Shown here: in pieces, positions 1 through 64,000 of the stretch
How the letters are laid out: each line of letters opens with the position of its first letter
Position numbering within the stretch: the first letter of the stretch is position 1
NCBI GenBank assembly: GCA_023145375.1
Contig: JAGLDY010000013.1
Span: forward strand, 26,868 to 90,867
Source: Candidatus Sabulitectum sp.
GTDB lineage: Bacteria > Fermentibacterota > Fermentibacteria > Fermentibacterales > JCC-6
Length of the DNA: 64,000 nt
Reading direction: 5' to 3'
Program-made: the position numbers and the translations under genes
The notes under the pieces: generated by a model
What the model saw: only the letters and a program-made list of their open reading frames with translations
The model's database searches: none
What the model was told of the DNA's origin: nothing

Positions 1-892
1 ATCGCAGGAGAATGGATATCCTTTCCGCCTCCGAGGCATACTTCCAGCGTGAACTGAAAGGAAGTCTTAAACTCCCCATGAACCTTCCGCTTCTGACCTG
101 AAGAATTATGCCCCAGTTACCGGATACAGCCATTACATCTCTTGATACGGTATCCCGAATCGACTCAGGTGTTGGCCATCCAAAGGAATCAAGTCTTTTC
201 AGAAGATCTCTCAGCTCAGCCGCCCGCTCATATTCAAGACTATCTGCAGACTCTCTCATCCTGGTGGTTATCTCACTTCGCACCTCGTCCCAGTGCCCTT
301 TAAGAAGATAAATAATTTTATTGACTCTGGAGTCGTATTCCACCTTCTGGTGGGCAGAACACGGAGATGGACACCTGTCAAGCTGACCCATGAGACATGG
401 TCTTTTCAGTACCTTGAGATTTCGGGTCTTACATCTGCGCAGCGGATAAAGCTCCAGAAGAAAAGTAACAAGCGACCTGAGGTTTCCCGCATCGGGGTAC
501 GGGCCGAACCTGGGGATATCAACAGATCGATCCGGGTTTCGGGTTATAACAAGTCTTGGGTATTCCTCATGGGTAGTTACTTCAAGCCACGGATAACGAC
601 TTGAACTGCGAAGATCCACATTCAGCGGAGGTTTATGTGTTCTTATCAGTTCTGCTTCAAGAACAAGAGCTTCAAGCTCTGTTCTTGTCACCGTCCACTG
701 AACGGTAATCGCTTTTTCCAGAAGAATTCTGTGTCGCAGGTCTCCCTTGTTTGAAATGTGTCCCCGGAGTCGGTTGATAACGCTCTTCGCTTTACCAATG
801 TACAAAGCTTTCCCTTTTTCATCAAGAAAGCGGTATACACCGGGAAGATCAGGGGCTGTTGAAACCGACCTTTTCAGAGAATCAGCGGCCAC
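1..892 (-). CDS. uvrC: Excinuclease ABC subunit C (UvrC), N-terminal ~297 codons; the 3' part lies beyond the window start
   Basis: Absent from the ORF track because it is open at the window edge. My minus-strand translation of ~650-850 reads GVYRFLDEKGKALYIGKAKSVINRLRGHISNKGDLRHRILLEKAITVQWTVTRTELEALVLEAELIRTHKPPLN, the GIY-YIG module of UvrC. There is no ATG upstream. The only in-frame start I see is GTG near 892, overlapping the murJ stop. Confidence 0.85.
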   Translation of the reverse strand, partial: MAADSLKRSVSTAPDLPGVYRFLDEKGKALYIGKAKSVINRLRGHISNKGDLRHRILLEKAITVQWTVTRTELEALVLEAELIRTHKPPLNVDLRSSSRYPWLEVTTHEEYPRLVITRNPDRSVDIPRFGPYPDAGNLRSLVTFLLELYPLRRCKTRNLKVLKRPCLMGQLDRCPSPCSAHQKVEYDSRVNKIIYLLKGHWDEVRSEITTRMRESADSLEYERAAELRDLLKRLDSFGWPTPESIRDTVSRDVMAVSGNWGIILQVRSGRFMGSLRLPFSSRWKYASEAERISILLR

Positions 893-2531
893 GCCGGATT
901 ATCTTCCTGATGGTAACTCTTACCTGATCCCCTCCAGTTATGAAAAACAAACCCATGGAAAGGGTCATTACGGAAAGCGAGGACAAAGCAATGGAGACAG
1001 CTCCCTGAAGCAGTCCTGCTGAAGAAAAACCCTCTACGATCGGTCTCAGATAAAGAAGAAGAAGAAGAGTGCCTGCTCCACTGAAAGCAAGAGCAGTCCA
1101 GGACTTCATTGGGACACCGGCTTTCCCCACCTTTCCCTTGAGCTTATGCTTCAGCATTGCAAGGTTTACCACAGAAGCTATGCTGCTGGCCAGAGCCAGA
1201 CCTGCAAGCGGTTCTGCGATTCCGGTTTTAAGGAAAATGTAGGTAAGAATACCGTTCAGGACGATGTTAAGCCCCATACAGCCAATTGCGATCTTCACAG
1301 GGGTCTTTGTGTCTTTCAAGGCGTAAAACACCGGGGCTGTGATCTTAACAGCTGCATAGAACACCATGCCTACAGAGTAGTAGCGAAGAGATGCAGCGGT
1401 AAGCCTCAGGGAAGCATCTGTGAATTCACCCCTGAAAAACATCACCCTGACCACAGGCTCCGCCATAACTATCAGGTAAAGTGCTGCAGGAAGCATGATT
1501 CCACTAATGACCAGAGTTGAAAGACCAAGTGTTCTTCCTGCTTCATCAAGTTTACCAAGAGCAGTCTGTCTGCTTAACGTGGGAAGAAGAGCGGTGGCAA
1601 GAGCAACGGCGAATATTCCCTGGGGCACCTGGGTAACCCGCAATCCATAAGAGAGGGCAGCGACACTGCCTTCAGCAAGCAGTGAGGCAATAAGCTGATC
1701 AACAAGAATATTGACCTCAGCAGCCATGAGACCGACCAGCGCAGGAACCGCAAGTTTCAATACCCGTCTGAATCGTTCGTCCTTCCAGTAGAAATCAGGT
1801 CTGAGTTTGATCCCCCTGCTCTTCATGAACGGTATCTGGACAGCAAGCTGCAGGGCTCCCCCGGTGAGCACTCCAATAGAGTAAGCCCAAACAGGCATAT
1901 CCGCCCGCCACATCCCCGCTAGAACGAACAGACCAATAAGAGCAGAAACGTTAAAAAGGATCGGGGCAAGAGCAGGAGCTAGAAAATGTCTGTGGCTGTT
2001 CAATATCCCCATGCATACTGAAGCAATACCAACAAAAAGAATGTACGGGAAAAGAAGTCTGAGGAGTTGTACTGTAAGCTGCGTTTTTCCTGGCTCATTC
2101 TGGAACCCCGCAGCAAACAGATCCACAAGAATCGGGGCAAGAAGCATACCAAGAAGAACCACCACAAGAAGGGCTGCGCCTACAAATGTCAGTATCTTCC
2201 CGGCAAGTTTCCCGGCCTCAGCTTTTCCTTCCTTCAGCAGAGTCTCTGTGTAGGTAGGTACCAGTGCGGAGGCTACAGTGGCCTCGCCGAAAAGACGACG
2301 GAGAATATTCGGGATAATAAAGGCTATTGTAAAGGCATCTGCAGCCATTCCCGTACCCAGTATTGCCGCCTGTCCTACGTCCCTGGCAAGCCCCAGTATC
2401 CTGCTTGCAAAAGTAAGAACCCCAAGCAGCCCGGCAGCTTTAGCAACACTGCGCCCCTCTTCAGCAGGCGTTCCAAGGTTCAGAGAAGGATCGCTCACAG
2501 TGAAATGCCTGAACACTTGACTGAAGCCCAT
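882..2531 (-). CDS. murJ: Lipid II flippase MurJ/MviN
   Basis: 549-aa polytopic ORF. The N-terminus AAGLLGVLTFASRILGLARDVGQAAILGTGMAADAFTIAFIIPNILRRLFGE is the MurJ signature region. The stop codon is TGA. Confidence 0.9.
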   Translation of the reverse strand: MGFSQVFRHFTVSDPSLNLGTPAEEGRSVAKAAGLLGVLTFASRILGLARDVGQAAILGTGMAADAFTIAFIIPNILRRLFGEATVASALVPTYTETLLKEGKAEAGKLAGKILTFVGAALLVVVLLGMLLAPILVDLFAAGFQNEPGKTQLTVQLLRLLFPYILFVGIASVCMGILNSHRHFLAPALAPILFNVSALIGLFVLAGMWRADMPVWAYSIGVLTGGALQLAVQIPFMKSRGIKLRPDFYWKDERFRRVLKLAVPALVGLMAAEVNILVDQLIASLLAEGSVAALSYGLRVTQVPQGIFAVALATALLPTLSRQTALGKLDEAGRTLGLSTLVISGIMLPAALYLIVMAEPVVRVMFFRGEFTDASLRLTAASLRYYSVGMVFYAAVKITAPVFYALKDTKTPVKIAIGCMGLNIVLNGILTYIFLKTGIAEPLAGLALASSIASVVNLAMLKHKLKGKVGKAGVPMKSWTALAFSGAGTLLLLLYLRPIVEGFSSAGLLQGAVSIALSSLSVMTLSMGLFFITGGDQVRVTIRKIIRRGR

Positions 2532-3181
2532 GTGGTCTGGAGAAACCCCTCTGGAACAGGTGTTGAAACAACTATATCATCAAAAACCGATGACCATGAG
2601 ACCTTACCGTATCCCCCGGCAATCAACCCGAAGGATCCTGGTTCCTGCTGTATGGAGTCAACAGCTTCCAGATGCCAGGCGGACGGTTCGTCCTCAACAA
2701 TTCCAGGCCATATTCTGCAGCAGACTGTATCCGCCTCCAGCTGAAACCGGATCCAGTACCTGGTGCCGTATGCAAAAGTGAAGTTGTGTTCATCAAGCTT
2801 CATTGTCGGTCCGGAATCATTTTTTCTTTCAAGGAATATTCTTGATGAATTGGGTTTTACAACCACTCTGTAATACCACTGATCGACTCCCTGATATCTT
2901 GCCAGTATTCCCCCTTCCAGCCCGCATTCAATAACTATGCTGCAGAGAATGGAATAGTCAGCAGTGCTCATTACGCCGGAAGCATCACCGTTAAGGCTCT
3001 TCCCCTGTCCCTTTTCACCCTGGGTATAGATAAAATACTCACCGTCTATCACTTCGTAGGATGCAGAGCCTGTATGTGTCCACCCGTCATCGTTGCCGTC
3101 ATTGAAGTCATCCGTGAACAGTGTTTCAGCAAAAGAGATGCTGAAGATCACAAAAATGAGCAATGAAAGAATACGAATCAT
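2495..3181 (-). CDS. Secreted jelly-roll (LamG/DUF1080-like) protein with C-terminal TTWASVK tail
   Basis: The ORF track gives 2495..3214. I prefer the ATG at 3181, which gives an MIRILSLLIFVIFSISFA signal peptide with AGGAGTAGGAGT upstream. FTDDFNDGNDDGWTHTG...VIDGEY resembles concanavalin-like domains. The last 37 nt overlap the murJ start. Confidence 0.6.
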   Translation of the reverse strand: MIRILSLLIFVIFSISFAETLFTDDFNDGNDDGWTHTGSASYEVIDGEYFIYTQGEKGQGKSLNGDASGVMSTADYSILCSIVIECGLEGGILARYQGVDQWYYRVVVKPNSSRIFLERKNDSGPTMKLDEHNFTFAYGTRYWIRFQLEADTVCCRIWPGIVEDEPSAWHLEAVDSIQQEPGSFGLIAGGYGKVSWSSVFDDIVVSTPVPEGFLQTTWASVKCSGISL

Positions 3182-3326
3182 TGATACTCCTACTCCTGTT
3201 TGCTGAAAGATCACCGACGCCTAAAGATAACAGGATGCAGTTCCACGATGACAGTTCAGAAAGAGACTCGCCACTCTTCTTCCCCTGTCTGCGAAAGAGC
3301 AGTGCCATTCTGGGCAAGAACACTCC

Positions 3327-3521
3327 TTATCCAGTCAAGAGATTTCTCATACCTGTCCAGAAGCACTTCTCTGCCATCCTGCCCATATCAAAGTAAACAA
3401 ATCTCTGATCTGTTACAATACATCGGCAATACACGGGGAACTTCACTTTTTTTCCCTGAGAAGTGTACCTGTTCGTATCGGCAAAGACCCTTTCACCGGG
3501 GTTCAGTTCAAAAGCAGCCAT
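3327..3521 (-). CDS. Small hypothetical protein (64 aa)
   Basis: The ORF has GGAGGG 6 nt upstream of its ATG. I recognise no family. IVTDQRFVYFD is vaguely PH/GRAM-like. Confidence 0.35.
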   Translation of the reverse strand: MAAFELNPGERVFADTNRYTSQGKKVKFPVYCRCIVTDQRFVYFDMGRMAEKCFWTGMRNLLTG

Positions 3522-3557
3522 TCTTTTCCCTCCAGATCGGTAATACCCAAAGGCAGA

Positions 3558-3785
3558 CTATACGGAAGAGGGTGGAAGAACGGGAGTACAGAAGAAGCGG
3601 ACCCCGAAAGAACCGTTGTTCACAACACCGCTCCAGAGATTTGCAAGATTGTGTTCTTCCCACACCAGATCAGGTCTGGCGTCTGTACCCGGGGAGAGAT
3701 ACGAAAAAGAACTTTGTGAATTGCCAAAACAGGGCACTGACAAAAGCACTGGTAAAAGAATAAAACCTCCAGAGACAATTCTCAT
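3558..3785 (-). CDS. Small hypothetical secreted protein (75 aa)
   Basis: N-terminal hydrophobic segment MRIVSGGFILLPVLLSVPCFG. The SD is weak and I recognise no family. Confidence 0.25.
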   Translation of the reverse strand: MRIVSGGFILLPVLLSVPCFGNSQSSFSYLSPGTDARPDLVWEEHNLANLWSGVVNNGSFGVRFFCTPVLPPSSV

Positions 3786-3990
3786 AACAGCACCATCCCT
3801 TACAGAAAAGAATCTTAACAGAATAATAAGGCGATATTCACCCTATGTTATTTGTGTATATCCTTAAATCTGTGTGGAAGTTCCATATCATTGCAATCAA
3901 TTCAGAACCACCCTTGCATGCCTTTTCTTTATCTGAGAATTCCTTATCTTCAACAGAAGAACAAATCCTGTAAAACTTGAGGAGTGATCT

Positions 3991-6900
3991 GTGAGCAACC
4001 CGTTTATCCCTGAAGAGGATATTGATCTGATAAGGAGCGGGCAGGTGGTTTTCAATGGCGCCCTTCTTCTAACAGATATATCAGGGTTCACTGCATTAAC
4101 TGAGTTGCTGGCGCTGGGGGGCAAGCAGGGTACCGAACAGCTCACAGTCCTTCTCAACAGCTATTTTCACAAGATGATCACCATTGCAGACAGGTACAGT
4201 GGCAGCATCATAACATTTTCCGGTGATTCCCTTCTTGTTCGCTTCAATGAAGAGAAAAAGGCCCTTGAATGTGCAGGAGAAATGCTTGATGCAATGGACT
4301 CCTTCACCGGTGTTTCCATTCCAGACAGCAGGGATTCTTTCTCGCTCAGATCAAAAGTCGTTGTGGGATCCGGGGAGTGGAACCAGTACATTATCGGAGA
4401 TGATCAGAGGGCTCATCTTCTTCTTTCCGGTGGTTTGATAAGGGAACTCGCCAGCAGAGAATCCCATGCCGCCGCTGATACCTTTACTCGTTTCCAGTCT
4501 GCGATAAAAGCTTCTCAAGCGCCTTTCCCGGTGCTTCCTGAAAGCAATGATGCTTTCCTCTCCCCCGGTTCCGGTAGATTGTTCGGAGAGCATCGATCGG
4601 TAACTGCAGTATTCTTGAATGTTTACACAGAGAACTCCGGCCACGGTGTAACAGAGGATTTTCAGAGATTGTATCTGGATATTTCCAGATCGGTAAACAG
4701 GTTCGGCGGTTACCTGCACCACATTGATGACATGCTTCCCCGGGGTTCCAGAATCCTCATTCTTTTCGGTGCTCCCGTGTCAGCTGGTAACGACATATTA
4801 AACTCACTGCTTGCCATGAGTGAGTTGTTCTCTGAAGAGCAGGAAAAGTATGGATTCGAGATAAGTTGCGGCATAGATACCGGATACACTTTCTCAGGCA
4901 TTGTAGGCAACAACAGCAGGAAGCAGTACACTGTGATAGGTGACTCTGTGAACACAGCTGCCAGACTTGCTGACAACACAACTCCTGGAACCATCAATGT
5001 AAGTGAAAGCGTTTTCAACAGAACTTCTATTCACTTCGGATATGAAGAACTTCCCGGGATAAGGGTAAAAGGCAAGAACAAACCCCTTAAACGGTTCAAG
5101 CCAACAGGCAAACTTGCTTCCAGCCAAAACTCCATTCCCTTCGTAGGCAGAGAAAGAGAACTTCAGGAAGTTACTGCACTGGTTACAGACTCAAGTGACA
5201 CTGTACTTCTTTCCGGAAGCGCAGGAATAGGCAAGAGTTCATTTTTGATAAGATTATCTGAGATCCTCAACGGGCTGAATACTAAAGTGGTCAAAGGTGA
5301 AAGGACAAGTCACGGCCCAGCCAACGAGATACTGATCTCTCTGGTGGAAGACATCTCCGGTGTCCAGGCAGGCATGGACAGGTCATCTACCTCTGAAAAG
5401 CTCCACAGCTTTCTGACCACTTCAGGCAATGAGCAGCTGATAGCAAGGGAAGTCTTTATTGCCAGAATGCTTTTTGGCCTCAATTTCCCTCACAAAACAT
5501 TTGACGCTCTGCCTCCGAAGCTGCGAAGAGAAAACCTTATTGAAGCAATTTCACTGATGATCAGAGAACTGCCTTCACCGGCATGTGTGATAGTCGAGGA
5601 TATCCACTACTCTGATCCTGAAGAGATCAGTTCAATCAAAGAGGTGATCCGCACAGCTCAGCAGAACTCGGAAAAGCAGCTGAGCTTCCTCCTCTCAACC
5701 AGACCGGACGAGCGAGATCTCCTCAAGGGCGCTTCAGACCTGTCCATATTTCGCCTTGAGGGTTTGCCCAGGGAACAGTCGTTTGAACTTCTCTCCGGCG
5801 TAGCCTGTGGGAAAAATGCGGGAAACTCTATTGAAGATGATATCCTCAAGGTTCTTACCGACAGATCACAGGGTAACCCATTCTTTCTTGTGCAGTTCTT
5901 TCTTTACCTTAAAGAGAAAGATCTGATCGTGCTGAAGAACAGCAGATGGGTAAGAACAGGAGAATCAAGCCTGAGAAGTCTTCCCGAAAGCATTTTCTCC
6001 ATGATCATGGCCAGAATTGATGCCCTTGCTGAAAGTACAAGGGAATGTCTGACAGTTGCAAGCGTTGTGGGTGTAAAATTCAAGGAATCCCTTATCAGAT
6101 CGATAATTCAGAGGAATGTCCACACGGATATGCTGGAGTCCTCTCGAGCGGGACTGACTCTTGCACACAGGCTCTCGGAGCTGGAGTACATATTCAGCCA
6201 TATGCTTATCAGAGATGTGGCATACGATTCAATTCTCAGAGAACGAAGAAGAACTATCCACAGAGACACAGGTCTCATTCTGGAGGATCTCCACAGCAGC
6301 GGTATGGAGGATCACAGCAGAATTCTTGCATACCATTTTGAGAATGCAGAGGAATGGAGTAAGGCGGTGAAGTACTCAATGAGCGCAGGTAAAGCTGCAG
6401 CTGATGAGTTCAGGAACCAGGATGCTCTTGACCATTATGCTTCGGCTATAAGGATGTTTGATGACGAGATCCCGGAAGAGAGAGAGAGCCTGGCAGAATG
6501 CAGTTTCCTGGCAGGCTCTGTGAGAGAATTGATCGGTGACTATCCCGCGGCAACGAAATGCTACAGGAGAGCTTCCAAACTCTCCTCGGATCTGTCTCTC
6601 ATTGGAAAAGCAATACTGGGAGAGGCAGAGATCCTTTTTACAAGGGGTGAACTTCAGCAGGGATTAACGATTATTGATGACTTGAGCCAGAAGCTCAAGC
6701 TCGCCGCTTGTGAAGACAATACGCTCACATTGAGAGTTGAAGCCTTTAGAGCATGGACCTACTGCGTTACCGGTGATATTGATGCAGCTATGGAAAAGGC
6801 TCTCCTTGCAGTACAGATAGGTGAATCTCTTGAAGGAGTTCCAGAGCTGGTAAAGGCAAGGAAGCTGGGACACGCTTTGAATACGCTTGCAACCGTTCAC

Positions 6901-7851
6901 TGGGCAAAGGGAGAGTATTCTCTGGCGAAAGGTCTCTACGAACGGGCGATAAAGCTTGCCCTGAAAAACGGTATGAAGCGGGAGGCTGCTCTGACCTATG
7001 GAAACATAGGACTGGTCCTTGAAAAGCAGGGTAAATACCACCTGGCAACAAAAGGTATGGAAAAGCAGTTAAAAATGGCCACAGAGATCGGGGACAAGTT
7101 ACTTATTCTCAGCGCCCACGGAGAGCTGTGTACAAGTAATGCTGAACTTGGAAACTACGAAGAGGCTCTTTTCCATGGCAGAAAGCAGAGAGTACTCTCT
7201 GAATCTCTAAGTGCTGCACACGACACTCTACTGGCTTACAACCACCTTGCCGCGATCCACTGCTCCATGGGAGAGTATGAGGCCGGTCAAAAGAATGCTG
7301 AGAAAGTTCTTGAACTCGCTAGAGATTCTTCACTGGACAGAGAAGCAGCATACGCACATAGCGTTCTGGGAGATATCATGGCCAGTCAGGGAGAATTGAA
7401 CTCCGCTATGGACCTCTTCAGAAAGTCGGAGACCACTGCAGAAAAAGTCCATTCATCTCCCCTCCTTCAAGCCGTATATCTCAAAATAGCCAGGATCCTG
7501 ATCTCCCAGGGTCAGCTTGAAAAAGCAGAGGAAACTCTTGATAAAGTACATGACCTCCTTGAGAAATCGGAAATGAAGTCAGCTGTTGCCGGCTATTTCT
7601 GTACTATGGCAGAGCTTCACGCTGCCGCCGGCAGAATGAAAGAAGCCTTCGAAAGCTTTGATAAAGGAGCGTTAATATTCAAGGAACTGGATGCAAAACC
7701 GGCTCATGCAAACGCAAGCAGAAGCTTTGCTAATACCTTGAAAGCAGTGGGTAACGGATATAAGGATCAAGCGGGCAGACACATGAGAATTGCAGCTGAT
7801 CTTTACAATGAAATGAAACTTCCCGGTGAAGCAGAACGGTGCATAGTGTAG
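3991..7851 (+). CDS. Tandem class III nucleotidyl cyclase domains fused to a STAND/AAA ATPase and TPR array
   Basis: 1286 aa with a non-ATG start. Cyclase domain 1 motifs: LLLTDISGFTALTE and ITFSGDSLLVRF. Cyclase domain 2 motifs: VTAVFLNVYTE, ILILFGAPV and YTVIGDSVNTAARL. Walker A is LLSGSAGIGKSSF and Walker B-like is CVIVEDIHYSD. The C-terminal ~500 aa are TPR-like repeats. Confidence 0.8.
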   Translation: MSNPFIPEEDIDLIRSGQVVFNGALLLTDISGFTALTELLALGGKQGTEQLTVLLNSYFHKMITIADRYSGSIITFSGDSLLVRFNEEKKALECAGEMLDAMDSFTGVSIPDSRDSFSLRSKVVVGSGEWNQYIIGDDQRAHLLLSGGLIRELASRESHAAADTFTRFQSAIKASQAPFPVLPESNDAFLSPGSGRLFGEHRSVTAVFLNVYTENSGHGVTEDFQRLYLDISRSVNRFGGYLHHIDDMLPRGSRILILFGAPVSAGNDILNSLLAMSELFSEEQEKYGFEISCGIDTGYTFSGIVGNNSRKQYTVIGDSVNTAARLADNTTPGTINVSESVFNRTSIHFGYEELPGIRVKGKNKPLKRFKPTGKLASSQNSIPFVGRERELQEVTALVTDSSDTVLLSGSAGIGKSSFLIRLSEILNGLNTKVVKGERTSHGPANEILISLVEDISGVQAGMDRSSTSEKLHSFLTTSGNEQLIAREVFIARMLFGLNFPHKTFDALPPKLRRENLIEAISLMIRELPSPACVIVEDIHYSDPEEISSIKEVIRTAQQNSEKQLSFLLSTRPDERDLLKGASDLSIFRLEGLPREQSFELLSGVACGKNAGNSIEDDILKVLTDRSQGNPFFLVQFFLYLKEKDLIVLKNSRWVRTGESSLRSLPESIFSMIMARIDALAESTRECLTVASVVGVKFKESLIRSIIQRNVHTDMLESSRAGLTLAHRLSELEYIFSHMLIRDVAYDSILRERRRTIHRDTGLILEDLHSSGMEDHSRILAYHFENAEEWSKAVKYSMSAGKAAADEFRNQDALDHYASAIRMFDDEIPEERESLAECSFLAGSVRELIGDYPAATKCYRRASKLSSDLSLIGKAILGEAEILFTRGELQQGLTIIDDLSQKLKLAACEDNTLTLRVEAFRAWTYCVTGDIDAAMEKALLAVQIGESLEGVPELVKARKLGHALNTLATVHWAKGEYSLAKGLYERAIKLALKNGMKREAALTYGNIGLVLEKQGKYHLATKGMEKQLKMATEIGDKLLILSAHGELCTSNAELGNYEEALFHGRKQRVLSESLSAAHDTLLAYNHLAAIHCSMGEYEAGQKNAEKVLELARDSSLDREAAYAHSVLGDIMASQGELNSAMDLFRKSETTAEKVHSSPLLQAVYLKIARILISQGQLEKAEETLDKVHDLLEKSEMKSAVAGYFCTMAELHAAAGRMKEAFESFDKGALIFKELDAKPAHANASRSFANTLKAVGNGYKDQAGRHMRIAADLYNEMKLPGEAERCIV

Positions 7852-7855
7852 GAAA

Positions 7856-7887
7856 CCGGGCCTGCACCTTTAAAAATGCAGACCCGG
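7856..7887. terminator. Hairpin between convergent genes (possible bidirectional terminator)
   Basis: CCGGGCCTGCA-cctttaaaaa-TGCAGACCCGG forms 10 bp with one mismatch. It lies between the stop at 7851 (+) and the stop at 7906 (-). Confidence 0.5.
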
Positions 7888-7905
7888 CAGTATATAGATC
7901 TTATC

Positions 7906-8502
7906 CTAGAAAGTAGCTTTGATAGCAGCCCATGTGTCAGGTGAAAGTGCAGCAGAATAGTCTGGTGTTCTGATCTCAGCACCATCCGGTGCAGTAATTG
8001 TCAGATCATCCACCCATACAGTAGCTCCCGCTTCCGAGTAAGTTCTTACCTGGATCACAAGTCCGGAGTGTCCACCCTCTACAGTCCAGCTGTACTCTGC
8101 AAGGTCCCAGCCTGTGCCTGGACCGTAATCGCTCTGTCCGCTGGCACTTCCACCGTAGTCGTAGATGTCATCCGGGTCATCGTTCCAGCCGCCCCAGATC
8201 CTGCAGGATGGGGGTGCAGTCGGAGTGGTATCATATCTCCAGAATGAAGCTGTGACCTGATCGCCGTCCGAAAGCCCTACAACCCAGCCCACATAAGCCT
8301 GTGGGGTGCCGGATTCATCATCATCAACCAGTTTAAGAGACTGTGAACCACCGTGGGTCTGCTCGGTGTCTATAGTAGCGATAATATCACCGTAGTTACC
8401 CAGGATGGTCTGTGTACCCTCCCAGCCATAATTCTCTGTGATCTCTGCAAATGCGAACTGTGCCACTGCAAACAGCAGCACAAGAACAAGAATACTCTTC
8501 AT
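7906..8502 (-). CDS. Secreted beta-sandwich (CBM/LamG-like) protein with C-terminal DTWAAIKATF tail
   Basis: Signal peptide MKSILVLVLLFAVAQFAFA. The protein is Gly/Asp/Trp-rich and contains VWVDDLTIT. It ends ...ALSPDTWAAIKATF. Confidence 0.6.
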   Translation of the reverse strand: MKSILVLVLLFAVAQFAFAEITENYGWEGTQTILGNYGDIIATIDTEQTHGGSQSLKLVDDDESGTPQAYVGWVVGLSDGDQVTASFWRYDTTPTAPPSCRIWGGWNDDPDDIYDYGGSASGQSDYGPGTGWDLAEYSWTVEGGHSGLVIQVRTYSEAGATVWVDDLTITAPDGAEIRTPDYSAALSPDTWAAIKATF

Positions 8503-8674
8503 TTATCTCCCTCATTTCTGTTTAAAATCAACATCCCAAAAAACCATTACATATAATACTTGTAATCGAACTTTTCAGCAAGAAACAACCCTAAATATCT
8601 TACCTTACTACTGGGTATTGACTCAAACTGCAAACATGCTTATCTATCTGCTACACCAAGCGAAAGGGGTTTTC

Positions 8675-9457
8675 ATGAAATTTGCTGTGACCATTGTTTC
8701 GTTGTTCCTGTTCGCCGGCATCAGTGTTGCAGACTGGCAGATCGTCGCAACTATCGATGCCCCGGACACGAACATTTCCGGACTGGGTTTTGGAAACGGC
8801 TCCCTGTGGGCTGTTGATAAGGTTACTGAGTTTGCCTACCAGTTAAACCCTGCCACCGGTGCTGTACAGAACTCCTGGTTCGTGGCAGCAAACGGCACAA
8901 GGATACCATCAGGCCTTACTTTCGCTAACAACACCGTTTATATCGCAAGTGCTGCTCCGGCCAATCTCACCGATCCCTACTGCTACCGGTACAACGCCTC
9001 CGGAACATACCTTGGTAACTTTGATCTGGACTGTTGAGGAAGCGATCTCGACCGGGAGGTAACCGGTCTCGCGACAGGAAACAGTAAGATCTACGGCGCA
9101 GGTGTTGATGCTCAGACCATGAAAGAATGTCTTGAGATCTACAGCCTTACCGGCTATATTCAGACAGGTCCCGAGTTTATGGTTGAACTGGGAATCGATT
9201 TCTATGATATCGCCTACTACGATGCGAAATGGTGGTTTGCCTGTAACGATTCATCCTTCCCCATTCGTGCATACAACGGAAGTGGTGTATTAATGGAATC
9301 CATTCCTTCCTCGGCCCTGCCGTCTGCCTATGGTATTACTTTTGATTCTTCAGGCAATCTCTGGGTAAGCAACATAAACACCGATGAGATCTACAGACTT
9401 GAAGATGTTACTGCTCTTACCAGAACGACCTGGGCAACCATCAAAACCACGTATTAG
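8675..9457 (+). CDS. Secreted five-blade NHL/propeller-like protein interrupted by one in-frame TGA (9035-9037); candidate recoding or pseudogene
   Basis: ATG at 8675 has an AAAGGGG SD and gives signal peptide MKFAVTIVSLFLFAGISVA, inside ORF 8438..9037. ORF 9119..9457 is in the same frame, and the 27 codons between the TGA and 9119 are open. Blade-like repeats (ISGLGF.., PSGLTF.., VTGLAT.., FYDIAY.., AYGITF..) span the stop. The downstream part has no signal peptide or SD but ends with TTWATIKTTY. Confidence 0.55.
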
Positions 9458-9480
9458 ATAGTTGAGAACAGATTGATTTG

Positions 9481-9510
9481 AAGACCCCGGGCAACCGGGG
9501 TCTTTTCTTC
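9481..9510 (+). terminator. Rho-independent terminator
   Basis: AAGACCCCGG-gcaa-CCGGGGTCTT is a perfect 10-bp stem followed by TTCTTC. It lies 24 nt after the stop at 9457. Confidence 0.8.
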
Positions 9511-10024
9511 AGTTCCGGAATCGCTCAGGGAGTGAAAAGAACTTATCTCTCTTAACAAGAAACTCATGCTCATAGACAAAGGATGGAACAGAGTCCTCCG
9601 TAAGGACCGCTTCAGGATACAGAAAAACCTCACCGGAGTCTGTGAAACCCGCTGCAAGGAATACGAATTTTTCTCCACCGATGAAATACTGTTCCCGGTC
9701 ATCGTGAATACCCACTCTGAATACTTTCATTATCCTGCCGCTGCCGGAGTCCCAGTACCCTGTAGCATCAACAAGATAACCTGAAAGGGGGGCTTCTATG
9801 GGCATAACTTCGCAGATCTGTATCTCGTCCACCCCGGCTTCGGCCAAGTGAAAGACAGTCGCCCAGCAGGCAGTACTCTCAGAAAATTCCATGGGATCAA
9901 GTTCAGCACTGATCCCGGAACCGGGATGCAGGTAATGCGACAGTATTGAAGAGGAACAGCCTGGGAACAACTCCACGAACTTCATCAGCATAACCAGTAC
10001 AAGACTAGCTGTAGTCACACTCAT
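9509..10024 (-). CDS. Hypothetical lipoprotein
   Basis: 171 aa. The N-terminus LVLVMLMKFVELFPGCSSS has a lipobox-like Cys. I recognise no family. Confidence 0.5.
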   Translation of the reverse strand: MSVTTASLVLVMLMKFVELFPGCSSSILSHYLHPGSGISAELDPMEFSESTACWATVFHLAEAGVDEIQICEVMPIEAPLSGYLVDATGYWDSGSGRIMKVFRVGIHDDREQYFIGGEKFVFLAAGFTDSGEVFLYPEAVLTEDSVPSFVYEHEFLVKRDKFFSLPERFRN

Positions 10025-10035
10025 TTCGATTTCCC

Positions 10036-10380
10036 CTACTTAAGTTGTGAGTACTTCAAACGGCTTCCTCTGGACGCCTCAACTGGATACTTCTTCGCAT
10101 TCTTCTGGATCTTTCTCCGGGATGCCTTTACCGGATCGATACCAAGTTTATCAGCCATGTTCAGGAGGTAGATGAATACATCTGCGACTTCCTCCTCAGC
10201 CTCTGCCATGGCCCTGTCGTCCAGTTTCCAGCTTTCTTCTTCCGTAAGCCACTGAAATATCTCTGCAAGCTCCGCTGCCTCGATGAGAACTGCAGTTGCA
10301 AGGTTCTTCGGGGAATGGTACTGAGCCCAGTCCCTTTCGTTATTAAAATCCCTTATCTCACCCAGTAATTTCTCCAGCAT
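10036..10380 (-). CDS. MazG-like nucleotide pyrophosphohydrolase
   Basis: ERDWAQYHSPKNLATAVLIEAAELAEIFQW...EEEVADVFIYLLNMADKLGID is the all-alpha MazG/dCTPase-like pattern. The ORF track starts at 10413. The MLEKLL start at 10380 fits family length better. Confidence 0.7.
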   Translation of the reverse strand: MLEKLLGEIRDFNNERDWAQYHSPKNLATAVLIEAAELAEIFQWLTEEESWKLDDRAMAEAEEEVADVFIYLLNMADKLGIDPVKASRRKIQKNAKKYPVEASRGSRLKYSQLK

Positions 10381-10510
10381 GGAAAACACTCCCCTTCCCT
10401 GATTATTTAACACAACAAGATAAACAATTTACGCCTCAGGGGGAATATGCTACTGGCAGAGGTGTATCACTTCTGTTAGTTTGCATGAGAAATACAAAGG
10501 AGGGATCCAA

Positions 10511-12676
10511 TTGAAAAAGATCGTACAAATTTCACTTTTGGCACTGCTTGTAAGCAGCTGCTCCGCTGATATCCCGGCGGAGGATCTTTCGTTTCCGAAG
10601 GAGGAAGCCATGGAAGAATCATTCGTAAGGTTCTACACCCCCGTGGAATACATCTCTACTCCGGCAATGGATCCACTGCCGCTTCCTCTGGCCACAGATG
10701 AAGTTATCAACCTCATGGAAGTTCTTCTTCTTGCAGGACAATCTAATCCACCGGATCAGCTGGCTGAGAACGGGTTCGCAGTGTTTCCCATGCCCAGTCC
10801 AACAGACAACCCTGTGAGGGCGTTTGAGCTCCTTGATAACATGAATCAGCCTGTCTTTGTTTCCAGCGGTATACCTCTGCATATGTTGCACATTTTCTTC
10901 GATCAGATCCTTCAGCAGGTGGAAACTGAACACCTCTCCCCTGATCTGCTTGTCATCTGCAGGGAACTTTATCAGAGCAGCCTGAGGAGGAACAACTCTC
11001 TCAATGCTTCATTTTTTGCCGTCCCACTGACATTTCTGGACAGAGACTTCGTTCCCCACAGCTCCGTTGCAGAAACAGTGGCTCAGGAAGTTTCTTTGAT
11101 GAGGGCACATGAAGGGTTCAGCTTCAGCCCGGTCTTCGGTTACAAAGAAGATTACTCCCAGTATGTACCGAGAGGGCATTACACAGCCAGTGAAGAACTT
11201 GAGAACTACTTCATGGCAATGATGTACATGGGAAGAATTACCTTCCTTCTTAACGGAGGGGATCCCAACGGTCCTGATGAGGAATACCTTGTATCAGAGG
11301 AAGCAGCACGTGAAATGACCGAGGCTGCATTGCTTGTTGTGTCTGACCTGAATTCCATCAGAGCAGGAGATTATCCTCTGAAGCACAAATGGCAGAGGAT
11401 CTATGAGATAACCGCTTTCTTCGCAGGGTTTGCTGATGATCTCTCCGCTTCCCAGTATCAGGCAGCTGCAGAAGCAGTTTCAGGAGAGACCTTCAACTCC
11501 ACAACGCTTTATGAAGAGAGCTTCTATAGTGAATTCAGGGACCATATCGCAGAGAATTTCAGCGGTCCTTCCATATACAGCGGTACAGGTGAGTCTGTGG
11601 TGATGCCTGACGACTCTGGTACATTCGATCCTGAAGAGCTTCAGACCCTCCTCTCTAAAACCACAGGATTCCGCTTTTTCGGTCAGAGATACACACCTGA
11701 CAGTGAAATGCTGGGCAAGTTCGTTTTCCCGAATATTACTCCCAACCCCCAGGGACAGCAGAGGTTTATGCCGTCAGGTCTTGATGTTGCAGCCTCCTTC
11801 AGATGCCAGGCTGCTCTTCAGATAATTGATGAGGACGGTACAATGCTCTTCGGACGCTACGGGGAGACCCTGGACAGTATGCAGGTTATGGTGGACGGAT
11901 ACAGTGAAGATGACTGGCATGCCACGCTGTACATGTGCTGGCTGCATTCTCTGAGACTTCTTTCCACCCCGAGAGGTGAAGGGTATGCGAACTTCATGCA
12001 GACAGACGCCTGGGGACGGTGCACACTGTCAACATTCCTGGCCTCCTGGGCCATGCTGAGGCACGACACGATTCTCTATGCCAAGCAAAGCTACACTGCC
12101 ATGGCCGGTTGTGCTCCGGGACCTGATGTGCCGATTCCGTCGGCAGGTTTTGTTGAACCGGTTCCAGAGGTTTATGCTGAACTGAGAGCCACCCTTCAGA
12201 TGGCCAGAGTAGCCCTGGAGTACTACGAGATCTCAGACAACAACCTTACCAACCGTTTCAGCAACGCGGAATCTCTGCTGGAAACTCTCCAGTCCATCGC
12301 GGAAAGAGAGCTGGCTGGTGAATTACTCACAGAAAGAGATTCAGAATTCCTCAAGGGTTTTGCAGAATACCTTGACGGTACAATCGCCTGGGGTGCCACA
12401 ACCACCGAAGGGCTTGAGACATCTCTTATTGCCGATGTACACACGGACCAGAACAGCTCAAGCGTTCTTGAGGTTGCCTCAGGGAATCTCGATAACTGCA
12501 TGGTGATCTACAGAAGAGCTGACGGAGTTGTTGAAGCTGCCATAGGCCCTGTACTGAGTTACTATCAGTTCACCCATCCAATGAACGACAGGCTCACAGA
12601 TGAAGCATGGCGTGAGATGCTCAACAGTGACCCACCGGCAAGACCGGAGTGGACTGGCAGTTACATATCTGAGTAG
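10511..12676 (+). CDS. DUF3160-like large lipoprotein
   Basis: TTG at 10511 is preceded by AAGGAGGG and gives MKKIVQISLLALLVSSCSA (lipobox). The ORF track starts at 10481. DYSQYVPRGHYT matches the motif I associate with DUF3160. Confidence 0.6.
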   Translation: MKKIVQISLLALLVSSCSADIPAEDLSFPKEEAMEESFVRFYTPVEYISTPAMDPLPLPLATDEVINLMEVLLLAGQSNPPDQLAENGFAVFPMPSPTDNPVRAFELLDNMNQPVFVSSGIPLHMLHIFFDQILQQVETEHLSPDLLVICRELYQSSLRRNNSLNASFFAVPLTFLDRDFVPHSSVAETVAQEVSLMRAHEGFSFSPVFGYKEDYSQYVPRGHYTASEELENYFMAMMYMGRITFLLNGGDPNGPDEEYLVSEEAAREMTEAALLVVSDLNSIRAGDYPLKHKWQRIYEITAFFAGFADDLSASQYQAAAEAVSGETFNSTTLYEESFYSEFRDHIAENFSGPSIYSGTGESVVMPDDSGTFDPEELQTLLSKTTGFRFFGQRYTPDSEMLGKFVFPNITPNPQGQQRFMPSGLDVAASFRCQAALQIIDEDGTMLFGRYGETLDSMQVMVDGYSEDDWHATLYMCWLHSLRLLSTPRGEGYANFMQTDAWGRCTLSTFLASWAMLRHDTILYAKQSYTAMAGCAPGPDVPIPSAGFVEPVPEVYAELRATLQMARVALEYYEISDNNLTNRFSNAESLLETLQSIAERELAGELLTERDSEFLKGFAEYLDGTIAWGATTTEGLETSLIADVHTDQNSSSVLEVASGNLDNCMVIYRRADGVVEAAIGPVLSYYQFTHPMNDRLTDEAWREMLNSDPPARPEWTGSYISE

Positions 12677-12682
12677 CATCAG

Positions 12683-12722
12683 AGGGCCGGGGGATTCCTG
12701 AGGGAACCTCCGGCCCTTATGT
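12683..12722 (+). terminator. Stem-loop terminator candidate
   Basis: GGGCCGG...CCGGCCC stem with extra inner pairs, then TTATGTT. It starts 7 nt after the stop at 12676. Confidence 0.5.
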
Positions 12723-12783
12723 TCACTCCATTGTTAAACCATCTGTTAACTATTGAATCTGCTTCTCATTCTCGGGAGTGAAA

Positions 12784-13911
12784 ATGAAACTATTCCTGTT
12801 TGTCCCCATTGCTGCTCTCTCTCTTGTCATGGTCTCCTGTGGAGACAGATCACCTGATACTCCAGAGGCAGCAGAGGATAAAGACACCGGTTTTATCATT
12901 GAAGTAGTGGATTCCATCGGGATAGAAATGGGCGATTCACTCTATGTCTTCGGTGCCATAACTGATGTGGAGATACTGGAAGATGGAACAATAATGGTGC
13001 TGGACGGTTCTTACGCAAACATCCGTATGTTCTCTCCTGAAGGCAGACATCTTTCAACAATAAGCAAGCGGGGAGAGGGGCCTGGAGAGCTTTCACACCC
13101 TAAAAGTCTGTTCAACTGGAATGACGGGACCATCGGTGTAATAGACCCCAACAGCGGTGGAGTTCACCGCTTCTCGGAAGACGGGCAGTGGCTGGGACTG
13201 GAGCTTGCTGTAAGTCACAACATTCCTGCAGATCCCATAGTCATGAGTGACAGTGAATTCGTCTGCCACAAAGCAAGGTTCGATATGGACGGGGAAACTG
13301 TAAATGAGATAGCTACCATTGGCCTCTTCCCCGTCTCCCTGACGCCTCGTATCTCCTACTGGGAAAAAACTGAAGCCTGGGACCCCGGGAACATGGGTAA
13401 TCTCACTCTTGAACTTTTCCTGACCAACTACTGGACTGCAGACCCGGCAACCGGTCGTGTTTTCGTCTGCCCCTTCAACGAAGACCAGTACAGCATCCAG
13501 TGCTTCAACGGTGACGGCTCACTGACAGGCACCATCACAAGGGAGCATACCCCTGTGCCAAAGACTGCTGAGGAGATCCAGGAAGAAAAAGACTTCATAG
13601 TGTTCACCCTGGGCGGTAACAGCGAGAACAACCATGGATTCAACTACGACTGCGACCCGTGGCCCAACCATCTTCCGGTGACAGGCCTCTACATGGGACC
13701 TCGGGGCAATCTATGGGCCAGGCGGGGTGGAGCAGACATTCCAACTTTCGATATCTGGGACGAGAACCTGGAACATGCAGGTACCGCATCAATTCCATCA
13801 ATGGAAGGAAGCGGGGCGAACTGGAGGATGACCTTCGGACCTGATTTTATTGTCACATGGAACGAAAATCCTGAGAACTTCCAGAAGCTCTACATCCTGA
13901 AAGTTCAGTAG
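12784..13911 (+). CDS. 6-bladed beta-propeller lipoprotein (NHL-like), paralogue A
   Basis: MKLFLFVPIAALSLVMVSCGD lipobox. It contains GEGPGELSHPKSL and repeated blade patterns. It is clearly similar to the 13930..15051 product. Confidence 0.6.
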   Translation: MKLFLFVPIAALSLVMVSCGDRSPDTPEAAEDKDTGFIIEVVDSIGIEMGDSLYVFGAITDVEILEDGTIMVLDGSYANIRMFSPEGRHLSTISKRGEGPGELSHPKSLFNWNDGTIGVIDPNSGGVHRFSEDGQWLGLELAVSHNIPADPIVMSDSEFVCHKARFDMDGETVNEIATIGLFPVSLTPRISYWEKTEAWDPGNMGNLTLELFLTNYWTADPATGRVFVCPFNEDQYSIQCFNGDGSLTGTITREHTPVPKTAEEIQEEKDFIVFTLGGNSENNHGFNYDCDPWPNHLPVTGLYMGPRGNLWARRGGADIPTFDIWDENLEHAGTASIPSMEGSGANWRMTFGPDFIVTWNENPENFQKLYILKVQ

Positions 13912-13929
13912 AACAACAATACCAAAGCT

Positions 13930-15051
13930 CTAATTAATGACCTGCTCCACGGTAAAGAATCTGGCGAAGTCATCTTCCACGCTAAAAGTGGCAGCCATAC
14001 CGAAGGGTGATACATGAAGACCGGGATAAGACCCTGTACCTGTAGTATCAGCCACAAGAACAACCTGACGGAGCAATTCTCCCTCCTGTGAGATCACATC
14101 CCACACCTCACTGTCTGCAAGGCCTGCCCTTCTTGTCCAGATGTTGTTGTCCCTGTCAATCGCCAGGTCTGAGATGTAGGGCTGCTTCTCCGGATAGGAA
14201 ATTGTCATTACACTGGTTCCTGATTCAGTTGTAAGCGGCAGCGTTATCGGTAAAAAGATCAGTGAATGTATCTCAGAGTCAAAATTCTCCCGGGGCATAC
14301 TTTCCATGGTAACAGTGTTTAAGAGCAGACCCTCCGGTGAAACAACTTCTACAGAGTACTGATCGGAATCATATTCCGCCAGGTAGACATTGCCCGCAGC
14401 ATCAGTTGTAAAGAAAGAATAGAATGGGCGCAGATCTACCTCCGCAGCACCCATGACAAGCTGATGTTCTCTGTAAACAACTCCCTCTTCCCCGGTGTAA
14501 GCATTCAATGAGAATATCCTGTACCCGGACATAAGCTCCTGATCCACAAATTCGGTGACAAGCTCTTTTATTACAACCATTGAATCAGCTCCCGGTGCCA
14601 TTCTTACAGGAATGCTCATATGGGAGTTAAAACTGTCTATATAGCCCATGGACTGGTCCAGAAGAGTCATTCTTCTGGAGTCCAGATCAAACACAAGATA
14701 CTCTCCCCCGGTCAGGCGACACATGCTCCATGGCCGTGAATACTCACCCGGACCACTGCCATGGCGTCCATGAGAGGATATGAATTCACCATCTGCAGCA
14801 AACAGCGATAGTTTGCATCCGATACGATCAAGAACTGCAATTTCACCGGGCACTGCTGCAACTGTGCTTAATGCGCCGAACACATAATTCGTGTCCCCCA
14901 TGAGAACTCCTATTGTATCAGCAAACACAAGTGTGTCCACTGTAAAAGCTGAGTCACTTTCACCGGAGACATCAGGAGGATCACCGCAACCAGAGAGAAG
15001 AACCAGAGCATAGCCTGTTACGCAGAGAGAACATATTCTAAAGAACATCAC
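13930..15051 (-). CDS. 6-bladed beta-propeller lipoprotein (NHL-like), paralogue B
   Basis: YALVLLSGCGD lipobox. IGVLMGDTNYVFGA...GSGPGEYSRPWSM is collinear with IGIEMGDSLYVFGA...GEGPGELSHPKSL of paralogue A. Confidence 0.6.
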   Translation of the reverse strand: MMFFRICSLCVTGYALVLLSGCGDPPDVSGESDSAFTVDTLVFADTIGVLMGDTNYVFGALSTVAAVPGEIAVLDRIGCKLSLFAADGEFISSHGRHGSGPGEYSRPWSMCRLTGGEYLVFDLDSRRMTLLDQSMGYIDSFNSHMSIPVRMAPGADSMVVIKELVTEFVDQELMSGYRIFSLNAYTGEEGVVYREHQLVMGAAEVDLRPFYSFFTTDAAGNVYLAEYDSDQYSVEVVSPEGLLLNTVTMESMPRENFDSEIHSLIFLPITLPLTTESGTSVMTISYPEKQPYISDLAIDRDNNIWTRRAGLADSEVWDVISQEGELLRQVVLVADTTGTGSYPGLHVSPFGMAATFSVEDDFARFFTVEQVIN

Positions 15052-15694
15052 AATCCTTCACGGTTGCACCAGCTGTTCTGGACTTCAACTGATATGTAAG
15101 GAATGGTACCGCAATGTAAACAACGGTGCTCCACGAAGGTGATAGAAAGGCTAGACCTATACCTATAAGAGAGACCACCGGAAGTGTCAGGTTAATTCTG
15201 ATAACCCTGCGAATAGCAGTCTCATCGTATTGATCGGCAATTGCTTCAGGGTGATCGAGAAGCACTCTGCACTGGAGCAGGAAGAAGAGAGAAATAAGGA
15301 AAATATTGATGTGAAAGAACAAGTTTGCAACAAATGTATGACCATGGTAACCCATAAGAGAAGATGAGAATGGGATCAGGCAGACCACCAGCAGACCACC
15401 AAGGTTCGCCCATAGGTGCGGTATACAACTTGATTTTATGTACTTGAATATCTTGAGCTGAATTATCCAGAAGTTTCCAAGGAGAAGAAAGCTCATTACG
15501 TAGGTTCCAAAAAGAGCTGTGATGTCCCCTAAATGATCAAGAATGTCGTTGTCTGAGGTTACTCCATCAAGGTGAGGTAAAGGCAGACTCAGCACCAGCA
15601 GTGTCATCGCAATTGCATATATCCCATCAGTCAGACCCTCCAGACGGTGCAGAGAGAACTGATTTCTCTCACTGCTTCTCCTGCTCACTTTCAT
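15038..15694 (-). CDS. TMEM175/DUF1211-family putative K+ channel
   Basis: RLEGLTDGIYAIAMTLLVL matches the RxxxFSD helix-1 signature region. About six TM segments. Confidence 0.7.
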   Translation of the reverse strand: MKVSRRSSERNQFSLHRLEGLTDGIYAIAMTLLVLSLPLPHLDGVTSDNDILDHLGDITALFGTYVMSFLLLGNFWIIQLKIFKYIKSSCIPHLWANLGGLLVVCLIPFSSSLMGYHGHTFVANLFFHINIFLISLFFLLQCRVLLDHPEAIADQYDETAIRRVIRINLTLPVVSLIGIGLAFLSPSWSTVVYIAVPFLTYQLKSRTAGATVKDCDVL

Positions 15695-15915
15695 ACGGAT
15701 TCCCCTTCATAAAGAATATGCAACAGCAATGAAACTAAAGGACTCTGTTCTCCTTTGCAACACTTCTCAAATAGTATGCACTGAGCTTCGGCGTTCTCTT
15801 CAGGGTTTCAAAGTTAACGAGCTGTCTAAACGTATTCCATACATGTAATATACCGCCGCCGCTCTAGTTCACCTTCGGGAGACCCCATAGTGCTCTGTCT
15901 TCGACCGAATAGATT

Positions 15916-15943
15916 AGCTGCCGGCCCGGAAAGGTCGACAGCT
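15916..15943 (-). terminator. Hairpin downstream of the ECF sigma operon
   Basis: AGCTGCCGGCC-cggaaa-GGTCGACAGCT forms about 10 pairs with one mismatch. It lies 28 nt past the stop at 15971. The U-tract on the minus strand is weak. Confidence 0.4.
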
Positions 15944-15970
15944 AAATAGTAAATCTGTTACAGTACTGGT

Positions 15971-16417
15971 TTATGTGTTTTCTGGTTCTGATTTGGGTTC
16001 ATTCCTGTTCAACCACTTGTCGAAGGCGTCCCGGCCGTAGTCGTTCCAGAACTCACGGAAAGAGTCGTAGTGGTGTTCATGCCCATTCTCGTTGATATGA
16101 ACATGCTTTTCATCACTGTGGTTGTCGTGCCTGCTTCCTCTGTTGACTTTTGTAGAGTGATTGTGGTTACCGAAGAAGATGTGGCCCAGCACCACCAGAC
16201 CAACTGCCTGCCAGTAGGTAACTTCAGGCAGGCTGAAGATTACCGGCATAAGAGCGTTCCAGAGCCACTGGACAACCAGACCGAAAATGATGGCAAGAGC
16301 GGTGACGGCGATAATTCCCAGTATCACAAAGCCCAGCACTACAAATACCTTCTTCAGTGGGTGGCGGGGAGTATCATCCCCGTATGTTTTTCCGAATCTA
16401 AATGCTGAAAAGAGCAT
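15971..16417 (-). CDS. His-rich two-TM membrane protein; putative ECF anti-sigma/sensor partner
   Basis: Overlaps the sigma gene by 20 nt. Two hydrophobic segments. There are nine His in the 37-residue stretch GNHNHSTKVNRGSRHDNHSDEKHVHINENGHEHHYDS. There is no Cys and no HxxxCxxC motif. Confidence 0.5.
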   Translation of the reverse strand: MLFSAFRFGKTYGDDTPRHPLKKVFVVLGFVILGIIAVTALAIIFGLVVQWLWNALMPVIFSLPEVTYWQAVGLVVLGHIFFGNHNHSTKVNRGSRHDNHSDEKHVHINENGHEHHYDSFREFWNDYGRDAFDKWLNRNEPKSEPENT

Positions 16418-16961
16418 TGTGTTCCTCCTTTATGTGTTCGAGTTGTTTCTTTATTGTTTTCAGTCCTCTGTGTTTTCTGGCCAGAAGAGTACCGATTGGG
16501 ATATTCAGTTGTTTTTCAAGTTCTTTGAATGATACTTCGTTGAACTCTGTTTCTATGATCACCTGTTTCTGTTCCCCGGGGAGGTTGCTGATGGCTGTGT
16601 AGATGTGGTTCCTCAGTTGCTCTCTTGCGTATGAGTCTTGTGGTTCATACTTCAGATCAGGTATCATGTCATAAAGACAAAGTTGCTCATGGTTGTGCTC
16701 GTCCAGGGATTGGATCCTGCTGTCCGGTTTCCTGTATTCGTCTATGATCCTGTTTCTCAATGCACGGAAAATGTAAGCAGTAAGGTCAGTTACAGGCTTC
16801 GTCAGGTCCGGACGGTCAAGAAGGTTGAGAATAACATCCTGGACAATATCCTCGCTGTCCATGTGCGCAGCATCATCAAGTCTTGTTCTAACGAAATTCA
16901 CCAGCTTCTTGTGATTTCTCTCCCAGAACTCTGCGAGTGATGTTTTTCCGCTTTTAGTCAT
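16398..16961 (-). CDS. ECF-type RNA polymerase sigma-70 factor
   Basis: Region 2-like DIVQDVILNLL...AYIFRALRNRIIDEYR. Region 4 LPGEQKQVIIETEFNEVSFKELEKQLNIPIGTLLARKHRGLKTIKK. Confidence 0.8.
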   Translation of the reverse strand: MTKSGKTSLAEFWERNHKKLVNFVRTRLDDAAHMDSEDIVQDVILNLLDRPDLTKPVTDLTAYIFRALRNRIIDEYRKPDSRIQSLDEHNHEQLCLYDMIPDLKYEPQDSYAREQLRNHIYTAISNLPGEQKQVIIETEFNEVSFKELEKQLNIPIGTLLARKHRGLKTIKKQLEHIKEEHNALFSI

Positions 16962-17161
16962 TCATTTTCTCCTCTCTTCAGTAGTGAAGACGAGAAAGAA
17001 GGAAAAATATTGCAAGCTGTGTGTGAAGCATTTCACCTTTCTGCTCTTCAGTCAATAAGTCTCTTGATAACCGGCTTCGATCAATGTAACAGGGCATTTC
17101 TGTGGTATTTGTTGCGTAGATTGCAGCGTTTGTTGTATATCAGTGTGTGGGAGGTGAATTC

Positions 17162-19687
17162 ATGAAGAAAAAGCTGTCCACCATTCTGATGATCACTGCT
17201 ACTGTCTTTGTTGTTGGTTTCTGCAGTACCTACATGGCCAGGGAATTCACAAAAGCAGACAACTTCTCCCGTATGAGTGACATGTGGAGTCTATTCCTCT
17301 TCAATGATACCACTGAGCATGCTATGTTCCATGAAGTCAACCTGGACGATTTTGTAACTGCTCCCTACCCTGCCCGTGGTGATTCGCTGATCTCTGTGGG
17401 AGGATTGATCGCCTCCGAGAACAACTACTTCAGTCTGTTTGGAACCGAGACTCCCAGGGGGGAAGAGTACGAAATAGTATTCTCCCATGAAGATTCCCTT
17501 TACACCACAACCATTGCCACACACACAATTCCCACAGCACTGAAAGCTCAGGTATGGCTGATGATGATACTCCGGACACTGATAGTGTTCGGGTTGATCG
17601 CTGTAAGTTTGTGGGGATTCATTAAGCAGCCATACTCTTCAGCTGTACTTACACTGTCTCTGTTCTGCTTCACAGTGGCATTGCAGTTCACGGCTACAAT
17701 CGGGTCTATCGCTGATGCATACGCCGGTTTTACTCTACCCATGGCGCTTCTCGCCAGTGTCTATATACTATCCGCCTTTACAGCCCCTCTTTTTCTGAAA
17801 CTGCAACTGCTTTTCCCTGCCAGAAATCCTGTATACGATGAACACAGGATCATTTACAACCTGCTGATCTTTCTGCCTGTTGTAGTGGTTACCCTTCTGG
17901 TGCTCTTCCTGAAATTGGAACGATTCATCTGGGGTAATGCTATTTCATCTGTTATGCTTGTGCTTGGATATATTCTTCTTGTTCGCAACTATAAAAAAGC
18001 GAATGTATTCCTTGAAAAGCGTCAGACCAGGCTGGTTATGCTGGGGGCAGGCCCCGGTTTGATCATATACGTTCTATTCGGCTGGTTGCTACAGTTCTCA
18101 GGAGATAGTTTTTCAGATCTTCCAGTGGTCACAAGGATGCTCATCGGCAACATCCTCTTTCTAATCGTTCTCACCATTCCTGTTTCTCTTGGTTATGCTT
18201 TCGGAAAGTACAGGCTGCTTCATGTTGAAGGGCGTTTGAAGCGTGGAACCAGGTTCTTTGCTGTGAATTTTCTTCTTCTGGCTCTGTTTGCCGGTATCAT
18301 CTGGGCTGTTGGTAAATTTCTACTTGAAAAGATCGGAGTTAACTCACAGACACCGATATTGATACTTGGGATCGTACTCGCTTTCTTCTTCATGAGCCTT
18401 CAAAGACAGATCAGACACAGGATCGAAGAACACTTCTATCCTGAACGGGCCAAACTTCGGGTTTTGATGAAAGATTTCCTTACTTCAAGTATGGCTCGCA
18501 CTGAAAGCGCTAAATTCTGGGAAGAGCTTGAGGAAAAACTTGCAGACGGTCTTTCCGCAGAGAAGATCTACCCGGTTCTCAGGGTCAACGGTAAGGAATT
18601 CTTTACTGTGGACTTGGACGAACCTGCTCCCTTCTCCCCCGGTGACGCATTTATTCGCAGACTGGAATCAAAAGACAACCCGCTGCTCTTTGATGAGATG
18701 ATAGCCAGTGGTAAGATCGTACTGTCTTCAGAACAGAGAGAGTGGTTCATTGAACGAAAGAGCGCCATTCTGCTCCCCCTGGTAACAACATCCGGATTGT
18801 TAGGCTTCCTCGTGATAAGCAGTAAGACCAATGGAGAAGATTTTACAGCAGAGGAACTTGACCTCCTGGAGAGTTTCTCCACGCAGACAGCAATTGTCGC
18901 GGAGAATCTAGAACTTCTCGGGGAGAGGCTGGAGAAGGAAAAACTTGAAGAACAGCTGAAAGTTGCACGAAACATCCAGCAGGGTCTTCTTCCAGGAAAT
19001 ATTCCAGCGGTTCAAGGTATTGAGATGTCAGCTCTCATACGATTCTGCCTGGATGTGGCTGGAGATTACTACGATATCATACCCCTTGAAGACGGGCGGG
19101 TGGTCCTTTCTATAGGAGATGTCTCCGGCAAAGGTGTTGGCGCAGCACTGCTGATGGCTAACCTCCAGGCTTCCCTTCGGACTGCACAGGCAATGGGGGC
19201 AAGTCTGTCTGAATCTGCTGAGAGGATAAACAAGCTTGTTTTTGAAAACACACCTTCCGATATGTTCATAACCTTTTTCATGATCTGTATCGACCCTGTG
19301 AAGAAACGTCTCCGCTATGTAAATGCCGGTCACAACCCGCCATTCCTGGTCGAGAACGATGGTCATGAGAAAATGCTCACAAAAGGCGGGTTACTGTTCG
19401 GTGTTGTAAAAAATGCTCTATATGAAGAGGGTGAAGTATCCCTGAATGATGGGGACATGATCCTGATGTACACCGATGGTGTCTCCGAAGCCATGGACAG
19501 CAATGAAGAAGAATTCGGTGAGAAGCATATTGCTCATATTGTTGCCAGGAACCGGGAACTGTCACTGGATGAACTTCTTGCCCTTATTGAAAAAGAAGTC
19601 AGCATTTTCCACGGGTCGAGCTCTTACATGGATGACTTCACTCTGCTTGCTGCAAGGATAAAACCTGTAAGAATTGATCTTTCATAA
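17162..19687 (+). CDS. Polytopic membrane sensor with GAF-like region and PP2C/SpoIIE serine phosphatase domain
   Basis: ATG at 17162 follows GGGAGG (the ORF track GTG is at 17147). Many TM helices in the N-terminal half. The C-terminus has ARNIQQGLLP, GDYYD, GDVSGKGVGAALLMA, NAGHNPP and LYTDGVSEA. Confidence 0.8.
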   Translation: MKKKLSTILMITATVFVVGFCSTYMAREFTKADNFSRMSDMWSLFLFNDTTEHAMFHEVNLDDFVTAPYPARGDSLISVGGLIASENNYFSLFGTETPRGEEYEIVFSHEDSLYTTTIATHTIPTALKAQVWLMMILRTLIVFGLIAVSLWGFIKQPYSSAVLTLSLFCFTVALQFTATIGSIADAYAGFTLPMALLASVYILSAFTAPLFLKLQLLFPARNPVYDEHRIIYNLLIFLPVVVVTLLVLFLKLERFIWGNAISSVMLVLGYILLVRNYKKANVFLEKRQTRLVMLGAGPGLIIYVLFGWLLQFSGDSFSDLPVVTRMLIGNILFLIVLTIPVSLGYAFGKYRLLHVEGRLKRGTRFFAVNFLLLALFAGIIWAVGKFLLEKIGVNSQTPILILGIVLAFFFMSLQRQIRHRIEEHFYPERAKLRVLMKDFLTSSMARTESAKFWEELEEKLADGLSAEKIYPVLRVNGKEFFTVDLDEPAPFSPGDAFIRRLESKDNPLLFDEMIASGKIVLSSEQREWFIERKSAILLPLVTTSGLLGFLVISSKTNGEDFTAEELDLLESFSTQTAIVAENLELLGERLEKEKLEEQLKVARNIQQGLLPGNIPAVQGIEMSALIRFCLDVAGDYYDIIPLEDGRVVLSIGDVSGKGVGAALLMANLQASLRTAQAMGASLSESAERINKLVFENTPSDMFITFFMICIDPVKKRLRYVNAGHNPPFLVENDGHEKMLTKGGLLFGVVKNALYEEGEVSLNDGDMILMYTDGVSEAMDSNEEEFGEKHIAHIVARNRELSLDELLALIEKEVSIFHGSSSYMDDFTLLAARIKPVRIDLS

Positions 19688-20764
19688 CTAGAATTCGTAG
19701 TAATACAAACCTCTGCCGGCACTGAAAACTATTCCGCTTCCTGAATCGAGTACTCTTACTATGCTGTTCAATGACATATAGCCTGCAAGTGCGGTCATTT
19801 CCGTTGATTCTTCTTCTGCAAAGATCGACCAGTCAATGATTCCTGTACTTATGGTTTCTCCACCGTTCCTGGTGAACAGGTAGTTACCTTCCGATAACCT
19901 GCAGAGGATGATGAATGGCTCCTCCTGGTTTTCATAAACTACTCCGTCTGCACGTCGTACTACTTGTGTTCCATCAATCTCTGCAAGTCCCGCATCCGGC
20001 TCGATCCACTGCTCTATGATCACAGAAGTAAGTGCAGAGTCTTCGTAAACAGTGGAGAAAGTTGTCATGTCTGCAATTATTCCCAGAGGTTCAGAACCTG
20101 CAACAATAAGATCAGACCACCGGTTACTGATGAGACGGTCTTTGATAATACCATTGGTACTGAATCTGACTCCCACTTCCAGATCGACCACGTCATAGGG
20201 GCTGATAGAGCTGCTCTCATCTCCCAGATGGTAGGCAAAATACGATTCCGGATCCGAGTTACAGGGCAGGAAACCTGCTCCATACAGTAATCTGGAATCC
20301 ATTGTGAAGTCAAACGAAAGCTCTTCCCCGGAGTCTACTGTTACTCCTATCACCTTTGCATCCTCACCAAGAGAATTGCAGACGATGATGACAACCGGGT
20401 CCGGCATTGAAAGACCTACCTGCAACACACTGTCAGGTACGGCAACCTGCATTCCAATACAGATAAGGTTTCCATAAGAGTTGCTCTTTATAAACTTGAT
20501 CTCTCCGGGACCGTCCCATCCATCGTCTTCAGGTAGCCAGCCAATTGGAATGGGAATCGTGTTAAACGGGTCATCTATATTTACAGAGCTCAGTGAACCG
20601 ATGGAATTAACAAATACAATCGTACCCGGATCAGTCAGAACAAACTCTCCAAAGCTCGTGGAAAGTGAATCGGTAAGCATTACAGGCTGCGCTGAAACAA
20701 CAGAAACCAAAAGAACAACAGTGAGAATCAGAAAAAGCGGGTGCTTTGTTGAAAATCCTTCCAT
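19688..20764 (-). CDS. Hypothetical secreted protein
   Basis: I prefer the MEGFSTKHPLFLILTVVLLVSVVSAQ start, which is codon 38 of ORF 19688..20875. I recognise no family. Confidence 0.45.
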   Translation of the reverse strand: MEGFSTKHPLFLILTVVLLVSVVSAQPVMLTDSLSTSFGEFVLTDPGTIVFVNSIGSLSSVNIDDPFNTIPIPIGWLPEDDGWDGPGEIKFIKSNSYGNLICIGMQVAVPDSVLQVGLSMPDPVVIIVCNSLGEDAKVIGVTVDSGEELSFDFTMDSRLLYGAGFLPCNSDPESYFAYHLGDESSSISPYDVVDLEVGVRFSTNGIIKDRLISNRWSDLIVAGSEPLGIIADMTTFSTVYEDSALTSVIIEQWIEPDAGLAEIDGTQVVRRADGVVYENQEEPFIILCRLSEGNYLFTRNGGETISTGIIDWSIFAEEESTEMTALAGYMSLNSIVRVLDSGSGIVFSAGRGLYYYEF

Positions 20765-20950
20765 ATTGTTTTTCCTCTCCTTACAAGGAAAAAACCTTTC
20801 CCATGCAACAAATGCCATTCTGCAAGGAACCCGGCCCTGCGGGGAATCTGCTAACAGAAAAAAGCTGTGCCTCAATACTATAAGTGTTCCCTGCAGACGC
20901 AGGCAATATCAGCCAAAGCAAATAAGCTTACAACAGGTTCGCATGCTCCT

Positions 20951-22348
20951 TCACCTGCACAGAGGAATCTCCGGGCCGGACTCTCTCTTTTCTATCTTCC
21001 GTACAGCAGCCCTAAGCGCTGTTCTCACTCCCTCTTCGGTCACTGGATGATAGAAGTTAAGCTCCATCATTTCAAACACTGTAAGACCTTTCTGTATTGC
21101 CCAGGAGATGGAGTGGGCAATATGTTCTCCGTCTGGAATAGCCATTTCGGCACCTATGAGCTTACCTGTACTCTTCTCGGCATAAAGCCTGAGAAGACCG
21201 TGGTTTTGAAGCGCGATCATTGCCCTGGTCCCTCGTGCATAGTTCATTGCCCCTACAACGATATCATCCATGTTAAGATCAGTGTATTTTGAGCCCACCG
21301 CCGCAATGTTCGGATGGGTGAATACAATACCAATGCATGTTCTTCGGCAGTAACTCCGTATCTCATCTTTGATACTGTTAACTCCGGCTATATGACCATC
21401 ATCTGCGGCCTCCGCAAGAATAGGCATTCTTGTATTCACATCCCCGGCGATAAATACAGGCAACTCTCCCACCTGCATGGTGTGCTGGTTGAATTCAGGA
21501 ATTCCCATTCTGTTCAGTGGAACACCCAGGTTCTTCATGTGAAGACCCTCGGTGTTGGGCTTTCTTCCCACGGCAACAAGAACCTTGTCAACTGAAATCT
21601 CAAGATCGTCGGAGCGAACCAGAATCCTCTCCGGTCCGTCCTCTTCAAGGGTGACTTCGCTCTCAAGGTGTATTGCGAATTCTTTCCTCAGTATCTCAAT
21701 AGCCGACTGGGCAACCTTGGGATCGCTGATTCCTCCAACAGTGTCCAGGGTATCGAAACCTGTAACTTCTACCCCCAGGCGGCTGAATGCCTGAGCCATT
21801 TCCAATCCAATGGCTCCAAGACCCACCACAGCCAGGCTTTTGGGGAGGTCGTTCATCTCAAAAAGCGTTGAGCTGGTAATGATCCTCTCTCCGAAGTTCT
21901 TCCATGGTACCGGAACAACAGGAGTTGAACCTGTTGCTATGATCAAAGCCTTTGTTCTTATCTGCTCTCCGTTGACCTCAATAAGATCAGGAGAAAGGAT
22001 CTTCGCCCTGCCGGGAATGTTCTTATCTCCAAGGTTGTCTGTTGCCCGATTGACACCCTTGACAAGCTTGTCCCTGAGACTTCTTACCCTTCTAAGGACT
22101 GCCGGCCCGTCTACTTCCACAGATCCATTGAGCCTGAGACCCATTTCCTCAAAAAGATGTCTTTTATGGCAAATCTCTGCTGCTTCAATTAGCATCTTTG
22201 ACGGCATGCAACCGACCCTGGCGCATGTGGTGCCGTACGGGCCATCATTTATGATTACAAAGTTGTCTGTTCTTTTTCTTACCTGCCCCAGAGCAGAAAG
22301 CCCTGCGGTACCGGCACCTATTATTGCTACATCAACTTCTCTGGACAT
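20951..22348 (-). CDS. Class I pyridine nucleotide-disulfide oxidoreductase (dihydrolipoyl dehydrogenase-like)
   Basis: The FAD fold VAIIGAGTAGLSA is followed by the redox dithiol TCARVGCMPSK. A second GxGxxG is VVGLGAIGLE. No E1/E2 genes are adjacent. Confidence 0.7.
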   Translation of the reverse strand: MSREVDVAIIGAGTAGLSALGQVRKRTDNFVIINDGPYGTTCARVGCMPSKMLIEAAEICHKRHLFEEMGLRLNGSVEVDGPAVLRRVRSLRDKLVKGVNRATDNLGDKNIPGRAKILSPDLIEVNGEQIRTKALIIATGSTPVVPVPWKNFGERIITSSTLFEMNDLPKSLAVVGLGAIGLEMAQAFSRLGVEVTGFDTLDTVGGISDPKVAQSAIEILRKEFAIHLESEVTLEEDGPERILVRSDDLEISVDKVLVAVGRKPNTEGLHMKNLGVPLNRMGIPEFNQHTMQVGELPVFIAGDVNTRMPILAEAADDGHIAGVNSIKDEIRSYCRRTCIGIVFTHPNIAAVGSKYTDLNMDDIVVGAMNYARGTRAMIALQNHGLLRLYAEKSTGKLIGAEMAIPDGEHIAHSISWAIQKGLTVFEMMELNFYHPVTEEGVRTALRAAVRKIEKRESGPEIPLCR

Positions 22349-22396
22349 TCTGTTCCTTCCTTGTCATACCTGGTTCTGCCATTCTGGAGCACCATG

Positions 22397-23677
22397 TCAG
22401 GAGATCGCTACGCGGCCCTCGAGATGAACTTTCATGCAGTTGATCATGTTCATGTGATCAACTGTTCCAGCCATTTCACGGACGGAATGCATTGAGAGCA
22501 TGGGGTTGCCCACATCAACAGTGGGAATGCCTGTGCCGGTTGCAGCTATGGGCCCCAGAGTACCACCGCTTTTGCCATCTGCACGAGAAACGAATTTCTG
22601 AATGGGGCTCTCTGCAAGTTCAGCACACTTCATGAAGTAGGCGGAAGTTCTGGCTGTTGAAGCGTAACTGCCCCCTGCGGACATTTTGATAGCAGGGCCC
22701 TTGTTGAGCTGAGGTTTTGAGAGTTTGCTGTGTTTTCCTGCCCAGCCGGGGTGGATGGCATGAACGCAGTCAGCACTAACATTCATGCTTCGGCTGCAGG
22801 CTCTGAAGAAATTGGCTCTTGTACCGGAAATGCGTTCAAGAACCCTTTCCATGAATGGGGAGGCGGCTCCGTTAACAGTTCTGGAGCCTATCTCCTCATT
22901 GTCAAAGAGAAAAACAACAGCAGTGGGATCAGCTGATCCTGCTTCTGTGATGGCAGCCAGTGCAGCATGGGTGCTGGCCTGATTATCTATACCTGCTGAT
23001 ATGAGGTAGTTATTGTCTATCCCGTTTAACGCAGGTAGCTGGATGTCGAAAACCTCTCCGGAAAAATCGATGATCTGATCAACCTTGATCCCCACTGATT
23101 TCGCGATGATCACCTTGAGTCTGTCAAAATCATTCTCCTCATCACCGAATACAAGAAGAAGTTGCTCCTCTGCATTCGCCTTGAAGCCATCCTTGTTTGC
23201 CGTACGATTGAGGTGAATAGCAGGTGAAGGGAATCTCAGGATAGGTTCGTCTATTCTGAAGGTTTTTGTGGTAAGATCGTTGTTCTCCATGAAGGACACA
23301 CTTCCGGCAAGCCCCAGATCCCGGTCAAACCAGGTGGCAACAGTGGGACCACCGTATATCTCAACACCGAGTGTTGAAAGCCCTTCTGAGTAGGCATAAG
23401 GTTCAGGTTTCAGTCTGAAGCCGGGGGAATCTGTGTGGGTACCAATTATTCTGAAACCTGCTTCTGCCGCAGGTTTGACGCCGACGATAAAAGCAGCCAG
23501 AGTTGAAGCAGAATCGATCACATAACACTTGTCGCCGATGCTGAGCTTCCATTCATCTACCATATGAATCTCTTTGAAACCCTCTTTGTCGAGCAGTTCT
23601 GATGCAGTCTGCACACAGTGAGAAGCTGTAGGGGAATTCTTCAAGAATTCCATCAGTCCCTTTATATCCCTGTCCAT
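22397..23677 (-). CDS. M18 family (aspartyl) aminopeptidase
   Basis: The N-terminus FLKNSPTASHCV..., HTDSPGFRLKP and the C-terminal MLSMHSVREM are typical of M18. The start overlaps the upstream gene stop by 1 nt. Confidence 0.8.
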   Translation of the reverse strand: MDRDIKGLMEFLKNSPTASHCVQTASELLDKEGFKEIHMVDEWKLSIGDKCYVIDSASTLAAFIVGVKPAAEAGFRIIGTHTDSPGFRLKPEPYAYSEGLSTLGVEIYGGPTVATWFDRDLGLAGSVSFMENNDLTTKTFRIDEPILRFPSPAIHLNRTANKDGFKANAEEQLLLVFGDEENDFDRLKVIIAKSVGIKVDQIIDFSGEVFDIQLPALNGIDNNYLISAGIDNQASTHAALAAITEAGSADPTAVVFLFDNEEIGSRTVNGAASPFMERVLERISGTRANFFRACSRSMNVSADCVHAIHPGWAGKHSKLSKPQLNKGPAIKMSAGGSYASTARTSAYFMKCAELAESPIQKFVSRADGKSGGTLGPIAATGTGIPTVDVGNPMLSMHSVREMAGTVDHMNMINCMKVHLEGRVAIS

Positions 23678-26600
23678 TATCTATTCCCTTCCTTTTGCCC
23701 TCTTTTACCATGATGAAGTCTGCGGACCTGATCCATGAATGCTTCGAATCTTGATGTATTATCGGTATCCTCCTGGCCGTCAAATGCAAGGTTCAGCCAT
23801 GGAAGACCCGGTTTATCACGCTTTATTCTTCTCGATATAGCAGAGACAATAGTGCCTGGGAGACAGTTGAAGGGGTATATATTAACTGCACCATCAATAC
23901 CACCGTGTTCCAGAAGTGCAATGGGGGCACCTATACTGAGAACAGCTTCCCCACCGATGTTCTCAGCCATATACGGTGCGGAAGCTTTCATCACCTGTGA
24001 AGCTGAGACATGAGGCGTGCCCTCCAGAAGGGTATCAAAAGGCTTCTCTACCGCCCTCTTTACCTTGGTTATAACCATGCCGATAGCTTTTCCCTTGATC
24101 ACTGAAGCGGTCTTCCTCTTCTGTTTTGACTTTTCTATGTAGCTGTGATTCACATAGTCAAACCATTCGGTAAGAGGGGTATAGATCACCTCTGCTCCCA
24201 GGTCTTCCAGCTTCCTTATGGTATTGTCGTTGGCGTAATCATCGTTTCGTACATAGATCTCTCCAAAAACCGCAACCAGGGGTTTTCTCGGTGTATCTTT
24301 CCTGGAAAATTTCATGAATTCTGCAGCAGCTTTTTTAACCTGCGCAGGAAGGGATCTGCCTTCCTCAAGAGCTTTCTCGAACTCCCCCAGCCACTTGCTG
24401 AAAAGAGCATCTGCGCTTCCTGGGGTTGCTTCATAGGGACGGATCCTGAGAAGGGCCCGTTTCAGGATATCAGCTGCTGCAAGACTCTGAAGTAGATCCT
24501 TCTGAAACTTTTTTGAGCCAAGCCCTGGAATGTTTGAATATGAGTCACTTGAAGTTGCTGTAAGCACCGGAACATTCGTGTAGCCCTTCTTCTCCAGAAC
24601 CTGTCTCTGGAAGTTACAGTACCTGCCAAACCTGCAAGGCCCTGAAGCAGTAGCCATGAAGAACGCGGACTTCTCCGGTTTTCCAGTCTCCAGTATTTTC
24701 AGCATGCTCCCCACGGTAATTATGGCGGGATAGCATTCTCTTCCTGTTGTTACCGTTCGACCAAGTGCAACAGTTTCAGATGTCGTTGGCGGAATGACCC
24801 TTGCATCCAGTCCACGATTTCTCACAGCTGCTGCTGCAAGGTAGCTTGCTTCACTCATCAGGGGGATCCAGAGAGTTCTTCCAGTTATATCTTCCTTCTT
24901 GACCTCAGGGGGCTCATAAGTTTCCGTACCAGAGGTTCCTGCACCGTCAAGAGCGTCCAGGAATGCTTCACATCTGGTAATAACGCCTGCATCAGCAGCA
25001 TGTTCATCGATCTCGATGGCAAGGTATGGCTTCTCCCCCATTATCTCTTTAAATGAATGCTCTATGAAGGAATCCGGACCGCATCCAAAATTACTGATAT
25101 ACACCGCATGAAGGTTCTCATTTTCCTTGATGGCTATGCCACCGGCCAGTATCCTCTGACCGTAGTGCCAGTACATGTTGCTGTATCCCTCTGAAGCTCT
25201 TTCCATGGACATAGGGAGCAGATCAAGAGGAATGACAACTCCGCCTAGTTTTGCAAGTTTTGCCGGAAGGTCAGTGTTCACCACAGGATCAGAACCATTG
25301 TACGGTCTGCTGACAATAACAAAACCTCTCCGGCCGTTGAGATTACGGATGGCTCTTGCGCCGATCTCCCAGTTAACCTCTGTGAACTTTGTCTGGGCAA
25401 GTTCAGCAGCCTTCAAGGCCCTTTTGGCGTCACCGGTACTGAATCCCAGTTCTACGGCTGTTTCAATAAGCGTACTCATCCATTCATCACCTGGCAGCGA
25501 GAAATCAAGGACAGGTTTGAGAACTTTTACATCAGTCATCTGGTTCAGCACAAGTCCTGCATCGAGAATGTAAGGAGATCCCTGTATGTAAGGACAGTTG
25601 TAGGACTCGGTGAAATCACCTTGAGGTTTATTTCTTAAAATGGAAGGGAGAAAAAGAGTCTTAACACCCTTCTCCAGAAGTTCCATAACATGACCGTGGG
25701 CTATTTTTACAGGAAAACATGTTTCAGCGGCAACGCTCTCCACGCCTGAATGTACCGTGGAGGCTGTAGATTTGCCGCTTACAACAACCCTGCACCCGAG
25801 GGACCTGAAGAATGTGCCGAAGAATGGAAACAACTCCCAGAACCACAGAGATCTGGCAATGCCCACTACGGGTCCCTTTCCCCATTCATCCCCGGAACAG
25901 TTGAAAAGATTCTCCACTCTCTCCTTGAAAAGATTCTCACCACCTGGCGTTGTCTGCATTGAGCCGGTCTCATACTTTTCGCACCGGCCTCCGTAGAGGA
26001 GCTTTGTACCGTCCTCCAGGGTCACTCTGTGGATCTCGCAGTTATTTGAACAGGCTTTACATATAAATGAATCCTGTGTGTAGCTATTTTCAGAAAGGCT
26101 CCATCCCCGGAAGGTGGATACCTGGCCTTCCTTCATAAAATCCCGTGCCATTAAGGCAACACCAATGGCACCTGTAACGTCATGATGAGGAGGCAGAATA
26201 ACTTCTCTTCCCTCTCCCAGAACAGCGTTAAAGGCTGCTACAACACCCTGGTTATGTGCAGTACCCCCCTGGAAGAAAATCTTTTTACCAATTTTCCTCT
26301 CACCCACAACACGGTGCAGGTAGTTCCTGACAATGGAATAGCAGAGTCCTGAGGTTATCTGCTCTACCGGCGTACTTACAGCCTGATGAGAGACCACATC
26401 ACTCTCCATGAAAACTGTACACCGCTCACCCAGTCGGCAGGGTTCTGCTGCTGACAGTGCCATGGGCCCGAAGTCCTCTATCTCTATGTTAAGTTTCTCC
26501 GCCTGCTCTTCCAGAAAGGACCCTGTACCAGCTGCGCAGACCTTGTTCATCTCAAAATCAACAACACGACCTTTGTAAATGGAGATGTACTTTGAATCCT

Positions 26601-27816
26601 GACCACCTATCTCAAAAATGGTATCTACCTCAGGGTCGATCTCGATGGCGGCTCTTGCCTGTGCTGATATCTCGTTCCTCACAACATCCGCACCGACGAA
26701 ATCACCTGTCATGTATCTACCACTGCCTGTCACTCCCACGCCGAGTACCGGTGCTGAACTCAGCCTGGGTCCCATGGTCCGGAGACCGTTCTTAACTGCC
26801 TCCAGTGGTTTTCCGGCTGTTCTCAGGTACAGACGACCCACTACCTTTCCACCTGTGGATACAGCAGCAAGATTGGTGCTGATGGACCCCACATCAATGC
26901 CCAGATAGATACCCTCTGGTGGAAGTTCCTCCGAAATGGTGAAATCAGCCTTCTCCATTGCAAAGGGTCTCAGTGAAGGCAGGATCTCAATTTCACTGCC
27001 CATGGAATTGATCAATTCCCGAACCTGTTGAACGGTCAGGATCTTCGGTTCTTTTGACATCGCCGCACCTGCAGCAGTAAGTACATTGAAGTTCTCCGGA
27101 ACGGTAACATTACCATCCAGTACACTTTGAAATGCCTTGACCATGCCTCTGTTAGCAGCAACTCCCCCAACGAACATTACAGGGTATCTGAACCGTCTTC
27201 CAGCAGCAATAACACTTCTGAAGTTTCTTGCCACTGCAAAGCAGAGACCACTTACGATCTCGGCTACAGTTGCTCCAACCTGCTGAAGGTGGATCATGTC
27301 ACTCTTTGCGAACACGCTGCATCGGCCTGCTATCCTCGGCGGTGCGTTACAGGTAACAGCAAGGTCTCCCATTTCCTCTGGTGTAAGCCCCAACCTGCCT
27401 GCCTGCTGATCAAGAAATGACCCGGTTCCCGCAGCACAGATGGAATTCATGGAAAATTCATCCATCACCGTTTCACCTGTTGCATCGGTTCGCATTAAAA
27501 GAAGTTTTGAGTCCTGACCACCCATTTCGATCACAGAGCCTGCATCAGGTAGAAACTCTGAAACAGAGATACCCAGTGCCACGACTTCATTCACCATACT
27601 GACTCCGGTGAATTCTGCAAGTCTTGATGAACCGGCCCCGGTAAGGACCAGAGGCGTACTGCCAAGTTCAGGGTGTTCCTTGAAGAGGGTCAAGAGCGTC
27701 TCCATAGGTTTACCCTGGTGTCTGCGGTAGATCTTCTGAATTATTCTTTTATCTTGAAGGAATGCTGCCTTTATGGCGACAGACCCTATATCAATACCTG
27801 CGGTTATATTGTTCAT
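23677..27816 (-). CDS. Acyl-CoA dehydratase activase-related fusion: two BcrAD/BadFG ATPase modules plus DUF2229/HGD-D-like dehydratase-type domains (PlsA/PlsR-like)
   Basis: 1379 aa. ATPase module 1: GIDIGSVAIK...GGQDSK...CAAGTGSFLD. ATPase module 2: GIDVGSISTN...GGQDSK...CAAGTGSFLE. This is followed by the Cys-rich CKACSNNCEIH...GGRCEKYE, then ARSLWFWELFPFFGTFFRSLGCRVVVS...CFPVKIAHGH and GPCRFGRY. Confidence 0.75.
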   Translation of the reverse strand: MNNITAGIDIGSVAIKAAFLQDKRIIQKIYRRHQGKPMETLLTLFKEHPELGSTPLVLTGAGSSRLAEFTGVSMVNEVVALGISVSEFLPDAGSVIEMGGQDSKLLLMRTDATGETVMDEFSMNSICAAGTGSFLDQQAGRLGLTPEEMGDLAVTCNAPPRIAGRCSVFAKSDMIHLQQVGATVAEIVSGLCFAVARNFRSVIAAGRRFRYPVMFVGGVAANRGMVKAFQSVLDGNVTVPENFNVLTAAGAAMSKEPKILTVQQVRELINSMGSEIEILPSLRPFAMEKADFTISEELPPEGIYLGIDVGSISTNLAAVSTGGKVVGRLYLRTAGKPLEAVKNGLRTMGPRLSSAPVLGVGVTGSGRYMTGDFVGADVVRNEISAQARAAIEIDPEVDTIFEIGGQDSKYISIYKGRVVDFEMNKVCAAGTGSFLEEQAEKLNIEIEDFGPMALSAAEPCRLGERCTVFMESDVVSHQAVSTPVEQITSGLCYSIVRNYLHRVVGERKIGKKIFFQGGTAHNQGVVAAFNAVLGEGREVILPPHHDVTGAIGVALMARDFMKEGQVSTFRGWSLSENSYTQDSFICKACSNNCEIHRVTLEDGTKLLYGGRCEKYETGSMQTTPGGENLFKERVENLFNCSGDEWGKGPVVGIARSLWFWELFPFFGTFFRSLGCRVVVSGKSTASTVHSGVESVAAETCFPVKIAHGHVMELLEKGVKTLFLPSILRNKPQGDFTESYNCPYIQGSPYILDAGLVLNQMTDVKVLKPVLDFSLPGDEWMSTLIETAVELGFSTGDAKRALKAAELAQTKFTEVNWEIGARAIRNLNGRRGFVIVSRPYNGSDPVVNTDLPAKLAKLGGVVIPLDLLPMSMERASEGYSNMYWHYGQRILAGGIAIKENENLHAVYISNFGCGPDSFIEHSFKEIMGEKPYLAIEIDEHAADAGVITRCEAFLDALDGAGTSGTETYEPPEVKKEDITGRTLWIPLMSEASYLAAAAVRNRGLDARVIPPTTSETVALGRTVTTGRECYPAIITVGSMLKILETGKPEKSAFFMATASGPCRFGRYCNFQRQVLEKKGYTNVPVLTATSSDSYSNIPGLGSKKFQKDLLQSLAAADILKRALLRIRPYEATPGSADALFSKWLGEFEKALEEGRSLPAQVKKAAAEFMKFSRKDTPRKPLVAVFGEIYVRNDDYANDNTIRKLEDLGAEVIYTPLTEWFDYVNHSYIEKSKQKRKTASVIKGKAIGMVITKVKRAVEKPFDTLLEGTPHVSASQVMKASAPYMAENIGGEAVLSIGAPIALLEHGGIDGAVNIYPFNCLPGTIVSAISRRIKRDKPGLPWLNLAFDGQEDTDNTSRFEAFMDQVRRLHHGKRGQKEGNR

Positions 27817-27822
27817 ACAAAC

Positions 27823-27846
27823 TCCCGGTTCACAGTTGAACCGGGA
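27823..27846 (-). promoter_or_regulatory. Perfect 10-bp hairpin whose 3' arm contains the SD of the 1379-aa gene (or terminator of the upstream lipoprotein gene)
   Basis: The minus-strand RNA reads UCCCGGUUCA-acug-UGAACCGGGA-GUUUGU-AUG. The GGGAG SD is paired in the stem and the AUG follows 6 nt later. Confidence 0.45.
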
Positions 27847-27907
27847 ATATGTTCATACAGAGAGCCTTCGGGCACCCCCAAAAGCACTTACGGACTACCT
27901 ATCGCGT

Positions 27908-28237
27908 TCAGAACGTGTAATTTACACTCATTTCATCAGATGCAAAAAGAATGCTTACCCTCTCTGCCAGACTTGCGGAATCTATAGAAGCGTACTCAAT
28001 ATCCCACTGCTGTCCATTGGCTTCCCACTGAAGAAGAATTACTGTTGCAGCCTGAGGGAAAGCCATGTCCGAGCCAAAGGTCTTATCCACACCGATGTTC
28101 TGCCATGTCTCTGTGTTCTCGGCAATGGTAAGTGTCACAGTTTCAATATCCATTCCTGTTCCATTCTTAAGCTGTATCTTTGATCCTCCGCAACCTGCCA
28201 GAAGAACGATCGCCGATAGAACAAGTATCTTTTTCAT
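27908..28237 (-). CDS. Small lipoprotein, unknown function
   Basis: MKKILVLSAIVLLAGCGGS lipobox. 109 aa. Confidence 0.5.
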   Translation of the reverse strand: MKKILVLSAIVLLAGCGGSKIQLKNGTGMDIETVTLTIAENTETWQNIGVDKTFGSDMAFPQAATVILLQWEANGQQWDIEYASIDSASLAERVSILFASDEMSVNYTF

Positions 28238-28295
28238 GTTTCCTCCAATTATTGTGGAACCTATCCTTTTACCCCGGTTTACTTAGGAAGTATAA

Positions 28296-30302
28296 TTGCT
28301 TTTAACTCTGAACGGGAGGATAGCTCTGAAACTGATCTTCATTTCAGCCCTGTTACTTTTTCCAGCAATTGCACAGGGGTACATTGGTCCCGGTGCGGGG
28401 TTTGGGATTCTTACGTCCTTTGTGGTCTTCCTGAACGCAATCGCCGTTTCTCTCCTTTCTTTTCTCTTCTGGCCGGTGATGGTGTTTATAAGGTCCATAA
28501 AGAAACGCAGACGGCCTCTTAAAGCTGAGTGCGATAAAGTAGTGATCCTTGGTCTTGATGGTCTTTCTCCGCATCTGGTAGAAAAATACTGGGAAAATGG
28601 AGATCTGCCCAACCTGAAAAAGCTTTCAGAGGAAGGATCATATACACGGATGAGAACAACAACTCCCGGCATCTCACCTGTGGCATGGTCAAGCTTTCAG
28701 ACCGGCGTAAATCCCGGTAAACACGGCATCTTTGATTTCCTCGCCGCCGACCGCAAAAGGTACCTGGCTGTTCTCAGTTCGGTAAAAACAAAAACGTTCT
28801 CAAAGAGGAACTTCCTGGGTATCAGGAAGAAAAAAATGTCCTCTACCCTGCTCCGTATGAGTAAACCATTCTGGGCTCTTCTTGGAAAGTATGGTGTCAG
28901 ATCCACGATCCTCCGGGTGCCTATCACCTATCCACCCGAGCCCCTTGACGGAAGGCTCTTAAGTGGAATGTGCGTGCCTGACCTCAGGGGTAGCCAGGGA
29001 AGCTATACTGTGATGGCTCCTGAAGGTGCTGCAACCAGTTTCACCGGTGGCATTGGCTGTGCTCTGACAGAGCAGGAAAAGGGCTTGTGGCTGGGGGTAA
29101 TTCCAGGCCCGGAGGGTTGTGAACCGGTTGATGTTCTTCTGAAAAAAAGCGGTGACGGCATCTGGGAGATTCGCTCTGGTGATGAAATGATAAAGATTGA
29201 ACACAAGAGACTGTCAGGATGGCTCACCCTCTGCTACAGAGCGGGAAGGACAAAGATCAAAGGGATAGCCCGTTTCAGAGTGACCGATGGTCCTGTTGTC
29301 TACTGCACTGCACTCCATGTTGATCCATCCAGCCCTGTTGTACCTCTCTCTCACCCGGTTCATTATTCCAGATACCTTGCAGGGGCTGTGGGGCAGTTCG
29401 CCACACTGGGTCTTGCGGAGGACACATGGGCTCTCTCGAACGGTCACCTTGATGAAAAAAGTTTCCTTGATATGGCCTGGGCTTACTACGGTGAGCGGAA
29501 AAGGATGTTCACTAATGCGCTCACTAACGGCAAAGATGGCCTTACAGTCTGTGTCTTTGATACTTCTGACAGAATTCAGCACATGTTCTGGGGCGATGGA
29601 TTTGATCCTGGAAGCGTGATACACAAAATGTACATTGAGATGGACAGACTTGTGGGAGAAACGGTTGCACGGATGAAAAAGAACCAGAGACTTATAGTAT
29701 TATCAGATCACGGATTCACCTCGTTCCATACATGTGTCGATTTTAACAGATGGCTGGTGGATAACGACTACATGGTACTTGAGGATGGAGTAAAGAGCAT
29801 TGATGCATCCTATCACGGAGTGGACTGGTCCAGAACAAAAGCTTACGCCATGGGGCTTTCAGGTATAAACTTGAACATGAAAGGTCGCGAGGGCAAGGGT
29901 ATAGTTACAAAAAAGGAAAGGAGCTCCCTAATGCTTGAGATAAAGGAAAAGCTCCTTCAGCTTAAAGATGGCAACGATCATGTTATCCGCTCTGTCAAAT
30001 TCGCCGGAGATATCTACTCAGGTGGCTATGTAAGTCGCAGCCCTGACCTGATCCCGGGTACCAACGCCGGTTACCGGGCTGACTGGGGATGCGTTACAGG
30101 TTGCGTAGGTGCGAAAACCATCTATCCCAACGACAGACACTGGAACGGTGATCACTGTCATGATTCTGACCTTGTTAAGGGTATACTTTTCACAAGCTGG
30201 AAACATGGCTCTGACAACCCTTCCATTATGGATGTAGCTCCCTCTGTACTGAAAATGCTTGGAGTTGATCCACCTGGCTACATGGACGGGAGAACGCTGT
30301 GA
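28296..30302 (+). CDS. Membrane-anchored alkaline phosphatase superfamily protein (type I phosphodiesterase/nucleotide pyrophosphatase-like), paralogue 1
   Basis: N-terminal TM pair flanks GYIGPGAGFG. Motifs VVILGLDGLSPHL, TTPGISPVAWSSFQTGVNPGKHGIFDF, VLSDHGF and NGDHCHD are present. The start is uncertain: TTG at 28296 abuts a TATAAT-like hexamer, and a CTG at 28326 follows GGGAGG. Confidence 0.75.
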   Translation: MLLTLNGRIALKLIFISALLLFPAIAQGYIGPGAGFGILTSFVVFLNAIAVSLLSFLFWPVMVFIRSIKKRRRPLKAECDKVVILGLDGLSPHLVEKYWENGDLPNLKKLSEEGSYTRMRTTTPGISPVAWSSFQTGVNPGKHGIFDFLAADRKRYLAVLSSVKTKTFSKRNFLGIRKKKMSSTLLRMSKPFWALLGKYGVRSTILRVPITYPPEPLDGRLLSGMCVPDLRGSQGSYTVMAPEGAATSFTGGIGCALTEQEKGLWLGVIPGPEGCEPVDVLLKKSGDGIWEIRSGDEMIKIEHKRLSGWLTLCYRAGRTKIKGIARFRVTDGPVVYCTALHVDPSSPVVPLSHPVHYSRYLAGAVGQFATLGLAEDTWALSNGHLDEKSFLDMAWAYYGERKRMFTNALTNGKDGLTVCVFDTSDRIQHMFWGDGFDPGSVIHKMYIEMDRLVGETVARMKKNQRLIVLSDHGFTSFHTCVDFNRWLVDNDYMVLEDGVKSIDASYHGVDWSRTKAYAMGLSGINLNMKGREGKGIVTKKERSSLMLEIKEKLLQLKDGNDHVIRSVKFAGDIYSGGYVSRSPDLIPGTNAGYRADWGCVTGCVGAKTIYPNDRHWNGDHCHDSDLVKGILFTSWKHGSDNPSIMDVAPSVLKMLGVDPPGYMDGRTL

Positions 30303-32248
30303 AAAGAAGAGACTTTCTTAAAAAAGCTCTACTGACACCTGCAGCTCTTGCAGCGCTCAGCGCAGGTTGCGGTAAAACAGCCGGCGTATCCGGCAAAAGA
30401 CTGATCGTACTGGGCGTTGACGGAATGGACCCGAATCTTCTTGAGAGTTTTGTGGAAAAAGGGCTGATGCCCAACACGAAACGACTGATGGAGATGGGCA
30501 GTTTCAGCAGGCTGGGTACATCGAATCCCCCCCAGAGCCCTGTTGCATGGTCAAATTTCATAACAGGAGCCCCTCCACCGGTTCACGGTATTTTTGATTT
30601 CATACACAGAGACCCTGAAACCATGAGACCATTTCTCTCCATTTCCGAGGTCTCCCCGCCGGATTCAACTCTGAACCTGGGAAAGCTCCGGTTACCCATC
30701 TCCGGTGGAGGTGTCGATCTGTTAAGAAAAGGCACACCTTTCTGGAATTCCCTGCTTCAAAGGGGTATACCGGTGACCATGGTGAAACTTCCTGTTGATT
30801 TCCCGCCTCCCCCTGCAAACAGCCACGGGTTGTTCCTCTCCGGCCTGGGGACCCCTGATATACGAGGCAGCCAGGGAAGCTTTACCTTCTTCACAGACGA
30901 TCCAAGAGCCATATCCGATGACACTGGAGGTGGTGTTGTGATCCCTGTACGGGATTATGGCAACGGCTGTTACACCTGCCGTGTGGATGGTCCTGCAAAT
31001 TCTCTCATAGAGGGAAATCCCACTATGAGTGTTGAAGTTAAAGCCTGGGTGGACAGAGATTCCAGAGCTGTAAGGATCGATATGGGAGATGCTTCCGTTG
31101 TCATAGGTGAAAAACAGTGGAGTCCCTGGATGCATTTCAGTTTCCCTGCACTTGGCCCGTTATCCACAGTTCACGCAATCGGCAGGTTCTATCTGAAGGA
31201 AGCTGCACCAAAGCTGAAGCTCTATCTCTCCCCTTTGAATATTGATCCCGAGAACCCGGCCCTTCCCATTTCCAGCCCTGACTGGTACTCAAGGGATCTG
31301 GCTGAAGATGCAGGTCTCTTTTACACACAGGGATTTCCCGAGGATACCAAAGCTCTGTCCAGAGGGATCTTTAACGATGACGATTACCTCTCCCAGGCAG
31401 AAATGGTCCTTAAAGAGAGAATGAGCCTTTTCCACTCGGTTCTATCCAGATACAGAGAAGGACTTCTGTTCTTCTACTTCACCAGCCTGGATCTGAACGT
31501 CCATATGTTCTACCGGTCAATGGACCCTGCAAGCCCTCTCTACGACGCAACGGAATCAAGATTTTCCGGTGTGATCGCCGATCTCTACTTCAGAATTGAT
31601 ATTGCTGTGGGTGAAGCAATGGAGCTTCTTGACCACAGAACCGAAATAATTCTTCTGTCCGACCACGGTTTCGCTCCTTTCCGCAGAAGCTTCAACCTTA
31701 ATTCATTCCTCGCTGCAGAAGGTTTTGCTGATATTTCCTCCCCATACCAGAGAAACAGTGATATGTTTGCCTGCCTGGACTGGAGCAAGACTGGAGCCTA
31801 CGGTCTGGGTCTAAACGGTCTTTACATAAATCAGGCTGGAAGAGAAAAGAACGGGATCATTACTTCCGCGGACAAGAGAAGTCTCATGGAAAGGTTGAAA
31901 TCATCTCTTGAAGGTGCCATTGATCCGTTAACCGGTGAAAAACCTGTAAAGAACCTCTTCATCCTGGAGGATGTGTACCCTGGCTATGATATGCCCCCCT
32001 GGGCACCTGACATGCTGGTTGGCTACTCCCACGGCTACAGGGCAAGCTGGGAGACAACCCTGGGAGCATTTCCAGAAGGGGTCATAACAGACAACATGGA
32101 TCCATGGAGTGGAACACACTGTATCTCCCCTGATGTCTGCCCCGGCTCACTTGTAACATCCTTGAAAACCATTCCCGCTAATCCCACCCTGACGGAGATG
32201 GGTTCATTGATCAACCGGATCCTCACTGACGAAGATAGTGTTTTATGA
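30299..32248 (+). CDS. Tat-signal lipoprotein, alkaline phosphatase superfamily (PF01663-like), paralogue 2
   Basis: The GTG start overlaps the upstream stop (GTGA). MKRRDFLKKALLTPAALAALSAGCGK carries a twin-Arg plus lipobox. Motifs LIVLGVDGMDPNL, SNPPQSPVAWSNFITGAPPPVHGIFDF, LLSDHGF and SGTHC are present. Confidence 0.75.
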   Translation: MKRRDFLKKALLTPAALAALSAGCGKTAGVSGKRLIVLGVDGMDPNLLESFVEKGLMPNTKRLMEMGSFSRLGTSNPPQSPVAWSNFITGAPPPVHGIFDFIHRDPETMRPFLSISEVSPPDSTLNLGKLRLPISGGGVDLLRKGTPFWNSLLQRGIPVTMVKLPVDFPPPPANSHGLFLSGLGTPDIRGSQGSFTFFTDDPRAISDDTGGGVVIPVRDYGNGCYTCRVDGPANSLIEGNPTMSVEVKAWVDRDSRAVRIDMGDASVVIGEKQWSPWMHFSFPALGPLSTVHAIGRFYLKEAAPKLKLYLSPLNIDPENPALPISSPDWYSRDLAEDAGLFYTQGFPEDTKALSRGIFNDDDYLSQAEMVLKERMSLFHSVLSRYREGLLFFYFTSLDLNVHMFYRSMDPASPLYDATESRFSGVIADLYFRIDIAVGEAMELLDHRTEIILLSDHGFAPFRRSFNLNSFLAAEGFADISSPYQRNSDMFACLDWSKTGAYGLGLNGLYINQAGREKNGIITSADKRSLMERLKSSLEGAIDPLTGEKPVKNLFILEDVYPGYDMPPWAPDMLVGYSHGYRASWETTLGAFPEGVITDNMDPWSGTHCISPDVCPGSLVTSLKTIPANPTLTEMGSLINRILTDEDSVL

Positions 32249-33012
32249 ATGTCCTCTTTGATGCTCTTCTATTCCCGTTTAGACGATTCGACCCGCTCTG
32301 GGGTCTCATGTGGATAAGCGCCCTGTCAGGGATCATGATGATCCTGGTGTTCAAGAAAACTTCAGATCAGCAGGCAATATCTCTTCTGAGAAAAAGAATG
32401 GGATCCCGGGCACTGGGAATGCTTCTATTCCTGGAAAGCCCGCCCACTGTGATCAGGCTGGCTCTTGGCCTGATAGTGGATAATTTCATTTATCTATGGC
32501 ACCTGTTAAAACCAATGCTGATCATTGCTCTACCATTTGTGATAATTACTTCACAGCTTGACGCGAGGTATTCCAGGGAGCCTCTTAATGCAGAGAATCC
32601 ATCAACAGTCACTGTTTACTGGGAAGACTCTATTCCCGAATCTCAGTACGGAGCACCGGAAGAAGGACTTATTATCTCTCCTATAGTTACCATTACAGAC
32701 TCTCTGGAACAGAGTTTTTCTTTTACCGGCAGTAATGGTATTTTTGTTCATCAGACCATTGGGATCAAACTTGGATCCAGGGGACCTTCCGGTTCTGTTC
32801 TTGTGAGAGGTGCTGAGAAAAGCAATGCTATTCAAGCTCTTTTCCGTCCGTGGAATGCAAACGCTGGAGAGGGCATACTGAAAATAAATTCACATATTCA
32901 GGAGACCCGGTACATCATTCTTGGTGGCAGGTGGAGTTTCTTTGCGGTATTTCTTGTTTTCTCCAGCATCTGGGCCATCCTGGGAACAGTGATCTTTAAA
33001 GTAAAGGTATAA
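32245..33012 (+). CDS. Integral membrane protein, unknown function
   Basis: ATGA overlap with the upstream gene. About four hydrophobic segments surround a ~110-aa soluble loop. I recognise no family. Confidence 0.55.
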   Translation: MNVLFDALLFPFRRFDPLWGLMWISALSGIMMILVFKKTSDQQAISLLRKRMGSRALGMLLFLESPPTVIRLALGLIVDNFIYLWHLLKPMLIIALPFVIITSQLDARYSREPLNAENPSTVTVYWEDSIPESQYGAPEEGLIISPIVTITDSLEQSFSFTGSNGIFVHQTIGIKLGSRGPSGSVLVRGAEKSNAIQALFRPWNANAGEGILKINSHIQETRYIILGGRWSFFAVFLVFSSIWAILGTVIFKVKV

Positions 33013-33029
33013 ATACCGAAAGGGTTGGC

Positions 33030-33227
33030 ATGGCTAAACTGAAATTCAAAATAGACAATGAACTGAAAGACCGTCTTGACAAGGTCTCGGAAGCTGGTGG
33101 CTACTCATCGGCTGAGGAATTCATTCTGCATATTGTACAGCGGGAGCTGGATAAGCTTGACCCTGGTGCAGATGAATCAGAAGAAGAAATACGGAAGAAA
33201 CTGGAAGGACTGGGATACCTGGGTTAA
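33030..33227 (+). CDS. Small ribbon-helix-helix (CopG/Arc-like) protein with acidic tail
   Basis: 65 aa. KFKIDNELKDRLDKVSEAGGYSSAEEFILHIVQRELDK has a beta-alpha-alpha pattern. The tail is DPGADESEEEIRKKLEGLGYLG. Confidence 0.5.
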   Translation: MAKLKFKIDNELKDRLDKVSEAGGYSSAEEFILHIVQRELDKLDPGADESEEEIRKKLEGLGYLG

Positions 33228-33283
33228 GGGCAGACAATTCAACATATTTTGCCATAGCTAACAGAAGAACGACGGGAGCATTT

Positions 33284-34162
33284 ATGGCTGATGTACATCC
33301 GCTTCAGGTAAAGAGGCTCAGCAAGCGATTCCCCAGGAAACGGGGACTTGGTTCTGTCCAGGCTGTCTCGGACCTCTCTTTTGCAGTACGGCAGGGTGAG
33401 ATAGTAGGGTTCATAGGTCACAACGGAGCAGGAAAAACCACAACTATCAAATGCCTGCTGGGACTTCTCAAACCATCTGAAGGCAGTATCTCTCTCTGGG
33501 GTTATACACCTGCCTCCCGGAAGGTAAGAGCCAGGATAGGATACATACCCGAGAACCCGGATTACGATGATTCTTTTTCACCCATGGAGTACCTGAGCAT
33601 GTTCGCCTCCATGAGGGGGCTGTCTGGAGATGATAAGAGCTGGTTGAAACTCCTGAAGAGGGTTGGCCTGTCCAGCTGGGAAACAACTGGTATCAGACAG
33701 TTTTCCAAGGGCATGAGACAGCGCATGAGCCTGGCCATTGCTCTACAGTCAAATCCCGACCTGCTGGTTCTGGATGAACCAACAGGCGGTCTTGATCCCA
33801 TGGCAAGAAAGGAATTCAGAGAAATCATCATTGAGGAGAACAAAAGAGGAGCTTCGGTCTTTCTCTCTTCTCATATTCTTTCAGATGTTGAGACCATCTG
33901 TCACAGAGCTGTTATTCTTTCCCGCGGAAAACTGGTTACAGAAGGCTCTATGAAGGAACTTCTAGGTGGCGAGAACTTGTACAGAATAGTAGTTATCAGC
34001 AGAAAGACCGGCGAAGAAATTGAGGAGATAATACCGGAAGCTGATCTACAGAGCAGGATTGACTCTTTGAGAAGAGACAATCTGCCCATAGTGAAAGTGG
34101 AAATGGCCCTGAAATCGCTGGAAGATGTTTTTCTCTCAGCAGCAGGGGGTGAGAGCAAATGA
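33284..34162 (+). CDS. ABC transporter ATP-binding protein (ABC-2 subfamily type)
   Basis: Walker A GHNGAGKTT, signature FSKGMRQR and Walker B LLVLDEPTGGLD. Confidence 0.85.
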   Translation: MADVHPLQVKRLSKRFPRKRGLGSVQAVSDLSFAVRQGEIVGFIGHNGAGKTTTIKCLLGLLKPSEGSISLWGYTPASRKVRARIGYIPENPDYDDSFSPMEYLSMFASMRGLSGDDKSWLKLLKRVGLSSWETTGIRQFSKGMRQRMSLAIALQSNPDLLVLDEPTGGLDPMARKEFREIIIEENKRGASVFLSSHILSDVETICHRAVILSRGKLVTEGSMKELLGGENLYRIVVISRKTGEEIEEIIPEADLQSRIDSLRRDNLPIVKVEMALKSLEDVFLSAAGGESK

Positions 34163-34914
34163 AAACTGTTTTTACCTTCTCTCTCATGACTTTAAGAATG
34201 CTGGCTCGCAGAAGAACACTGTGGGGAATTCTTATTGTGATCTTTCTGGCACTGGTTGGAATATCATCGGTACCCTCCTTTGATGTGGGCAACCAGGGCA
34301 GGTTCATTCTTGACTTTGGTCTATTCGGAATTGAGGTTGGCGCCCTGCTGCTTGCACTGGGTCTTGCATCCAACCTGTACCCCAGAGACCGGGAGACCAG
34401 GAGCCTTATGCCCCTGCTTGCAGTTCCACTGGCCCGGTGGCAATACCTTCTGGGAAGATTCTTCGGGGCAGCCCTGGTTCAGGCTGCTGCTCTCATAGTA
34501 ACATGTCTCGGTCTTATGCTGATCCTTCTTTTCCATGAACTTCCCATCCCTGCGGATCTGCTCCCTGCAACCCTGCTTATAATTGTCGAAGGATGGTTCC
34601 TTCTATCAACGGTGTTCTTTTTCAGTTTTATTGCCTCACCACCGCTGAACTGGCCACTGACCACAATGCTCTTCGTGGTCAGTCAGATGAGCGTCTCTGA
34701 ATTCGTGGGCATCATGCCATCTGCACCGGGGTTCATGAGATTTGTTCGCCTGCTTCTTCCCCACGCTGATGTTTTTCACATAAAAGATCCCATAGCTCAT
34801 GGATTCGAAATTGAACCGGTGTACTTCATCATTGCCATTTTTTATGGGCTATGCTACGCCGCATTCATGCTCTCTCTGGCACTGGCTCTTTTCAGAGGGC
34901 GTGATATTAAATGA
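34159..34914 (+). CDS. ABC-2 type permease
   Basis: 4-nt overlap with the ATPase gene. 251 aa with multiple TM segments. Confidence 0.7.
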   Translation: MKTVFTFSLMTLRMLARRRTLWGILIVIFLALVGISSVPSFDVGNQGRFILDFGLFGIEVGALLLALGLASNLYPRDRETRSLMPLLAVPLARWQYLLGRFFGAALVQAAALIVTCLGLMLILLFHELPIPADLLPATLLIIVEGWFLLSTVFFFSFIASPPLNWPLTTMLFVVSQMSVSEFVGIMPSAPGFMRFVRLLLPHADVFHIKDPIAHGFEIEPVYFIIAIFYGLCYAAFMLSLALALFRGRDIK

Positions 34915-35318
34915 GATGGACTTTCGCCACAGGAACCATCATTCCTGTTTTTGCACTTCTGGTGCTGTCAGCCTGCAGCACAGACTATGATGTAACCGAG
35001 GTGGCTCCTGCAGAACATCTTGTCACGGATGAACATGCGGGACATGATCATGCACCTGGCGAACCCTGCTATGAGACTGATATTGAAAGTGAACAACCAC
35101 TTACCGGTGAAGAGACTACATCCATAGATGAAGAAAGAGAAGCAGCTCACGCAGGTCATGCGCACGATGAAGGCGACAGAAATCACGGGACACAGTGGTT
35201 CTTCAACCAGCCCTGGGCTGCACCTTTCATCTGGGGAAAGCTAGTGAGGGATTCTCTTGTATTTCTAGCCCTTGCTGTCGGTATTTTCTTTGCAACAAGG
35301 AAGAGAAGTAAGAGATGA
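34911..35318 (+). CDS. His-rich lipoprotein with C-terminal TM anchor (putative metal-binding)
   Basis: Lipobox LLVLSAC. Duplicated DEHAGHDHAPGE and AAHAGHAHDEGDRNHG motifs. C-terminal TM LVFLALAVGIFFATRKRSKR. Confidence 0.6.
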   Translation: MRWTFATGTIIPVFALLVLSACSTDYDVTEVAPAEHLVTDEHAGHDHAPGEPCYETDIESEQPLTGEETTSIDEEREAAHAGHAHDEGDRNHGTQWFFNQPWAAPFIWGKLVRDSLVFLALAVGIFFATRKRSKR

Positions 35319-36022
35319 AAGTGAGATTTCTTCTTCCTGTTTCAGCAATTCTTCTATTTCTGGCAGTTGTTTCCGGAGCATCTGTTTCACGAAGAGCTTC
35401 CGTTGATACCTCCCAGCATATTCAGCTGTTCGGCTCAGGATTCCAGAGACTGACACACTTCATGGCCAGTGCTTTGTATCTTCAACTTGATGATTACCAT
35501 CATATTGCACAATTTCAGGGAATGCTATGGACCGAAGTTACCGACTATCTGCCTCAAATGTGGCTGATAGCAAAACTTGACCCCAACTTCACAGATGTTT
35601 ACACAGATGCCGCTTTCCATCTTATAATTAACCTCGGCGAGGTTGAAAAAGGCCTGGAATTTATCAGAGAGGGTGTAGCGAACAATCCTGACAGTCTCGA
35701 TGTCAGATATGAGTTTGCATACCTTCTATTAGCAACCGGCGCTGGAGAAGAAGATGAGATACTGGATGAAATTCTGACATACAGATCTCTCATGAGAAGA
35801 GCGGGAGGTGACGCGGAGCAACCCTACAACGAATCCTCTTCCGCCGTTATTTTATCCGAAATTATTGATGGAGGAGCCGATTCACTTAATCCCTACAGCC
35901 TCTTCTACAGAAGACGCAGAGCCTTTGTAGTCGCTGCAGAAAGAGAAGGGCTATACTATCCGGACTACCTGTCACCGCCACCGGATTATCTGATTACAGA
36001 GAAAATGGACGGTATCCAATGA
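35315..36022 (+). CDS. Membrane-anchored helical-repeat (TPR-like) protein
   Basis: N-terminal TM FLLPVSAILLFLAVVSGA, followed by helical repeats. I recognise no family. Confidence 0.5.
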   Translation: MKVRFLLPVSAILLFLAVVSGASVSRRASVDTSQHIQLFGSGFQRLTHFMASALYLQLDDYHHIAQFQGMLWTEVTDYLPQMWLIAKLDPNFTDVYTDAAFHLIINLGEVEKGLEFIREGVANNPDSLDVRYEFAYLLLATGAGEEDEILDEILTYRSLMRRAGGDAEQPYNESSSAVILSEIIDGGADSLNPYSLFYRRRRAFVVAAEREGLYYPDYLSPPPDYLITEKMDGIQ

Positions 36023-36525
36023 ATGTTACCATTCCCAGGGAGCTTGCAGCAAGGATCGTATGGTTCTGCAGTCGCAAGAATGTGCAGACTGGAGACAATG
36101 TAATAGATAAGAACAGCACTGACCGTGATATTTACATCATCAGCAGAGGTCAGTTCAGGGTCCACGATGACTCCGCTGGAGAAGACTTCGTTCTGGCCAT
36201 ACTCAGACGGGGAGATATTTTTGGTGAGATGTCCTTCCTTGACGGTTCCACCAGGTCTGCATCTGTAACAGCAACGTGCAACGGCAGTCTTTTGATCATG
36301 GGGGAAGAAGAGTTCTCAAACATGCTGGAAAAAGAACCTGAAGTTGCAGTTCAGTTTCTCAGATTTCTTTCAGGAGTTGTCAGCGGAAGACTGAGAGTAG
36401 CAAATGATGCTCTGCTCCAGGTGGCTTTTGGAGAAGGAGAAACCATAAATCAGGAATACGCACATCTTAAAGAAGCCATAGCGGAAATGCACGCTGCTGT
36501 AAGAATGGAACTGGAAGAGACCTGA
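36019..36525 (+). CDS. Stand-alone cyclic nucleotide-binding domain protein
   Basis: GDIFGEMSFLDGSTRSASV is the phosphate-binding cassette. 168 aa with no DNA-binding HTH after it. Confidence 0.75.
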   Translation: MNVTIPRELAARIVWFCSRKNVQTGDNVIDKNSTDRDIYIISRGQFRVHDDSAGEDFVLAILRRGDIFGEMSFLDGSTRSASVTATCNGSLLIMGEEEFSNMLEKEPEVAVQFLRFLSGVVSGRLRVANDALLQVAFGEGETINQEYAHLKEAIAEMHAAVRMELEET

Positions 36526-36537
36526 TCCACAATCAGG

Positions 36538-36864
36538 TCAATCAGAATCTTCATGGATCGGGAGTACCTCCCACAAAAAACTTGATCCGCCTTCAATGGG
36601 AATATTGGAAAAGGAGAATGTTCTCCATTCGCAGTCTTCAACCCTGAAATCGTACCACCCTTCAGTAATCTGAAATATAGCTGAACTGTCAGGGGGCAGA
36701 ATCGAGAGCCCCAGCATGTCTATCCACTTCTCACGGCCGGATTCCGTGACCCACACGAAGTAGAACTCCGTGGAAGTACAGTTCTTTATCTCAACGGTGG
36801 CACTTCCATACCCGGCGAGAGCCGTCAAAGACAGCAGGCACAGCAACAGCAAGGATATTTTCAT
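36538..36864 (-). CDS. Small secreted protein, one copy of a recurrent ~85-aa domain
   Basis: Signal peptide MKISLLLLCLLSLTALAG. TVEIKNCTSTEFYFVWV...W.DMLG...YDFRVEDCE is collinear with both repeats of the 53817..54464 product. Confidence 0.55.
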   Translation of the reverse strand: MKISLLLLCLLSLTALAGYGSATVEIKNCTSTEFYFVWVTESGREKWIDMLGLSILPPDSSAIFQITEGWYDFRVEDCEWRTFSFSNIPIEGGSSFLWEVLPIHEDSD

Positions 36865-36923
36865 TTTTCCGTGTAACTCCCTTCACCAGCCTTTACCCCT
36901 TCAAGCCTTCCCGGTTCCCTGCA

Positions 36924-39032
36924 TCAGATCATGGACAGACTGATTCTCTTTCTTGCCCTCTCAATACTTATAACAGTAACATCAACCTTCATGCCTGCAT
37001 GGACAACCTCAGACGGATGCCTTATCCACCTGGTGCTCAGTCTGCTTACATGGACAAGCCCGTCAGTGTGCACCCCTATATCAACAAATACTCCAAAATC
37101 TGTAACATTGGTGACCAGACCAGGCAGTTTCATGCCATCTGCAAGGTCATCAATGGAGTGTACATCTGCAAACGAGAATGACTCAAAAACACTTCTGGGA
37201 TCTCTCCCGGGTTTATCGAGCTCCGCCATGATATCCCGAAGTGTGGGTATTCCCCTTGTCTCCGTGACATAATCATTAAGCCTTACCTGCTCTCTCAGTT
37301 CAGCACTGTTCATGAGTCCGCGAACATCCGTTCCAGCATGAGCTGCCATCTCCTCCACCACGGAATAGCTTTCAGGATGCACTGCACTGCTGTCCAGAGG
37401 GTTTAATGCATGATCCACGCGAAGAAATCCCGCGCACTGCTGGAATGCCACAGGTCCAATGCCTGTTACCTTCTTCAACTGGACCCTTGAAGTAAACTCT
37501 CCCTCTGAATCTCTGTATTTTACTACAGAAGACGCTCTTGCTGGACTAAGTCCGGAAACATAAGAGAGCAGTTTTGCACTTGCAGTATTCAAATTGACAC
37601 CCACAGAGTTCACGCATGACATCACGGTATCATCCAGTGCCTGCCTGAGATTCTTCTGGTCCACGTCATGCTGGTACTGCCCGACACCTACGCTTCCAGG
37701 GTCTATCTTCACCAGTTCAGCAAGGGGGTCTTGAAGCCTTCTTCCAATGGAAATAGCGCCTCTTACAGTAAGGTCCAGTTTCGGAAACTCTTCCCTTGCT
37801 ATCTTCGATGCAGAGTAAATGGAAGCGCCACTCTCATTCACCATAACAACAGGTATCTCCAGTTCAAGACCTCGAAGAAAGCTTTCTGTTTCCCGCCCTG
37901 CAGTTCCATTTCCAACGGCAATGTACTCCAGACAATGTTTTTTTATAAGCTTCCTGACCTCGGCAGCAGCAGAATCCGCCTTTCCCGTCACAGGAAAAAT
38001 GGTGGCAAATTCAAGAAACCTGCCCCTTTCATCCAGGCATACAGTCTTGCAACCAGTACGAAACCCCGGGTCAATTGCCATTGTTCTTTTTCCACCAAGA
38101 GGTGCCGCCATGAGAAGTTCGCGGAGATTCAGAGCAAAAACTGCTGTAGCTTCCCTGTCTGCCTTCTCCTTGGAAACCAGCCTCACCTCTGTTTCCATCT
38201 GAGGTCCCAGAAGTCTTTTTAAACCATCCTTCAAAGCCAGGAGAACCTGTTCGCCACAGAGGTTACTTCTCAAATGAAAATGCTTTTTCATGATCGAGAT
38301 GGCAGTTTCCTCTTCCACCCGGACCGTAAGATTCAGAAAAAGCTCCCTCTCCCCCCTCCGCATGGCGAGAACCCTGTGGGATGGGGCACCGGACACCTTC
38401 TCAGACCAGTCGAACCAGTCACGGAACCTCTTCCCTTCCTCTTCCTTGCCTTTTATTACCTTGCATACGAAACGACCTCTGTATAAATAAAGTCTTCGCA
38501 TCTCTGCTCTTACTCCTGGATCATGGGACATTCTTTCAGAGATGATATCTCTGGCCCCTTGAAGAGCTTCCTCAACATCTGCAACACCCTTTTCCACAGA
38601 GACAGAAGACCGGGCAAGCAGGGCAGGATCATCACTGTCATTCTGCTCCAGCAGCAGTTCCGCCAATGGCTCAAGCTCCTTCTCTATAGCCTTTGATGCC
38701 CTTGTTCTCCGTTTTTGTCTGAATGGCAGGTAAATATCCTCAAGTTCAGTTAGATCAGCAGCCTTCCTGATACTGGATTCCAACTGCCCGGTAAGCAGCT
38801 CACGCTCCTTCAGGGAGGAAAGAACAGCACTTCTCCTCTTCTCCAGTGCCTCCAGTCTCTGCCAGGTATCACGAAGGGACGTAAGAACAACCTCATCCAT
38901 TCCTCCTGAAGCCTCTTTCCTGTACCGGGCAATGAACGGTATGGTTGATCCCTGTTCCATCAGATCAAGTACCGCCGTCACCCTGCGGGAGTCCAGCCTC
39001 AGTTCAGAAGTAATTCTTTCTTGAATGTTCAT
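36924..39032 (-). CDS. tex: Tex-like transcription accessory protein (S1 RNA-binding)
   Basis: The conserved N-terminus MNIQERITSELRLDSRRVTAVLDLMEQGSTIPFIARYRKE begins at codon 92 of ORF 36924..39305. The C-terminal S1 domain is LPGLVTNVTDFGVFVDIGVHTDGLVHVS. Confidence 0.85.
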   Translation of the reverse strand: MNIQERITSELRLDSRRVTAVLDLMEQGSTIPFIARYRKEASGGMDEVVLTSLRDTWQRLEALEKRRSAVLSSLKERELLTGQLESSIRKAADLTELEDIYLPFRQKRRTRASKAIEKELEPLAELLLEQNDSDDPALLARSSVSVEKGVADVEEALQGARDIISERMSHDPGVRAEMRRLYLYRGRFVCKVIKGKEEEGKRFRDWFDWSEKVSGAPSHRVLAMRRGERELFLNLTVRVEEETAISIMKKHFHLRSNLCGEQVLLALKDGLKRLLGPQMETEVRLVSKEKADREATAVFALNLRELLMAAPLGGKRTMAIDPGFRTGCKTVCLDERGRFLEFATIFPVTGKADSAAAEVRKLIKKHCLEYIAVGNGTAGRETESFLRGLELEIPVVMVNESGASIYSASKIAREEFPKLDLTVRGAISIGRRLQDPLAELVKIDPGSVGVGQYQHDVDQKNLRQALDDTVMSCVNSVGVNLNTASAKLLSYVSGLSPARASSVVKYRDSEGEFTSRVQLKKVTGIGPVAFQQCAGFLRVDHALNPLDSSAVHPESYSVVEEMAAHAGTDVRGLMNSAELREQVRLNDYVTETRGIPTLRDIMAELDKPGRDPRSVFESFSFADVHSIDDLADGMKLPGLVTNVTDFGVFVDIGVHTDGLVHVSRLSTRWIRHPSEVVHAGMKVDVTVISIERARKRISLSMI

Positions 39033-39142
39033 GTTTGTCTCCCGGTATATGTGAGGAGTGGAATATAGTTTTTTGCACTGGACAGGGGAGTTGGGGTATA
39101 TTCGCCCATCCAATTCAATCAAGTAGGAACGGAGACAGTTAG

Positions 39143-41224
39143 ATGGCTCAAGAATACAATCTTGCGAGTATTCGCAATATAGGCATAATGGCTCACATTG
39201 ACGCCGGTAAAACCACAGTATCCGAGAGAATACTATTCTACACCGGTAAGTCTCGAAAGATCGGTGAGGTTCACGACGGCGAGGCCACTCTGGACTGGAT
39301 GGCACAGGAGCAGGAGCGGGGGATCACCATAACAAGTGCTGCAACCACTACCCAGTGGAAAGGGCATCAGATCAATCTCATTGACACCCCGGGACACGTT
39401 GATTTCACCGTCGAGGTAGAAAGAAGTCTAAGAATTCTTGATGGAACCATTGCTCTATTCTGTGCAGTTGGAGGCGTTGAGCCCCAGAGTGAGACAGTCT
39501 GGAGGCAGGCAGAAAAGTACTCAGTTCCAAGAATAGCCTTTATCAACAAAATGGATCGGGCTGGAGCAGACTTCTACGGCGTTCTCAAGGAACTCCATTC
39601 CAGGCTGAATGCCAATGCCATACCCATAACAATTCCTATCCTGGGAGAAAAAAAGGAATTTCTCGGTATTGTTGATCTTGTGGATAACTGTGCTGTTTAC
39701 TACGATGAATCCTCAGGTGGTAAGGAATTTGTAGAAAAACCCATTCCTCCGGATATGGAAGTAATATCGGCAAAGCAAAAGCTGATACTTATTGAGAAGA
39801 TCAGTGAAGTTGACGAGGAGCTTCTGGACAAGTTCTGTGACGATGTGGAAATAACAAAGAAGGAACTTTCTGAAGCTATCAGAAAAGCTACGCATGCAGG
39901 GCTGGTCTGTCCGGTTCTCTGTGGAAGTGCCTACAAGAACAAGGGTATTCAGCGACTTCTTGATGCTGTTATTGCGTATCTTCCCTCCCCTGTGGACCTT
40001 CCTCCCATAAGTGGTAAAAGCAAAACCGGCAAACTGAAACAGCGAGAACCTGGAAACGACGGCCCCCTGGCTGCTCTGGCATTCAAAGTGGTAACAGACA
40101 GACATACAGGGAAGCTTATCTACACTAGAGTTTACTCAGGTGTCCTTGAAGCAGGTACACATGTGCTTAATTCCACAACCGGTAAAAAACAAAGAGTGGG
40201 CAGAATTCTTAGAATGCACGCCAACAAGCGTGAAGCGGTTGATCGGTTGAACACCGGTGAGATAGGTGCGGTTATCGGCCTTTCAGACACAATAACCGGG
40301 GACACCATCTGCTCTCCTGACGATCCCATCATACTGGAGGCAATTGAATTCCCTGCACCAGTACTCAGTATTGCCGTAAAACCTCTGAAGAGACAAGACA
40401 GAGACAAACTCACCGAAGCTCTGGCTAAGCTTGCAGAGGAAGATCCCACATTCACAGTGGAAACAAATGATGAAACTGGAGACACCATTCTCTCAGGCAT
40501 GGGAGAACTTCACCTTGAGATCCTTATTGACCGTATCAAGCGGGAATTCTTTGTTGAGGTGGAGGTCAATGAGCCTCAAGTTGCTTACAGAGAAACTATT
40601 AACGGTTTCGTTGACTGGAATGAAAAGTACAAGAAGCAGACTGGAGGCAAGGGTCAATATGCTCACATCATATTTACTCTCAAACCTCTTCCTGCAGGCA
40701 GCGGGTTCGAATTCAAGAACGCTGTAAAAGGTGGCAACATCCCCAAAGAGTACATTCCATCAGTGGAAAAGGGTATCATTGATGCCATGCAGGACGGAGT
40801 CTACTGCGGTTTCCCTGTTGTCGATGTTAAAGTTACCCTTAAGGACGGTTCCAGTCACGCAGTTGATTCATCTGAGATGGCATTCCGTACCTGCGCAAGA
40901 AATGCATTCAAGAAGGCCTTCATGAAGTGCAGTCCAAGACTGCTTGAGCCGATGATGTCAGTCTCAATAATCAGTCCGGAAGAGTACTCTGGAGGAGTCT
41001 CCGGAAGCATCTATGAACGGAGGGGAACAATAGTTTCCATGGAAGCCCGTGGAAATGCAAAAGAATTCAAAGCAAGAATACCCCTGTCGAAAATGTTCGG
41101 ATATGCAACCGATCTGAGGAACTCCACACAGGGTAGAGCAACATTCTCCATGCAGTTCGAGCACTATGAAGCAGTACCTGTGGCTGTTGCCGAAGAAGTC
41201 CTGAAAGAGTATAAAAAAGGGTGA
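39143..41224 (+). CDS. fusA: Elongation factor G (not in an str operon context)
   Basis: G motifs AHIDAGKTT, DTPGHVDF and NKMD, with full-length EF-G architecture (693 aa). Confidence 0.9.
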   Translation: MAQEYNLASIRNIGIMAHIDAGKTTVSERILFYTGKSRKIGEVHDGEATLDWMAQEQERGITITSAATTTQWKGHQINLIDTPGHVDFTVEVERSLRILDGTIALFCAVGGVEPQSETVWRQAEKYSVPRIAFINKMDRAGADFYGVLKELHSRLNANAIPITIPILGEKKEFLGIVDLVDNCAVYYDESSGGKEFVEKPIPPDMEVISAKQKLILIEKISEVDEELLDKFCDDVEITKKELSEAIRKATHAGLVCPVLCGSAYKNKGIQRLLDAVIAYLPSPVDLPPISGKSKTGKLKQREPGNDGPLAALAFKVVTDRHTGKLIYTRVYSGVLEAGTHVLNSTTGKKQRVGRILRMHANKREAVDRLNTGEIGAVIGLSDTITGDTICSPDDPIILEAIEFPAPVLSIAVKPLKRQDRDKLTEALAKLAEEDPTFTVETNDETGDTILSGMGELHLEILIDRIKREFFVEVEVNEPQVAYRETINGFVDWNEKYKKQTGGKGQYAHIIFTLKPLPAGSGFEFKNAVKGGNIPKEYIPSVEKGIIDAMQDGVYCGFPVVDVKVTLKDGSSHAVDSSEMAFRTCARNAFKKAFMKCSPRLLEPMMSVSIISPEEYSGGVSGSIYERRGTIVSMEARGNAKEFKARIPLSKMFGYATDLRNSTQGRATFSMQFEHYEAVPVAVAEEVLKEYKKG

Positions 41225-41568
41225 AGCTTATCTATGAAGCTGCCGCAGTGGGTGCTGGAGGTTTTGCCGGCGCGGTGGTTCGCCATCTTGTGGTAACTGT
41301 AACTGGTGGCACCATCGGAATAATAGCTGTAAATGTTGCCGGATGCCTGGTTATGGGTCTTCTTTCTCACGACTCAAGATTCGCTCTTTTTGCTGCAACA
41401 GGTTTTCTTGGCGCTCTAACTACTTTCAGCGCGTTCAGTGGACATGCAGTTAAACTCTGGAATTCAGGAGAAACTGTAACTGCAGCCGTTTTCATTCTTA
41501 TCAATGTGCTGGCCGGGATCTCCGCTTTTATCCTGGGACTTTACCTCAAAACGAATTTAGCCTCCTGA
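41221..41568 (+). CDS. crcB: Fluoride channel CrcB/FluC
   Basis: The GTG start overlaps the fusA stop (GTGA). 115 aa, four TM segments, and GALTTFSAFS. Confidence 0.8.
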   Translation: MKLIYEAAAVGAGGFAGAVVRHLVVTVTGGTIGIIAVNVAGCLVMGLLSHDSRFALFAATGFLGALTTFSAFSGHAVKLWNSGETVTAAVFILINVLAGISAFILGLYLKTNLAS

Positions 41569-41586
41569 CTTAGACAGGAAACTGGT

Positions 41587-44500
41587 TCAGGTGTCCAGCA
41601 TCTTTCGAATTTTTCGAAGCAGGGTGTCAGGACTGAACGGCTTCTGGATAAAATTCAGGTCCTTATCAAGAACAAACCCTGTATGGACCGCATTATGGCT
41701 ATACCCGCTACTGAACAGGGCCGGAACATCAGGATGGGTTTCCCGTATCTTATCGTAAACTTCTTTTCCCCCCAGCCCGGGCATTACCACATCGAGCATC
41801 AGCAGACTTATTTTCTCCGGACTTCCATTGAACAATTCAAGTGCTTTCGGGCCATTTCCCGCTTCAATAACATTGTATCCTGCTATGGTCAGAGTTTCCC
41901 TGGTAAGACTTAGAACCATCTCGTCATCCTCAGCTACGAGAATGGTCTCCGTTCCAGTTGGCACAGGACCATTCACCTCACGGGAAACATGGACCGCCCG
42001 GCGTTGAACAATGGGCATATATATTTTAAATATCGTTCCCTTGTCAGGCTCACTGTAAACCTGAATTTCCCCGTGATGCTGTTTGACTATACCATACACC
42101 GTGGACATGCCCAGCCCGGTGCCCTCCCCTGTAGGCTTAGTGGTAAAGAACGGGTTGAAGATACTGTCCATAGTTTTCTTATCCATACCGCACCCGTTAT
42201 CAGAAACGCTGAGCAGAGTATATCGACCGGGACTGGATCCGGAGTGAGTTCTTGCATACTCGTTGTCGATGAAGACATTTTCTGTTTCGATGGTGATCCT
42301 GCCTCCCTGGGGTAGGGCATCTCTGGAATTGAGGCAGAGGTTTATCAATACCTGCTCCATCTGTCCCCAGTCAGCATGAATGGTTCCCAGATTATGCCCT
42401 GGTATGAACTCATATTGTATATGCTCTCCGATCACCCGTCTGATCATCTTCATAAGATTCTCAATGACTTCGTTGAGATCCAGGTCCACAGGGTTGATTA
42501 TCTGCTGGCGACTGAAGGAGAGCAGTTGACTGACCAGTGTTCTAGCGCGTTCCCCGGCTTTAACGACCTCCTGTACAAATTCACGGGCAGGGTGGTTCTT
42601 GTCCAGCTCTGCAAGTGTAAGTGCCGTGTAACCGTTGATAACCTGCAACAGATTGTTGAAATCATGAGCTACTCCTCCGGCAAGCTGCCCCACAGCCTCC
42701 ATTTTTTGAGCCTGACGAAGCTGTTCCTCAAGCTTGACCTCAACAGTGATGTTCCGCTTAACTGCAACATAATTGACAATATCTCCTGAAGAGTTCTTTA
42801 CTGGTGAGATGGTCGCTTCTTCGGTGAAGAATGTATCGTCCTTCTTTCTGTTGATCAACTTGCCACTCCAGGTTTCACCGGTGGAAAGAGTTTCCCATAT
42901 CTCACTGTAAAAAGAATCATCATGTTTGCCACTCTGCAAAAAACTTGGGTTCTGGCCGATAGCTTCGTTTTTAGAATAACCTGTTGTTTGCTCAAATGCA
43001 GGGTTCACATACTCGATCTTTCCATGAACATCTGTTATCACCACTGTTTCAGCTGCCTGCTCAATGGCAGACATCAATCGCTGGTGCTCAACCAGAGCCT
43101 CTTCGCTGGCAGAGATATTCCGTGCCTGTTGCAGGTTCTGCAGTGCAAGCAGACTCAGCTGGCTGGAAAGAGTGTTAAGAAAATCCACAGTGTATTTAAA
43201 AGCCTCAGTTTCCACGGAAGCAATAGAACCTGCGGCAACAAGAAGTTTTTCTCGGTCAACACCCACCTCATCTGCATACTGCCGCACTTCATCACCATCA
43301 AGATCACCGATGATCATCTGTCCGATAACCCAGCTGCCAAGATGTCTGCCCTGAAGCATTATGGGAACTGAGCCAAAAACCGTGCTACTTAAAGCACAAC
43401 CCCGTCTTACCTGCGGGGTAAGATCTTTTCGCATGGAGCGCATCTGTCTTCTGTGATGCTTCAGGCATCTGAACATTCCTGCATCTGTACTCTGTATCAG
43501 TTCACAAAATGAGGGAAGTCGTGATGGAACAGTAATGGGAGCACCATCAGGTGAAAGGATAACAGACGGCAGCTTGAAAGCATCTGCCAGGGCATCCTGA
43601 ATATCCTGGAGCATATCAAGACCGATCACATCTGTCAGTGACAGGTCACCAAGCTCGACCTCCGGTTGTGTGAGAGCGATCAATCGATGTCTAGCCTGCT
43701 CTTCAAGATGCTTTCTTCTGGTGATATCCGTGGCAATGTAAAGTACCGTGTTCTCTGTTTTGGGAGTTGCTCTGCCCTCGAACCAGACCGTTCTGTCTCC
43801 GATTGAAAGAGGATACTCAATGGTGAGGGCCTCAGTCTTGTCCAGACACTCCCGTACAAAGGCCAGAAAACGATCTGCATCTGCTTCAGGGAATACCTGA
43901 TGGAGTTTCTTTCCTACTATGGTCGAGACAGGTTTATACATCAGGCTCGGTGATGTTGGTGCAATATTTATGTAATTCCCATCATAGTCCATCTCAAAAA
44001 CAACATCTGTCATGGCATTGAACAGGGCTCTCATGTCATTCTCTGATTTGAGTAATGCCTGTTGTGCCTTCCTGTGGTCAGTTACATCTCGGTCGATACC
44101 AGTGAACCCGACCACCTCACCATCGGAGTCGAACAAAGGTCTGGCTGTGCTCTCTAAAATGCGGACAGAGCCATCTTTATGCACCCACCGGATTTCAACG
44201 TTGCTCCAGCCTTCCTTTTTCTTCATCCCACGGGCAAACACCTTTTTAATGTGTTCTCTGTCGTCCGGATACATCATGGAGAAAACAGACTTACCCAGTA
44301 CTTCACTTGTCTCATAGCCAAGAATGCTCTGTATGGAATTATTGGTGAATGTGTGAAAACCTTTAAGATCTATGGCCCAGACAAGGTCCGCAGTGGACTC
44401 CACCAGTTTTCTGTAACGCTCCCTGCTCTCATGGAGTTTTTCCTCAGCCAGTCTGCCGGCTGTCACGTCCCTGCTGAAAAGGCAGTAGCCCACCGTTTCA

Positions 44501-45420
44501 CCAGAGGTATTGAAAATTGCTGAAACCCGTGAATCAAGATAACGTGGGGCACCATCGATCTCCTGAACAACCGAGTAACAGTACTCTCCTGTGGAATGAA
44601 CTCTCTCAATTGCCTTTTTCAGTCTATCAGGAGAAACATTCTTAAGTTTATGGATATCCATGACAGTCTTCCCGATAACCTCCCGGGCGGAATAGCCAAA
44701 GAGCTTTTCTGCCATGGGATTGTAGAAGGTAATGATCATATCCATATCCGTTGTGGCGATGGCCACGTCGCTGGCACTCTGCAGGATATTATCCAGCATC
44801 ATTGTCTTGTAAGCCAGATCCTCTTCATCCTGTTTTGTCTCAGTTACATCCATGATCAGACCGTTGAATACAGCACAGGTTCCATCTTTGGACAAACCCG
44901 ATGAAGAAATAACGCGGATCCAGCTCCACTCCTTCTTTATCGGATGGTAATTCCTGAAAGTTTCATCAAAAACATCATCACCTGCGCCGTGGAACATCTG
45001 ATGTGCCATTGTAACTCTATGGGTGTCATCCGGATGAATGTTTGCGAACCAGTTTGCGTTGTCATCCAAGTTCTCGATCCCCAGTATATCCTTTATTGCA
45101 GGACTCGCGAATGTGTTGTGTATCTCAAAAGTCTTATCACTGGCAAGCTCTACTTGATAGATACCGAAACCCTTGGCGTTAAACATAATACTATCGATCT
45201 TGAATCTGTCGGTACGGAGATCAGCCCCGTCTGACAACGGTTGAATGGATGAGGAAGACTCGAGAATAGCTATTCGAGCATGCAACTCTTCCATTTCAAG
45301 GATCAACTGGGCTTTCGTCTTCCTGCTGTTCTTCAAAATGATCTCCTGCCGGAGTGTGTACACCTTCTCTACCGGGAACAGGTACTCACCGGGCAGGATG
45401 TTTTTCAGACACAGTAACAA
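41587..45420 (-). CDS. Multi-PAS hybrid sensor histidine kinase with PocR-like module and C-terminal receiver
   Basis: Several PAS/PAC repeats. PocR-like SFCELIQSTDAGMFRCLKHH. H-box GGVAHDFNNLL. ATPase TGEGTGLGMSTVYGIV. Receiver ILVAEDDEMV...LMLDVVMPGLGG. Confidence 0.85.
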   Translation of the reverse strand: MLLCLKNILPGEYLFPVEKVYTLRQEIILKNSRKTKAQLILEMEELHARIAILESSSSIQPLSDGADLRTDRFKIDSIMFNAKGFGIYQVELASDKTFEIHNTFASPAIKDILGIENLDDNANWFANIHPDDTHRVTMAHQMFHGAGDDVFDETFRNYHPIKKEWSWIRVISSSGLSKDGTCAVFNGLIMDVTETKQDEEDLAYKTMMLDNILQSASDVAIATTDMDMIITFYNPMAEKLFGYSAREVIGKTVMDIHKLKNVSPDRLKKAIERVHSTGEYCYSVVQEIDGAPRYLDSRVSAIFNTSGETVGYCLFSRDVTAGRLAEEKLHESRERYRKLVESTADLVWAIDLKGFHTFTNNSIQSILGYETSEVLGKSVFSMMYPDDREHIKKVFARGMKKKEGWSNVEIRWVHKDGSVRILESTARPLFDSDGEVVGFTGIDRDVTDHRKAQQALLKSENDMRALFNAMTDVVFEMDYDGNYINIAPTSPSLMYKPVSTIVGKKLHQVFPEADADRFLAFVRECLDKTEALTIEYPLSIGDRTVWFEGRATPKTENTVLYIATDITRRKHLEEQARHRLIALTQPEVELGDLSLTDVIGLDMLQDIQDALADAFKLPSVILSPDGAPITVPSRLPSFCELIQSTDAGMFRCLKHHRRQMRSMRKDLTPQVRRGCALSSTVFGSVPIMLQGRHLGSWVIGQMIIGDLDGDEVRQYADEVGVDREKLLVAAGSIASVETEAFKYTVDFLNTLSSQLSLLALQNLQQARNISASEEALVEHQRLMSAIEQAAETVVITDVHGKIEYVNPAFEQTTGYSKNEAIGQNPSFLQSGKHDDSFYSEIWETLSTGETWSGKLINRKKDDTFFTEEATISPVKNSSGDIVNYVAVKRNITVEVKLEEQLRQAQKMEAVGQLAGGVAHDFNNLLQVINGYTALTLAELDKNHPAREFVQEVVKAGERARTLVSQLLSFSRQQIINPVDLDLNEVIENLMKMIRRVIGEHIQYEFIPGHNLGTIHADWGQMEQVLINLCLNSRDALPQGGRITIETENVFIDNEYARTHSGSSPGRYTLLSVSDNGCGMDKKTMDSIFNPFFTTKPTGEGTGLGMSTVYGIVKQHHGEIQVYSEPDKGTIFKIYMPIVQRRAVHVSREVNGPVPTGTETILVAEDDEMVLSLTRETLTIAGYNVIEAGNGPKALELFNGSPEKISLLMLDVVMPGLGGKEVYDKIRETHPDVPALFSSGYSHNAVHTGFVLDKDLNFIQKPFSPDTLLRKIRKMLDT

Positions 45421-45604
45421 AAGACAACTGCTTTACCCGGAAACATGATCCATCACCTGCCGGAAAATACAATACTGGAGAACTTTCACCATGTCAAGCA
45501 GAGGAAGTTTATTAACTCAAAAAGGATTTGAATAAGATATCTCTTACCCCTTTGGAATACCTGTTATTGATGAAATAAAACAAATGGGAAAAAGGTTACC
45601 ACGC

Positions 45605-46051
45605 TTACTTGATCTGATAGAATTTACGGGTACCCTTTTGAACAGTAACCAGAGATCCCTGCTTCACAAGCATACGCAGTGCTCCCTTAACTTTCAGACC
45701 TCCAAACCGCCTGAGCTTTCCAAGTATCTTGGATTCTGTTCTGGAGACAACACAGTACTCAAGTATCTCACCTGCGATGATCCCTGCGCCGGAGGGAAGC
45801 AGATTCTTCGGGTAAACAATGGTCTTCCCGGGATTCCATACCTCCTGCTGAAACGAAAGATCCTCCTCGCTGGCATTAAGAAGTTTCAGAAGAGCAGTCT
45901 TGATACTACCACCTTCACCGCTGGATCCGTATCCATGGATCACGGATATGGGCGAAAGGTCTCCGCCTTTCACTCTTCCATTGTAGTGTTTTACAAAGAT
46001 AGCGATAGCTTGAACAACCTGATACCCATGAAGATCCACTTCAGTTCTCAT
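45605..46051 (-). CDS. Smr domain protein with C-terminal extension
   Basis: VDLHGYQVVQA...VIHGYGSSG is the Smr pattern. An extra ~60 aa of unknown function follow. Confidence 0.6.
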   Translation of the reverse strand: MRTEVDLHGYQVVQAIAIFVKHYNGRVKGGDLSPISVIHGYGSSGEGGSIKTALLKLLNASEEDLSFQQEVWNPGKTIVYPKNLLPSGAGIIAGEILEYCVVSRTESKILGKLRRFGGLKVKGALRMLVKQGSLVTVQKGTRKFYQIK

Positions 46052-46590
46052 CCGGGATGGTCTGCTTTAAGCAATCCAAAGACAGAAGCGCTTATATAGT
46101 TCCCGTCTTTCATATACTCGTCACGAAGAATACCTTCTTTTGTGAAACCGATCTTCTCCAGCACCCGTCCCGAGGCTGGGTTATGCAGGAAATGTCTTGA
46201 AGTGATCTTGTGAAGTCCCATTTCACTGAAGGCATACTCCACCAGTGCTGCAGCCGCTTCTGAACAGTAACCTTTGTTCCAGTACGGTTTCCCAAACCAG
46301 TACCCCAGCTCACCACGGTTGTGATTCTTTGAAACTGATATTCCCACAACACCCATCAGTTCGCCACTTTTCAGTGTTACTGCAAGTTCGATCCCCTGCC
46401 CCAGGTAGAATTTCGCAGCATGGGTACTGATCCACTCCACAGCATTTGCTTCAGTGTATGGATGAGGCATACCCAGGGTGTTTCTATAAATTTCTTCAGA
46501 GCCTGCATTCTCCTGCACAAAAGCGGAATCCCCTGTTGTAAAAGGCCTCAGAATAAGGCGAGCAGTCTCGATCACCGGAGGATGCTTCAT
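46048..46590 (-). CDS. GNAT N-acetyltransferase (RimJ/RimL-like)
   Basis: RLILRPFTTGD...ELGYWFGKPYWNKGYCSEAAAALVEYAF...NPASGRVLEKIGF. Confidence 0.75.
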   Translation of the reverse strand: MKHPPVIETARLILRPFTTGDSAFVQENAGSEEIYRNTLGMPHPYTEANAVEWISTHAAKFYLGQGIELAVTLKSGELMGVVGISVSKNHNRGELGYWFGKPYWNKGYCSEAAAALVEYAFSEMGLHKITSRHFLHNPASGRVLEKIGFTKEGILRDEYMKDGNYISASVFGLLKADHPG

Positions 46591-46614
46591 CTGCTTCCCT
46601 TCTGTGACACAGAG

Positions 46615-47205
46615 TTAACTATCGCTTTTATTTAAGAAGTCATTGAGTTTCTGTATGGCTCGGGCACGGTGGGAAACCAGGTTCTTTTCCCGGAGAGTGC
46701 ATTCAGCAAAAGTCTTGTTCAACTCTGTGGAAAAGAAGATGGGATCGTAGCCGAACCCTTCTCTACCGGAATGATCTTCGGTTATCACACCATCAACAGA
46801 GCCTTGAAAAAGGTGTTCTCCCCCTGAGGAAGTGACCAGAGCAATGACGGTTCGAAAGGAAGCTCTTCTTTTACTGTTCCTCTCGCCGCTGAGGGCGTTA
46901 AGAAGCTTCTCGGTGTTGTCTCGATAAGAACAACTCTCCCCTGCATACCTTGCAGTGTAAACACCGGGAGCGTCGCCCAGTGCCCACACAAAAAGCCCTG
47001 TGTCGTCTGCTATGGCAGTTCTCTGAGTGGCCTTCGCAGCCGCTCTTGCTTTAAGGAGAGCATTAGCTTCAAGAGTGAGACCGGTTTCTTCAATGTCCCA
47101 GCCTGGAATGATATCACCTATGGAAACTATCTCGCCATGGGCGATAAGTTCTCTGAGCTCTTTCAGCTTGTCTTTGTTGGCAGAAGCGAGAACCATATCT
47201 GTCAT
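46615..47205 (-). CDS. rdgB: dITP/XTP pyrophosphatase (RdgB/HAM1)
   Basis: LASANKDKLKEL..., DDTGLFV, FGYDPIF and KNLVSHRARA. Confidence 0.85.
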   Translation of the reverse strand: MTDMVLASANKDKLKELRELIAHGEIVSIGDIIPGWDIEETGLTLEANALLKARAAAKATQRTAIADDTGLFVWALGDAPGVYTARYAGESCSYRDNTEKLLNALSGERNSKRRASFRTVIALVTSSGGEHLFQGSVDGVITEDHSGREGFGYDPIFFSTELNKTFAECTLREKNLVSHRARAIQKLNDFLNKSDS

Positions 47206-47936
47206 AGTTCTCCCACTGCAGCCCTCTGCGCCGGAATAACTATCTCTCTTATGGCTTCAATGGCGCTGGCGGCCATGGTGAAAACTGTTTCATGGGCCAC
47301 TGGCTCTTCTTCAGCGGATGCCTGTATCTCTATAAGCATTCCGTCCTCACCGGCAACCACATTCATGTCCATGTCCGCTCTGCTGTCCTCTTCGTAACAG
47401 AGATCAAGAAGAGGTACACCTTTCACCACACCCAGGCTCAAAGCACCGATATACTGCTTCCAGGGGTCTTTCTCCAGCTTACCTTTTGAAAGAAGTCTTA
47501 AAATTGCAAGACGAAGAGCAACAACACTTCCTGTGATACTTGCAACCCTGGTTCCACCATCCGCCACCAGTACGTCACAGTCTACCGTTATTGTCTTGTC
47601 AGACATATCTGCCGTGTTCACACACTGTCTGAGAGAGCGGCCTATCAGTCTCTGTATTTCCTGACTGCGACCCTTTATACCATTACCTGTGCGGTCTCTC
47701 CTGATCCGGCGATCACCGCTTCCTGGAAGCATGTCATACTCAGCGGTCACCCAGCCTCTGCCTTTGCCCCGGAGGAACATGGGAACTTTGTACTCTACAG
47801 TTGCGGAACAGAGAACCCTGTTCTCTCCCCAGGAAACAAGAACGCTACCCTGAGGCCCTGGCTGATACCCTGTCTCCAGAGATAAATCCCTCAGATGGTT
47901 CCAGAGTCTGCCGTCAATTCTCTTTGTTTCAGTCAT
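47202..47936 (-). CDS. rph: Ribonuclease PH
   Basis: RIDGRLWNHLRDLSLETGYQPGPQGSVLVSWGENRVLC. 244 aa. 4-nt overlap with rdgB. Confidence 0.9.
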   Translation of the reverse strand: MTETKRIDGRLWNHLRDLSLETGYQPGPQGSVLVSWGENRVLCSATVEYKVPMFLRGKGRGWVTAEYDMLPGSGDRRIRRDRTGNGIKGRSQEIQRLIGRSLRQCVNTADMSDKTITVDCDVLVADGGTRVASITGSVVALRLAILRLLSKGKLEKDPWKQYIGALSLGVVKGVPLLDLCYEEDSRADMDMNVVAGEDGMLIEIQASAEEEPVAHETVFTMAASAIEAIREIVIPAQRAAVGEL

Positions 47937-47967
47937 TCTACTGCCAATCCTGAATTCTCCTGGTTGT

Positions 47968-48585
47968 TTACCTGCTTGAAGAAATACCCCTTACAGAGAT
48001 ACCATCTTCAAATCCCTCAAGGACCTCACCGGCAACAAACGGGAACAACACTGTATACGAAATGAATCTACCCTCAATAGTTCTCACTATTCCCTGCCAG
48101 TCTCCCGATCTGGGAAGGTCAACAAAACAGGAATCACCACTTGCAAAAACCCACAATTTCTCAAGTTCCCCAGGGCTGAAACCGCTGTGATCAGCCCAGA
48201 GTTCAACAAGAAGCTGAAGCTCCGTGTTCCTTGAAGCTGGGCCTGGAGATTCCGGAAGTGAATCAATTATCACTTCGGACTCTGAAGTTACAAATACAGA
48301 GCAAGGTGTTACTTTCCAGTCCGGAGCCCACACAGAGGAACCTGCTTCAATAACCTGTGTCGGATCAAATTCCGGCATGGCAACTGTTTCCATGATCTCT
48401 TCCGCCAGTGTGGTATCAGATATCTGAACATTTCCGTCGGGTCCGAGACCCATCTTTTTGTTCAGGCTGTCCATAATTATCCCGGCTGAAACACCCATGA
48501 GTACCGCAAGAACCACAACTATTATTATCGACCTGACCATCCTGGACGGTGCAGGTCCTTTGGATATCTTTCCTTTTTCGGCCAC
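47968..48585 (-). CDS. Membrane-anchored hypothetical protein
   Basis: N-terminal TM SIIIVVVLAVLMGVSAGII. It abuts the amidase gene. I recognise no family. Confidence 0.45.
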   Translation of the reverse strand: MAEKGKISKGPAPSRMVRSIIIVVVLAVLMGVSAGIIMDSLNKKMGLGPDGNVQISDTTLAEEIMETVAMPEFDPTQVIEAGSSVWAPDWKVTPCSVFVTSESEVIIDSLPESPGPASRNTELQLLVELWADHSGFSPGELEKLWVFASGDSCFVDLPRSGDWQGIVRTIEGRFISYTVLFPFVAGEVLEGFEDGISVRGISSSR

Positions 48586-49701
48586 TCAGTTCTCCCTTCC
48601 AGCATATTCAACTATGGACTCAACAATAGCCTGTGCAGCCCGGAAACGGAAGTCCAGTGACATGAGCGCCTGCTCCTCCTCTGGATTGGATATGAAACCA
48701 ACCTCCACAAGCACTGCAGGCATGAATGCTCCCCGGAGTACATAAAATCCGGCTCGTTTTACGCCCCTGTCTCTTCTAACAGGGAAAGTACTGGTGAAGC
48801 TGTTCTGTATGGAACCTGCAAGGTGGCTGGACTGGTTTTGAAAAATTGACTGTGCCATATCGGCAAGAAGAAAAGAAAGCGGATCGTCAGAAACAGTGGA
48901 AACCTCATCCAGTTCAAGAACATTGTTCTCAAGCATCTGAACCGCCCTGGCATCATCAGTTCTTGCCCGGGAAAGAAAATATGTCTCAAAACCGTGGGCT
49001 GATCGGTTTACTGCAGCATTGCAGTGGATGCTTACGAACAGATCCGCTCTGTTTCTGTTTGCCATGCGCGTTCGCTCACCAAGAGATACATATTCATCAA
49101 CGCTTCTTGTAAGAACGATCCTTAACTCCGGCAGTCTTATTCTGAGAAGATCCCTGACCATGAGAGATATCTCCAGAGTACGATCCTTCTCCTGACTGCC
49201 TGAACCACCCACGGCGCCGGGATCTCTTCCCCCGTGGCCAGGGTCTATCACAATACAGTCGAAGTCAACCAGCCATGGAGACCCCTCGCCCCTTTCAAGA
49301 GCAGCATACACCAGGGAGTCCGACCATAAAGATGTATCCGGGGGGACGGGAGGCGACTGCCAGGCAACCGGTGGAAGGAGTATCTCGTTCTCTGCCCTGG
49401 CGAAGATGATCATAGCCATGGAATCACCGCTGAGAGCCCAGTCAGCAGAAACTATCAGCTGATCGAATTCGACAGTAACGCTGGAAGAATCTGCCGCAAC
49501 ACGGTTGATCCAGATAGGAAGAGGTGTGCCCTCTATCCATTCTACAGGAGCATTGAAACACATCTGCAGAGTGTTGCCAGAGGCATGAATAATGGGATCA
49601 AGTCTTTGCTGACCAATTAGTTCAACAACAACACCGTCATGCCGGGGAAACAAATTGAGAGCTATCCCTGACATGATAGAAATTAGTATAAGACCGCTCA
49701 T
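48586..49701 (-). CDS. N-acetylmuramoyl-L-alanine amidase (Amidase_3, AmiC-like)
   Basis: VIDPGHGGRDPGAVG, LTRSVDEYVSLGERTRMAN and ADLFVSIHCNA. Confidence 0.85.
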   Translation of the reverse strand: MSGLILISIMSGIALNLFPRHDGVVVELIGQQRLDPIIHASGNTLQMCFNAPVEWIEGTPLPIWINRVAADSSSVTVEFDQLIVSADWALSGDSMAMIIFARAENEILLPPVAWQSPPVPPDTSLWSDSLVYAALERGEGSPWLVDFDCIVIDPGHGGRDPGAVGGSGSQEKDRTLEISLMVRDLLRIRLPELRIVLTRSVDEYVSLGERTRMANRNRADLFVSIHCNAAVNRSAHGFETYFLSRARTDDARAVQMLENNVLELDEVSTVSDDPLSFLLADMAQSIFQNQSSHLAGSIQNSFTSTFPVRRDRGVKRAGFYVLRGAFMPAVLVEVGFISNPEEEQALMSLDFRFRAAQAIVESIVEYAGREN

Positions 49702-50168
49702 TGCTCCCTCAGGGAATGCTTCATGGCAGCATCCATTCTTCTTTTGCTGTCCCGGTCAGCTATATCGGATCTCTTGTCATACTTTGTTTTACCTCTGCAC
49801 AGGCCGATCTGGATCTTCGCCCGACCACCCTCAGAGATGTGAACATCAAGTGCAACAAGAGTGACTCCCTTTTCCTCTACTTTTCGCCTGATCTTTCTGA
49901 GTTCCCGGTTATGGGCCAGCAGTTTTCTCCTGCGGTCTGGTTCGTGATTGTCTCTTGCTTCAGGGTACTCGGCAATGTGCATTCCATGAACCCACAGTTC
50001 CAGATTATCATCAAACTGTGCGTAAGCTCCCACAAGACTTACCTTTCCAGCTCTGATGGATTTGATCTCACTGCCTGCAAGAACAAGCCCCATCTCAATG
50101 GATTCCATTATGTGATAATCGTGCCTGGCTCTTCTATTCCTGGCAACTGTCCGTGCTTTCTCGGTCAT
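49698..50168 (-). CDS. smpB: SsrA-binding protein
   Basis: VARNRRARHDYHIMESIEMGLVLAGSEIKSIRAGK...KLLAHNRELRKI...GKTKYDKR. Confidence 0.9.
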   Translation of the reverse strand: MTEKARTVARNRRARHDYHIMESIEMGLVLAGSEIKSIRAGKVSLVGAYAQFDDNLELWVHGMHIAEYPEARDNHEPDRRRKLLAHNRELRKIRRKVEEKGVTLVALDVHISEGGRAKIQIGLCRGKTKYDKRSDIADRDSKRRMDAAMKHSLREQ

Positions 50169-50251
50169 TTCCGCCCCTTCTATCAGGGGAATATATCAGA
50201 GGGGATTGACTTTTGCACGGGTTTTAGCATAATTGCGCCTGTGATGACGGG

Positions 50252-50338
50252 GCCGTGGTGGCGGAATTGGCAGACGCGCTAGGTTCAGGACCTAGTGAGG
50301 GCAACCTTGTGGGGGTTCAAGTCCCCCCCACGGTACCA
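50252..50338 (+). tRNA. tRNA-Leu (anticodon CAG), CCA encoded
   Basis: 87 nt: GCCGTGG-TG-GCGGAATTGGCAGACGC... The anticodon arm is CTAGG-TTCAGGA-CCTAG. There is a long variable arm, a T arm GGGGG-TTCAAGT-CCCCC, and the acceptor 3' strand CCACGGT-A-CCA. It closely resembles E. coli tRNA-Leu(CAG) as I recall it. Confidence 0.9.
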
Positions 50339-50412
50339 GAGGGTCGTAACGAAAGTTGCGGCCCTTTCTCTATATTATCACCACAATCTATCACAGACGG
50401 GAAGGAACTACC

Positions 50413-51648
50413 ATGAGAGGCATCCCTTACAACAAAGAAAAACATCTTGCAAAGTGCTTATCCATCTGGACAGATGTCGGATGGCTGGAGAAGGGGGAGG
50501 AAAAACTCGTTGAACGCTTGTTTGATTCTTCAGATGCTCTTGTTGGCGAACATGATGGTGAGGCTGTCGCCCTGAGTTTTGCCCACTCCGGAACCCTCCG
50601 TCATGCCAGCCACCATCAGGATCTTCCCTTCTGTGCCATTTCAGCGGTAACAGTTGCCTACCATGTAAGGAAACTTGGTTTTGCCGGTACACTCACAGCC
50701 GAGCTTCTTGCTCGCGGGGCAGAACGCGGCGAAGCATTCGCCGGACTTGGAATGTTTGAGCAGGGGTTCTATGACAGACTGGGGTTTGCAAATTTTCCCT
50801 ATACAAGAATTTCAGAATTCAGACCCTCTGATTTAAAGCTGTCCGGGTCATTTTCATCGGAGCCAGTCAGACTCAGCAAGAAGAACTGGGCAGATATCCA
50901 CCGCTGCAGGATCAGTCGGCTTCGCTGGCACGGCTCCATCAATCTTCCAGCGGCTATAACCAGAGCTGACATGGAAGTTAACAAAAGAACCTTCGCCATC
51001 GGTTTCAGAGATACTGATGGAGAACTGACCCATCATTATGTTGTCAGGTCTGTGAAAGGAGAGCATGGGCCAATGAGTATTGCCTGGATGGCATTCCGTA
51101 CACCGAAGCAATTTCAGGACATCCTGCTTTCCATAAAGTCGTTTGGAGACCAGATAGACCTTGTAAGAATGCAGGAACCTACGGGAATACAATTCCAGTC
51201 TCTTCAGCAAAGGCCCATATCCTCAGGGCGGAGAAGTTCAGATTCTCCCCATTCCAAGGTCGGGATAAGAACAGGATGCTGGTCACAGGGAAGGATCCTC
51301 GATGTTGAGGCATGCATAAATGGAATGGAGTGCACTGGAGCACAATACAATTTCAATTTGATCCTCACCGACCCCATTGGAGAATACCTTGATCCATCGT
51401 TCAAATGGAGAGGGTGCGGTGGCGAGTATACTATTGAACTCTCCGAATCATCAAACACTCAAAAGGGTTTAACAGCAAATCTCCCGGTGATGAAGTGCTC
51501 AGTGAACACATTTTCAAAACTCTGGACAGGTACAGCAAAACCATCAATGCTTCCCTACACTGACAACATAGAAGCACCGTCTTCCCTGCTGGAAGAACTG
51601 GACAAAACACTTGTATTGCCCGAACCTTCCTTCGACTGGGATTTTTAA
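50413..51648 (+). CDS. Eis-like GNAT acetyltransferase with C-terminal SCP2-like region
   Basis: I prefer the MRGIPYNKEK start (ORF track 50356). VTVAYHVRKLGFAGTLTAELLARGAERGEAFAGLGMFEQGFYDRLGF has a GNAT core pattern. The ~410-aa length is typical of Eis-type enzymes. Confidence 0.55.
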   Translation: MRGIPYNKEKHLAKCLSIWTDVGWLEKGEEKLVERLFDSSDALVGEHDGEAVALSFAHSGTLRHASHHQDLPFCAISAVTVAYHVRKLGFAGTLTAELLARGAERGEAFAGLGMFEQGFYDRLGFANFPYTRISEFRPSDLKLSGSFSSEPVRLSKKNWADIHRCRISRLRWHGSINLPAAITRADMEVNKRTFAIGFRDTDGELTHHYVVRSVKGEHGPMSIAWMAFRTPKQFQDILLSIKSFGDQIDLVRMQEPTGIQFQSLQQRPISSGRRSSDSPHSKVGIRTGCWSQGRILDVEACINGMECTGAQYNFNLILTDPIGEYLDPSFKWRGCGGEYTIELSESSNTQKGLTANLPVMKCSVNTFSKLWTGTAKPSMLPYTDNIEAPSSLLEELDKTLVLPEPSFDWDF

Positions 51649-52205
51649 CCTGTGAACTGCGGAAGACGCCCTGAAGTCTTCAGCTCTTTTACAGCTGGGT
51701 TATTCCTGTCCCTTTCAGATCTAACTGGATCAGATGATACCCAGCGTATGTTCAGATCAGGATCATTCCATGCAACCCCCTGCTCATCAGAGCCATCGTA
51801 ATACCTGTTCACCGCGTATAGAAGGGTAATGTCACTTATTGCAAGAAAACCGTGTGCTACTCCCGGAGGAATGAGAATGCAGGCAGAGTCACTGCTACTG
51901 AGCTCGATCACCTGAGTGCTCAAAAAAGTGGGTGAACCGGTCCTGAGATCCGCAAGAGCGATCTGAAGATCACCTGAGAGCGGAATCCACCAGTCACTCT
52001 GAATGCGATGAAAGTGCAATCCCCTCATTGATCCTGTGATGGATCTAGAGATATTAAGCTGGATCTCATCCCGGAACTGAACCCCGTCTGGCCATTCAGA
52101 ACGAAATACCTCTGTAAAGCTTCCGCGACTGTCGTTGAAGACTTGGCATTGTTTGAATTCCACACCGTGGATTTTTCCATGAAGTTGAACGATATTATGA
52201 GACAT
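51645..52205 (-). CDS. rfbC: dTDP-4-dehydrorhamnose 3,5-epimerase
   Basis: FNDSRGSFTEVF...SMRGLHFH...PPGVAHGF...WNDPDLNIRW. Confidence 0.85.
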   Translation of the reverse strand: MSHNIVQLHGKIHGVEFKQCQVFNDSRGSFTEVFRSEWPDGVQFRDEIQLNISRSITGSMRGLHFHRIQSDWWIPLSGDLQIALADLRTGSPTFLSTQVIELSSSDSACILIPPGVAHGFLAISDITLLYAVNRYYDGSDEQGVAWNDPDLNIRWVSSDPVRSERDRNNPAVKELKTSGRLPQFTG

Positions 52206-52279
52206 TGGATCCTTTCAAATGGTATGACTGTTCCGCAATTATTACAAAAAGGATTACAAATGAAAAGGGAGAGCCCCTG

Positions 52280-53135
52280 ATGATAGTCTCAACTCTTTGT
52301 CTAGTCACGACTCTGCTGCAGGGCAGTATTACCTTTCCAGGCACGTACCCCACAGCGTACAATGACTTCGTCAGGAGTGTTACTGTACTCCCTGAGAATG
52401 ACTACCTGATGTTTGGTTCAACCGATTCTCCTTTTGCAGAGGGGTCAAGAATAATCCGAACGAATATGTTCGGTGATTGTGTTCAGGATTCCACACCTCC
52501 CTGCGCAGACATATGCGGGTGTCTGTCTATGGATTCATGTATTGTTACTGTGTCTATTCAACAAAATGCGCTTTTTCTTCAAAAGACAACACCAAATGGA
52601 ACTCACTGCTGGACAGTTGCTTATCCAGAGTATTCCGAATGCTCACCAATAATGATCATCTCCGCCCCTGATAGTGGTTATGTGATTTTATCTCAGCTGC
52701 TAAACACAAGAACCTCATCCTCTCTAATCCTGAAAACAGACGTTTCAGGTGAATTTCAATGGCTTACCGTCCTTGATGATTCTTCACCAACCGGGATATC
52801 ACAAAGCGAGGACGGTTCTCTTGTGACCTGCGTTCTTCATGGAACAGGAGGAAGAATCATTACTCTCAGTAATACAGGGCAACCTGAGGATCATTCATGC
52901 ACCCAACCCTTCAAACGGGGCTCTGGTTACTCTCTCTGTTCAACAAATCGCCGGAGCATGGATTACCCTGGTGGTCTCAGACCTGCACGGGCGGACCATG
53001 GAGAGAATATACTTGACCCCTGATGATTCAAATGAGATAACGGTGGAGTTGAGAGAGTTGGGGACCGGCCTGTATTTTGTTACAGCTGTAACATCAGGCA
53101 TATCTGAAACACTGATGCTTACCGTATTGAACTGA
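52280..53135 (+). pseudogene. T9SS-sorted secreted protein disrupted by a +1 frame change near 52860-52880
   Basis: The N-terminal ~200 codons lie in the frame of ORF 52205..53023. The T9SS C-terminal domain (NLRIIHAPNPSNGALVTLSV...LVVSDLHGRTM...GLYFVTAVTSGISETLMLTVLN) lies in the frame of ORF 52839..53135. The frames meet around AATACAGGGCAACCTGAGG. Confidence 0.6.
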
Positions 53136-53145
53136 AAGGGAAGTT

Positions 53146-53805
53146 ATGTCAGGCAGAGAAACAATCAGCAGTCTCATCGAGTTACTTAAGAGACTTTACC
53201 CGGAGGCTGAGTGTCAGCTGAGATACCAGGGTATTCCTGAAAGGCTTGTTATTGCCACCATACTGTCTGCGCAGACAACTGATGCAGCTGTAAACAAAGC
53301 CACCCCTGTCCTTTGGAAAAAATACAGCACAATGAAAGACCTTGCTTCAGCAGACAGATCTCACGTGGAAGATATCCTGAAGACCATAGGCCTGTTCAGG
53401 AACAAGACAGGATTCATCATAAAAGCTGCCGGTTTCATGGCAGAAAAAGGTCTTCCTGATACGATAGATGAACTTATCAAAATGCCCGGAGTGGGCAGAA
53501 AAACAGCAAATGTGATCATGGGTGAGATCTTCGGACAGCCATCCATAACCGTTGACACCCATGTTAAGCGCTTGTCCGCAAGACTGGGGCTTACTGACCA
53601 CACAGACCCGGGTAAGATAGAGATGGACCTGAAAAAGATCATTCCGGAAGAGGAACAGACCATGTTCTCTCACAGGCTGATCACCCACGGCAGAAATATC
53701 TGCAAAGCAAGAAAACCCCTCTGCTCCGTCTGCTCACTTAGCAGCTTCTGTCCTTACTGTAAAAAGTGGAGTCCGCAAAAGCGGACTCCACTTAAAACAA
53801 CTTAA
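53146..53805 (+). CDS. nth: Endonuclease III
   Basis: HhH-GPD LIKMPGVGRKTANVIMGE. The Fe-S motif is C-x6-C-x2-C-x5-C (CKARKPLCSVCSLSSFC). Confidence 0.9.
   Translation: MSGRETISSLIELLKRLYPEAECQLRYQGIPERLVIATILSAQTTDAAVNKATPVLWKKYSTMKDLASADRSHVEDILKTIGLFRNKTGFIIKAAGFMAEKGLPDTIDELIKMPGVGRKTANVIMGEIFGQPSITVDTHVKRLSARLGLTDHTDPGKIEMDLKKIIPEEEQTMFSHRLITHGRNICKARKPLCSVCSLSSFCPYCKKWSPQKRTPLKTT
53761..53793 (-). terminator. Rho-independent terminator of the 53817..54464 gene, embedded in the 3' end of nth
   Basis: AAGTGGAGTCCGC-aaaa-GCGGACTCCACTT is a 13-bp perfect stem. On the minus strand it is followed by a T-run. Confidence 0.7.
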
Positions 53806-53816
53806 CTCGACCAGTC

Positions 53817-54464
53817 TTAGTCCATATCGGAAAGATCTACACTCCAGTAGAAGCCATCCTCATCCACCCATACTTCCCAGATGGTGTATACATCATCATC
53901 CTCGTCCACGCACTTGAAATCGTAGTAGTCACCTGCGGGAACGTAGAATGTAAGAGTCTCACCAGGATCAAGAAGATCTGAACCCAGACGATCGTCACCC
54001 CATGGAGAATCACTGGGATCACCGTAGACATACCAGATAGTCCAGCTGCCCAGGTCGTTCTCTATTGTGACAGGAGCCATTCCTCCACCTGAAGAACCAA
54101 CGCTTGTGCTGCTTCCCCAGTCCTGCTCACCAAGATCGTCCAGACTTACATACAGATCAAGGGTTCCGCTGATATCAACATTCCAGAAGATATACTCATC
54201 ATCGTCCTCGTCTATGATCTTAATATCGTATGTACCGTTGTTCAGGCGGAAAGATTTGCTGTAACCCGCGCTGATAGTCTCGCTGGACCCAAGCATATCA
54301 TCACCCCAGGATTCTGCGGATGAAGGTGAGATATAGACATAGAAGAAACTGTAGTTTCCAGTATCATTAGTGATCTCAAGACGCCCTGCAAAGGATGCGG
54401 CAACGCACACCATTACAAGGATAAAAAGTGCCCTTTTCAAAATAACCTCCCTGTTTTCCAGCAA
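53817..54464 (-). CDS. Secreted protein with two copies of a recurrent ~85-aa domain
   Basis: Signal-anchor ALFILVMVCVAASFAG. Repeat 1 is LEITNDTGNYSFFYVYI...WGDDMLG...YDIKIIDEDDDEY. Repeat 2 is VTIENDLGSWTIWYVYG...WGDDRLG...YDFKCVDEDDDVY. Confidence 0.6.
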   Translation of the reverse strand: MLENREVILKRALFILVMVCVAASFAGRLEITNDTGNYSFFYVYISPSSAESWGDDMLGSSETISAGYSKSFRLNNGTYDIKIIDEDDDEYIFWNVDISGTLDLYVSLDDLGEQDWGSSTSVGSSGGGMAPVTIENDLGSWTIWYVYGDPSDSPWGDDRLGSDLLDPGETLTFYVPAGDYYDFKCVDEDDDVYTIWEVWVDEDGFYWSVDLSDMD

Positions 54465-54623
54465 CTATGCACTGACCCACGATCGAATAGAATACCCGAT
54501 CACTTGTCTGATAATTCTTAAAGAGAGCACCGATGTCAATGCCCTGCTGTAAATCTACACCAGACAATTGTGCAGTATTCCATAGTATATTAGAGGCTTG
54601 GCAGGTACTGAAAGAGGAAAACG

Positions 54624-55643
54624 ATGAAAGTTCTTTATACTTCAACTGATACAGGTGTTGACAAAGCAGTGGGAAGGATACTGGACTCCTTTCCATGGCG
54701 TGAGTTTCTGCCTGAGGGGCGACCTGTGCTAGTTAAGGTAAATCTTACCTGGGACTACCTCCGGCCCGGTGTGAACACTTCTCCATGGGTTGTTGAAGCA
54801 CTGTGCAGACGATTAAAAGAGCATACCGGACAGATCTATCTGGGTGAATCCAGTCAAATACTTGTAGATGCTTCAAAAGCACTCAGGGTCCAGCGGATGG
54901 ATGCAGTGGTTGAAAGACAGGGACTTATCTGGCATAATTTCAGCGACAATCCATGGAAGGAAGTTACCGTCAATGGTCTTACTTTCGGTATTCCTGATAT
55001 CTGTACGAAAATGCCTGTGATCTCTGTCCCTGTGGTTAAGACCCATTACCGCTCTGTGATCTCTGTGGCATTGAAACATCTTTACGGATGCCTTAATGAC
55101 GGCAGACATAATTACCACTACAGACTTTCAGATTACGTTGTAGCGGTGAACAAAGCAATTCCAGTTAAATTCATTCTAGCAGACGGCACAGTAAGTCTGG
55201 AGGGTTCAGGACCAAAACCGGGGATCCCGAAACAGACCGATTTTCTTGCGCTTTCAACAGATCCGGTAGCTCTGGATCATTCTGTTGCAAAGGTCATGGG
55301 ACTTGACCCCGGAAAAATAGACAGCATTCAAAAGGGAAACGGAGAGGTGGGAACATGCGCTGACGTGGAGAACGTTTGCATCTCCCCGCTGACAGAGGTA
55401 CCATCATTCAACTTCAAGCCTGCAGAACCCAACTTCGTTGCAAAGGTGGAAAAAAAGCTCCGCGGAAAGAAAAAGGAGAAAGAGATACCAGGGGATGGCC
55501 CCTTTATAGGCGTAATGAAAGCCGGTGCAAAGCGCTGGTACAATCTATCCTACTCCATATTCGGCCAGAAAAGAGAAGCTGAAGAGTGGAAAAAAAGTCT
55601 TCCCTACGGCCCTCAGTGGCTTGGTGAACCGGAGGAAAAATGA
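54624..55643 (+). CDS. DUF362 domain protein
   Basis: PVLVKVNLTW...NTSPWVVEALCRRL...IYLGES, VVKTHYRSVISVALKHLYGC and ILADGTVSLEGSGP fit my recollection of the DUF362 pattern. Confidence 0.65.
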   Translation: MKVLYTSTDTGVDKAVGRILDSFPWREFLPEGRPVLVKVNLTWDYLRPGVNTSPWVVEALCRRLKEHTGQIYLGESSQILVDASKALRVQRMDAVVERQGLIWHNFSDNPWKEVTVNGLTFGIPDICTKMPVISVPVVKTHYRSVISVALKHLYGCLNDGRHNYHYRLSDYVVAVNKAIPVKFILADGTVSLEGSGPKPGIPKQTDFLALSTDPVALDHSVAKVMGLDPGKIDSIQKGNGEVGTCADVENVCISPLTEVPSFNFKPAEPNFVAKVEKKLRGKKKEKEIPGDGPFIGVMKAGAKRWYNLSYSIFGQKREAEEWKKSLPYGPQWLGEPEEK

Positions 55644-56692
55644 AGCTTGCCGGACAGATAAAAATGGGCATGGGAGCACTCAGATGCCGACTTGGCGCAA
55701 AGATCCCGCTGAATGTAATGGTTTCCATCACGGATCACTGCCCCAGCAGATGTTCCTACTGCCAGATCCCGTCCAGATGCAGAGAAGACCTTTCCACAGA
55801 GCAGTGGAAGGATATTTTCCGCCAGATCGCGGAAGCAGGTACAATGCGGATCGGTGTATGGGGTGGCGAACCACTTGCAAGAAGAGACATTGTTGAACTC
55901 TGTGCTTATGCAAGAGAACTGGGAATGTATGTCAGCCTTGATTCCAACGGTTACATGATACCTTCGAGAGCTGAGATACTTGACAATATAGACCACCTGG
56001 TCCTCTCCTACGATGGCCCTAAGGAGGCGCACGACAGGAACCGGGAGGAAGGAAGCTGGGAAAAGGTTACAGCTGCCTTTGAAGTTGCCTCAGGAAAGGT
56101 CAGACTCTGGTCTATCACCGTGCTCACAAAGAACAACATCCACCTTTTAGACGAGATAATGGAAACTGCGGAAAAATACGGCGTAATGACTACATTCCAG
56201 ACACTTCATCACAACGACACGCTTGGTGGAAATACTTCTGACATGATGCCCTCTGCAGATGAGTATTCTAAAGCTTTCCAAAAGCTCCTTCAGATGAAGA
56301 GGGCAGGAGCACCTATTCTTCTCAGCAACAGTTATCTCAGTGCAGCCTCCCGGTGGCAGGACTATTCAAAAACAAGAATAATGGATCGATTTTATGGCAC
56401 ATCATGCAAAGCTGGTAGAGCTTACTGCAACATTGATGTGGATGGTACTGTTTACCCGTGCTCCCTTCTTATCGGGGAATACGACGGTGCAAAGAACGCA
56501 CTTGACGGGGGGTTCAAGGAGGCTTTCCTTCACCTGAGCGAGAAAGAACTGCCATGCAACGCGTGTACCGCCTCCTGCTATCCTGAATACAACTACCTTT
56601 ATTCCCTTAATATTCCCGTTGCTCTGGACTGGGTAAAAGGGGTAAAAAGAACCGACGATCTTCTTCGCAAAATGAAGAGAACTGGAGAGTAA
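55640..56692 (+). CDS. Radical SAM enzyme with C-terminal SPASM/twitch-type Cys cluster
   Basis: ATGA overlap with the DUF362 gene. CPSRCSYC is CxxxCxxC. WGGEPLARRD is present. The C-terminus reads CKAGRAYCNIDVDGTVYPC...CNACTASC. Confidence 0.8.
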   Translation: MKLAGQIKMGMGALRCRLGAKIPLNVMVSITDHCPSRCSYCQIPSRCREDLSTEQWKDIFRQIAEAGTMRIGVWGGEPLARRDIVELCAYARELGMYVSLDSNGYMIPSRAEILDNIDHLVLSYDGPKEAHDRNREEGSWEKVTAAFEVASGKVRLWSITVLTKNNIHLLDEIMETAEKYGVMTTFQTLHHNDTLGGNTSDMMPSADEYSKAFQKLLQMKRAGAPILLSNSYLSAASRWQDYSKTRIMDRFYGTSCKAGRAYCNIDVDGTVYPCSLLIGEYDGAKNALDGGFKEAFLHLSEKELPCNACTASCYPEYNYLYSLNIPVALDWVKGVKRTDDLLRKMKRTGE

Positions 56693-56693
56693 A

Positions 56694-58157
56694 ATGCCGG
56701 CTCTGCCCGAGTACAGAACCAGGATACTGCTGGAAAACCACGAAGTACCCCTGGTTCCTGCAGTATTCCACAATACAATGCCCGAGATCCTTCCAGAACC
56801 TGTGGTCTACCTGAAGGCTCAGATCCCAGGTGCCACAAGCCGAGCGGGAAGAGGCCTGGTAAGACGGGCATCTACAAGAGAAGAGATATCAAACGGCCTT
56901 AAAGAACTTCTTTCTGAAGAAAACTGCCAGGGTGTTCTGGTTGCGGAAGCAGTGGATATAAAGAAGGAATACTACGCCGCATGCCTTCTTGATCTGGGAG
57001 ACGGTGAGACTCTGCCAGGAGGCGTTCTTCTCTTCAGCGCCGAAGGCGGAACAGGCATAGAGGGAAGAACCGGATCACTGTTGAGAATTCGTTTCAGCCT
57101 TCTAAACCCGCCATCTGCTGCCGAACTGGAGAGGAAGCTTGAAGAGACATCCAATTCTCAACAGTTGGCTGACTTCCTGGAGAAAATGATAGCTACCTTT
57201 ATCTCGTACAAACTCACTGTTCTTGAGACGAACCCCATTGCAGTCCTTGAAGACGGCTCCCATCTGGCAGTGGACTGTCGTGCGGAATTTGAAAAACACG
57301 CTGTTTCAAAAAAGAATGTACATCTGTTTGAGCTCCCTGAAAACTCCGTTGATGACAGCACGCAATTGGAGAAGGTGATCGAGGCCATTAATGCAGCAGA
57401 CCCTGCAGGAACAGGTTTTTTCCGGGCGTCTCGAGAAAAGGTGCCTGATGGTACCATTGCAGTTGCCACAAACCTCTGTGGAGGAGGGGGCAAAATGCTG
57501 TGGGAAATGACAACAGGTGGCAGGGATGACATTTTTTCTCTTAACGAAAGCGATACATCCGGTGGGCTCAGCGGTTTCAAGAGCTACAGGATCCTAAGGG
57601 TCATCATGAGTCAACCTGAAGCACAGGTTCTCATTCTAACCGGTAGCGGAATGGCATTCCAGAATCAGTTCCACCTGGCCTCTGCTGTCTGGAAGGCTCT
57701 AAGGGAATCCCCATCACCCCTTCCCTGTCTGCTCCGTTTCGGCGGTACCGATCAGGAAAAAGCAATGGAACTCATGGATACCGTTTCAGAAGATCTTCCT
57801 GTGAAGGTGAAAACCTTTAAACCTGAAATATTCCCAAATGCAATGGTTGAACATCTCAGTGAGACAGCCACCAGGGAGAGAGTAAAACAAAAGTTCATAC
57901 CGGAACCCGGTGAACTTGCATTCACTGTGGAAACACCACCTGCAAGATTTGTCTACCACCCGGATAAGAATCCTGAAAGGGTTGAACCTCTATGCATCAA
58001 AGAATGTCCCACAGGCTTCCTGAAGTGGAGCGGCGGCAGGATAACCACGGACCCTGATGCAAAATGTATAGGGTGCCTGGTCTGTGAGACCGTTTCTCTT
58101 CTTCAGGGCAACGGAGAGCTGACCATAGAGCTTGATCTTCCCGGGGAGGTACTGTAA
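56694..58157 (+). CDS. Succinyl-CoA synthetase beta-like ATP-grasp subunit with extra C-terminal ferredoxin-like Cys motif
   Basis: LPEYRTRILLENHEVP, VYLKAQIPGATSRAGRGLV, VLVAEAVDIKKEYY and LLFSAEGGTGIE are collinear with SucC. The tail is CIKECP...CIGCLVCETV. Confidence 0.65.
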   Translation: MPALPEYRTRILLENHEVPLVPAVFHNTMPEILPEPVVYLKAQIPGATSRAGRGLVRRASTREEISNGLKELLSEENCQGVLVAEAVDIKKEYYAACLLDLGDGETLPGGVLLFSAEGGTGIEGRTGSLLRIRFSLLNPPSAAELERKLEETSNSQQLADFLEKMIATFISYKLTVLETNPIAVLEDGSHLAVDCRAEFEKHAVSKKNVHLFELPENSVDDSTQLEKVIEAINAADPAGTGFFRASREKVPDGTIAVATNLCGGGGKMLWEMTTGGRDDIFSLNESDTSGGLSGFKSYRILRVIMSQPEAQVLILTGSGMAFQNQFHLASAVWKALRESPSPLPCLLRFGGTDQEKAMELMDTVSEDLPVKVKTFKPEIFPNAMVEHLSETATRERVKQKFIPEPGELAFTVETPPARFVYHPDKNPERVEPLCIKECPTGFLKWSGGRITTDPDAKCIGCLVCETVSLLQGNGELTIELDLPGEVL

Positions 58158-59119
58158 TGGCCGGAATACTCAAATATCTGTGTGACATAGACACTCCGAA
58201 AGTGCTGGTCTTCGGAATAACAGGGAGACAGGGAAAGAGCAGATCCAGGCTGATGAGAGGTTTTGGAACAGAGATAGTTGCTGGCTGCACGCCGGGAAAG
58301 GGTGGTCAGGAGGTAGACGATGTACCAGTCTACAACACCGCTATAGAAGCACTGGCTGCACACCCCGAGGTAAACAGCGCTGTTTTCTTCGTCCCGGCTG
58401 GTGCCATAGCAAAAGCTGCATTTGATGCCATGGATGCAGGGATCAAATTTCTCGTTCTTACCGCTGACGGAGTTGCAACTCAGGATTCCATCAGGATAAA
58501 AGAAAAAGCATTTGAGAGCGGGGCGAAATGCCTCGGGCCAAACACCGTAGGTATGCTGGACACAGACGGGTATCTCTTTGGTCTTATAGGAGGCAAGGCC
58601 TCCTGGGCAAAAAAGAACTATCTGCCCGGTAAAGTAGGTGTTATCAGCCGTTCCGGTGGGCTCAGTCAGCTTCTGGCAGCTTTTCACTGCCGCAGGGACC
58701 TGCCGGGCCCAAGACCTGACGGTTCCTTCGGCCCACTGTGGGGAGAGAACTTTCCCGGCCTCTCAGCGGTTCTCTGCGTTGGAGGAGACCCTGTTCCAGG
58801 CCTCACCCTTCTTGATGCTGCAAGAGCCTTTGAGGCTGATCCAAGGACAGAAGTAATGGCTGTCTACGCTGAGACAGGAACTACACAGGAGAATGATCTG
58901 GCCAGGGCAATAGAGAACGGAGATATATCTAAACCTGTTGTGGTATTCCTGGGAGGAAAATTCACGGAAGCAGGAGTGGCGCAGAGCCATGCCGGTGCCA
59001 TGATCAGAAATGAGAGTGAAAGCTACAAAGCTAAAAAGGAAGCTCTGGAAAAAGCTGGAGCGATAGTAGTAGACAGACCTGATTCTGTATTTGCCGCAAC
59101 AGCGGAATTCCTTAGATAG
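58157..59119 (+). CDS. Succinyl-CoA synthetase alpha-like CoA-binding subunit
   Basis: 1-nt overlap with the upstream gene. GITGRQG, TPGKGG, GPNTVG, ISRSGG, VGGDP and the phosphohistidine loop QSHAGAM are present. A ~25-aa insertion (CRRDLPGPRPDGSFGPLWGENFPG) distinguishes it from E. coli SucD as I recall it. Confidence 0.75.
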   Translation: MAGILKYLCDIDTPKVLVFGITGRQGKSRSRLMRGFGTEIVAGCTPGKGGQEVDDVPVYNTAIEALAAHPEVNSAVFFVPAGAIAKAAFDAMDAGIKFLVLTADGVATQDSIRIKEKAFESGAKCLGPNTVGMLDTDGYLFGLIGGKASWAKKNYLPGKVGVISRSGGLSQLLAAFHCRRDLPGPRPDGSFGPLWGENFPGLSAVLCVGGDPVPGLTLLDAARAFEADPRTEVMAVYAETGTTQENDLARAIENGDISKPVVVFLGGKFTEAGVAQSHAGAMIRNESESYKAKKEALEKAGAIVVDRPDSVFAATAEFLR

Positions 59120-59135
59120 CATTCCAGCTGTCATG

Positions 59136-59159
59136 AAGGGCACGGTCTCCCGTGCCCTT
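59136..59159 (+). terminator. Stem-loop terminator of the DUF362-rSAM-SCS-like operon
   Basis: AAGGGCACGG-tctc-CCGTGCCCTT is a perfect 10-bp stem 17 nt after the stop. The T-tract is poor. Confidence 0.6.
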
Positions 59160-59177
59160 CTGATCCAGTGTCCTATG

Positions 59178-59216
59178 TAAAAAGAAAGATGGTGCCCGGG
59201 CGGGAGCCCGGACACC
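59178..59216 (-). terminator. Rho-independent terminator of the M1 peptidase gene
   Basis: The minus strand reads GGTGTCCGGGCTCCCGCCCGGGCACC followed by ATCTTTCTTTTT. Confidence 0.7.
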
Positions 59217-59226
59217 TGCATGTTCT

Positions 59227-61116
59227 TTAGTTGGAGAGTATTACCAGTCTGGCAGTCTGCCTCATATTTCCTGGAGCAACTGCATCAACAAAATACGTAC
59301 CTGCAGGAACCCCGAAAAGGTCAAGTGTTCTGTAAGAAGGCTCCATGGTTCCGCTCTGTATGATCCTGCCGGAAAGATCGTAAACCTTAACTTCAAGAGT
59401 CATATCCCCGGTACCCAGCCAGTTGATAGTTGCATTTGAAGAGGTTGGATTGGGTCCCAGATACATAGTTCCCACTCCACCCTGAGGAGGAAATGTCTGT
59501 TCCTCAACTCCCAGTATCGAAGTGCTGAGTATCTTGATATTCGGATCGAATTCCACTGTTACCGGCTCAAAGGGAAGAATGAATATCTCCTCCTGGTTCG
59601 GAGTATCATTCAGGAATGTTAAGATGGTATCAGATGCTGAACCTTCAACAAGAAATTCAACCGGCATGGTAAAGAAGTTCTCCACGGTCTGGATCTGGTT
59701 GATGTTAATGGTCAACTGCCAGTCTGAACCCTGCTGTACCCAGTCGCTGGAAGCATCATAGATGGGATAACCGGGACCATAGACCCACTGATCAAAGAAC
59801 CAGCTCAGATCAGCACCGTACTCCGCTTCCATATAGCCCACAAGATCAACTGTGGTGGCAGTGCTGTAACTGTGCTGGGCAAAATATGTATTCAATCCAT
59901 TGAAAAAATCGGTATCCCCCATTATGTGTCTAAGCATGTAGAGAACAGAAGCACCCTTCTCGTAAGTTGTGTTGCTCCAGAGTTCTGCAGGTGTCTGAGG
60001 GTCAATGATGGGAAAAAGCTCTCCGCTGTTAAGGTAGGGCTTCATAATGTTGTTCACTATGTAGTCAAGATACTCTTCCTGCCCGTAGGTTTCCATCCAT
60101 ATTGCTTCACTGAAGGTGGCGAAACTTTCAGAAAGCCACACTTCTGTCCAGAATTCCTCTGTTACACAATTACCCCACCACATGTGCGACATCTCGTGGG
60201 CAAGAAGCCAGTCGTAGTTGGTCCCGCCATTGATGGCTGCAGCGAAGTGATACACCTGTGAGAGATGCTCCATATCTCCAAGTGGAGTCTGTACGTAGCT
60301 GAACTTGCAGTCCCATGGGTAAGGGCTGTAGACATTCTCAAGATTGGCCATCATCTGATCAACATGAACGAATGAGCCAAGAGCATCCTCAACATCCCAT
60401 GAATAAACGTAGTAGTACAGCCTGGAATCTGTTGAATCATGCAGTACGGTATAGTCTGCCACGCTGATGGCAGCTAGATAGGTTGACATGGGTTGATCCA
60501 GGGTCCAGTGATAGGTAAGTGTTCCGTCTGCGTTGTCGGTAACACCTGCAGAGTCTCCATTTGCAACCGCATAGAGAGTGTCCGGAACTGTAATATGGAA
60601 ATCATAAGACGCCTTATCCGCTGGTCTGTCATGACAGGGGAACATATACCTGCCCATTGATGGATCTGCAACAAAGCCAACGCCCATATGGTATGTAACG
60701 TATGGATGGAAATGAAATCCACCCCATGATTCCTCTGCAGGAGCCCCGGAGTAATCAATAATAAGATCTATGGTATCTGCTGTGGATGCCGGTGCAGGCA
60801 GGGTGATGAACAGGGAATCTCCATCCTGGCTGAAAGAAGATGCCCCTGCGACCTCTGACACAGTAAGTGCTTTGAGATACAGTTTGAAGTCGGTAAGATT
60901 ATCCTCCGTAGGTATAAATGTAACTTCAGTGGTGGCTTCAATGGTTTCAGCCTCTCGATCTATAGCTATGGCAAGATCGTAGTGAAGAACATCAACAGGT
61001 TCAAGATCAAATTGCTGATAAAGAGGTTCTATAGAAGGAGTTAGTGGTCTTGTAAGAACCATGGGATCGAATCTCGGGCTGTACATTGCAAAGAGGATCA
61101 ACAGTATCTGCATCAT
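59227..61116 (-). CDS. M1 family zinc aminopeptidase with T9SS C-terminal sorting domain
   Basis: HEMSHMWWGN-x-WLSESFA is HExxH-x18-E. The C-terminal ~80 aa (LGPNPTSSNATINW...VKVYDLSGRII...GTYFVDAV...ARLVILSN) are Por-secretion-tail-like. Confidence 0.85.
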   Translation of the reverse strand: MMQILLILFAMYSPRFDPMVLTRPLTPSIEPLYQQFDLEPVDVLHYDLAIAIDREAETIEATTEVTFIPTEDNLTDFKLYLKALTVSEVAGASSFSQDGDSLFITLPAPASTADTIDLIIDYSGAPAEESWGGFHFHPYVTYHMGVGFVADPSMGRYMFPCHDRPADKASYDFHITVPDTLYAVANGDSAGVTDNADGTLTYHWTLDQPMSTYLAAISVADYTVLHDSTDSRLYYYVYSWDVEDALGSFVHVDQMMANLENVYSPYPWDCKFSYVQTPLGDMEHLSQVYHFAAAINGGTNYDWLLAHEMSHMWWGNCVTEEFWTEVWLSESFATFSEAIWMETYGQEEYLDYIVNNIMKPYLNSGELFPIIDPQTPAELWSNTTYEKGASVLYMLRHIMGDTDFFNGLNTYFAQHSYSTATTVDLVGYMEAEYGADLSWFFDQWVYGPGYPIYDASSDWVQQGSDWQLTININQIQTVENFFTMPVEFLVEGSASDTILTFLNDTPNQEEIFILPFEPVTVEFDPNIKILSTSILGVEEQTFPPQGGVGTMYLGPNPTSSNATINWLGTGDMTLEVKVYDLSGRIIQSGTMEPSYRTLDLFGVPAGTYFVDAVAPGNMRQTARLVILSN

Positions 61117-62678
61117 TCACTCCAATCAAGCAGAAGGCCATCTATGAATTCTCTAAGGATACTCAATCTAGGTACAACGCTCTCATTTATGGGCTCCACA
61201 CAGTCAAGAAGCCTGAGAAGTCTGTCCGCATCATTATAAGCTCCGGATCCCTCCTCCACATCCTCCAGCAGGGACACAAGATAAGGTTTTAATACCGGAA
61301 GCTCGTAGGGCAGAGCGGAATTAAACACCATATCCGCCTGCTCCTGGAAGGGGAAGATATTCATCCTCTCGCCCCGCCTTACGCTTGACCAGCCCAGTAT
61401 TGTCTCTGTGGCGGAATACCCTCTCCTGAAACTGTCTCTGACTATCCTTCTGAGAAGCCTTCCGTCAGAGGTGGACATCCTTGTAAGCCTGTCAATATTC
61501 AGGGTTGTAAGAGCGCTTATGTATATCTTGAATTTCTCTTTAACATCCACACCGGGAGTAAGGCTGTCATTCAGGCCATGTATTCCCTCAATAAGAAGGA
61601 ACTCGTTACTGTCCAGTGTCATAGGGGTGACATCATCTTCCCTGACGCCGGTATGAAAATCAAAAACAGGCAGTTTCACAGTTTCCCCGTTAACCAGTTT
61701 CTTAACATGATCACCAAAAAGCTCAGTATTCAGTGCTCCAATGCACTCGAAATCATAACTTCCATCTTTGTTCTTCGGCGTTTCAGAGCGGTTTCTAAAA
61801 TAGTTGTCAACACTTATCATTCTAGTGTTGTATCCCTCTGCTCTCAAGTAAGTTGCAAGCATGCGGGTAAAGGTCGTCTTACCACTGCAGGATGGCCCTG
61901 CTATCATGATTATCCTCTTTGCGGGAAATTCGTCACCAAGCCTGCTTACGATCTGCACTATACGCCTGTTCTGGTAGAAATGACTCATCATGACAGCTTC
62001 TCTTCCACCGTCCTCGCGAATCCTTCTGTTCAGCATATCCACAGTATGAACTTTCATTCTGGAAATATGCTTTTCTTCCAGATCCAGCTCTTTCGCGAGA
62101 GAGGGACGACTCTTCCATGGAACGATCTCAGGCCAGGCTTTACTACCGGGAAATCTGAGAAGGAAGCATCCGTCAGCGGGAAGCAGTTCCCATACTGTCA
62201 ACCAGGAAGTATCCGGAACCGTGGGGCCCATGGCAAAAGCCCAGGAATCCTTAAGCACATTTGCTGTGTACTTTTCCTTACCCATGTGCCATCTGGGAAG
62301 AAGGGAATGCTCGCCCACAAGGTCTAATGCTTCTCCAGAAGCCAGGTTACGATAAGTAATTGGAAGAGCTTCATCGACAATTTTTTTAAGTTCCAGGTCT
62401 AGCCTGCTGCAAACCTCAGCCTCAGAACCTCTTTTCATTCCCTCTATCCTGCACCTGTATCCCAGAGAGATTGAATGCTCCACCCAGAGTTTCCACTCTG
62501 GAAATACCCTTTTAACGGCAAGGTCAAGCGCAAGGATCAATCCTCTACGGTAAACTTCTCTCCCCTCTGTTGTCCAGGGATGTATTGTTTTTCCTTTGGA
62601 ATATCCAAGCGGCACTATGGATCCTGATGCATCTCTCACTGCAATTGATGTTCTTTCGCTCAGGGTATCTGCTCCCAT
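61113..62678 (-). CDS. Uridine kinase/phosphoribulokinase-family P-loop kinase with ~250-aa N-terminal domain
   Basis: P-loop IAGPSCSGKTTF, VDNYF, LLIEGIHGLN and the C-terminus RGYSATETILGW. 4-nt overlap with the peptidase gene. Confidence 0.65.
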   Translation of the reverse strand: MGADTLSERTSIAVRDASGSIVPLGYSKGKTIHPWTTEGREVYRRGLILALDLAVKRVFPEWKLWVEHSISLGYRCRIEGMKRGSEAEVCSRLDLELKKIVDEALPITYRNLASGEALDLVGEHSLLPRWHMGKEKYTANVLKDSWAFAMGPTVPDTSWLTVWELLPADGCFLLRFPGSKAWPEIVPWKSRPSLAKELDLEEKHISRMKVHTVDMLNRRIREDGGREAVMMSHFYQNRRIVQIVSRLGDEFPAKRIIMIAGPSCSGKTTFTRMLATYLRAEGYNTRMISVDNYFRNRSETPKNKDGSYDFECIGALNTELFGDHVKKLVNGETVKLPVFDFHTGVREDDVTPMTLDSNEFLLIEGIHGLNDSLTPGVDVKEKFKIYISALTTLNIDRLTRMSTSDGRLLRRIVRDSFRRGYSATETILGWSSVRRGERMNIFPFQEQADMVFNSALPYELPVLKPYLVSLLEDVEEGSGAYNDADRLLRLLDCVEPINESVVPRLSILREFIDGLLLDWSE

Positions 62679-63132
62679 GAAACTGTTCCTTTCTGCTGTT
62701 GATCAGTGATAATACACCAATCATCGGCAAATGGGAACCCCCCACAGATAGAATCCATGGACATACTATATGCATCTATCATGCCTTCTAATGGATGTTT
62801 ACAGTACACTCCATCTCATGGGATTCATCCAGAGAATGACAACCCGCCACTGCGCCTTCTGCTTCCACTATCTCAGAAAATGATCAGCTCAGGCTTCAGC
62901 ACTTGACTACACTTTGATTTTATTGTGGCATTAAAACGTCTTACTCGCACGGTTCAAGAACCTTACTCACTTTTTGGGACATCGCGACAGTCATTCTGTA
63001 TCTATAAGATTATTTCCTCTTGTCATGGTGACTTATCCTTTATGGGACGAATAGTGACTGCGGTGGAACGATCTTCAGGTTGACTGGAGTACTCTTCTTC
63101 ATCATTTTCAGGGTACGAAGAATGGAGAATGT

Positions 63133-63513
63133 ATGATTTCTATATGTGGAATTGTTCTTTTACTCACGGCCTCCTCTCCCCTGCTGAATGTAACTGACAC
63201 TATGGACCGTGGAGCTACTGCAGTTTATACAGTTTCTCTTGATGCCGAGACTGTATACTGGATAACTCTTGAGTCAGTTGACGGACAGACAAATTTCGAT
63301 GTTGTCACCGCTTCGTGTGAAATGGATTTTGAGCATTTCATGAATCTTCCATACGGTGAAGATTTTCTGCACGCACTGGAATTTGCCATAGTCAGTGGTA
63401 CGGAATCGGGAAACGAGTCAATAACCCTCTTCACCGAAAGCTCCGGAATGGTCTATGTGGTTGTACATGATGCTGGTGGAAATGGTGGAGTATTCGCACT
63501 GAAGATTCACTGA
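63133..63513 (+). CDS. Small hypothetical exported protein
   Basis: 126 aa with a hydrophobic N-terminus. The beta-rich pattern could be pre-peptidase C-terminal-like. I recognise no family. Confidence 0.4.
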   Translation: MISICGIVLLLTASSPLLNVTDTMDRGATAVYTVSLDAETVYWITLESVDGQTNFDVVTASCEMDFEHFMNLPYGEDFLHALEFAIVSGTESGNESITLFTESSGMVYVVVHDAGGNGGVFALKIH

Positions 63514-64000
63514 TGACTGGATCCTCCGATCTCACTGTCCTGCAGCTCAACCAGTCTGTAAAAACTGTTCTGCAATCAGCTTACCCTGAACCAGTATGGA
63601 TCAGGGGCGTGATAACAGGTCTTAGAAGGGTCTCTGGAAGGGGACACACCTACTTCCAGCTGGCAGACCCGTCAGACCCGGGTGAACAATCTCCTGCTGT
63701 TGCTGATTGTGCCCTTTTTGCCGGAGACCGGTCCAGAATTTCACTTGAGGCCGGAAGGAAGGGAAAACTCTTCCAGCTGGAAAATGACACTGAGGTAAGA
63801 ATCCGTGTTTCCATCAGTTTCTGGGACCGTTCAGGTCGCTTCCAGCTTATCATTAAGGGTTTCGATGCTGAATTTGCAGGAGATTCTGCAGCTATCCACC
63901 TGCAGAGGCTGATTGCATACCTGAAGGACGAGGGAGTTCTTTACGAGAATGGAACACTTCCCCTTACAGAAATACCTCTCCGCATTGGGCTTGTAACATC
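63513..64000 (+). CDS. xseA: Exodeoxyribonuclease VII large subunit, N-terminal part (runs off the window end)
   Basis: Not in the ORF track because it is open-ended. The ATG overlaps the upstream stop (TGATG). My translation is MTGSSDLTVLQLNQSVKTVLQSAYPEPVWIRGVITGLRRVSGRGHTYFQLAD...LPLTEIPLRIGLVT, which has the XseA OB-fold N-terminus pattern. Confidence 0.8.
   Translation, partial: MTGSSDLTVLQLNQSVKTVLQSAYPEPVWIRGVITGLRRVSGRGHTYFQLADPSDPGEQSPAVADCALFAGDRSRISLEAGRKGKLFQLENDTEVRIRVSISFWDRSGRFQLIIKGFDAEFAGDSAAIHLQRLIAYLKDEGVLYENGTLPLTEIPLRIGLVT

Follow-up and report, generated by a model that had tools for sequence, protein, structure and literature searches.

A nine-gene run in a Candidatus Fermentibacterota genome probably joins two independent gene sets

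Nine genes, one system or two?

Nine co-oriented genes with mostly overlapping ends invite the question of whether they form a single envelope system or separate systems that have become neighbours. The locus lies in a Candidatus Fermentibacterota (Sabulitectum-like) genome, within the 64-kb stretch of DNA here called the window. As claimed in a first-pass annotation made from the sequence alone, the ORF listing contains nine plus-strand ORFs between 28296 and 36525, which we label g1 to g9. Their junctions were also as described, with six 4-nt start/stop overlaps and two gaps of 17 and 56 nt. All nine genes are retained in eight related genomes at 47-89% amino acid identity, so they are genuine genes and not chance ORFs. 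The family guesses made at that stage hold when compared with Pfam, NCBIfam and AF2 models: two AP-superfamily paralogues (g1 and g2, or AP1 and AP2), a putative ribbon-helix-helix (RHH) protein (g4), an ABC-2 exporter (g5 and g6), a His-rich lipoprotein (g7), a TPR-like protein (g8) and a cyclic-nucleotide (cNMP)-binding protein (g9). The remaining gene, g3, encodes a membrane protein.

The reading that we favour, with moderate confidence, is that the nine genes are two evolutionarily independent sets, g1-g4 (set A) and g5-g9 (set B), which were made immediate neighbours in the lineage of the window. Set A would be coupled to sulfate activation. Set B encodes an ABC exporter.

The run divides at the 56-nt gap

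Comparative genomics divides the nine-gene run at the 56-nt gap. Outside Fermentibacterota, g1-g4 occurred without g5-g9 in all 104 loci, at most two of which had a same-strand ABC ATPase nearby. Several Fermentibacterota genomes also have g1-g4 together and g5-g9 absent from the locus, and in distant members of the phylum (L009-L011) the locus holds AP1-AP2-g3-RHH alone. In two further loci (L012, L013), three opposite-strand genes separate the RHH gene from the ABC gene and two others precede the cNMP gene. The ABC, permease, g7, g8 and cNMP genes form a stand-alone operon in L014-L016, and on one contig the set B operon lies 16.6 kb away from g1-g4.

In deeper Fermentibacterota, genes for an ATP sulfurylase and a degenerate APS-kinase-like protein make up the opposite-strand block between the sets, joined in some cases by a Macro-domain gene. 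This block is missing from the lineage of the window, where a 56-nt seam (33228..33283, plus strand) with a promoter-like element is left. The seam contains a conserved -10-like element, CATATTTTG, at 33243-33251. Eight relatives carry CTTGC, then 17-19 nt, then GCATATTTTGYC, inside a spacer that is otherwise variable; the window seam has retained the second block and lost the first, -35-like block. Stand-alone set B operons have a TATAAT about 25-35 nt 5' of the ABC start codon. No terminator-like site was found in the 56-nt gap and the -35-like half is lost in the window; here, read-through may give a single nine-gene transcript. In many genomes of Fermentibacterota and Aegiribacteria, approximately 2.5 kb or less separates set A from set B, and the two may be functionally linked in a manner specific to this phylum.

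Set A is a widespread four-gene cassette

Set A is a tight four-gene cassette found at more than 100 loci in about 15 bacterial phyla. An AP1-seeded scan gave at least 589 loci; the best 80 were examined, and the 70 outside Fermentibacterota were analysed at that stage. All four genes were present in 46 of these 70 loci, the remainder being mostly interrupted by contig ends. In the reciprocal g3-seeded scan, the RHH gene and at least one AP gene adjoined g3 in 34 of 34 loci, and about 27 of them had the complete cassette. These loci came from Nitrospirota, Armatimonadota, Thermodesulfobacteriota, Spirochaetia, Cytophagia, KSB1, Dadabacteria and others. The order of the four genes differs among phyla, with the adjacency of RHH and g3 constant. 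The first-pass annotation knew of no described system with this gene set. We found none either, and set A appears to be an undescribed system, whose function we infer below.

AP1 and AP2 are paired AP-superfamily enzymes

AP1 (g1, 28296..30302, plus strand, with a likely start at 28326) matches PF01663 with an E-value of 6e-36 (125 bits), and AP2 (g2, 30299..32248, plus strand) does so with an E-value of 3e-28 (100 bits), the gathering cut-off being 23. The paralogues share 32% identity. This match, the two-metal ligands and the nucleophile are all present in both proteins, as in the PF01663 branch of the alkaline phosphatase superfamily. Residues D88, S127, D425, H429, D471, H472 and H620 are invariant in 115 AP1 orthologues, as are D41, S80, D398, H402, D455, H456 and H607 in 87 AP2 orthologues. 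No curated NCBIfam model matches AP1 or AP2. We rejected a formylglycine-dependent sulfatase as a candidate for either protein, their nucleophile motif being I/Q-S-P-V-A-W, not C/S-x-P-x-R.

The closest solved relatives of the two proteins are phosphonoacetate hydrolase and ENPP5. AP1 and AP2 share the catalytic core of the NPP/phosphonoacetate hydrolase group (PF01663), in which every ligand of the two metals is in place and the nucleophile lies in the motif expected for it. However, this nucleophile is a Ser in an SPVAW motif, whereas that of NPP and PhnA is Thr, and an insert of approximately 200-250 aa interrupts the Pfam match. AP1 and AP2 further differ from this group in being an obligatory inside/outside pair, with a membrane anchor that is predicted to put the AP1 domain inside the cell.

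AP1 carries a signal-like segment at its N-terminus, the motif YIGPGAG, a TM helix and a cluster of Lys/Arg residues. Of 121 AP1 orthologues, 97 contain Y[IV]GPGAG, which is followed by a TM helix and then by a median of 8 Lys/Arg and 0 Asp/Glu residues ahead of the GxDG strand. The Y[IV]GPGAG membrane anchor is predicted to leave the catalytic domain of AP1 in the cytoplasm. AP2 in the window has a Tat signal (RRDFLK) and a lipobox. A hydrophobic signal was recognised in 79 of 92 AP2 orthologues; 40 of the 92 contain an RR motif, and a lipobox occurs in at least 34.

g3 is a bacterial relative of the DUF106 family

The product of g3 (32245..33012, plus strand) is a 255-aa membrane protein with three TM helices. 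It had previously been taken to match no family, but it is no orphan, as a profile search finds 1,863 cluster representatives at E<=1e-3. In the AF2 model (pLDDT 85), TM1 and TM2 are separated by a helical hairpin, and TM2 and TM3 by a beta-rich domain of about 120 aa. The modelled helices (H17-39, H42-61, H66-109 and H232-250) are compatible with a DUF106-type core, and the Lys/Arg positions with an N-out/C-in topology.

The g3 family profile matched MJ0480 (PDB 5c8j, 5c8j_I) with an E-value of 4.4e-6 across TM1, the hairpin and TM2; the match in TM3 was weak and collinear. With hhalign, the probability was 91.5% (E-value of 8.6e-7), and PF01956 matched 2 of 32 family members, with a best E-value of 1.4e-6. 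A profile restricted to Fermentibacterota did not reach DUF106. A Foldseek search with the AF2 model returned no match, with YidC, Ylp1 and EMC3 not retrieved, and nothing was found in a comparison with human TMCO1. On the profile evidence, we place g3 among the remote homologues of archaeal YidC-like (DUF106) proteins, within the Oxa1 superfamily.

Like Ylp1/MJ0480 and EMC3/TMCO1/GET1 (DUF106, PF01956), g3 has three predicted TM helices with a charge distribution suggesting N-out/C-in, a putative cytoplasmic helical hairpin between TM1 and TM2, and a conserved Trp that starts the last TM helix. Unlike them, it is bacterial, carries the beta-rich insert and is always beside an RHH gene and genes for AP-superfamily enzymes. 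DUF106/PF01956 has been described as archaeal and eukaryotic only (PMC5868721, PMC8675477).

Sulfate-activation genes neighbour set A in other phyla

Genes for ATP sulfurylase, APS kinase, sulfotransferase and non-FGly sulfatase-family proteins are found in or beside the set A cassette in other phyla. Of the 70 AP1-seeded loci, 24 have genes for PAPS synthesis or use at most 9 kb away, as do at least 8 of the 34 g3-seeded loci. Two loci (L104, L108) have the operon order Sat, PF01663, APS kinase, PF01663, AP1, AP2, RHH, g3, and in another (L057), CysQ-like, CysD-like and CysN/C-type genes are located upstream of AP1 in the same direction. The formylglycine motif is absent from 75 of 77 neighbouring PF00884 proteins in these phyla, some of which combine its absence with 5-7 N-terminal TM helices. 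Genes for a sulfurylase, an APS kinase, CysD/N/Q, a sulfotransferase or a sulfatase are absent from the 64-kb window itself. The sulfation link is thus transferred from other genomes, and for set A in this genome it is a presumed one.

These neighbourhoods could be read differently. The enzymes of set A might be two ordinary phosphodiesterases that scavenge phosphate or nucleotides, accompanied by a small dedicated repressor, and the sulfate-activation neighbours might reflect PAP, APS and PAPS turnover or be incidental. Consistent with this, PF01663 is an NPP/phosphodiesterase family that includes the solved relatives named above, the catalytic residues are all intact, and roughly two thirds of the loci have no PAPS gene within 9 kb. 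We nevertheless consider scavenging unlikely, as it leaves unexplained why one paralogue is membrane-anchored and faces the cytoplasm, why a DUF106-like partner is obligatory, why the cassette sits within the Sat-to-g3 operons described above, and why the RHH protein has a tail in common with APS kinases and sulfatase-family proteins.

The RHH protein shares its C-terminal tail with APS kinases and sulfatase-family proteins

This tail, ...EEEIRKKLEGLGYLG, ends the 65-aa product of g4 (33030..33227, plus strand). The RHH and NikR matches of this protein are weak. The N-terminal NikR model of NCBIfam matched with an E-value of 0.004, and RHH_1 matched the window protein under the cut-off (E-value of 0.033) and 7 of 18 orthologues, with a best E-value of 2.5e-5. 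PDB searches returned NikR (E-value of 0.019), Arc and MazE6 at E-values of 0.02-0.2. Together, these matches weakly suggest that g4 belongs to the RHH family and encodes a putative DNA-binding protein.

The tail has an invariant acidic-basic-LGY form, with LGY[ILVMF] present in 103 of 103 distinct g4 orthologue sequences and in all 115 RHH-labelled ORFs. Of about 13 unfused APS kinases, 10 have the same tail (for kinase-domain ORFs, the count is 11 of 22), and it is also found on the Fermentibacterota kinase-like protein and on 31 of 78 sulfatase-family neighbours. It occurs in just about 10 of 19,090 other ORFs, and the six of these that were scanned with Pfam proved to be five APS kinases and one sulfatase-family protein. 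The core cassette proteins AP1, AP2 and g3 never have it, and no NCBIfam model covers it. Since the tail is borne by cytoplasmic proteins and by proteins with export signals alike, a single docking site is insufficient as an explanation.

Short conserved C-terminal motifs on unrelated proteins that are co-encoded with dedicated machinery are also seen in EEVD tails (TPR co-chaperones) and in the PEP-CTERM/exosortase system. The LGY tail, however, is hydrophilic and does not serve as a TM sorting signal. It also differs from these tags in occurring on cytoplasmic as well as export-signal proteins.

A possible mechanism for set A

We propose that AP1 would act as a Ser-nucleophile, two-metal AP-superfamily enzyme tethered to the cytoplasmic face of the inner membrane by its Y[IV]GPGAG anchor, with its exported paralogue AP2 at the periplasmic face and the beta-rich insert of g3 in the periplasm. 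AP1, AP2, g3 and the RHH protein would assemble into a complex that spans the membrane and carries out AP-type chemistry on phospho- or sulfo-esters at both faces; the DUF106-like g3 could be its inserter or scaffold. Such a complex would be coupled to PAPS-based sulfate activation, and modification of an envelope component would be its most likely role. Tail-bearing partners may dock on the core complex, and the RHH protein may be an autoregulator or an adaptor that uses the tail docking site. The comparisons show the gene content, the mutual independence of the sets, their conservation, the topology signals, the catalytic residues and the tail held in common; we infer the formation of this complex, as well as what sets A and B transport or modify.

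A purely functional analogy may be drawn with the LtaS/EptA/MdoB transferases and Arn-type lipid-linked pathways, in which a cytoplasmic start is followed by the crossing of an intermediate and by a periplasmic AP-superfamily enzyme. The likeness extends to the multi-TM PF00884 proteins without formylglycine motif that neighbour set A. However, the core enzymes of set A are PF01663, not PF00884, and the supply genes beside it yield PAPS rather than a sugar or phospholipid donor. No carrier lipid or flippase was found.

Instead of a docking element, the tail could be the substrate, its Tyr being reversibly sulfated, phosphorylated or nucleotidylated while AP1 inside and AP2 outside remove or transfer the group. 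If true, PAPS synthesis, the sulfatase-like enzymes and the RHH regulator would all be switched post-translationally. The invariant Tyr with its upstream acidic run, on proteins at both sides of the membrane, would fit such a role, as would the predicted presence of an AP paralogue at either side and the tail-free core proteins. We regard this as very unlikely: the modification is purely hypothetical, a Gly and not an acidic residue precedes the Tyr, and the native C-terminus of APS kinase is already motif-like, which better fits a structural or binding element than a substrate tail.

Set B encodes a putative exporter confined to Fermentibacterota

Set B was found in a single phylum, Fermentibacterota. 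Its first gene, g5 (33284..34162, plus strand), encodes the ABC ATPase of an ABC-2 type exporter (PF00005, E-value of 1e-29, 104 bits), whose nearest NCBIfam models are DrrA- and GldA-like and match under their equivalog cut-offs. The ABC-2 permease g6 (34159..34914, plus strand) matches ABC2_membrane_2/3 with an E-value of 1e-5. PF12679 and PF12698 score 24-25 bits on g6, slightly below their cut-offs, and are among the precomputed Pfam domains of most of its close homologues. Among the listed best 120 of 132 g6 hits, none is less than 52% identical, and the sources named are all Fermentibacterota or Aegiribacteria. With an ATPase adjoining an ABC2_membrane permease, g5 and g6 have the pattern of an ABC-2 exporter.

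The g7 gene (34911..35318, plus strand) encodes a His-rich bitopic lipoprotein. In the orthologue alignment, it consists of a lipobox, TDYD..EVAP, a variable His/Asp/Cys-rich stretch, a conserved RNHGTQWFFNQPWAAPFIWGKL, a C-terminal TM helix and an RK tail. It has 8 His, orthologues in every lineage have 5-13, and neither Pfam nor NCBIfam gave a family match. The membrane-anchored, TPR-like product of g8 (35315..36022, plus strand) has the conserved motif LQLDDYHHI..QG..W..TDYLPQ.W, and its homologues are confined to Fermentibacterota. Its AF2 model (pLDDT 82) shows a helix at 3-27 and then eight helices. The top Foldseek matches of this model, besides two designed helical proteins, were TPR proteins (among them OGT, CTPR and MamA; probability 1.0, E-value of ~1e-3), while Pfam gave no TPR match. 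As modelled, g8 is a protein of TPR-type stacked helix-turn-helix repeats.

The last gene, g9 (36019..36525, plus strand), encodes a stand-alone cyclic-nucleotide-binding protein (PF00027, 64 bits against a cut-off of 27.5) that contains the phosphate-binding cassette GEMSFLDGSTRSA. The gene comes immediately after g8 in three lineages; in a fourth, two genes intervene. A CRP/FNR transcription factor was rejected for g9, which has PF00027 alone, at residues 20-105 of 168, and no DNA-binding domain; CRP-type models of NCBIfam align to just its nucleotide-binding part, at scores far under their cut-offs. We also rejected an anti-phage defence system, as PADLOC gave only generic ABC ATPase and cNMP-binding-domain matches. 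The most likely role of set B is metal-related, either in export or in handling; it would be controlled by a cyclic nucleotide and transcribed from a promoter of its own.

A resemblance to NosF-NosY-NosL had been noted at first pass, of which at most the gene order stands: g5-g7 share with NosDFYL the succession of an ABC ATPase, an ABC-2 permease and a metal-binding-looking lipoprotein. The sole pointer to NosY is a NosY-type, COG-derived name, 'multi-copper enzyme maturation permease subunit', which JGI gives to several g6 homologues. Membership of the NosDFYL system was rejected, since neither Pfam nor NCBIfam assigns any of the nine proteins to a Nos family and NosL or NosD homology was not found. 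The matches of g5 and g6 are to generic ABC_tran and ABC2_membrane; the listed NCBIfam matches include no model of NosF or NosY, and a scan of ten flanking genes showed them to be unrelated. Set B also differs from that system in the C-terminal TM helix that g7 has besides its lipobox, and in two additional members, the anchored TPR protein g8 and the cNMP-binding g9.

The same annotation had read all nine genes as one envelope module, in which the AP hydrolases would depend on the ABC-2 transporter and His-rich lipoprotein for export, metallation or feeding, with cyclic nucleotides as the controlling input. This would agree with the co-oriented, overlapping genes, the terminator-free gap with its lost -35-like part, the proximity of the sets in many Fermentibacterota genomes, the conserved His-richness of g7 and the metal requirement of AP-superfamily enzymes. 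We give it little credence, given the 104 loci of other phyla with set A alone (at most two with a same-strand ABC ATPase nearby), the separation of the sets in several Fermentibacterota genomes, the predicted cytoplasmic location of the AP1 catalytic domain, the lack of NosL/NosD homology and the Tat signal of AP2, which implies folding and metal loading ahead of export, so that a periplasmic metallochaperone is unneeded. The three genes initially left without a family had been expected to accompany both PF01663-like and ABC-2 genes in other genomes, and each does so by half: the 255-aa gene is always with PF01663 genes and not with ABC-2 genes, and the reverse holds for the 135-aa and 235-aa genes (g7 and g8).

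Start codon and upstream region of set A

Set A is preceded by a promoter-like site, TTTACC, 17 nt and TATAAT (28268..28296, plus strand), which agrees with 10 of 12 sigma-70-type positions and is the best match in the region. The AGTATAATTGCTTTT block at this site is identical in six related genomes, and a conserved ribosome-binding site, GACGGGAGG, comes after it. Comparison with relatives places the TTG at 28296 within the conserved TATAAT box, and 1-nt indels 3' of it break the reading frame in relatives. For these reasons, and with GGGAGG as a ribosome-binding site 6 nt upstream, the conserved CTG at 28326, giving a protein of 658 aa, is the likely start of AP1 rather than the TTG.

A divergent gene on the minus strand (27908..28237) encodes a 109-aa lipoprotein with a lipobox N-terminus and no match in a Pfam scan. 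It was not found beside the set A cassette in other phyla. Its homologues lie immediately upstream of AP1 in Fermentibacterota lineages whose flanks otherwise differ, and it is possibly a lineage-specific accessory of set A.

Two gene sets within one run

The ORF listing agreed exactly with the first-pass annotation on the coordinates of the nine forward-strand ORFs (g1 to g9, 28296-36525), on six 4-nt overlaps (30299/30302, 32245/32248, 34159/34162, 34911/34914, 35315/35318 and 36019/36022) and on gaps of 17 and 56 nt at the other two junctions. Its family guesses were also borne out by profile searches against Pfam and NCBIfam. Both g1 and g2 match PF01663, split around an insert, while g5, g6 and g9 match ABC_tran, ABC2_membrane and cNMP_binding in Pfam, and g4 weakly matches the NikR N-terminal RHH region in NCBIfam. 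The 255-aa, 135-aa and 235-aa proteins (g3, g7 and g8) found no family in these searches. All nine genes are kept in eight related genomes (L001-L008) at 47-89% identity, so they are real. Both flanks are kept in these genomes as well, with a CoA-enzyme activase on the upstream side and a 104-108-aa gene and Tex on the downstream side, and their synteny is therefore uninformative on functional linkage. By homologue searches, the window belongs to Candidatus Fermentibacterota, near Ca. Sabulitectum.

More distant loci divide the run into set A, the cassette of g1-g4 (the PF01663 paralogues AP1 and AP2, the 255-aa membrane protein and a 65-aa, probable RHH protein), and set B, g5-g9. Three loci with homologues of the 255-aa protein at 40-47% identity (L009-L011) keep only AP1-AP2-g3-RHH, with unrelated genes next. 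In L012 and L013, set A is followed by three opposite-strand genes, namely a 138-aa gene, an ATP sulfurylase and a Macro-domain gene, and then by ABC, permease, 121-aa and 223-aa genes, with two opposite-strand genes preceding the cNMP gene. Distant homologues of the 235-aa protein are encoded in an operon that stands alone and comprises genes for ABC, permease, a small protein, the TPR-like protein and the cNMP protein; this operon adjoins the same 104-108-aa gene and Tex as in the window, and on JGI contig Ga0439198_0000096 the two sets lie 16.6 kb apart. The sulfurylase block is found again between the sets in Aegiribacteria and in other deep lineages; its ATP sulfurylase and degenerate 138-aa APS-kinase-like gene occupy 11136-12721 (-) in L012, and the pair also occurs in L029, L033, L034 and L035. 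Outside Fermentibacterota, none of 104 loci had g6, g7 or g8 beside set A, and only two of the 104 had a same-strand ABC ATPase within 2 kb of it.

As the sets are separated in Fermentibacterota genomes and set A occurs without set B in other phyla, the proposal that the nine genes form a single functional unit is not supported. In a gene-neighbourhood check seeded with the 255-aa and 235-aa proteins, the 255-aa gene co-localised with PF01663 genes and not with ABC-2 genes, and the 135-aa and 235-aa genes with ABC-2 genes and not with PF01663 genes. We regard the two-set structure of the run as very likely. Judging from these gene orders, the most parsimonious account is loss of a sulfurylase block of about 2 kb in the window's lineage, which made sets A and B neighbours. 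For annotation, this is a caution that a run of nine genes with translational coupling may still be two units that came together recently.

The seam between the sets is the 56-nt gap between g4 and g5 (33228-33283). Here, the block CATATTTTG is identical in eight relatives in a spacer that is otherwise variable, and stand-alone set B operons carry a TATAAT about as far from the start codon of the ABC gene. Both features suggest that set B probably has its own promoter. In the eight relatives a CTTGC lies 17-19 nt upstream of the block, a half that is lost in the window. Given this loss, and since no terminator-like site was seen in the 56-nt gap, read-through across the seam is possible in the window's genome.

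Distribution of the four-gene cassette

A g3 family profile searched against 1.84 billion cluster representatives had 1,863 hits at E <= 1e-3, of which 1,093 reached E <= 1e-10; almost all of these proteins measure 255-290 aa. Locus scans covered species-representative genomes, with narrow sub-alignments as g3 seeds, and six-frame ORFs of the loci were labelled with HMMs and phmmer. The AP1-seeded scan yielded at least 589 loci, the best 80 of which come from Fermentibacterota, Bdellovibrionota, Acidobacteriota, Planctomycetota, Gemmatimonadota and Desulfobacteraceae. The reciprocal g3-seeded scan yielded 34 loci from Aminicenantes, Nitrospirota, Dadabacteria, Thermodesulfobacteriota, Spirochaetia, Armatimonadota, Cytophagia, Eisenbacteria, KSB1, Schekmanbacteria, Planctomycetota and candidate division B38. 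All four genes are present in 46 of 70 non-Fermentibacterota AP1-seeded loci, most others being cut by contig ends. Every g3-seeded locus has an RHH gene and at least one AP gene beside g3 (34/34), and about 27 of the 34 have all four. Five Bdellovibrionota loci have an AP1-type gene and an RHH gene adjoining the g3 homologue, with an AP2-type gene downstream in two of them (L019 and L020).

Gene order varies by phylum (AP1-AP2-g3-RHH, AP1-AP2-RHH-g3, AP2-RHH-g3-AP1 and AP1-RHH-g3-x-AP2), which argues for selection on linkage rather than one inherited arrangement. Set A is a real, widespread and apparently undescribed system, found in about 15 phyla, and it is unexpected in two respects: its DUF106-like protein is bacterial, and it has a C-terminal tail in common with APS kinases. 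No description of the cassette was found in the open-access papers and preprints searched. Within Pfam and NCBIfam, no model covers g3 or the C-terminal tail discussed below, and AP1 and AP2 are unnamed below superfamily level. The cassette is a part of diderm cell biology that is common and has gone unstudied.

Several local variants were observed. In two Fermentibacterota loci the RHH gene directly adjoins g3 in inverted orientation (L034 13694-13909 (-) and L035 13680-13913 (-)). Bdellovibrionota loci can carry a 280-aa AP/sulfatase/PglZ-like protein between g3 and AP2 (L019 8786-9628; also L018, L020, L036, L045, L077 and L083). Many cassettes of other phyla include one or two extra short PF01663 paralogues of 437-501 aa, often flanking an APS kinase (L104 1291-4600, L108, L120 11069-14524 and L110 746-2173); these have a full-length Pfam match without the large insert and are absent from the window.

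Anatomy of the cassette proteins

Six related genomes have in common AGTATAATTGCTTTT, then GACGGGAGG, then 6-7 nt, then CTGAAACTGAT (window 28268-28330). The listed g1 start, TTG at 28296, consists of the last base of the -10 box and two further bases. In relatives, the interval from TATAAT to CTG contains 1-nt indels and, in L001, an in-frame stop. The CTG at 28326 is conserved in the six genomes and sits 6-7 nt past a GGGAGG ribosome-binding site. Because TTG overlaps the TATAAT box, the indels and stop precede the CTG and the ribosome-binding site is suitably spaced, CTG 28326 is likely the true start of g1. This start places MKLIFISALLLFPAIAQG ahead of the YIGPGAG motif.

We have high confidence in the anatomy of set A. 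The motif Y[IV]GPGAG is present in 97 of 121 AP1 orthologues, after a short signal-like hydrophobic segment. Past the motif come a hydrophobic helix and a stretch with a median of eight Lys/Arg and no Asp/Glu, up to the first strand of the catalytic domain. By the positive-inside rule, this stretch predicts that the AP1 catalytic domain faces the cytoplasm. AP2 orthologues have a hydrophobic signal in 79 of 92 cases, a lipobox in at least 34 and a twin-arginine motif in 40; window AP2 has both of the latter (RRDFLK...LSAGC). Across 115 AP1 and 87 AP2 sequences there is no variation in the metal ligands or in the Ser nucleophile of the SPVAW motif, so both are probably active enzymes. Searches of the PDB with g2 and with the AP1 profile found phosphonoacetate hydrolase (PhnA) and ENPP5 as the nearest solved sequences, with weak E-values of 1e-4 to 2e-3, and a single-sequence search with g1 found no match there. 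Neither g1 nor g2 is a true sulfatase, as the formylglycine motif is lacking.

RHH models match seven of 18 g4 orthologues, and the matches are generic and weak; the best PDB matches of the family are NikR, Arc and MazE6. All 103 distinct RHH orthologue sequences end in LGY[ILVMF] plus 0-2 residues, hereafter the tail. The RHH-family profile (A9 positions 10-63; window g4 33030-33227) also matched the RNA polymerase alpha C-terminal domain at E 0.06-0.5, probably by chance. A toxin-antitoxin system or mobile element was rejected, since the RHH gene has no toxin partner and the chromosomal flanks are conserved.

In the AF2 model of g3 (pLDDT 85), a helix at 17-39 is followed by a hairpin (helices 42-61 and 66-109); a beta-rich domain spans 120-230 and a further helix 232-250. 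In the PDB, a broad g3 profile matched MJ0480, an archaeal YidC-like DUF106 protein, at E 4.4e-6. The match spans TM1, the hairpin and TM2; the last helix is weak but collinear, with a conserved Trp aligned. The sole further PDB match up to E 5 was an Ig-like protein on the beta-rich domain, which makes hydrophobic composition alone an unlikely cause of the MJ0480 match. Comparison of g3 with DUF106 gave an hhalign probability of 91.5%, and two of 32 g3 family members matched PF01956 directly (best E 1.4e-6). A Fermentibacterota-only g3 profile had no DUF106 match in the PDB, Foldseek of the g3 model against the PDB found nothing better than E 0.2, and hhalign gave no match to human TMCO1. From these comparisons we consider g3 probably homologous to the archaeal YidC-like DUF106 family. 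DUF106/PF01956 has been described as archaeal and eukaryotic (PMC5868721, PMC8675477). A DUF106-like family in bacteria, tied to particular client-like enzymes, would be a simple model in which to study the role of such grooves.

A shared tail and a probable link to sulfate activation

Clustering the neighbours of set A in the 70 non-Fermentibacterota loci placed PF00884 sulfatase-family genes near it in 44 loci and genes for PAPS synthesis or use in 24. The latter comprise CysN/C, CysD-type PAPS_reduct, Sat-type ATP sulfurylase, APS kinase, CysQ-like inositol-phosphatase-family proteins and sulfotransferases; Sat or APS kinase is present in at least eight of the 34 g3-seeded loci. Several loci have such genes in one operon with the cassette. 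Two of them (L104 and L108) have an operon of Sat, PF01663 (460 aa), APS kinase, PF01663 (437 aa), AP1, AP2, RHH and g3. In L057, AP1, AP2, RHH, g3 and a sulfatase-family gene are immediately preceded by co-directional CysQ-like, CysD-like and CysN/C-type genes. The C/S-x-P-x-R formylglycine motif is missing from 75 of 77 sulfatase-family neighbours, and some of them resemble LtaS/EptA in having five to seven N-terminal TM helices.

The tail is the strongest connection. The 138-aa protein beside Sat in L012, a degenerate APS-kinase relative, ends in ...DEEEEIRKKLSDLGYL, and the RHH protein encoded at that locus ends in ...ESEEEIRKKMEGLGYIS. Of the 19,938 ORFs in all loci together, 164 have LGY[ILVMF]x0-2 as their C-terminus; five permuted control motifs returned 0-5 each. 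Carriers include all 115 RHH-labelled ORFs, 31 of 78 sulfatase-family neighbours, six of eight kinase-like proteins and about ten unlabelled ORFs. Of the unlabelled carriers, six were compared with Pfam: five are bona fide APS kinases, with E-values of 1e-57 to 1e-65, and the sixth belongs to the sulfatase family. The carriers labelled Sat and CysD are a Sat-APS-kinase fusion and a PAPS_reduct protein. The tail is found on 11 of 22 APS-kinase-domain ORFs, among them ten of the roughly 13 kinases unfused to a sulfurylase or GTPase domain. AP1, AP2 and g3 lack it across all loci. As the C-terminus of the APS kinase domain itself reads L.L.GYIP, the tail resembles a duplicate or a mimic of a kinase helix. 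Lipoprotein signals are present on many of the sulfatase-family proteins with a tail, which would put the tail, like the two AP paralogues, on both sides of the membrane.

We suggest that the tail may be a docking element for the conserved core, and its occurrence on RHH proteins, APS kinases and sulfatase-like proteins suggests a physical coupling of sulfate activation to a membrane machine. A link of the set A family to sulfate activation is, on balance, the reading we favour. Within the 64-kb window, tblastn found no sulfurylase or other sulfate-activation gene, and we infer the link in this genome by homology only. Such a possible periplasmic sulfation route makes it testable whether bacteria add sulfate to envelope components beyond the cytoplasm, and by what means.

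Proposed mechanism

The specific mechanism that we sketch for set A is tentative in all its steps. AP1 (inside), AP2 (outside) and the DUF106-like g3 would form a membrane-spanning unit, at which PAPS-synthesis enzymes and sulfatase-like transferases would dock through the tail. Oxa1-family proteins insert helices flanking short translocated segments (PMC5868721). The AP1 anchor would be a client of this kind, so g3 may be its dedicated insertase, or else a scaffold for it. The RHH protein would act as operon regulator or adaptor, and the same docking site could set its availability. The product would probably be a modified envelope component.

A bolder version, in which set A is the core of a hitherto unrecognised trans-membrane sulfuryl (or phospho-sulfuryl) relay, we consider improbable. 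APS kinase, docked via the LGY tail, would hand PAPS to the cytoplasm-facing AP1, which would put the activated group on a membrane carrier. The DUF106-like groove protein would carry that carrier over the bilayer, and exported AP2 and tail-bearing sulfatase-like transferases would decorate envelope targets. If such a relay existed, the tail would be an assembly code on both membrane sides, and in the 255-aa protein the archaeal/eukaryotic DUF106 branch would have its first bacterial representative, one with a specialised job.

Set B and flanking genes

Searches with g8 and g6 revealed no set B outside Fermentibacterota: g8 homologues occur only in that phylum, and the best 120 of 132 g6 matches are all at least 52% identical, every named source being Fermentibacterota or Aegiribacteria. 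The ABC motifs of g5 are intact. In g7, a lipobox is followed by a conserved TDYD..EVAP motif, a variable His/Asp/Cys-rich stretch with 5-13 His in every lineage and the block RNHGTQWFFNQPWAAPFIWGKL, also conserved; next come a C-terminal TM helix and, last, an RK tail. The g8 protein combines an N-terminal anchor with a TPR-like domain in which a DDYHH motif is conserved. The last gene, g9, encodes a lone cNMP-binding domain with an intact phosphate-binding cassette, and its best NCBIfam match, below the cut-off, is a cyclic-nucleotide-binding family associated with bacteriocin-type transporters. A CRP-type regulator was rejected for g9, which has no DNA-binding domain.

On composition and architecture only, the most economical reading of set B is metal-related export or handling gated by a cyclic nucleotide. 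The analogy to NosF-NosY-NosL that had been drawn for these genes fails, since set B differs from NosDFYL with respect to NosL, NosD and nosZ. Metallation of the AP enzymes by set B, the accompanying idea, is at odds with three results: AP1 is predicted to be cytoplasmic, AP2 carries a Tat signal, and the two sets are independent of each other.

PADLOC identified no defence system at the locus; g9 (36019-36525) matched the nucleotide-binding domains of Pycsar/TIR defence effectors at E 3e-13, a generic domain match. An Rfam scan of 27000-37500 returned nothing relevant, and a plant MIR159 match inside g1 (29907-29966 (-)) was dismissed as spurious, with 25 bits against a gathering score of 74.

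Directly upstream of the run, a double BcrAD_BadFG/DUF2229 CoA-enzyme activase of 1,379 aa (23677-27816 (-)) is also kept upstream of set A in several Fermentibacterota. A hybrid histidine kinase of 1,277 aa with multiple PAS domains and a PocR domain lies at 41587-45420 (-). Neither gene is linked to the cassette in other phyla. Divergent from g1 is a 109-aa lipoprotein gene with no family match (27908-28237 (-)). Homologues are absent beside the cassette in the other phyla examined, and adjoin AP1 on its upstream side in Fermentibacterota lineages that otherwise have different flanks.

Follow-up and report, generated by a model that had tools for sequence, protein, structure and literature searches.

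A candidate transcription unit joining a citryl-CoA synthetase/ATP-citrate lyase-lineage ligase, a radical SAM enzyme and DUF362 in Candidatus Sabulitectum

The window, by which we mean the whole 64-kb stretch of Candidatus Sabulitectum DNA analysed here, carries four tightly packed genes. In a reading to which we give about an even chance, they form one compact transcription unit joining three modules: an acid-CoA ligase (beta/alpha pair) of the citryl-CoA synthetase (CCS)/ATP-citrate lyase (ACL) lineage, a SPASM/twitch radical SAM enzyme (rSAM) and an optional DUF362 protein (Table 1). A preliminary description of this DNA had proposed a coupled four-gene operon devoted to one pathway. The tight packing is conserved in Fermentibacterota, but the genes proved to be three separable modules, and an obligatory pathway shared by rSAM, DUF362 and ligase is not supported.

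Layout of the unit and separability of its genes

Table 1. Features of the four-gene unit, with positions in the window
Feature	Position	Strand	Remarks
Upstream element GTATATT (54585-54591) and purine-rich RBS AGAGGA (54613-54618)	54585-54622	+	motif conserved
DUF362 gene	54624-55643	+	339 aa; Pfam PF04015
Radical SAM gene	55640-56692	+	350 aa; SPASM/twitch class, without RRE domain
Beta (large) subunit gene	56694-58157	+	487 aa; ATP-grasp, divergent ligase domain, C-terminal ferredoxin-like domain
Codons for putative single [4Fe-4S] ligands C438(P), C458, C461, C464	58005-58085	+	within beta
Alpha (small) subunit gene	58157-59119	+	320 aa; CoA-binding domain, phosphohistidine loop QSHAGA
GC-rich 11-bp hairpin	59135-59160	+	likely transcription terminator

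Rechecking of the ORF coordinates reproduced the four genes and the junctions claimed for them, namely, in gene order, an overlap of 4 nt followed by a gap and an overlap of 1 nt each. The closing hairpin was also borne out, its perfect stem being 11 bp rather than the 10 bp first given; it closes on a TCTC loop at -20.8 kcal/mol, and only five distinct perfect hairpins of at least 10 bp occur in the 64 kb, this one included. No T-run is present there, which is why the hairpin escapes a simple terminator scan. GC hairpins lie 3' of alpha in the relatives L007-L011, L014 and L015 as well, usually with a T-run after them. At the other end, GTATATT is kept about 35-40 nt 5' of the DUF362 ATG in L007-L015, L021, L039 and L055, and, judged from sequence, this region likely provides the promoter and translation start of the unit. 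Scans for sigma-70 promoters and intrinsic terminators gave counts no better than those in shuffled sequence and are uninformative for an FCB-type genome. The conserved upstream element, the coupled junctions and the terminator hairpin agree with the compact, coupled unit described earlier, and the four genes are probably co-transcribed.

The same tight packing was seen in about 40 Fermentibacterota genomes. Beta and alpha overlap by 1 nt in 43/53 loci, DUF362 and rSAM overlap by 4 nt in 25/29, and the gap between rSAM and beta is at most 46 nt in 42/42 Fermentibacterota loci, across 49-93% beta identity; because these junction types recur across loci, the packing is not due to chance. The constancy of the rSAM-beta gap counts against the modular reading, in that a functional link, and not inertia, might maintain it.

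Separability was assessed on relatives that all come from metagenome-assembled genomes (MAGs), by pattern-based locus scans of the best 80 loci and simple NJ trees. Forty-two Fermentibacterota loci with the beta/alpha pair were assessable, and rSAM lies directly 5' of the pair in every one of them, while the region 3' of alpha is variable. Of the assessable pair-bearing loci, 29 have DUF362, 9 lack it and 1 retains a remnant. The constant gene at the syntenic site (EndoIII-hyp215-[..]-M1 peptidase-PRK) is rSAM, with or without its neighbours; 15 Fermentibacterota genomes keep it there and have neither the pair nor remnants of it. Conversely, 12 loci from Planctomycetota, Myxococcota, Riflebacteria, Desulfobacterales and other MAGs carry the pair, at 55-60% identity and with every invariant residue kept, without rSAM or DUF362 within 8 kb, and none of their assemblies is among the rSAM matches. 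These three patterns (rSAM without the pair, DUF362 missing, the pair alone) speak against one pathway for all four genes; the co-occurrence on which that proposal depended was largely missing outside the phylum and partly missing inside it. Adjacency alone gives no ground for assuming a pathway of CoA ligase, rSAM and DUF362.

Lineage of the beta/alpha ligase

The pair, first described as a divergent succinyl-CoA-synthetase-like one, does not look like a CoA ligase of an unrecognised kind; in our best reading it belongs to the CCS/ACL radiation, as a divergent, Fe-S-bearing relative of these enzymes. Earlier statements on the individual subunits were upheld. Alpha keeps the phosphohistidine loop (QSHAGAMI) and CoA-binding motifs, with Pfam matches to CoA_binding (73 bits) and Succ_CoA_lig; since the QSHAGA loop and the CoA-binding domain are common to succinyl-CoA synthetase (SCS), CCS and ACL, they do not discriminate among the three. 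Beta retains an ATP-grasp region, matched by Pfam ATP-grasp_2 at only 39 bits, and a divergent second half with no Pfam match. Against the NCBIfam equivalog models of SCS, beta reached 64.7 bits (cutoff 370, NF001913) and alpha 197.3 bits (cutoff 336, NF004230), in line with the claim that the pair is divergent and not a bona fide SCS.

Both subunits are nearer to CCS/ACL-associated subunits than to SCS. In phmmer, beta scored 113-138 bits to a ferredoxin-domain (Fd)-bearing CCS-like family versus 36 bits to bona fide SucC, and hhalign aligned it to that family with 100% probability over 485 columns, Fd domain included. Alpha scored highest (201-235 bits) to its counterparts in beta(Fd)-alpha-CCL loci, compared with 184 for the best solved SCS-alpha, 139.5 for E. 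coli SucD, 120 for Hydrogenobacter thermophilus CcsB and 91-101 for AclA-type alpha regions. Indels and motifs are shared by beta and ACL-beta, SCS-beta being without them, and the loop of beta has ACL-like length and indel but different residues. Pfam Citrate_bind (PF16114) matches neither the window beta nor P0078; members of the sister family match it at 26-28 bits. A fold search with the beta model matched SCS, CCS and ACL at similar scores and therefore does not discriminate among them.

The genomic context of relatives points to citrate cleavage. Outside Fermentibacterota, the pair adjoins a stand-alone ACL-type citryl-CoA lyase with aconitases and isocitrate dehydrogenase (IDH), or an ADP-forming acetyl-CoA synthetase, or PrpF with CitEF. 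In 8/12 of these loci a 404-aa protein is encoded up to 2.5 kb 5' of the pair; its best matches are citryl-CoA lyase models (180 bits, versus 117 for citrate synthase II), and it shares 50-65% identity with the citrate-synthase-homology part of the AclA encoded in canonical ACL loci, which have the same aconitase neighbours. An ADP-forming acetyl-CoA synthetase lies between lyase and pair in L037 and L045, and in L060 the neighbours of the pair are PrpF and CitE/D-CitF. The nearest relatives of both subunits form a large sister family, with more than 536 matches in species-representative genomes and the order beta(Fd)-alpha-citryl-CoA lyase in 63 of the 80 loci listed; its lyase is above the NCBIfam cutoff (272 versus 245) and is sometimes fused to alpha, e.g. 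in L256. Within Fermentibacterota, no citryl-CoA lyase, CitE, aconitase or IDH was found within about 8-10 kb in any locus, nor anywhere in the window; tblastn of the 64-kb window with citryl-CoA-lyase-type (CSH), aconitase and IDH queries gave no match, and no Fermentibacterota appeared among the best 80 of 151 matches of the lyase scan. Hyd24-12 genomes were reported to lack 8/10 key TCA enzymes (PMC5030696), so that a citrate-cleaving role there would be without a visible partner. The residues lining the ligase-domain loops are invariant across Fermentibacterota and non-Fermentibacterota members, which argues for the same substrate in both groups. Judged from the gene context of the orthologues and of the sister family, this substrate would most likely be citrate or a close tricarboxylate or hydroxy-acid.

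In enzymes of this superfamily, a histidine in the QSHAGA loop of alpha is first phosphorylated by ATP. From there the phosphoryl group is handed to a carboxylate held by the C-terminal domain of beta, and CoA then takes the place of the phosphate, which leaves a thioester; the reaction can run in either direction and can generate ATP. By this chemistry, the pair would act as an ADP-forming acid-CoA ligase.

A C-terminal Fe-S motif of beta, C438-P followed by C458xxC461xxC464, had been missed in the preliminary description. All four cysteines are invariant in 37 family members; the isolated tail matches Pfam Fer4 at 21.3 bits (cutoff 21.1), with weak matches to ferredoxin and PsaC, and the sister family has a full 2x[4Fe-4S] motif at the corresponding place. 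This extra domain most likely binds one [4Fe-4S] cluster, going by the motif, and may have a role in redox or oxygen sensing or a structural one. In the literature that could be searched, no paper linked CCS to a ferredoxin-like or 4Fe-4S domain.

The accessory genes and alternative readings

The rSAM matches Pfam Radical_SAM (PF04055) at 72.5 bits, with an invariant CxxxCxxC at C34/C38/C41 and six invariant auxiliary cysteines (C256, C263, C274, C306, C309 and C313). The HMM classification suggested earlier placed it below every curated NCBIfam cutoff (best match TIGR03961, 101 bits versus 306), so that no characterised family fits. Its SPASM label holds in part: the predicted fold (pLDDT 90) best matches SkfB, BlsE, CteB, PqqE, SuiB and anSME, but there is no match to Pfam SPASM (PF13186), and six auxiliary cysteines are present versus the seven of the SPASM motif. 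A SPASM/twitch-type enzyme, kept with or without the ligase, is the best reading of this model. Distant homologues lie in multi-rSAM, envelope-like clusters, never next to CoA ligases, with neighbours such as a FAD desaturase-like protein, a Zn-ribbon rSAM, a B12-rSAM and glycosyltransferases. The model contains no RRE domain, the rSAM core starting at about residue 25. The earlier remark that no precursor-peptide ORF is visible was found to be correct, and a RiPP reading was rejected: the 38-aa Cys-rich ORF 5' of DUF362 (54533-54649) is not conserved, having stop codons in L007, L008 and L012 and no conservation of its cysteines. DUF362 matches PF04015 at 114.4 bits (gathering cutoff 24), and no PDB relative was found for it by sequence; it is best read as an optional accessory, translationally coupled to rSAM.

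One alternative, which we consider unlikely, is that the pair is the lineage's own SCS, serving for example succinate/propionate metabolism through methylmalonyl-CoA or a remaining branch of the TCA cycle and sitting in TCA clusters in other phyla, its Fe-S domain being a lineage-specific decoration. SCS does give the best solved-structure matches for both subunits, alpha is still SCS-alpha-like, and the JGI label for family members is "succinyl-CoA synthetase beta subunit". In addition, a published description of Aegiribacteria MLS_C credits it with genes for oxidising propionate through methylmalonyl-CoA and succinate (PMC4846661), and L150 has a bona fide SucCD (473 bits) 3' of the same lyase-type gene, so that lyase-SCS adjacency exists. 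However, the scores of both subunits are far short of the equivalog cutoffs for SCS, the beta scores given above favour the Fd-bearing CCS-like betas over SucC, and beta has ACL/CCS-type indels absent in SCS; the sister-family alpha is fused to citryl-CoA lyase, and the CitEF/PrpF and ADP-forming acetyl-CoA synthetase contexts indicate citrate rather than succinate. A literature search found nothing joining Fermentibacteria and succinyl-CoA synthetase.

Quite unlikely, in our view, is the single new pathway proposed at the outset, in which DUF362, rSAM and ligase would act together, the acid being activated as acyl-CoA or acyl-phosphate and then subjected to radical Fe-S chemistry. In such a pathway the ferredoxin-like domain of beta might supply rSAM with electrons. 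The rSAM-beta adjacency, tight in all 42 Fermentibacterota genomes with the pair even as the 3' side varies, the coupled junctions with one promoter-like element and one terminator, and the action of LarA-clan members on 2-hydroxy acids, when the ligase plausibly acts on hydroxy-acids, are consistent with it. It is countered by the 15 genomes that keep rSAM without the pair, by the 12 with the pair and no detectable rSAM orthologue or DUF362, by the dispensability of DUF362 and by rSAM homologues that elsewhere never adjoin CoA ligases. Very improbable is a role of rSAM as an anSME-like protein maturase of beta, of alpha or of a secreted repeat protein (53817-54464, minus strand). The fold near anSME, SkfB and CteB, the size of about 350 aa and the lack of an RRE domain would suit a maturase, and the secreted 215-aa repeat protein is often encoded divergently next to the unit; yet several Aegiribacteria loci have it 4-5 kb off, and no target motif was found. 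As for beta and alpha, their orthologues function in phyla without rSAM and rSAM persists where they are absent, so maturation of the pair was rejected on phyletic grounds, each occurring without the other.

Wider meaning and comparison with known systems

Citrate cleavage by ACL or by CCS/citryl-CoA lyase (CCL) is the step by which the reductive TCA cycle is diagnosed and is also run in reverse by some anaerobes for ATP gain; marker-gene surveys depend on the known aclAB/ccsAB models. In one survey, ccl was detected far more often than ccsA/ccsB (bioRxiv 10.64898/2026.09.02.748891), a gap for which divergent Fe-S-bearing synthetase subunits could account. The presence of an Fe-S domain on the ligase would hint that redox state or oxygen controls citrate cleavage. 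A broader proposal, speculative and in our judgement improbable, is that there is an unrecognised class of citrate-activating enzymes (CCS or split ACL) with a ferredoxin domain on beta. The window family would be a single-cluster offshoot that arose in Fermentibacterota and spread as a two-gene cassette to other phyla, where it displaced aclB together with the alpha part of aclA; in Fermentibacterota it would be wired to the rSAM/DUF362 operon for a redox-gated acid-activation pathway.

Compared with the CCS of H. thermophilus (CcsA/CcsB, PDB 6HXQ), the pair would likewise form an ADP-forming ligase of two subunits, beta and a phosphohistidine-bearing alpha; its orthologues and sister family adjoin citryl-CoA-lyase-type genes, aconitase and IDH, and the modelled window beta matches 6hxq_B (E 9.5e-21). 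Sequence similarity is nevertheless low, at 36.5 bits for the beta profile and 120 bits for alpha, CcsA is without the C-terminal Fe-S domain, and the Fermentibacterota loci have no nearby lyase gene. With ACL (AclB/AclA; human ACLY), beta shares ACL-type insertions and loop length in its C-terminal domain, as in "GSGMAFQNQ" versus "GGVANFT", and in other phyla the pair stands beside a stand-alone AclA citrate-synthase-homology module, in the position of aclB-aclA in canonical loci. In contrast to ACL, the window pair is not fused to a lyase module, its alpha is 27-29% identical to AclA alpha regions, and its beta has neither the citrate-binding signature N-F-T nor a Citrate_bind match. The architecture of SCS (SucC/SucD) is the same over the first ~400 aa of beta and the whole of alpha, and SCS is the best solved-structure match for both; the window subunits differ in their sub-cutoff scores, in the divergent ligase domain and Fe-S domain of beta, and in an orthologue context of citrate cleavage, not succinate.

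As to the accessory genes, rSAM shares with the SPASM/twitch enzymes PqqE, anSME, BlsE, SkfB, CteB and SuiB the CxxxCxxC core, a Cys-rich C-terminal extension and the fold (TM 0.54-0.64), but differs in having no RRE, precursor peptide or Pfam SPASM match and in its scores below the curated cutoffs. DUF362 belongs to the same Pfam clan, CL0471, as LarA/DUF2088 (PMC11770544), yet here it shows no sign of a nickel-pincer cofactor or racemase chemistry.

Organization and conservation of the four-gene unit

The four open reading frames and their junctions match the preliminary description exactly (see table), and Pfam and NCBIfam searches confirmed its domain calls, with a DUF362 domain (114 bits), a Radical_SAM domain (72 bits), a weak ATP-grasp_2 match on the beta-like subunit (39 bits, Pfam) and CoA_binding and Succ_CoA_lig domains on the alpha-like subunit, where the phosphohistidine loop reads QSHAGA. 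The compact operon proposed earlier is likewise borne out by relatives, in which the tight packing is conserved: DUF362 overlaps the radical SAM (rSAM) gene by 4 nt in 25/29 loci, the gap between rSAM and beta is at most 46 nt in 42/42, and beta overlaps alpha by 1 nt in 43/53. The unit is most likely a single transcript. The hairpin said to close it is present, its stem being 11 bp; it is one of five distinct perfect hairpins of at least 10 bp in the 64-kb window, and a GC hairpin occurs at the equivalent site in related genomes, mostly with a T-run. The four others presumably act as terminators. A tRNA-Leu(CAG) was the only RNA gene detected in the window.

At its upstream end, a 38-aa Cys-rich ORF with the N-terminal sequence MSMPCCKSTPDNC overlaps the start of DUF362. 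Conservation of this ORF was looked for in relatives and not found, so it is probably spurious, in support of the earlier opinion that the unit is not a RiPP locus. The nucleotides GTATATT beneath it are conserved about 35-40 nt ahead of the DUF362 ATG and look like a promoter element.

Coordinates of features in the window and in homologous loci from the genome scans (L numbers, with their own coordinates)
Feature	Position	Strand	Remark
DUF362	54624-55643	+	
rSAM	55640-56692	+	4-nt overlap with DUF362
Beta-like	56694-58157	+	1-nt gap behind rSAM
Alpha-like	58157-59119	+	1-nt overlap with beta
Hairpin 3' of alpha	59135-59160		11 bp, loop TCTC, -20.8 kcal/mol
38-aa ORF	54533-54649	+	overlaps DUF362 start
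215-aa repeat protein	53817-54464	-	
Other perfect hairpins >=10 bp	9481-9504, 22437-22464, 27823-27846, 53765-53792		
tRNA-Leu(CAG)	50252-50338		
DUF362 fragment	L010:6356-6652 (= L062:5410-5706)		99 aa
Insertion, Aegiribacteria MLS_C	L004:12494-15095		
Multi-rSAM cluster	L122:4086-11309; L291:3353-15041		
Stand-alone lyase module	L001:8691-9905		L001 is a Myxococcota locus; also L022, L025, L026, L033, L054
Riflebacteria 496-aa protein	L003:8086-9576	-	divergent from pair
Riflebacteria 1195-aa fusion	L003:14575-18162	-	
Lyase with SucC and SucD	L150:3511-6339		
Sister-family example loci	L211-L290, e.g. L229:4902-8438, L256:5001-8236		

A mosaic of separable modules

Pattern-based scans of one genome per species were anchored on beta (55 loci) and on rSAM (best 80 loci), and every window protein was located in each locus; all relatives compared are MAGs and the trees are simple NJ trees. 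Beta homologues are 70-93% identical in Candidatus Sabulitectum and Fermentibacteraceae MAGs and 49-60% identical in Aegiribacteria, Ca. Fermentibacter daniensis and other Fermentibacterota. Across this phylum the neighbourhood is syntenic, including endonuclease III, a T9SS-tailed M1 peptidase, a uridine-kinase-like protein and a secreted repeat protein of 215 aa. Homology and synteny thus place the window in Fermentibacterota (FCB group). The secreted protein, a frequent divergent neighbour of rSAM, begins with what looks like a signal peptide and contains two internal repeats (...YVYISPSSAESWGDDMLGS... / ...YVYGDPSDSPWGDDRLGS...); it found no match in Pfam and NCBIfam. Downstream of alpha the content varies: in Aegiribacteria MLS_C, alpha is separated from the M1 peptidase by an aldo-keto reductase-4Fe-4S fusion and a gene for a B12-binding radical SAM protein, and other genomes have DUF5128 proteins or N_methyl pilins there.

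The preliminary description read the four genes as one pathway joining CoA-ligase and radical chemistry, and co-occurrence does not favour this. Beta and alpha were never apart in the loci scanned, and rSAM lies directly upstream of beta in all 42 assessable Fermentibacterota loci. Yet rSAM stands without the pair at the identical syntenic site in at least 15 genomes, including Ca. Sabulitectum silens JCC-6; no beta/alpha remnant was found in these 15 at E <=0.1, and their assemblies are absent from the beta matches. DUF362 is missing from 9 pair-bearing loci, and at least 4 loci have it but lack the pair. Conversely, the pair occurs in 12 loci outside Fermentibacterota (Planctomycetota/Phycisphaerae, Myxococcota, Riflebacteria, Desulfobacterales and some doubtfully labelled MAGs), its beta being 55-60% identical to that of the window with all family-invariant residues kept; neither rSAM nor DUF362 lies within 8 kb of these pairs, and none of their assemblies is among the rSAM matches listed. 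The unit is thus a mosaic of three separable modules, and the beta- and rSAM-anchored scans lend no support to an obligatory four-gene pathway. Perhaps a looser functional link between rSAM and the pair exists, because their adjacency is unbroken inside the phylum.

Beta identity is 47-61% between deep Fermentibacterota lineages and 60-88% among the other phyla; this greater diversity inside Fermentibacterota suggests that the pair spread outward from there as a two-gene cassette. Several "binchicken" MAGs with the pair (L024, L037, L057) are labelled "uncultured Enterobacterales", a doubtful label given their ACL-type lyase, archaeal-type aconitases and 67-69% GC. DUF362 upstream of rSAM is reduced to a piece of 99 aa in one Ca. 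Sabulitectum MAG (L010), which looks like ongoing loss of this gene.

The radical SAM enzyme and DUF362

The rSAM protein falls under every curated family cutoff (best PTO1314, 101 vs 306) and its naming in the sources is generic only. Its earlier assignment as a SPASM enzyme finds support only as far as the SPASM/twitch fold class, and a search for the Pfam SPASM domain itself gave no match. The protein has six invariant auxiliary Cys, and its predicted structure best matches the folds of SkfB, BlsE, CteB, PqqE, SuiB and anSME. Homologues of 38-51% identity lie in conserved clusters of Acidobacteriota, Verrucomicrobiota, Planctomycetota and others, together with an FAD amine-oxidase/desaturase-like protein, an HMPTM-type Zn-ribbon rSAM and a B12-rSAM, and further POR subunits, Glycos_transf_4 and PMT_2. 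No CoA ligase was found in these clusters, which have an envelope or lipid modification flavour. One multi-rSAM cluster conserved in Acidobacteriota and other phyla combines a B12-rSAM, the window-rSAM homologue, the FAD protein, the HMPTM zinc-ribbon rSAM and a family-less protein of ~530 aa, with POR subunits, Glycos_transf_4, PMT_2 and Peptidase_U32 additionally in L291; this resembles an uncharacterised system for modifying the envelope or lipids. As for DUF362, no solved relative was found by sequence; its Pfam clan also contains LarA.

The beta/alpha pair and its probable kinship with citrate-cleaving enzymes

The beta/alpha pair is the most interesting element of the unit. Canonical membership in succinyl-CoA synthetase (SCS; SucC/SucD) is rejected, beta scoring 64.7 bits against the curated cutoff of 370 and alpha 197 against 336, which upholds the earlier view of a divergent pair. 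The second half of beta, correctly called divergent, has no Pfam match; that account was incomplete, having overlooked a C-terminal ferredoxin-like motif, C438-P ... C458xxC461xxC464, which is invariant in 37 homologues and lies in a tail that in isolation meets the Pfam Fer4 threshold.

In an exhaustive profile search the window beta family forms a single tight cluster, whose nearest full-length relatives are SucC-like proteins of 490-541 aa with a ferredoxin-like C-terminus. This sister family, with more than 536 matches in species-representative genomes (Anaerolineae, Calditrichia, Marinimicrobia, Zixibacteria, Ignavibacteria and others), has SucC-like betas ending in a 2x[4Fe-4S] ferredoxin-like (Fd) domain, and 63 of 80 loci (the best 80 of >536) show the order beta(Fd)-alpha-citryl-CoA lyase, in many cases with aconitase and IDH next. 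This lyase exceeds NCBIfam cutoffs and is either separate or fused with alpha, the latter in L256, as in AclA. Profile-profile comparison joined the two families at 100% probability over 485 columns, Fd domain included. On the same scoring scale, the window alpha reaches 201-235 bits with sister-family alphas, while the best solved SCS-alpha gives 184 and E. coli SucD 139.5; scores of the window beta are 113-138 bits with sister-family betas and 36 with bona fide SucC. We read the pair as a new, probably Fe-S-bearing form within the citryl-CoA synthetase (CCS)/ATP-citrate lyase (ACL; AclB/AclA) kind. In the literature searched we found no description of such a pair and no mention of an Fd domain on CCS or ACL.

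In 8 of the 12 other-phyla loci a 404-aa gene lies within 2.5 kb upstream of beta, immediately so in six. Its product scores best to citryl-CoA lyase models, above citrate synthase, and shows 50-65% identity with the citrate-synthase-homology module at the C-terminus of AclA from canonical archaeal/bacterial ACL loci (best 80 of 151 matches of the lyase-type gene scan), which share two aconitase-family neighbours (61-78% identity) with the pair loci. Because of this likeness and these common neighbours, the stand-alone lyase module and the pair fill the place of aclB-aclA. Copies of the module in Myxococcota and Planctomycetota MAGs are 77-83% identical. It looks like a fission product of aclA, as if the Fe-S beta/alpha cassette had taken over from aclB and the alpha part. 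An ADP-forming acetyl-CoA synthetase separates lyase and pair in L037 and L045, and a Desulfobacterales locus has the pair between PrpF and a CitE/CitD fusion with CitF, under a PrpR-like activator. In a lake-sediment MAG (L150) the same lyase-type gene precedes SucD and a SucC that is bona fide at 473 bits, above its cutoff; a lyase thus also adjoins canonical SCS-like ligase subunits. The Riflebacteria locus encodes a family-less 496-aa protein and an oxaloacetate-related 1195-aa aminotransferase/archaeal-type PEP carboxylase fusion.

In this superfamily, the alpha histidine takes a phosphoryl group from ATP bound by the ATP-grasp domain and hands it to a carboxylate substrate in the C-terminal domain of beta, and CoA then makes the thioester; the reaction is reversible. 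The substrate of the pair would be citrate or a near relative, a citryl-CoA-lyase-type enzyme might take over the product wherever the neighbourhood encodes one, and the beta C-terminal domain would bind one [4Fe-4S] cluster with a putative regulatory or structural role.

The citrate-type reading does not account for the Fermentibacterota loci, where no lyase, aconitase or IDH was found within reach of the pair (about 8-10 kb); Hyd24-12 genomes are reported without 8/10 key TCA enzymes (PMC5030696). That the pair is instead the lineage's own SCS is a live rival, since the paper on the MLS_C genome invokes a route through methylmalonyl-CoA and succinate (PMC4846661). Against this rival, both subunits fall below the SCS curated cutoffs and lie nearer to sister-family subunits than to SucC/SucD. 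Among solved structures SCS scored nominally best for both subunits, CCS and ACL being close behind, and comparison of folds did not tell the three apart. The citrate-type reading draws further on two features that the window beta has in common with ACL-type betas and that SCS is without, an insertion and a substrate loop longer by one residue; the window beta differs from sister-family betas in its ferredoxin-like end, where the latter carry both cluster motifs and the window beta the C438-P ... C458xxC461xxC464 motif.
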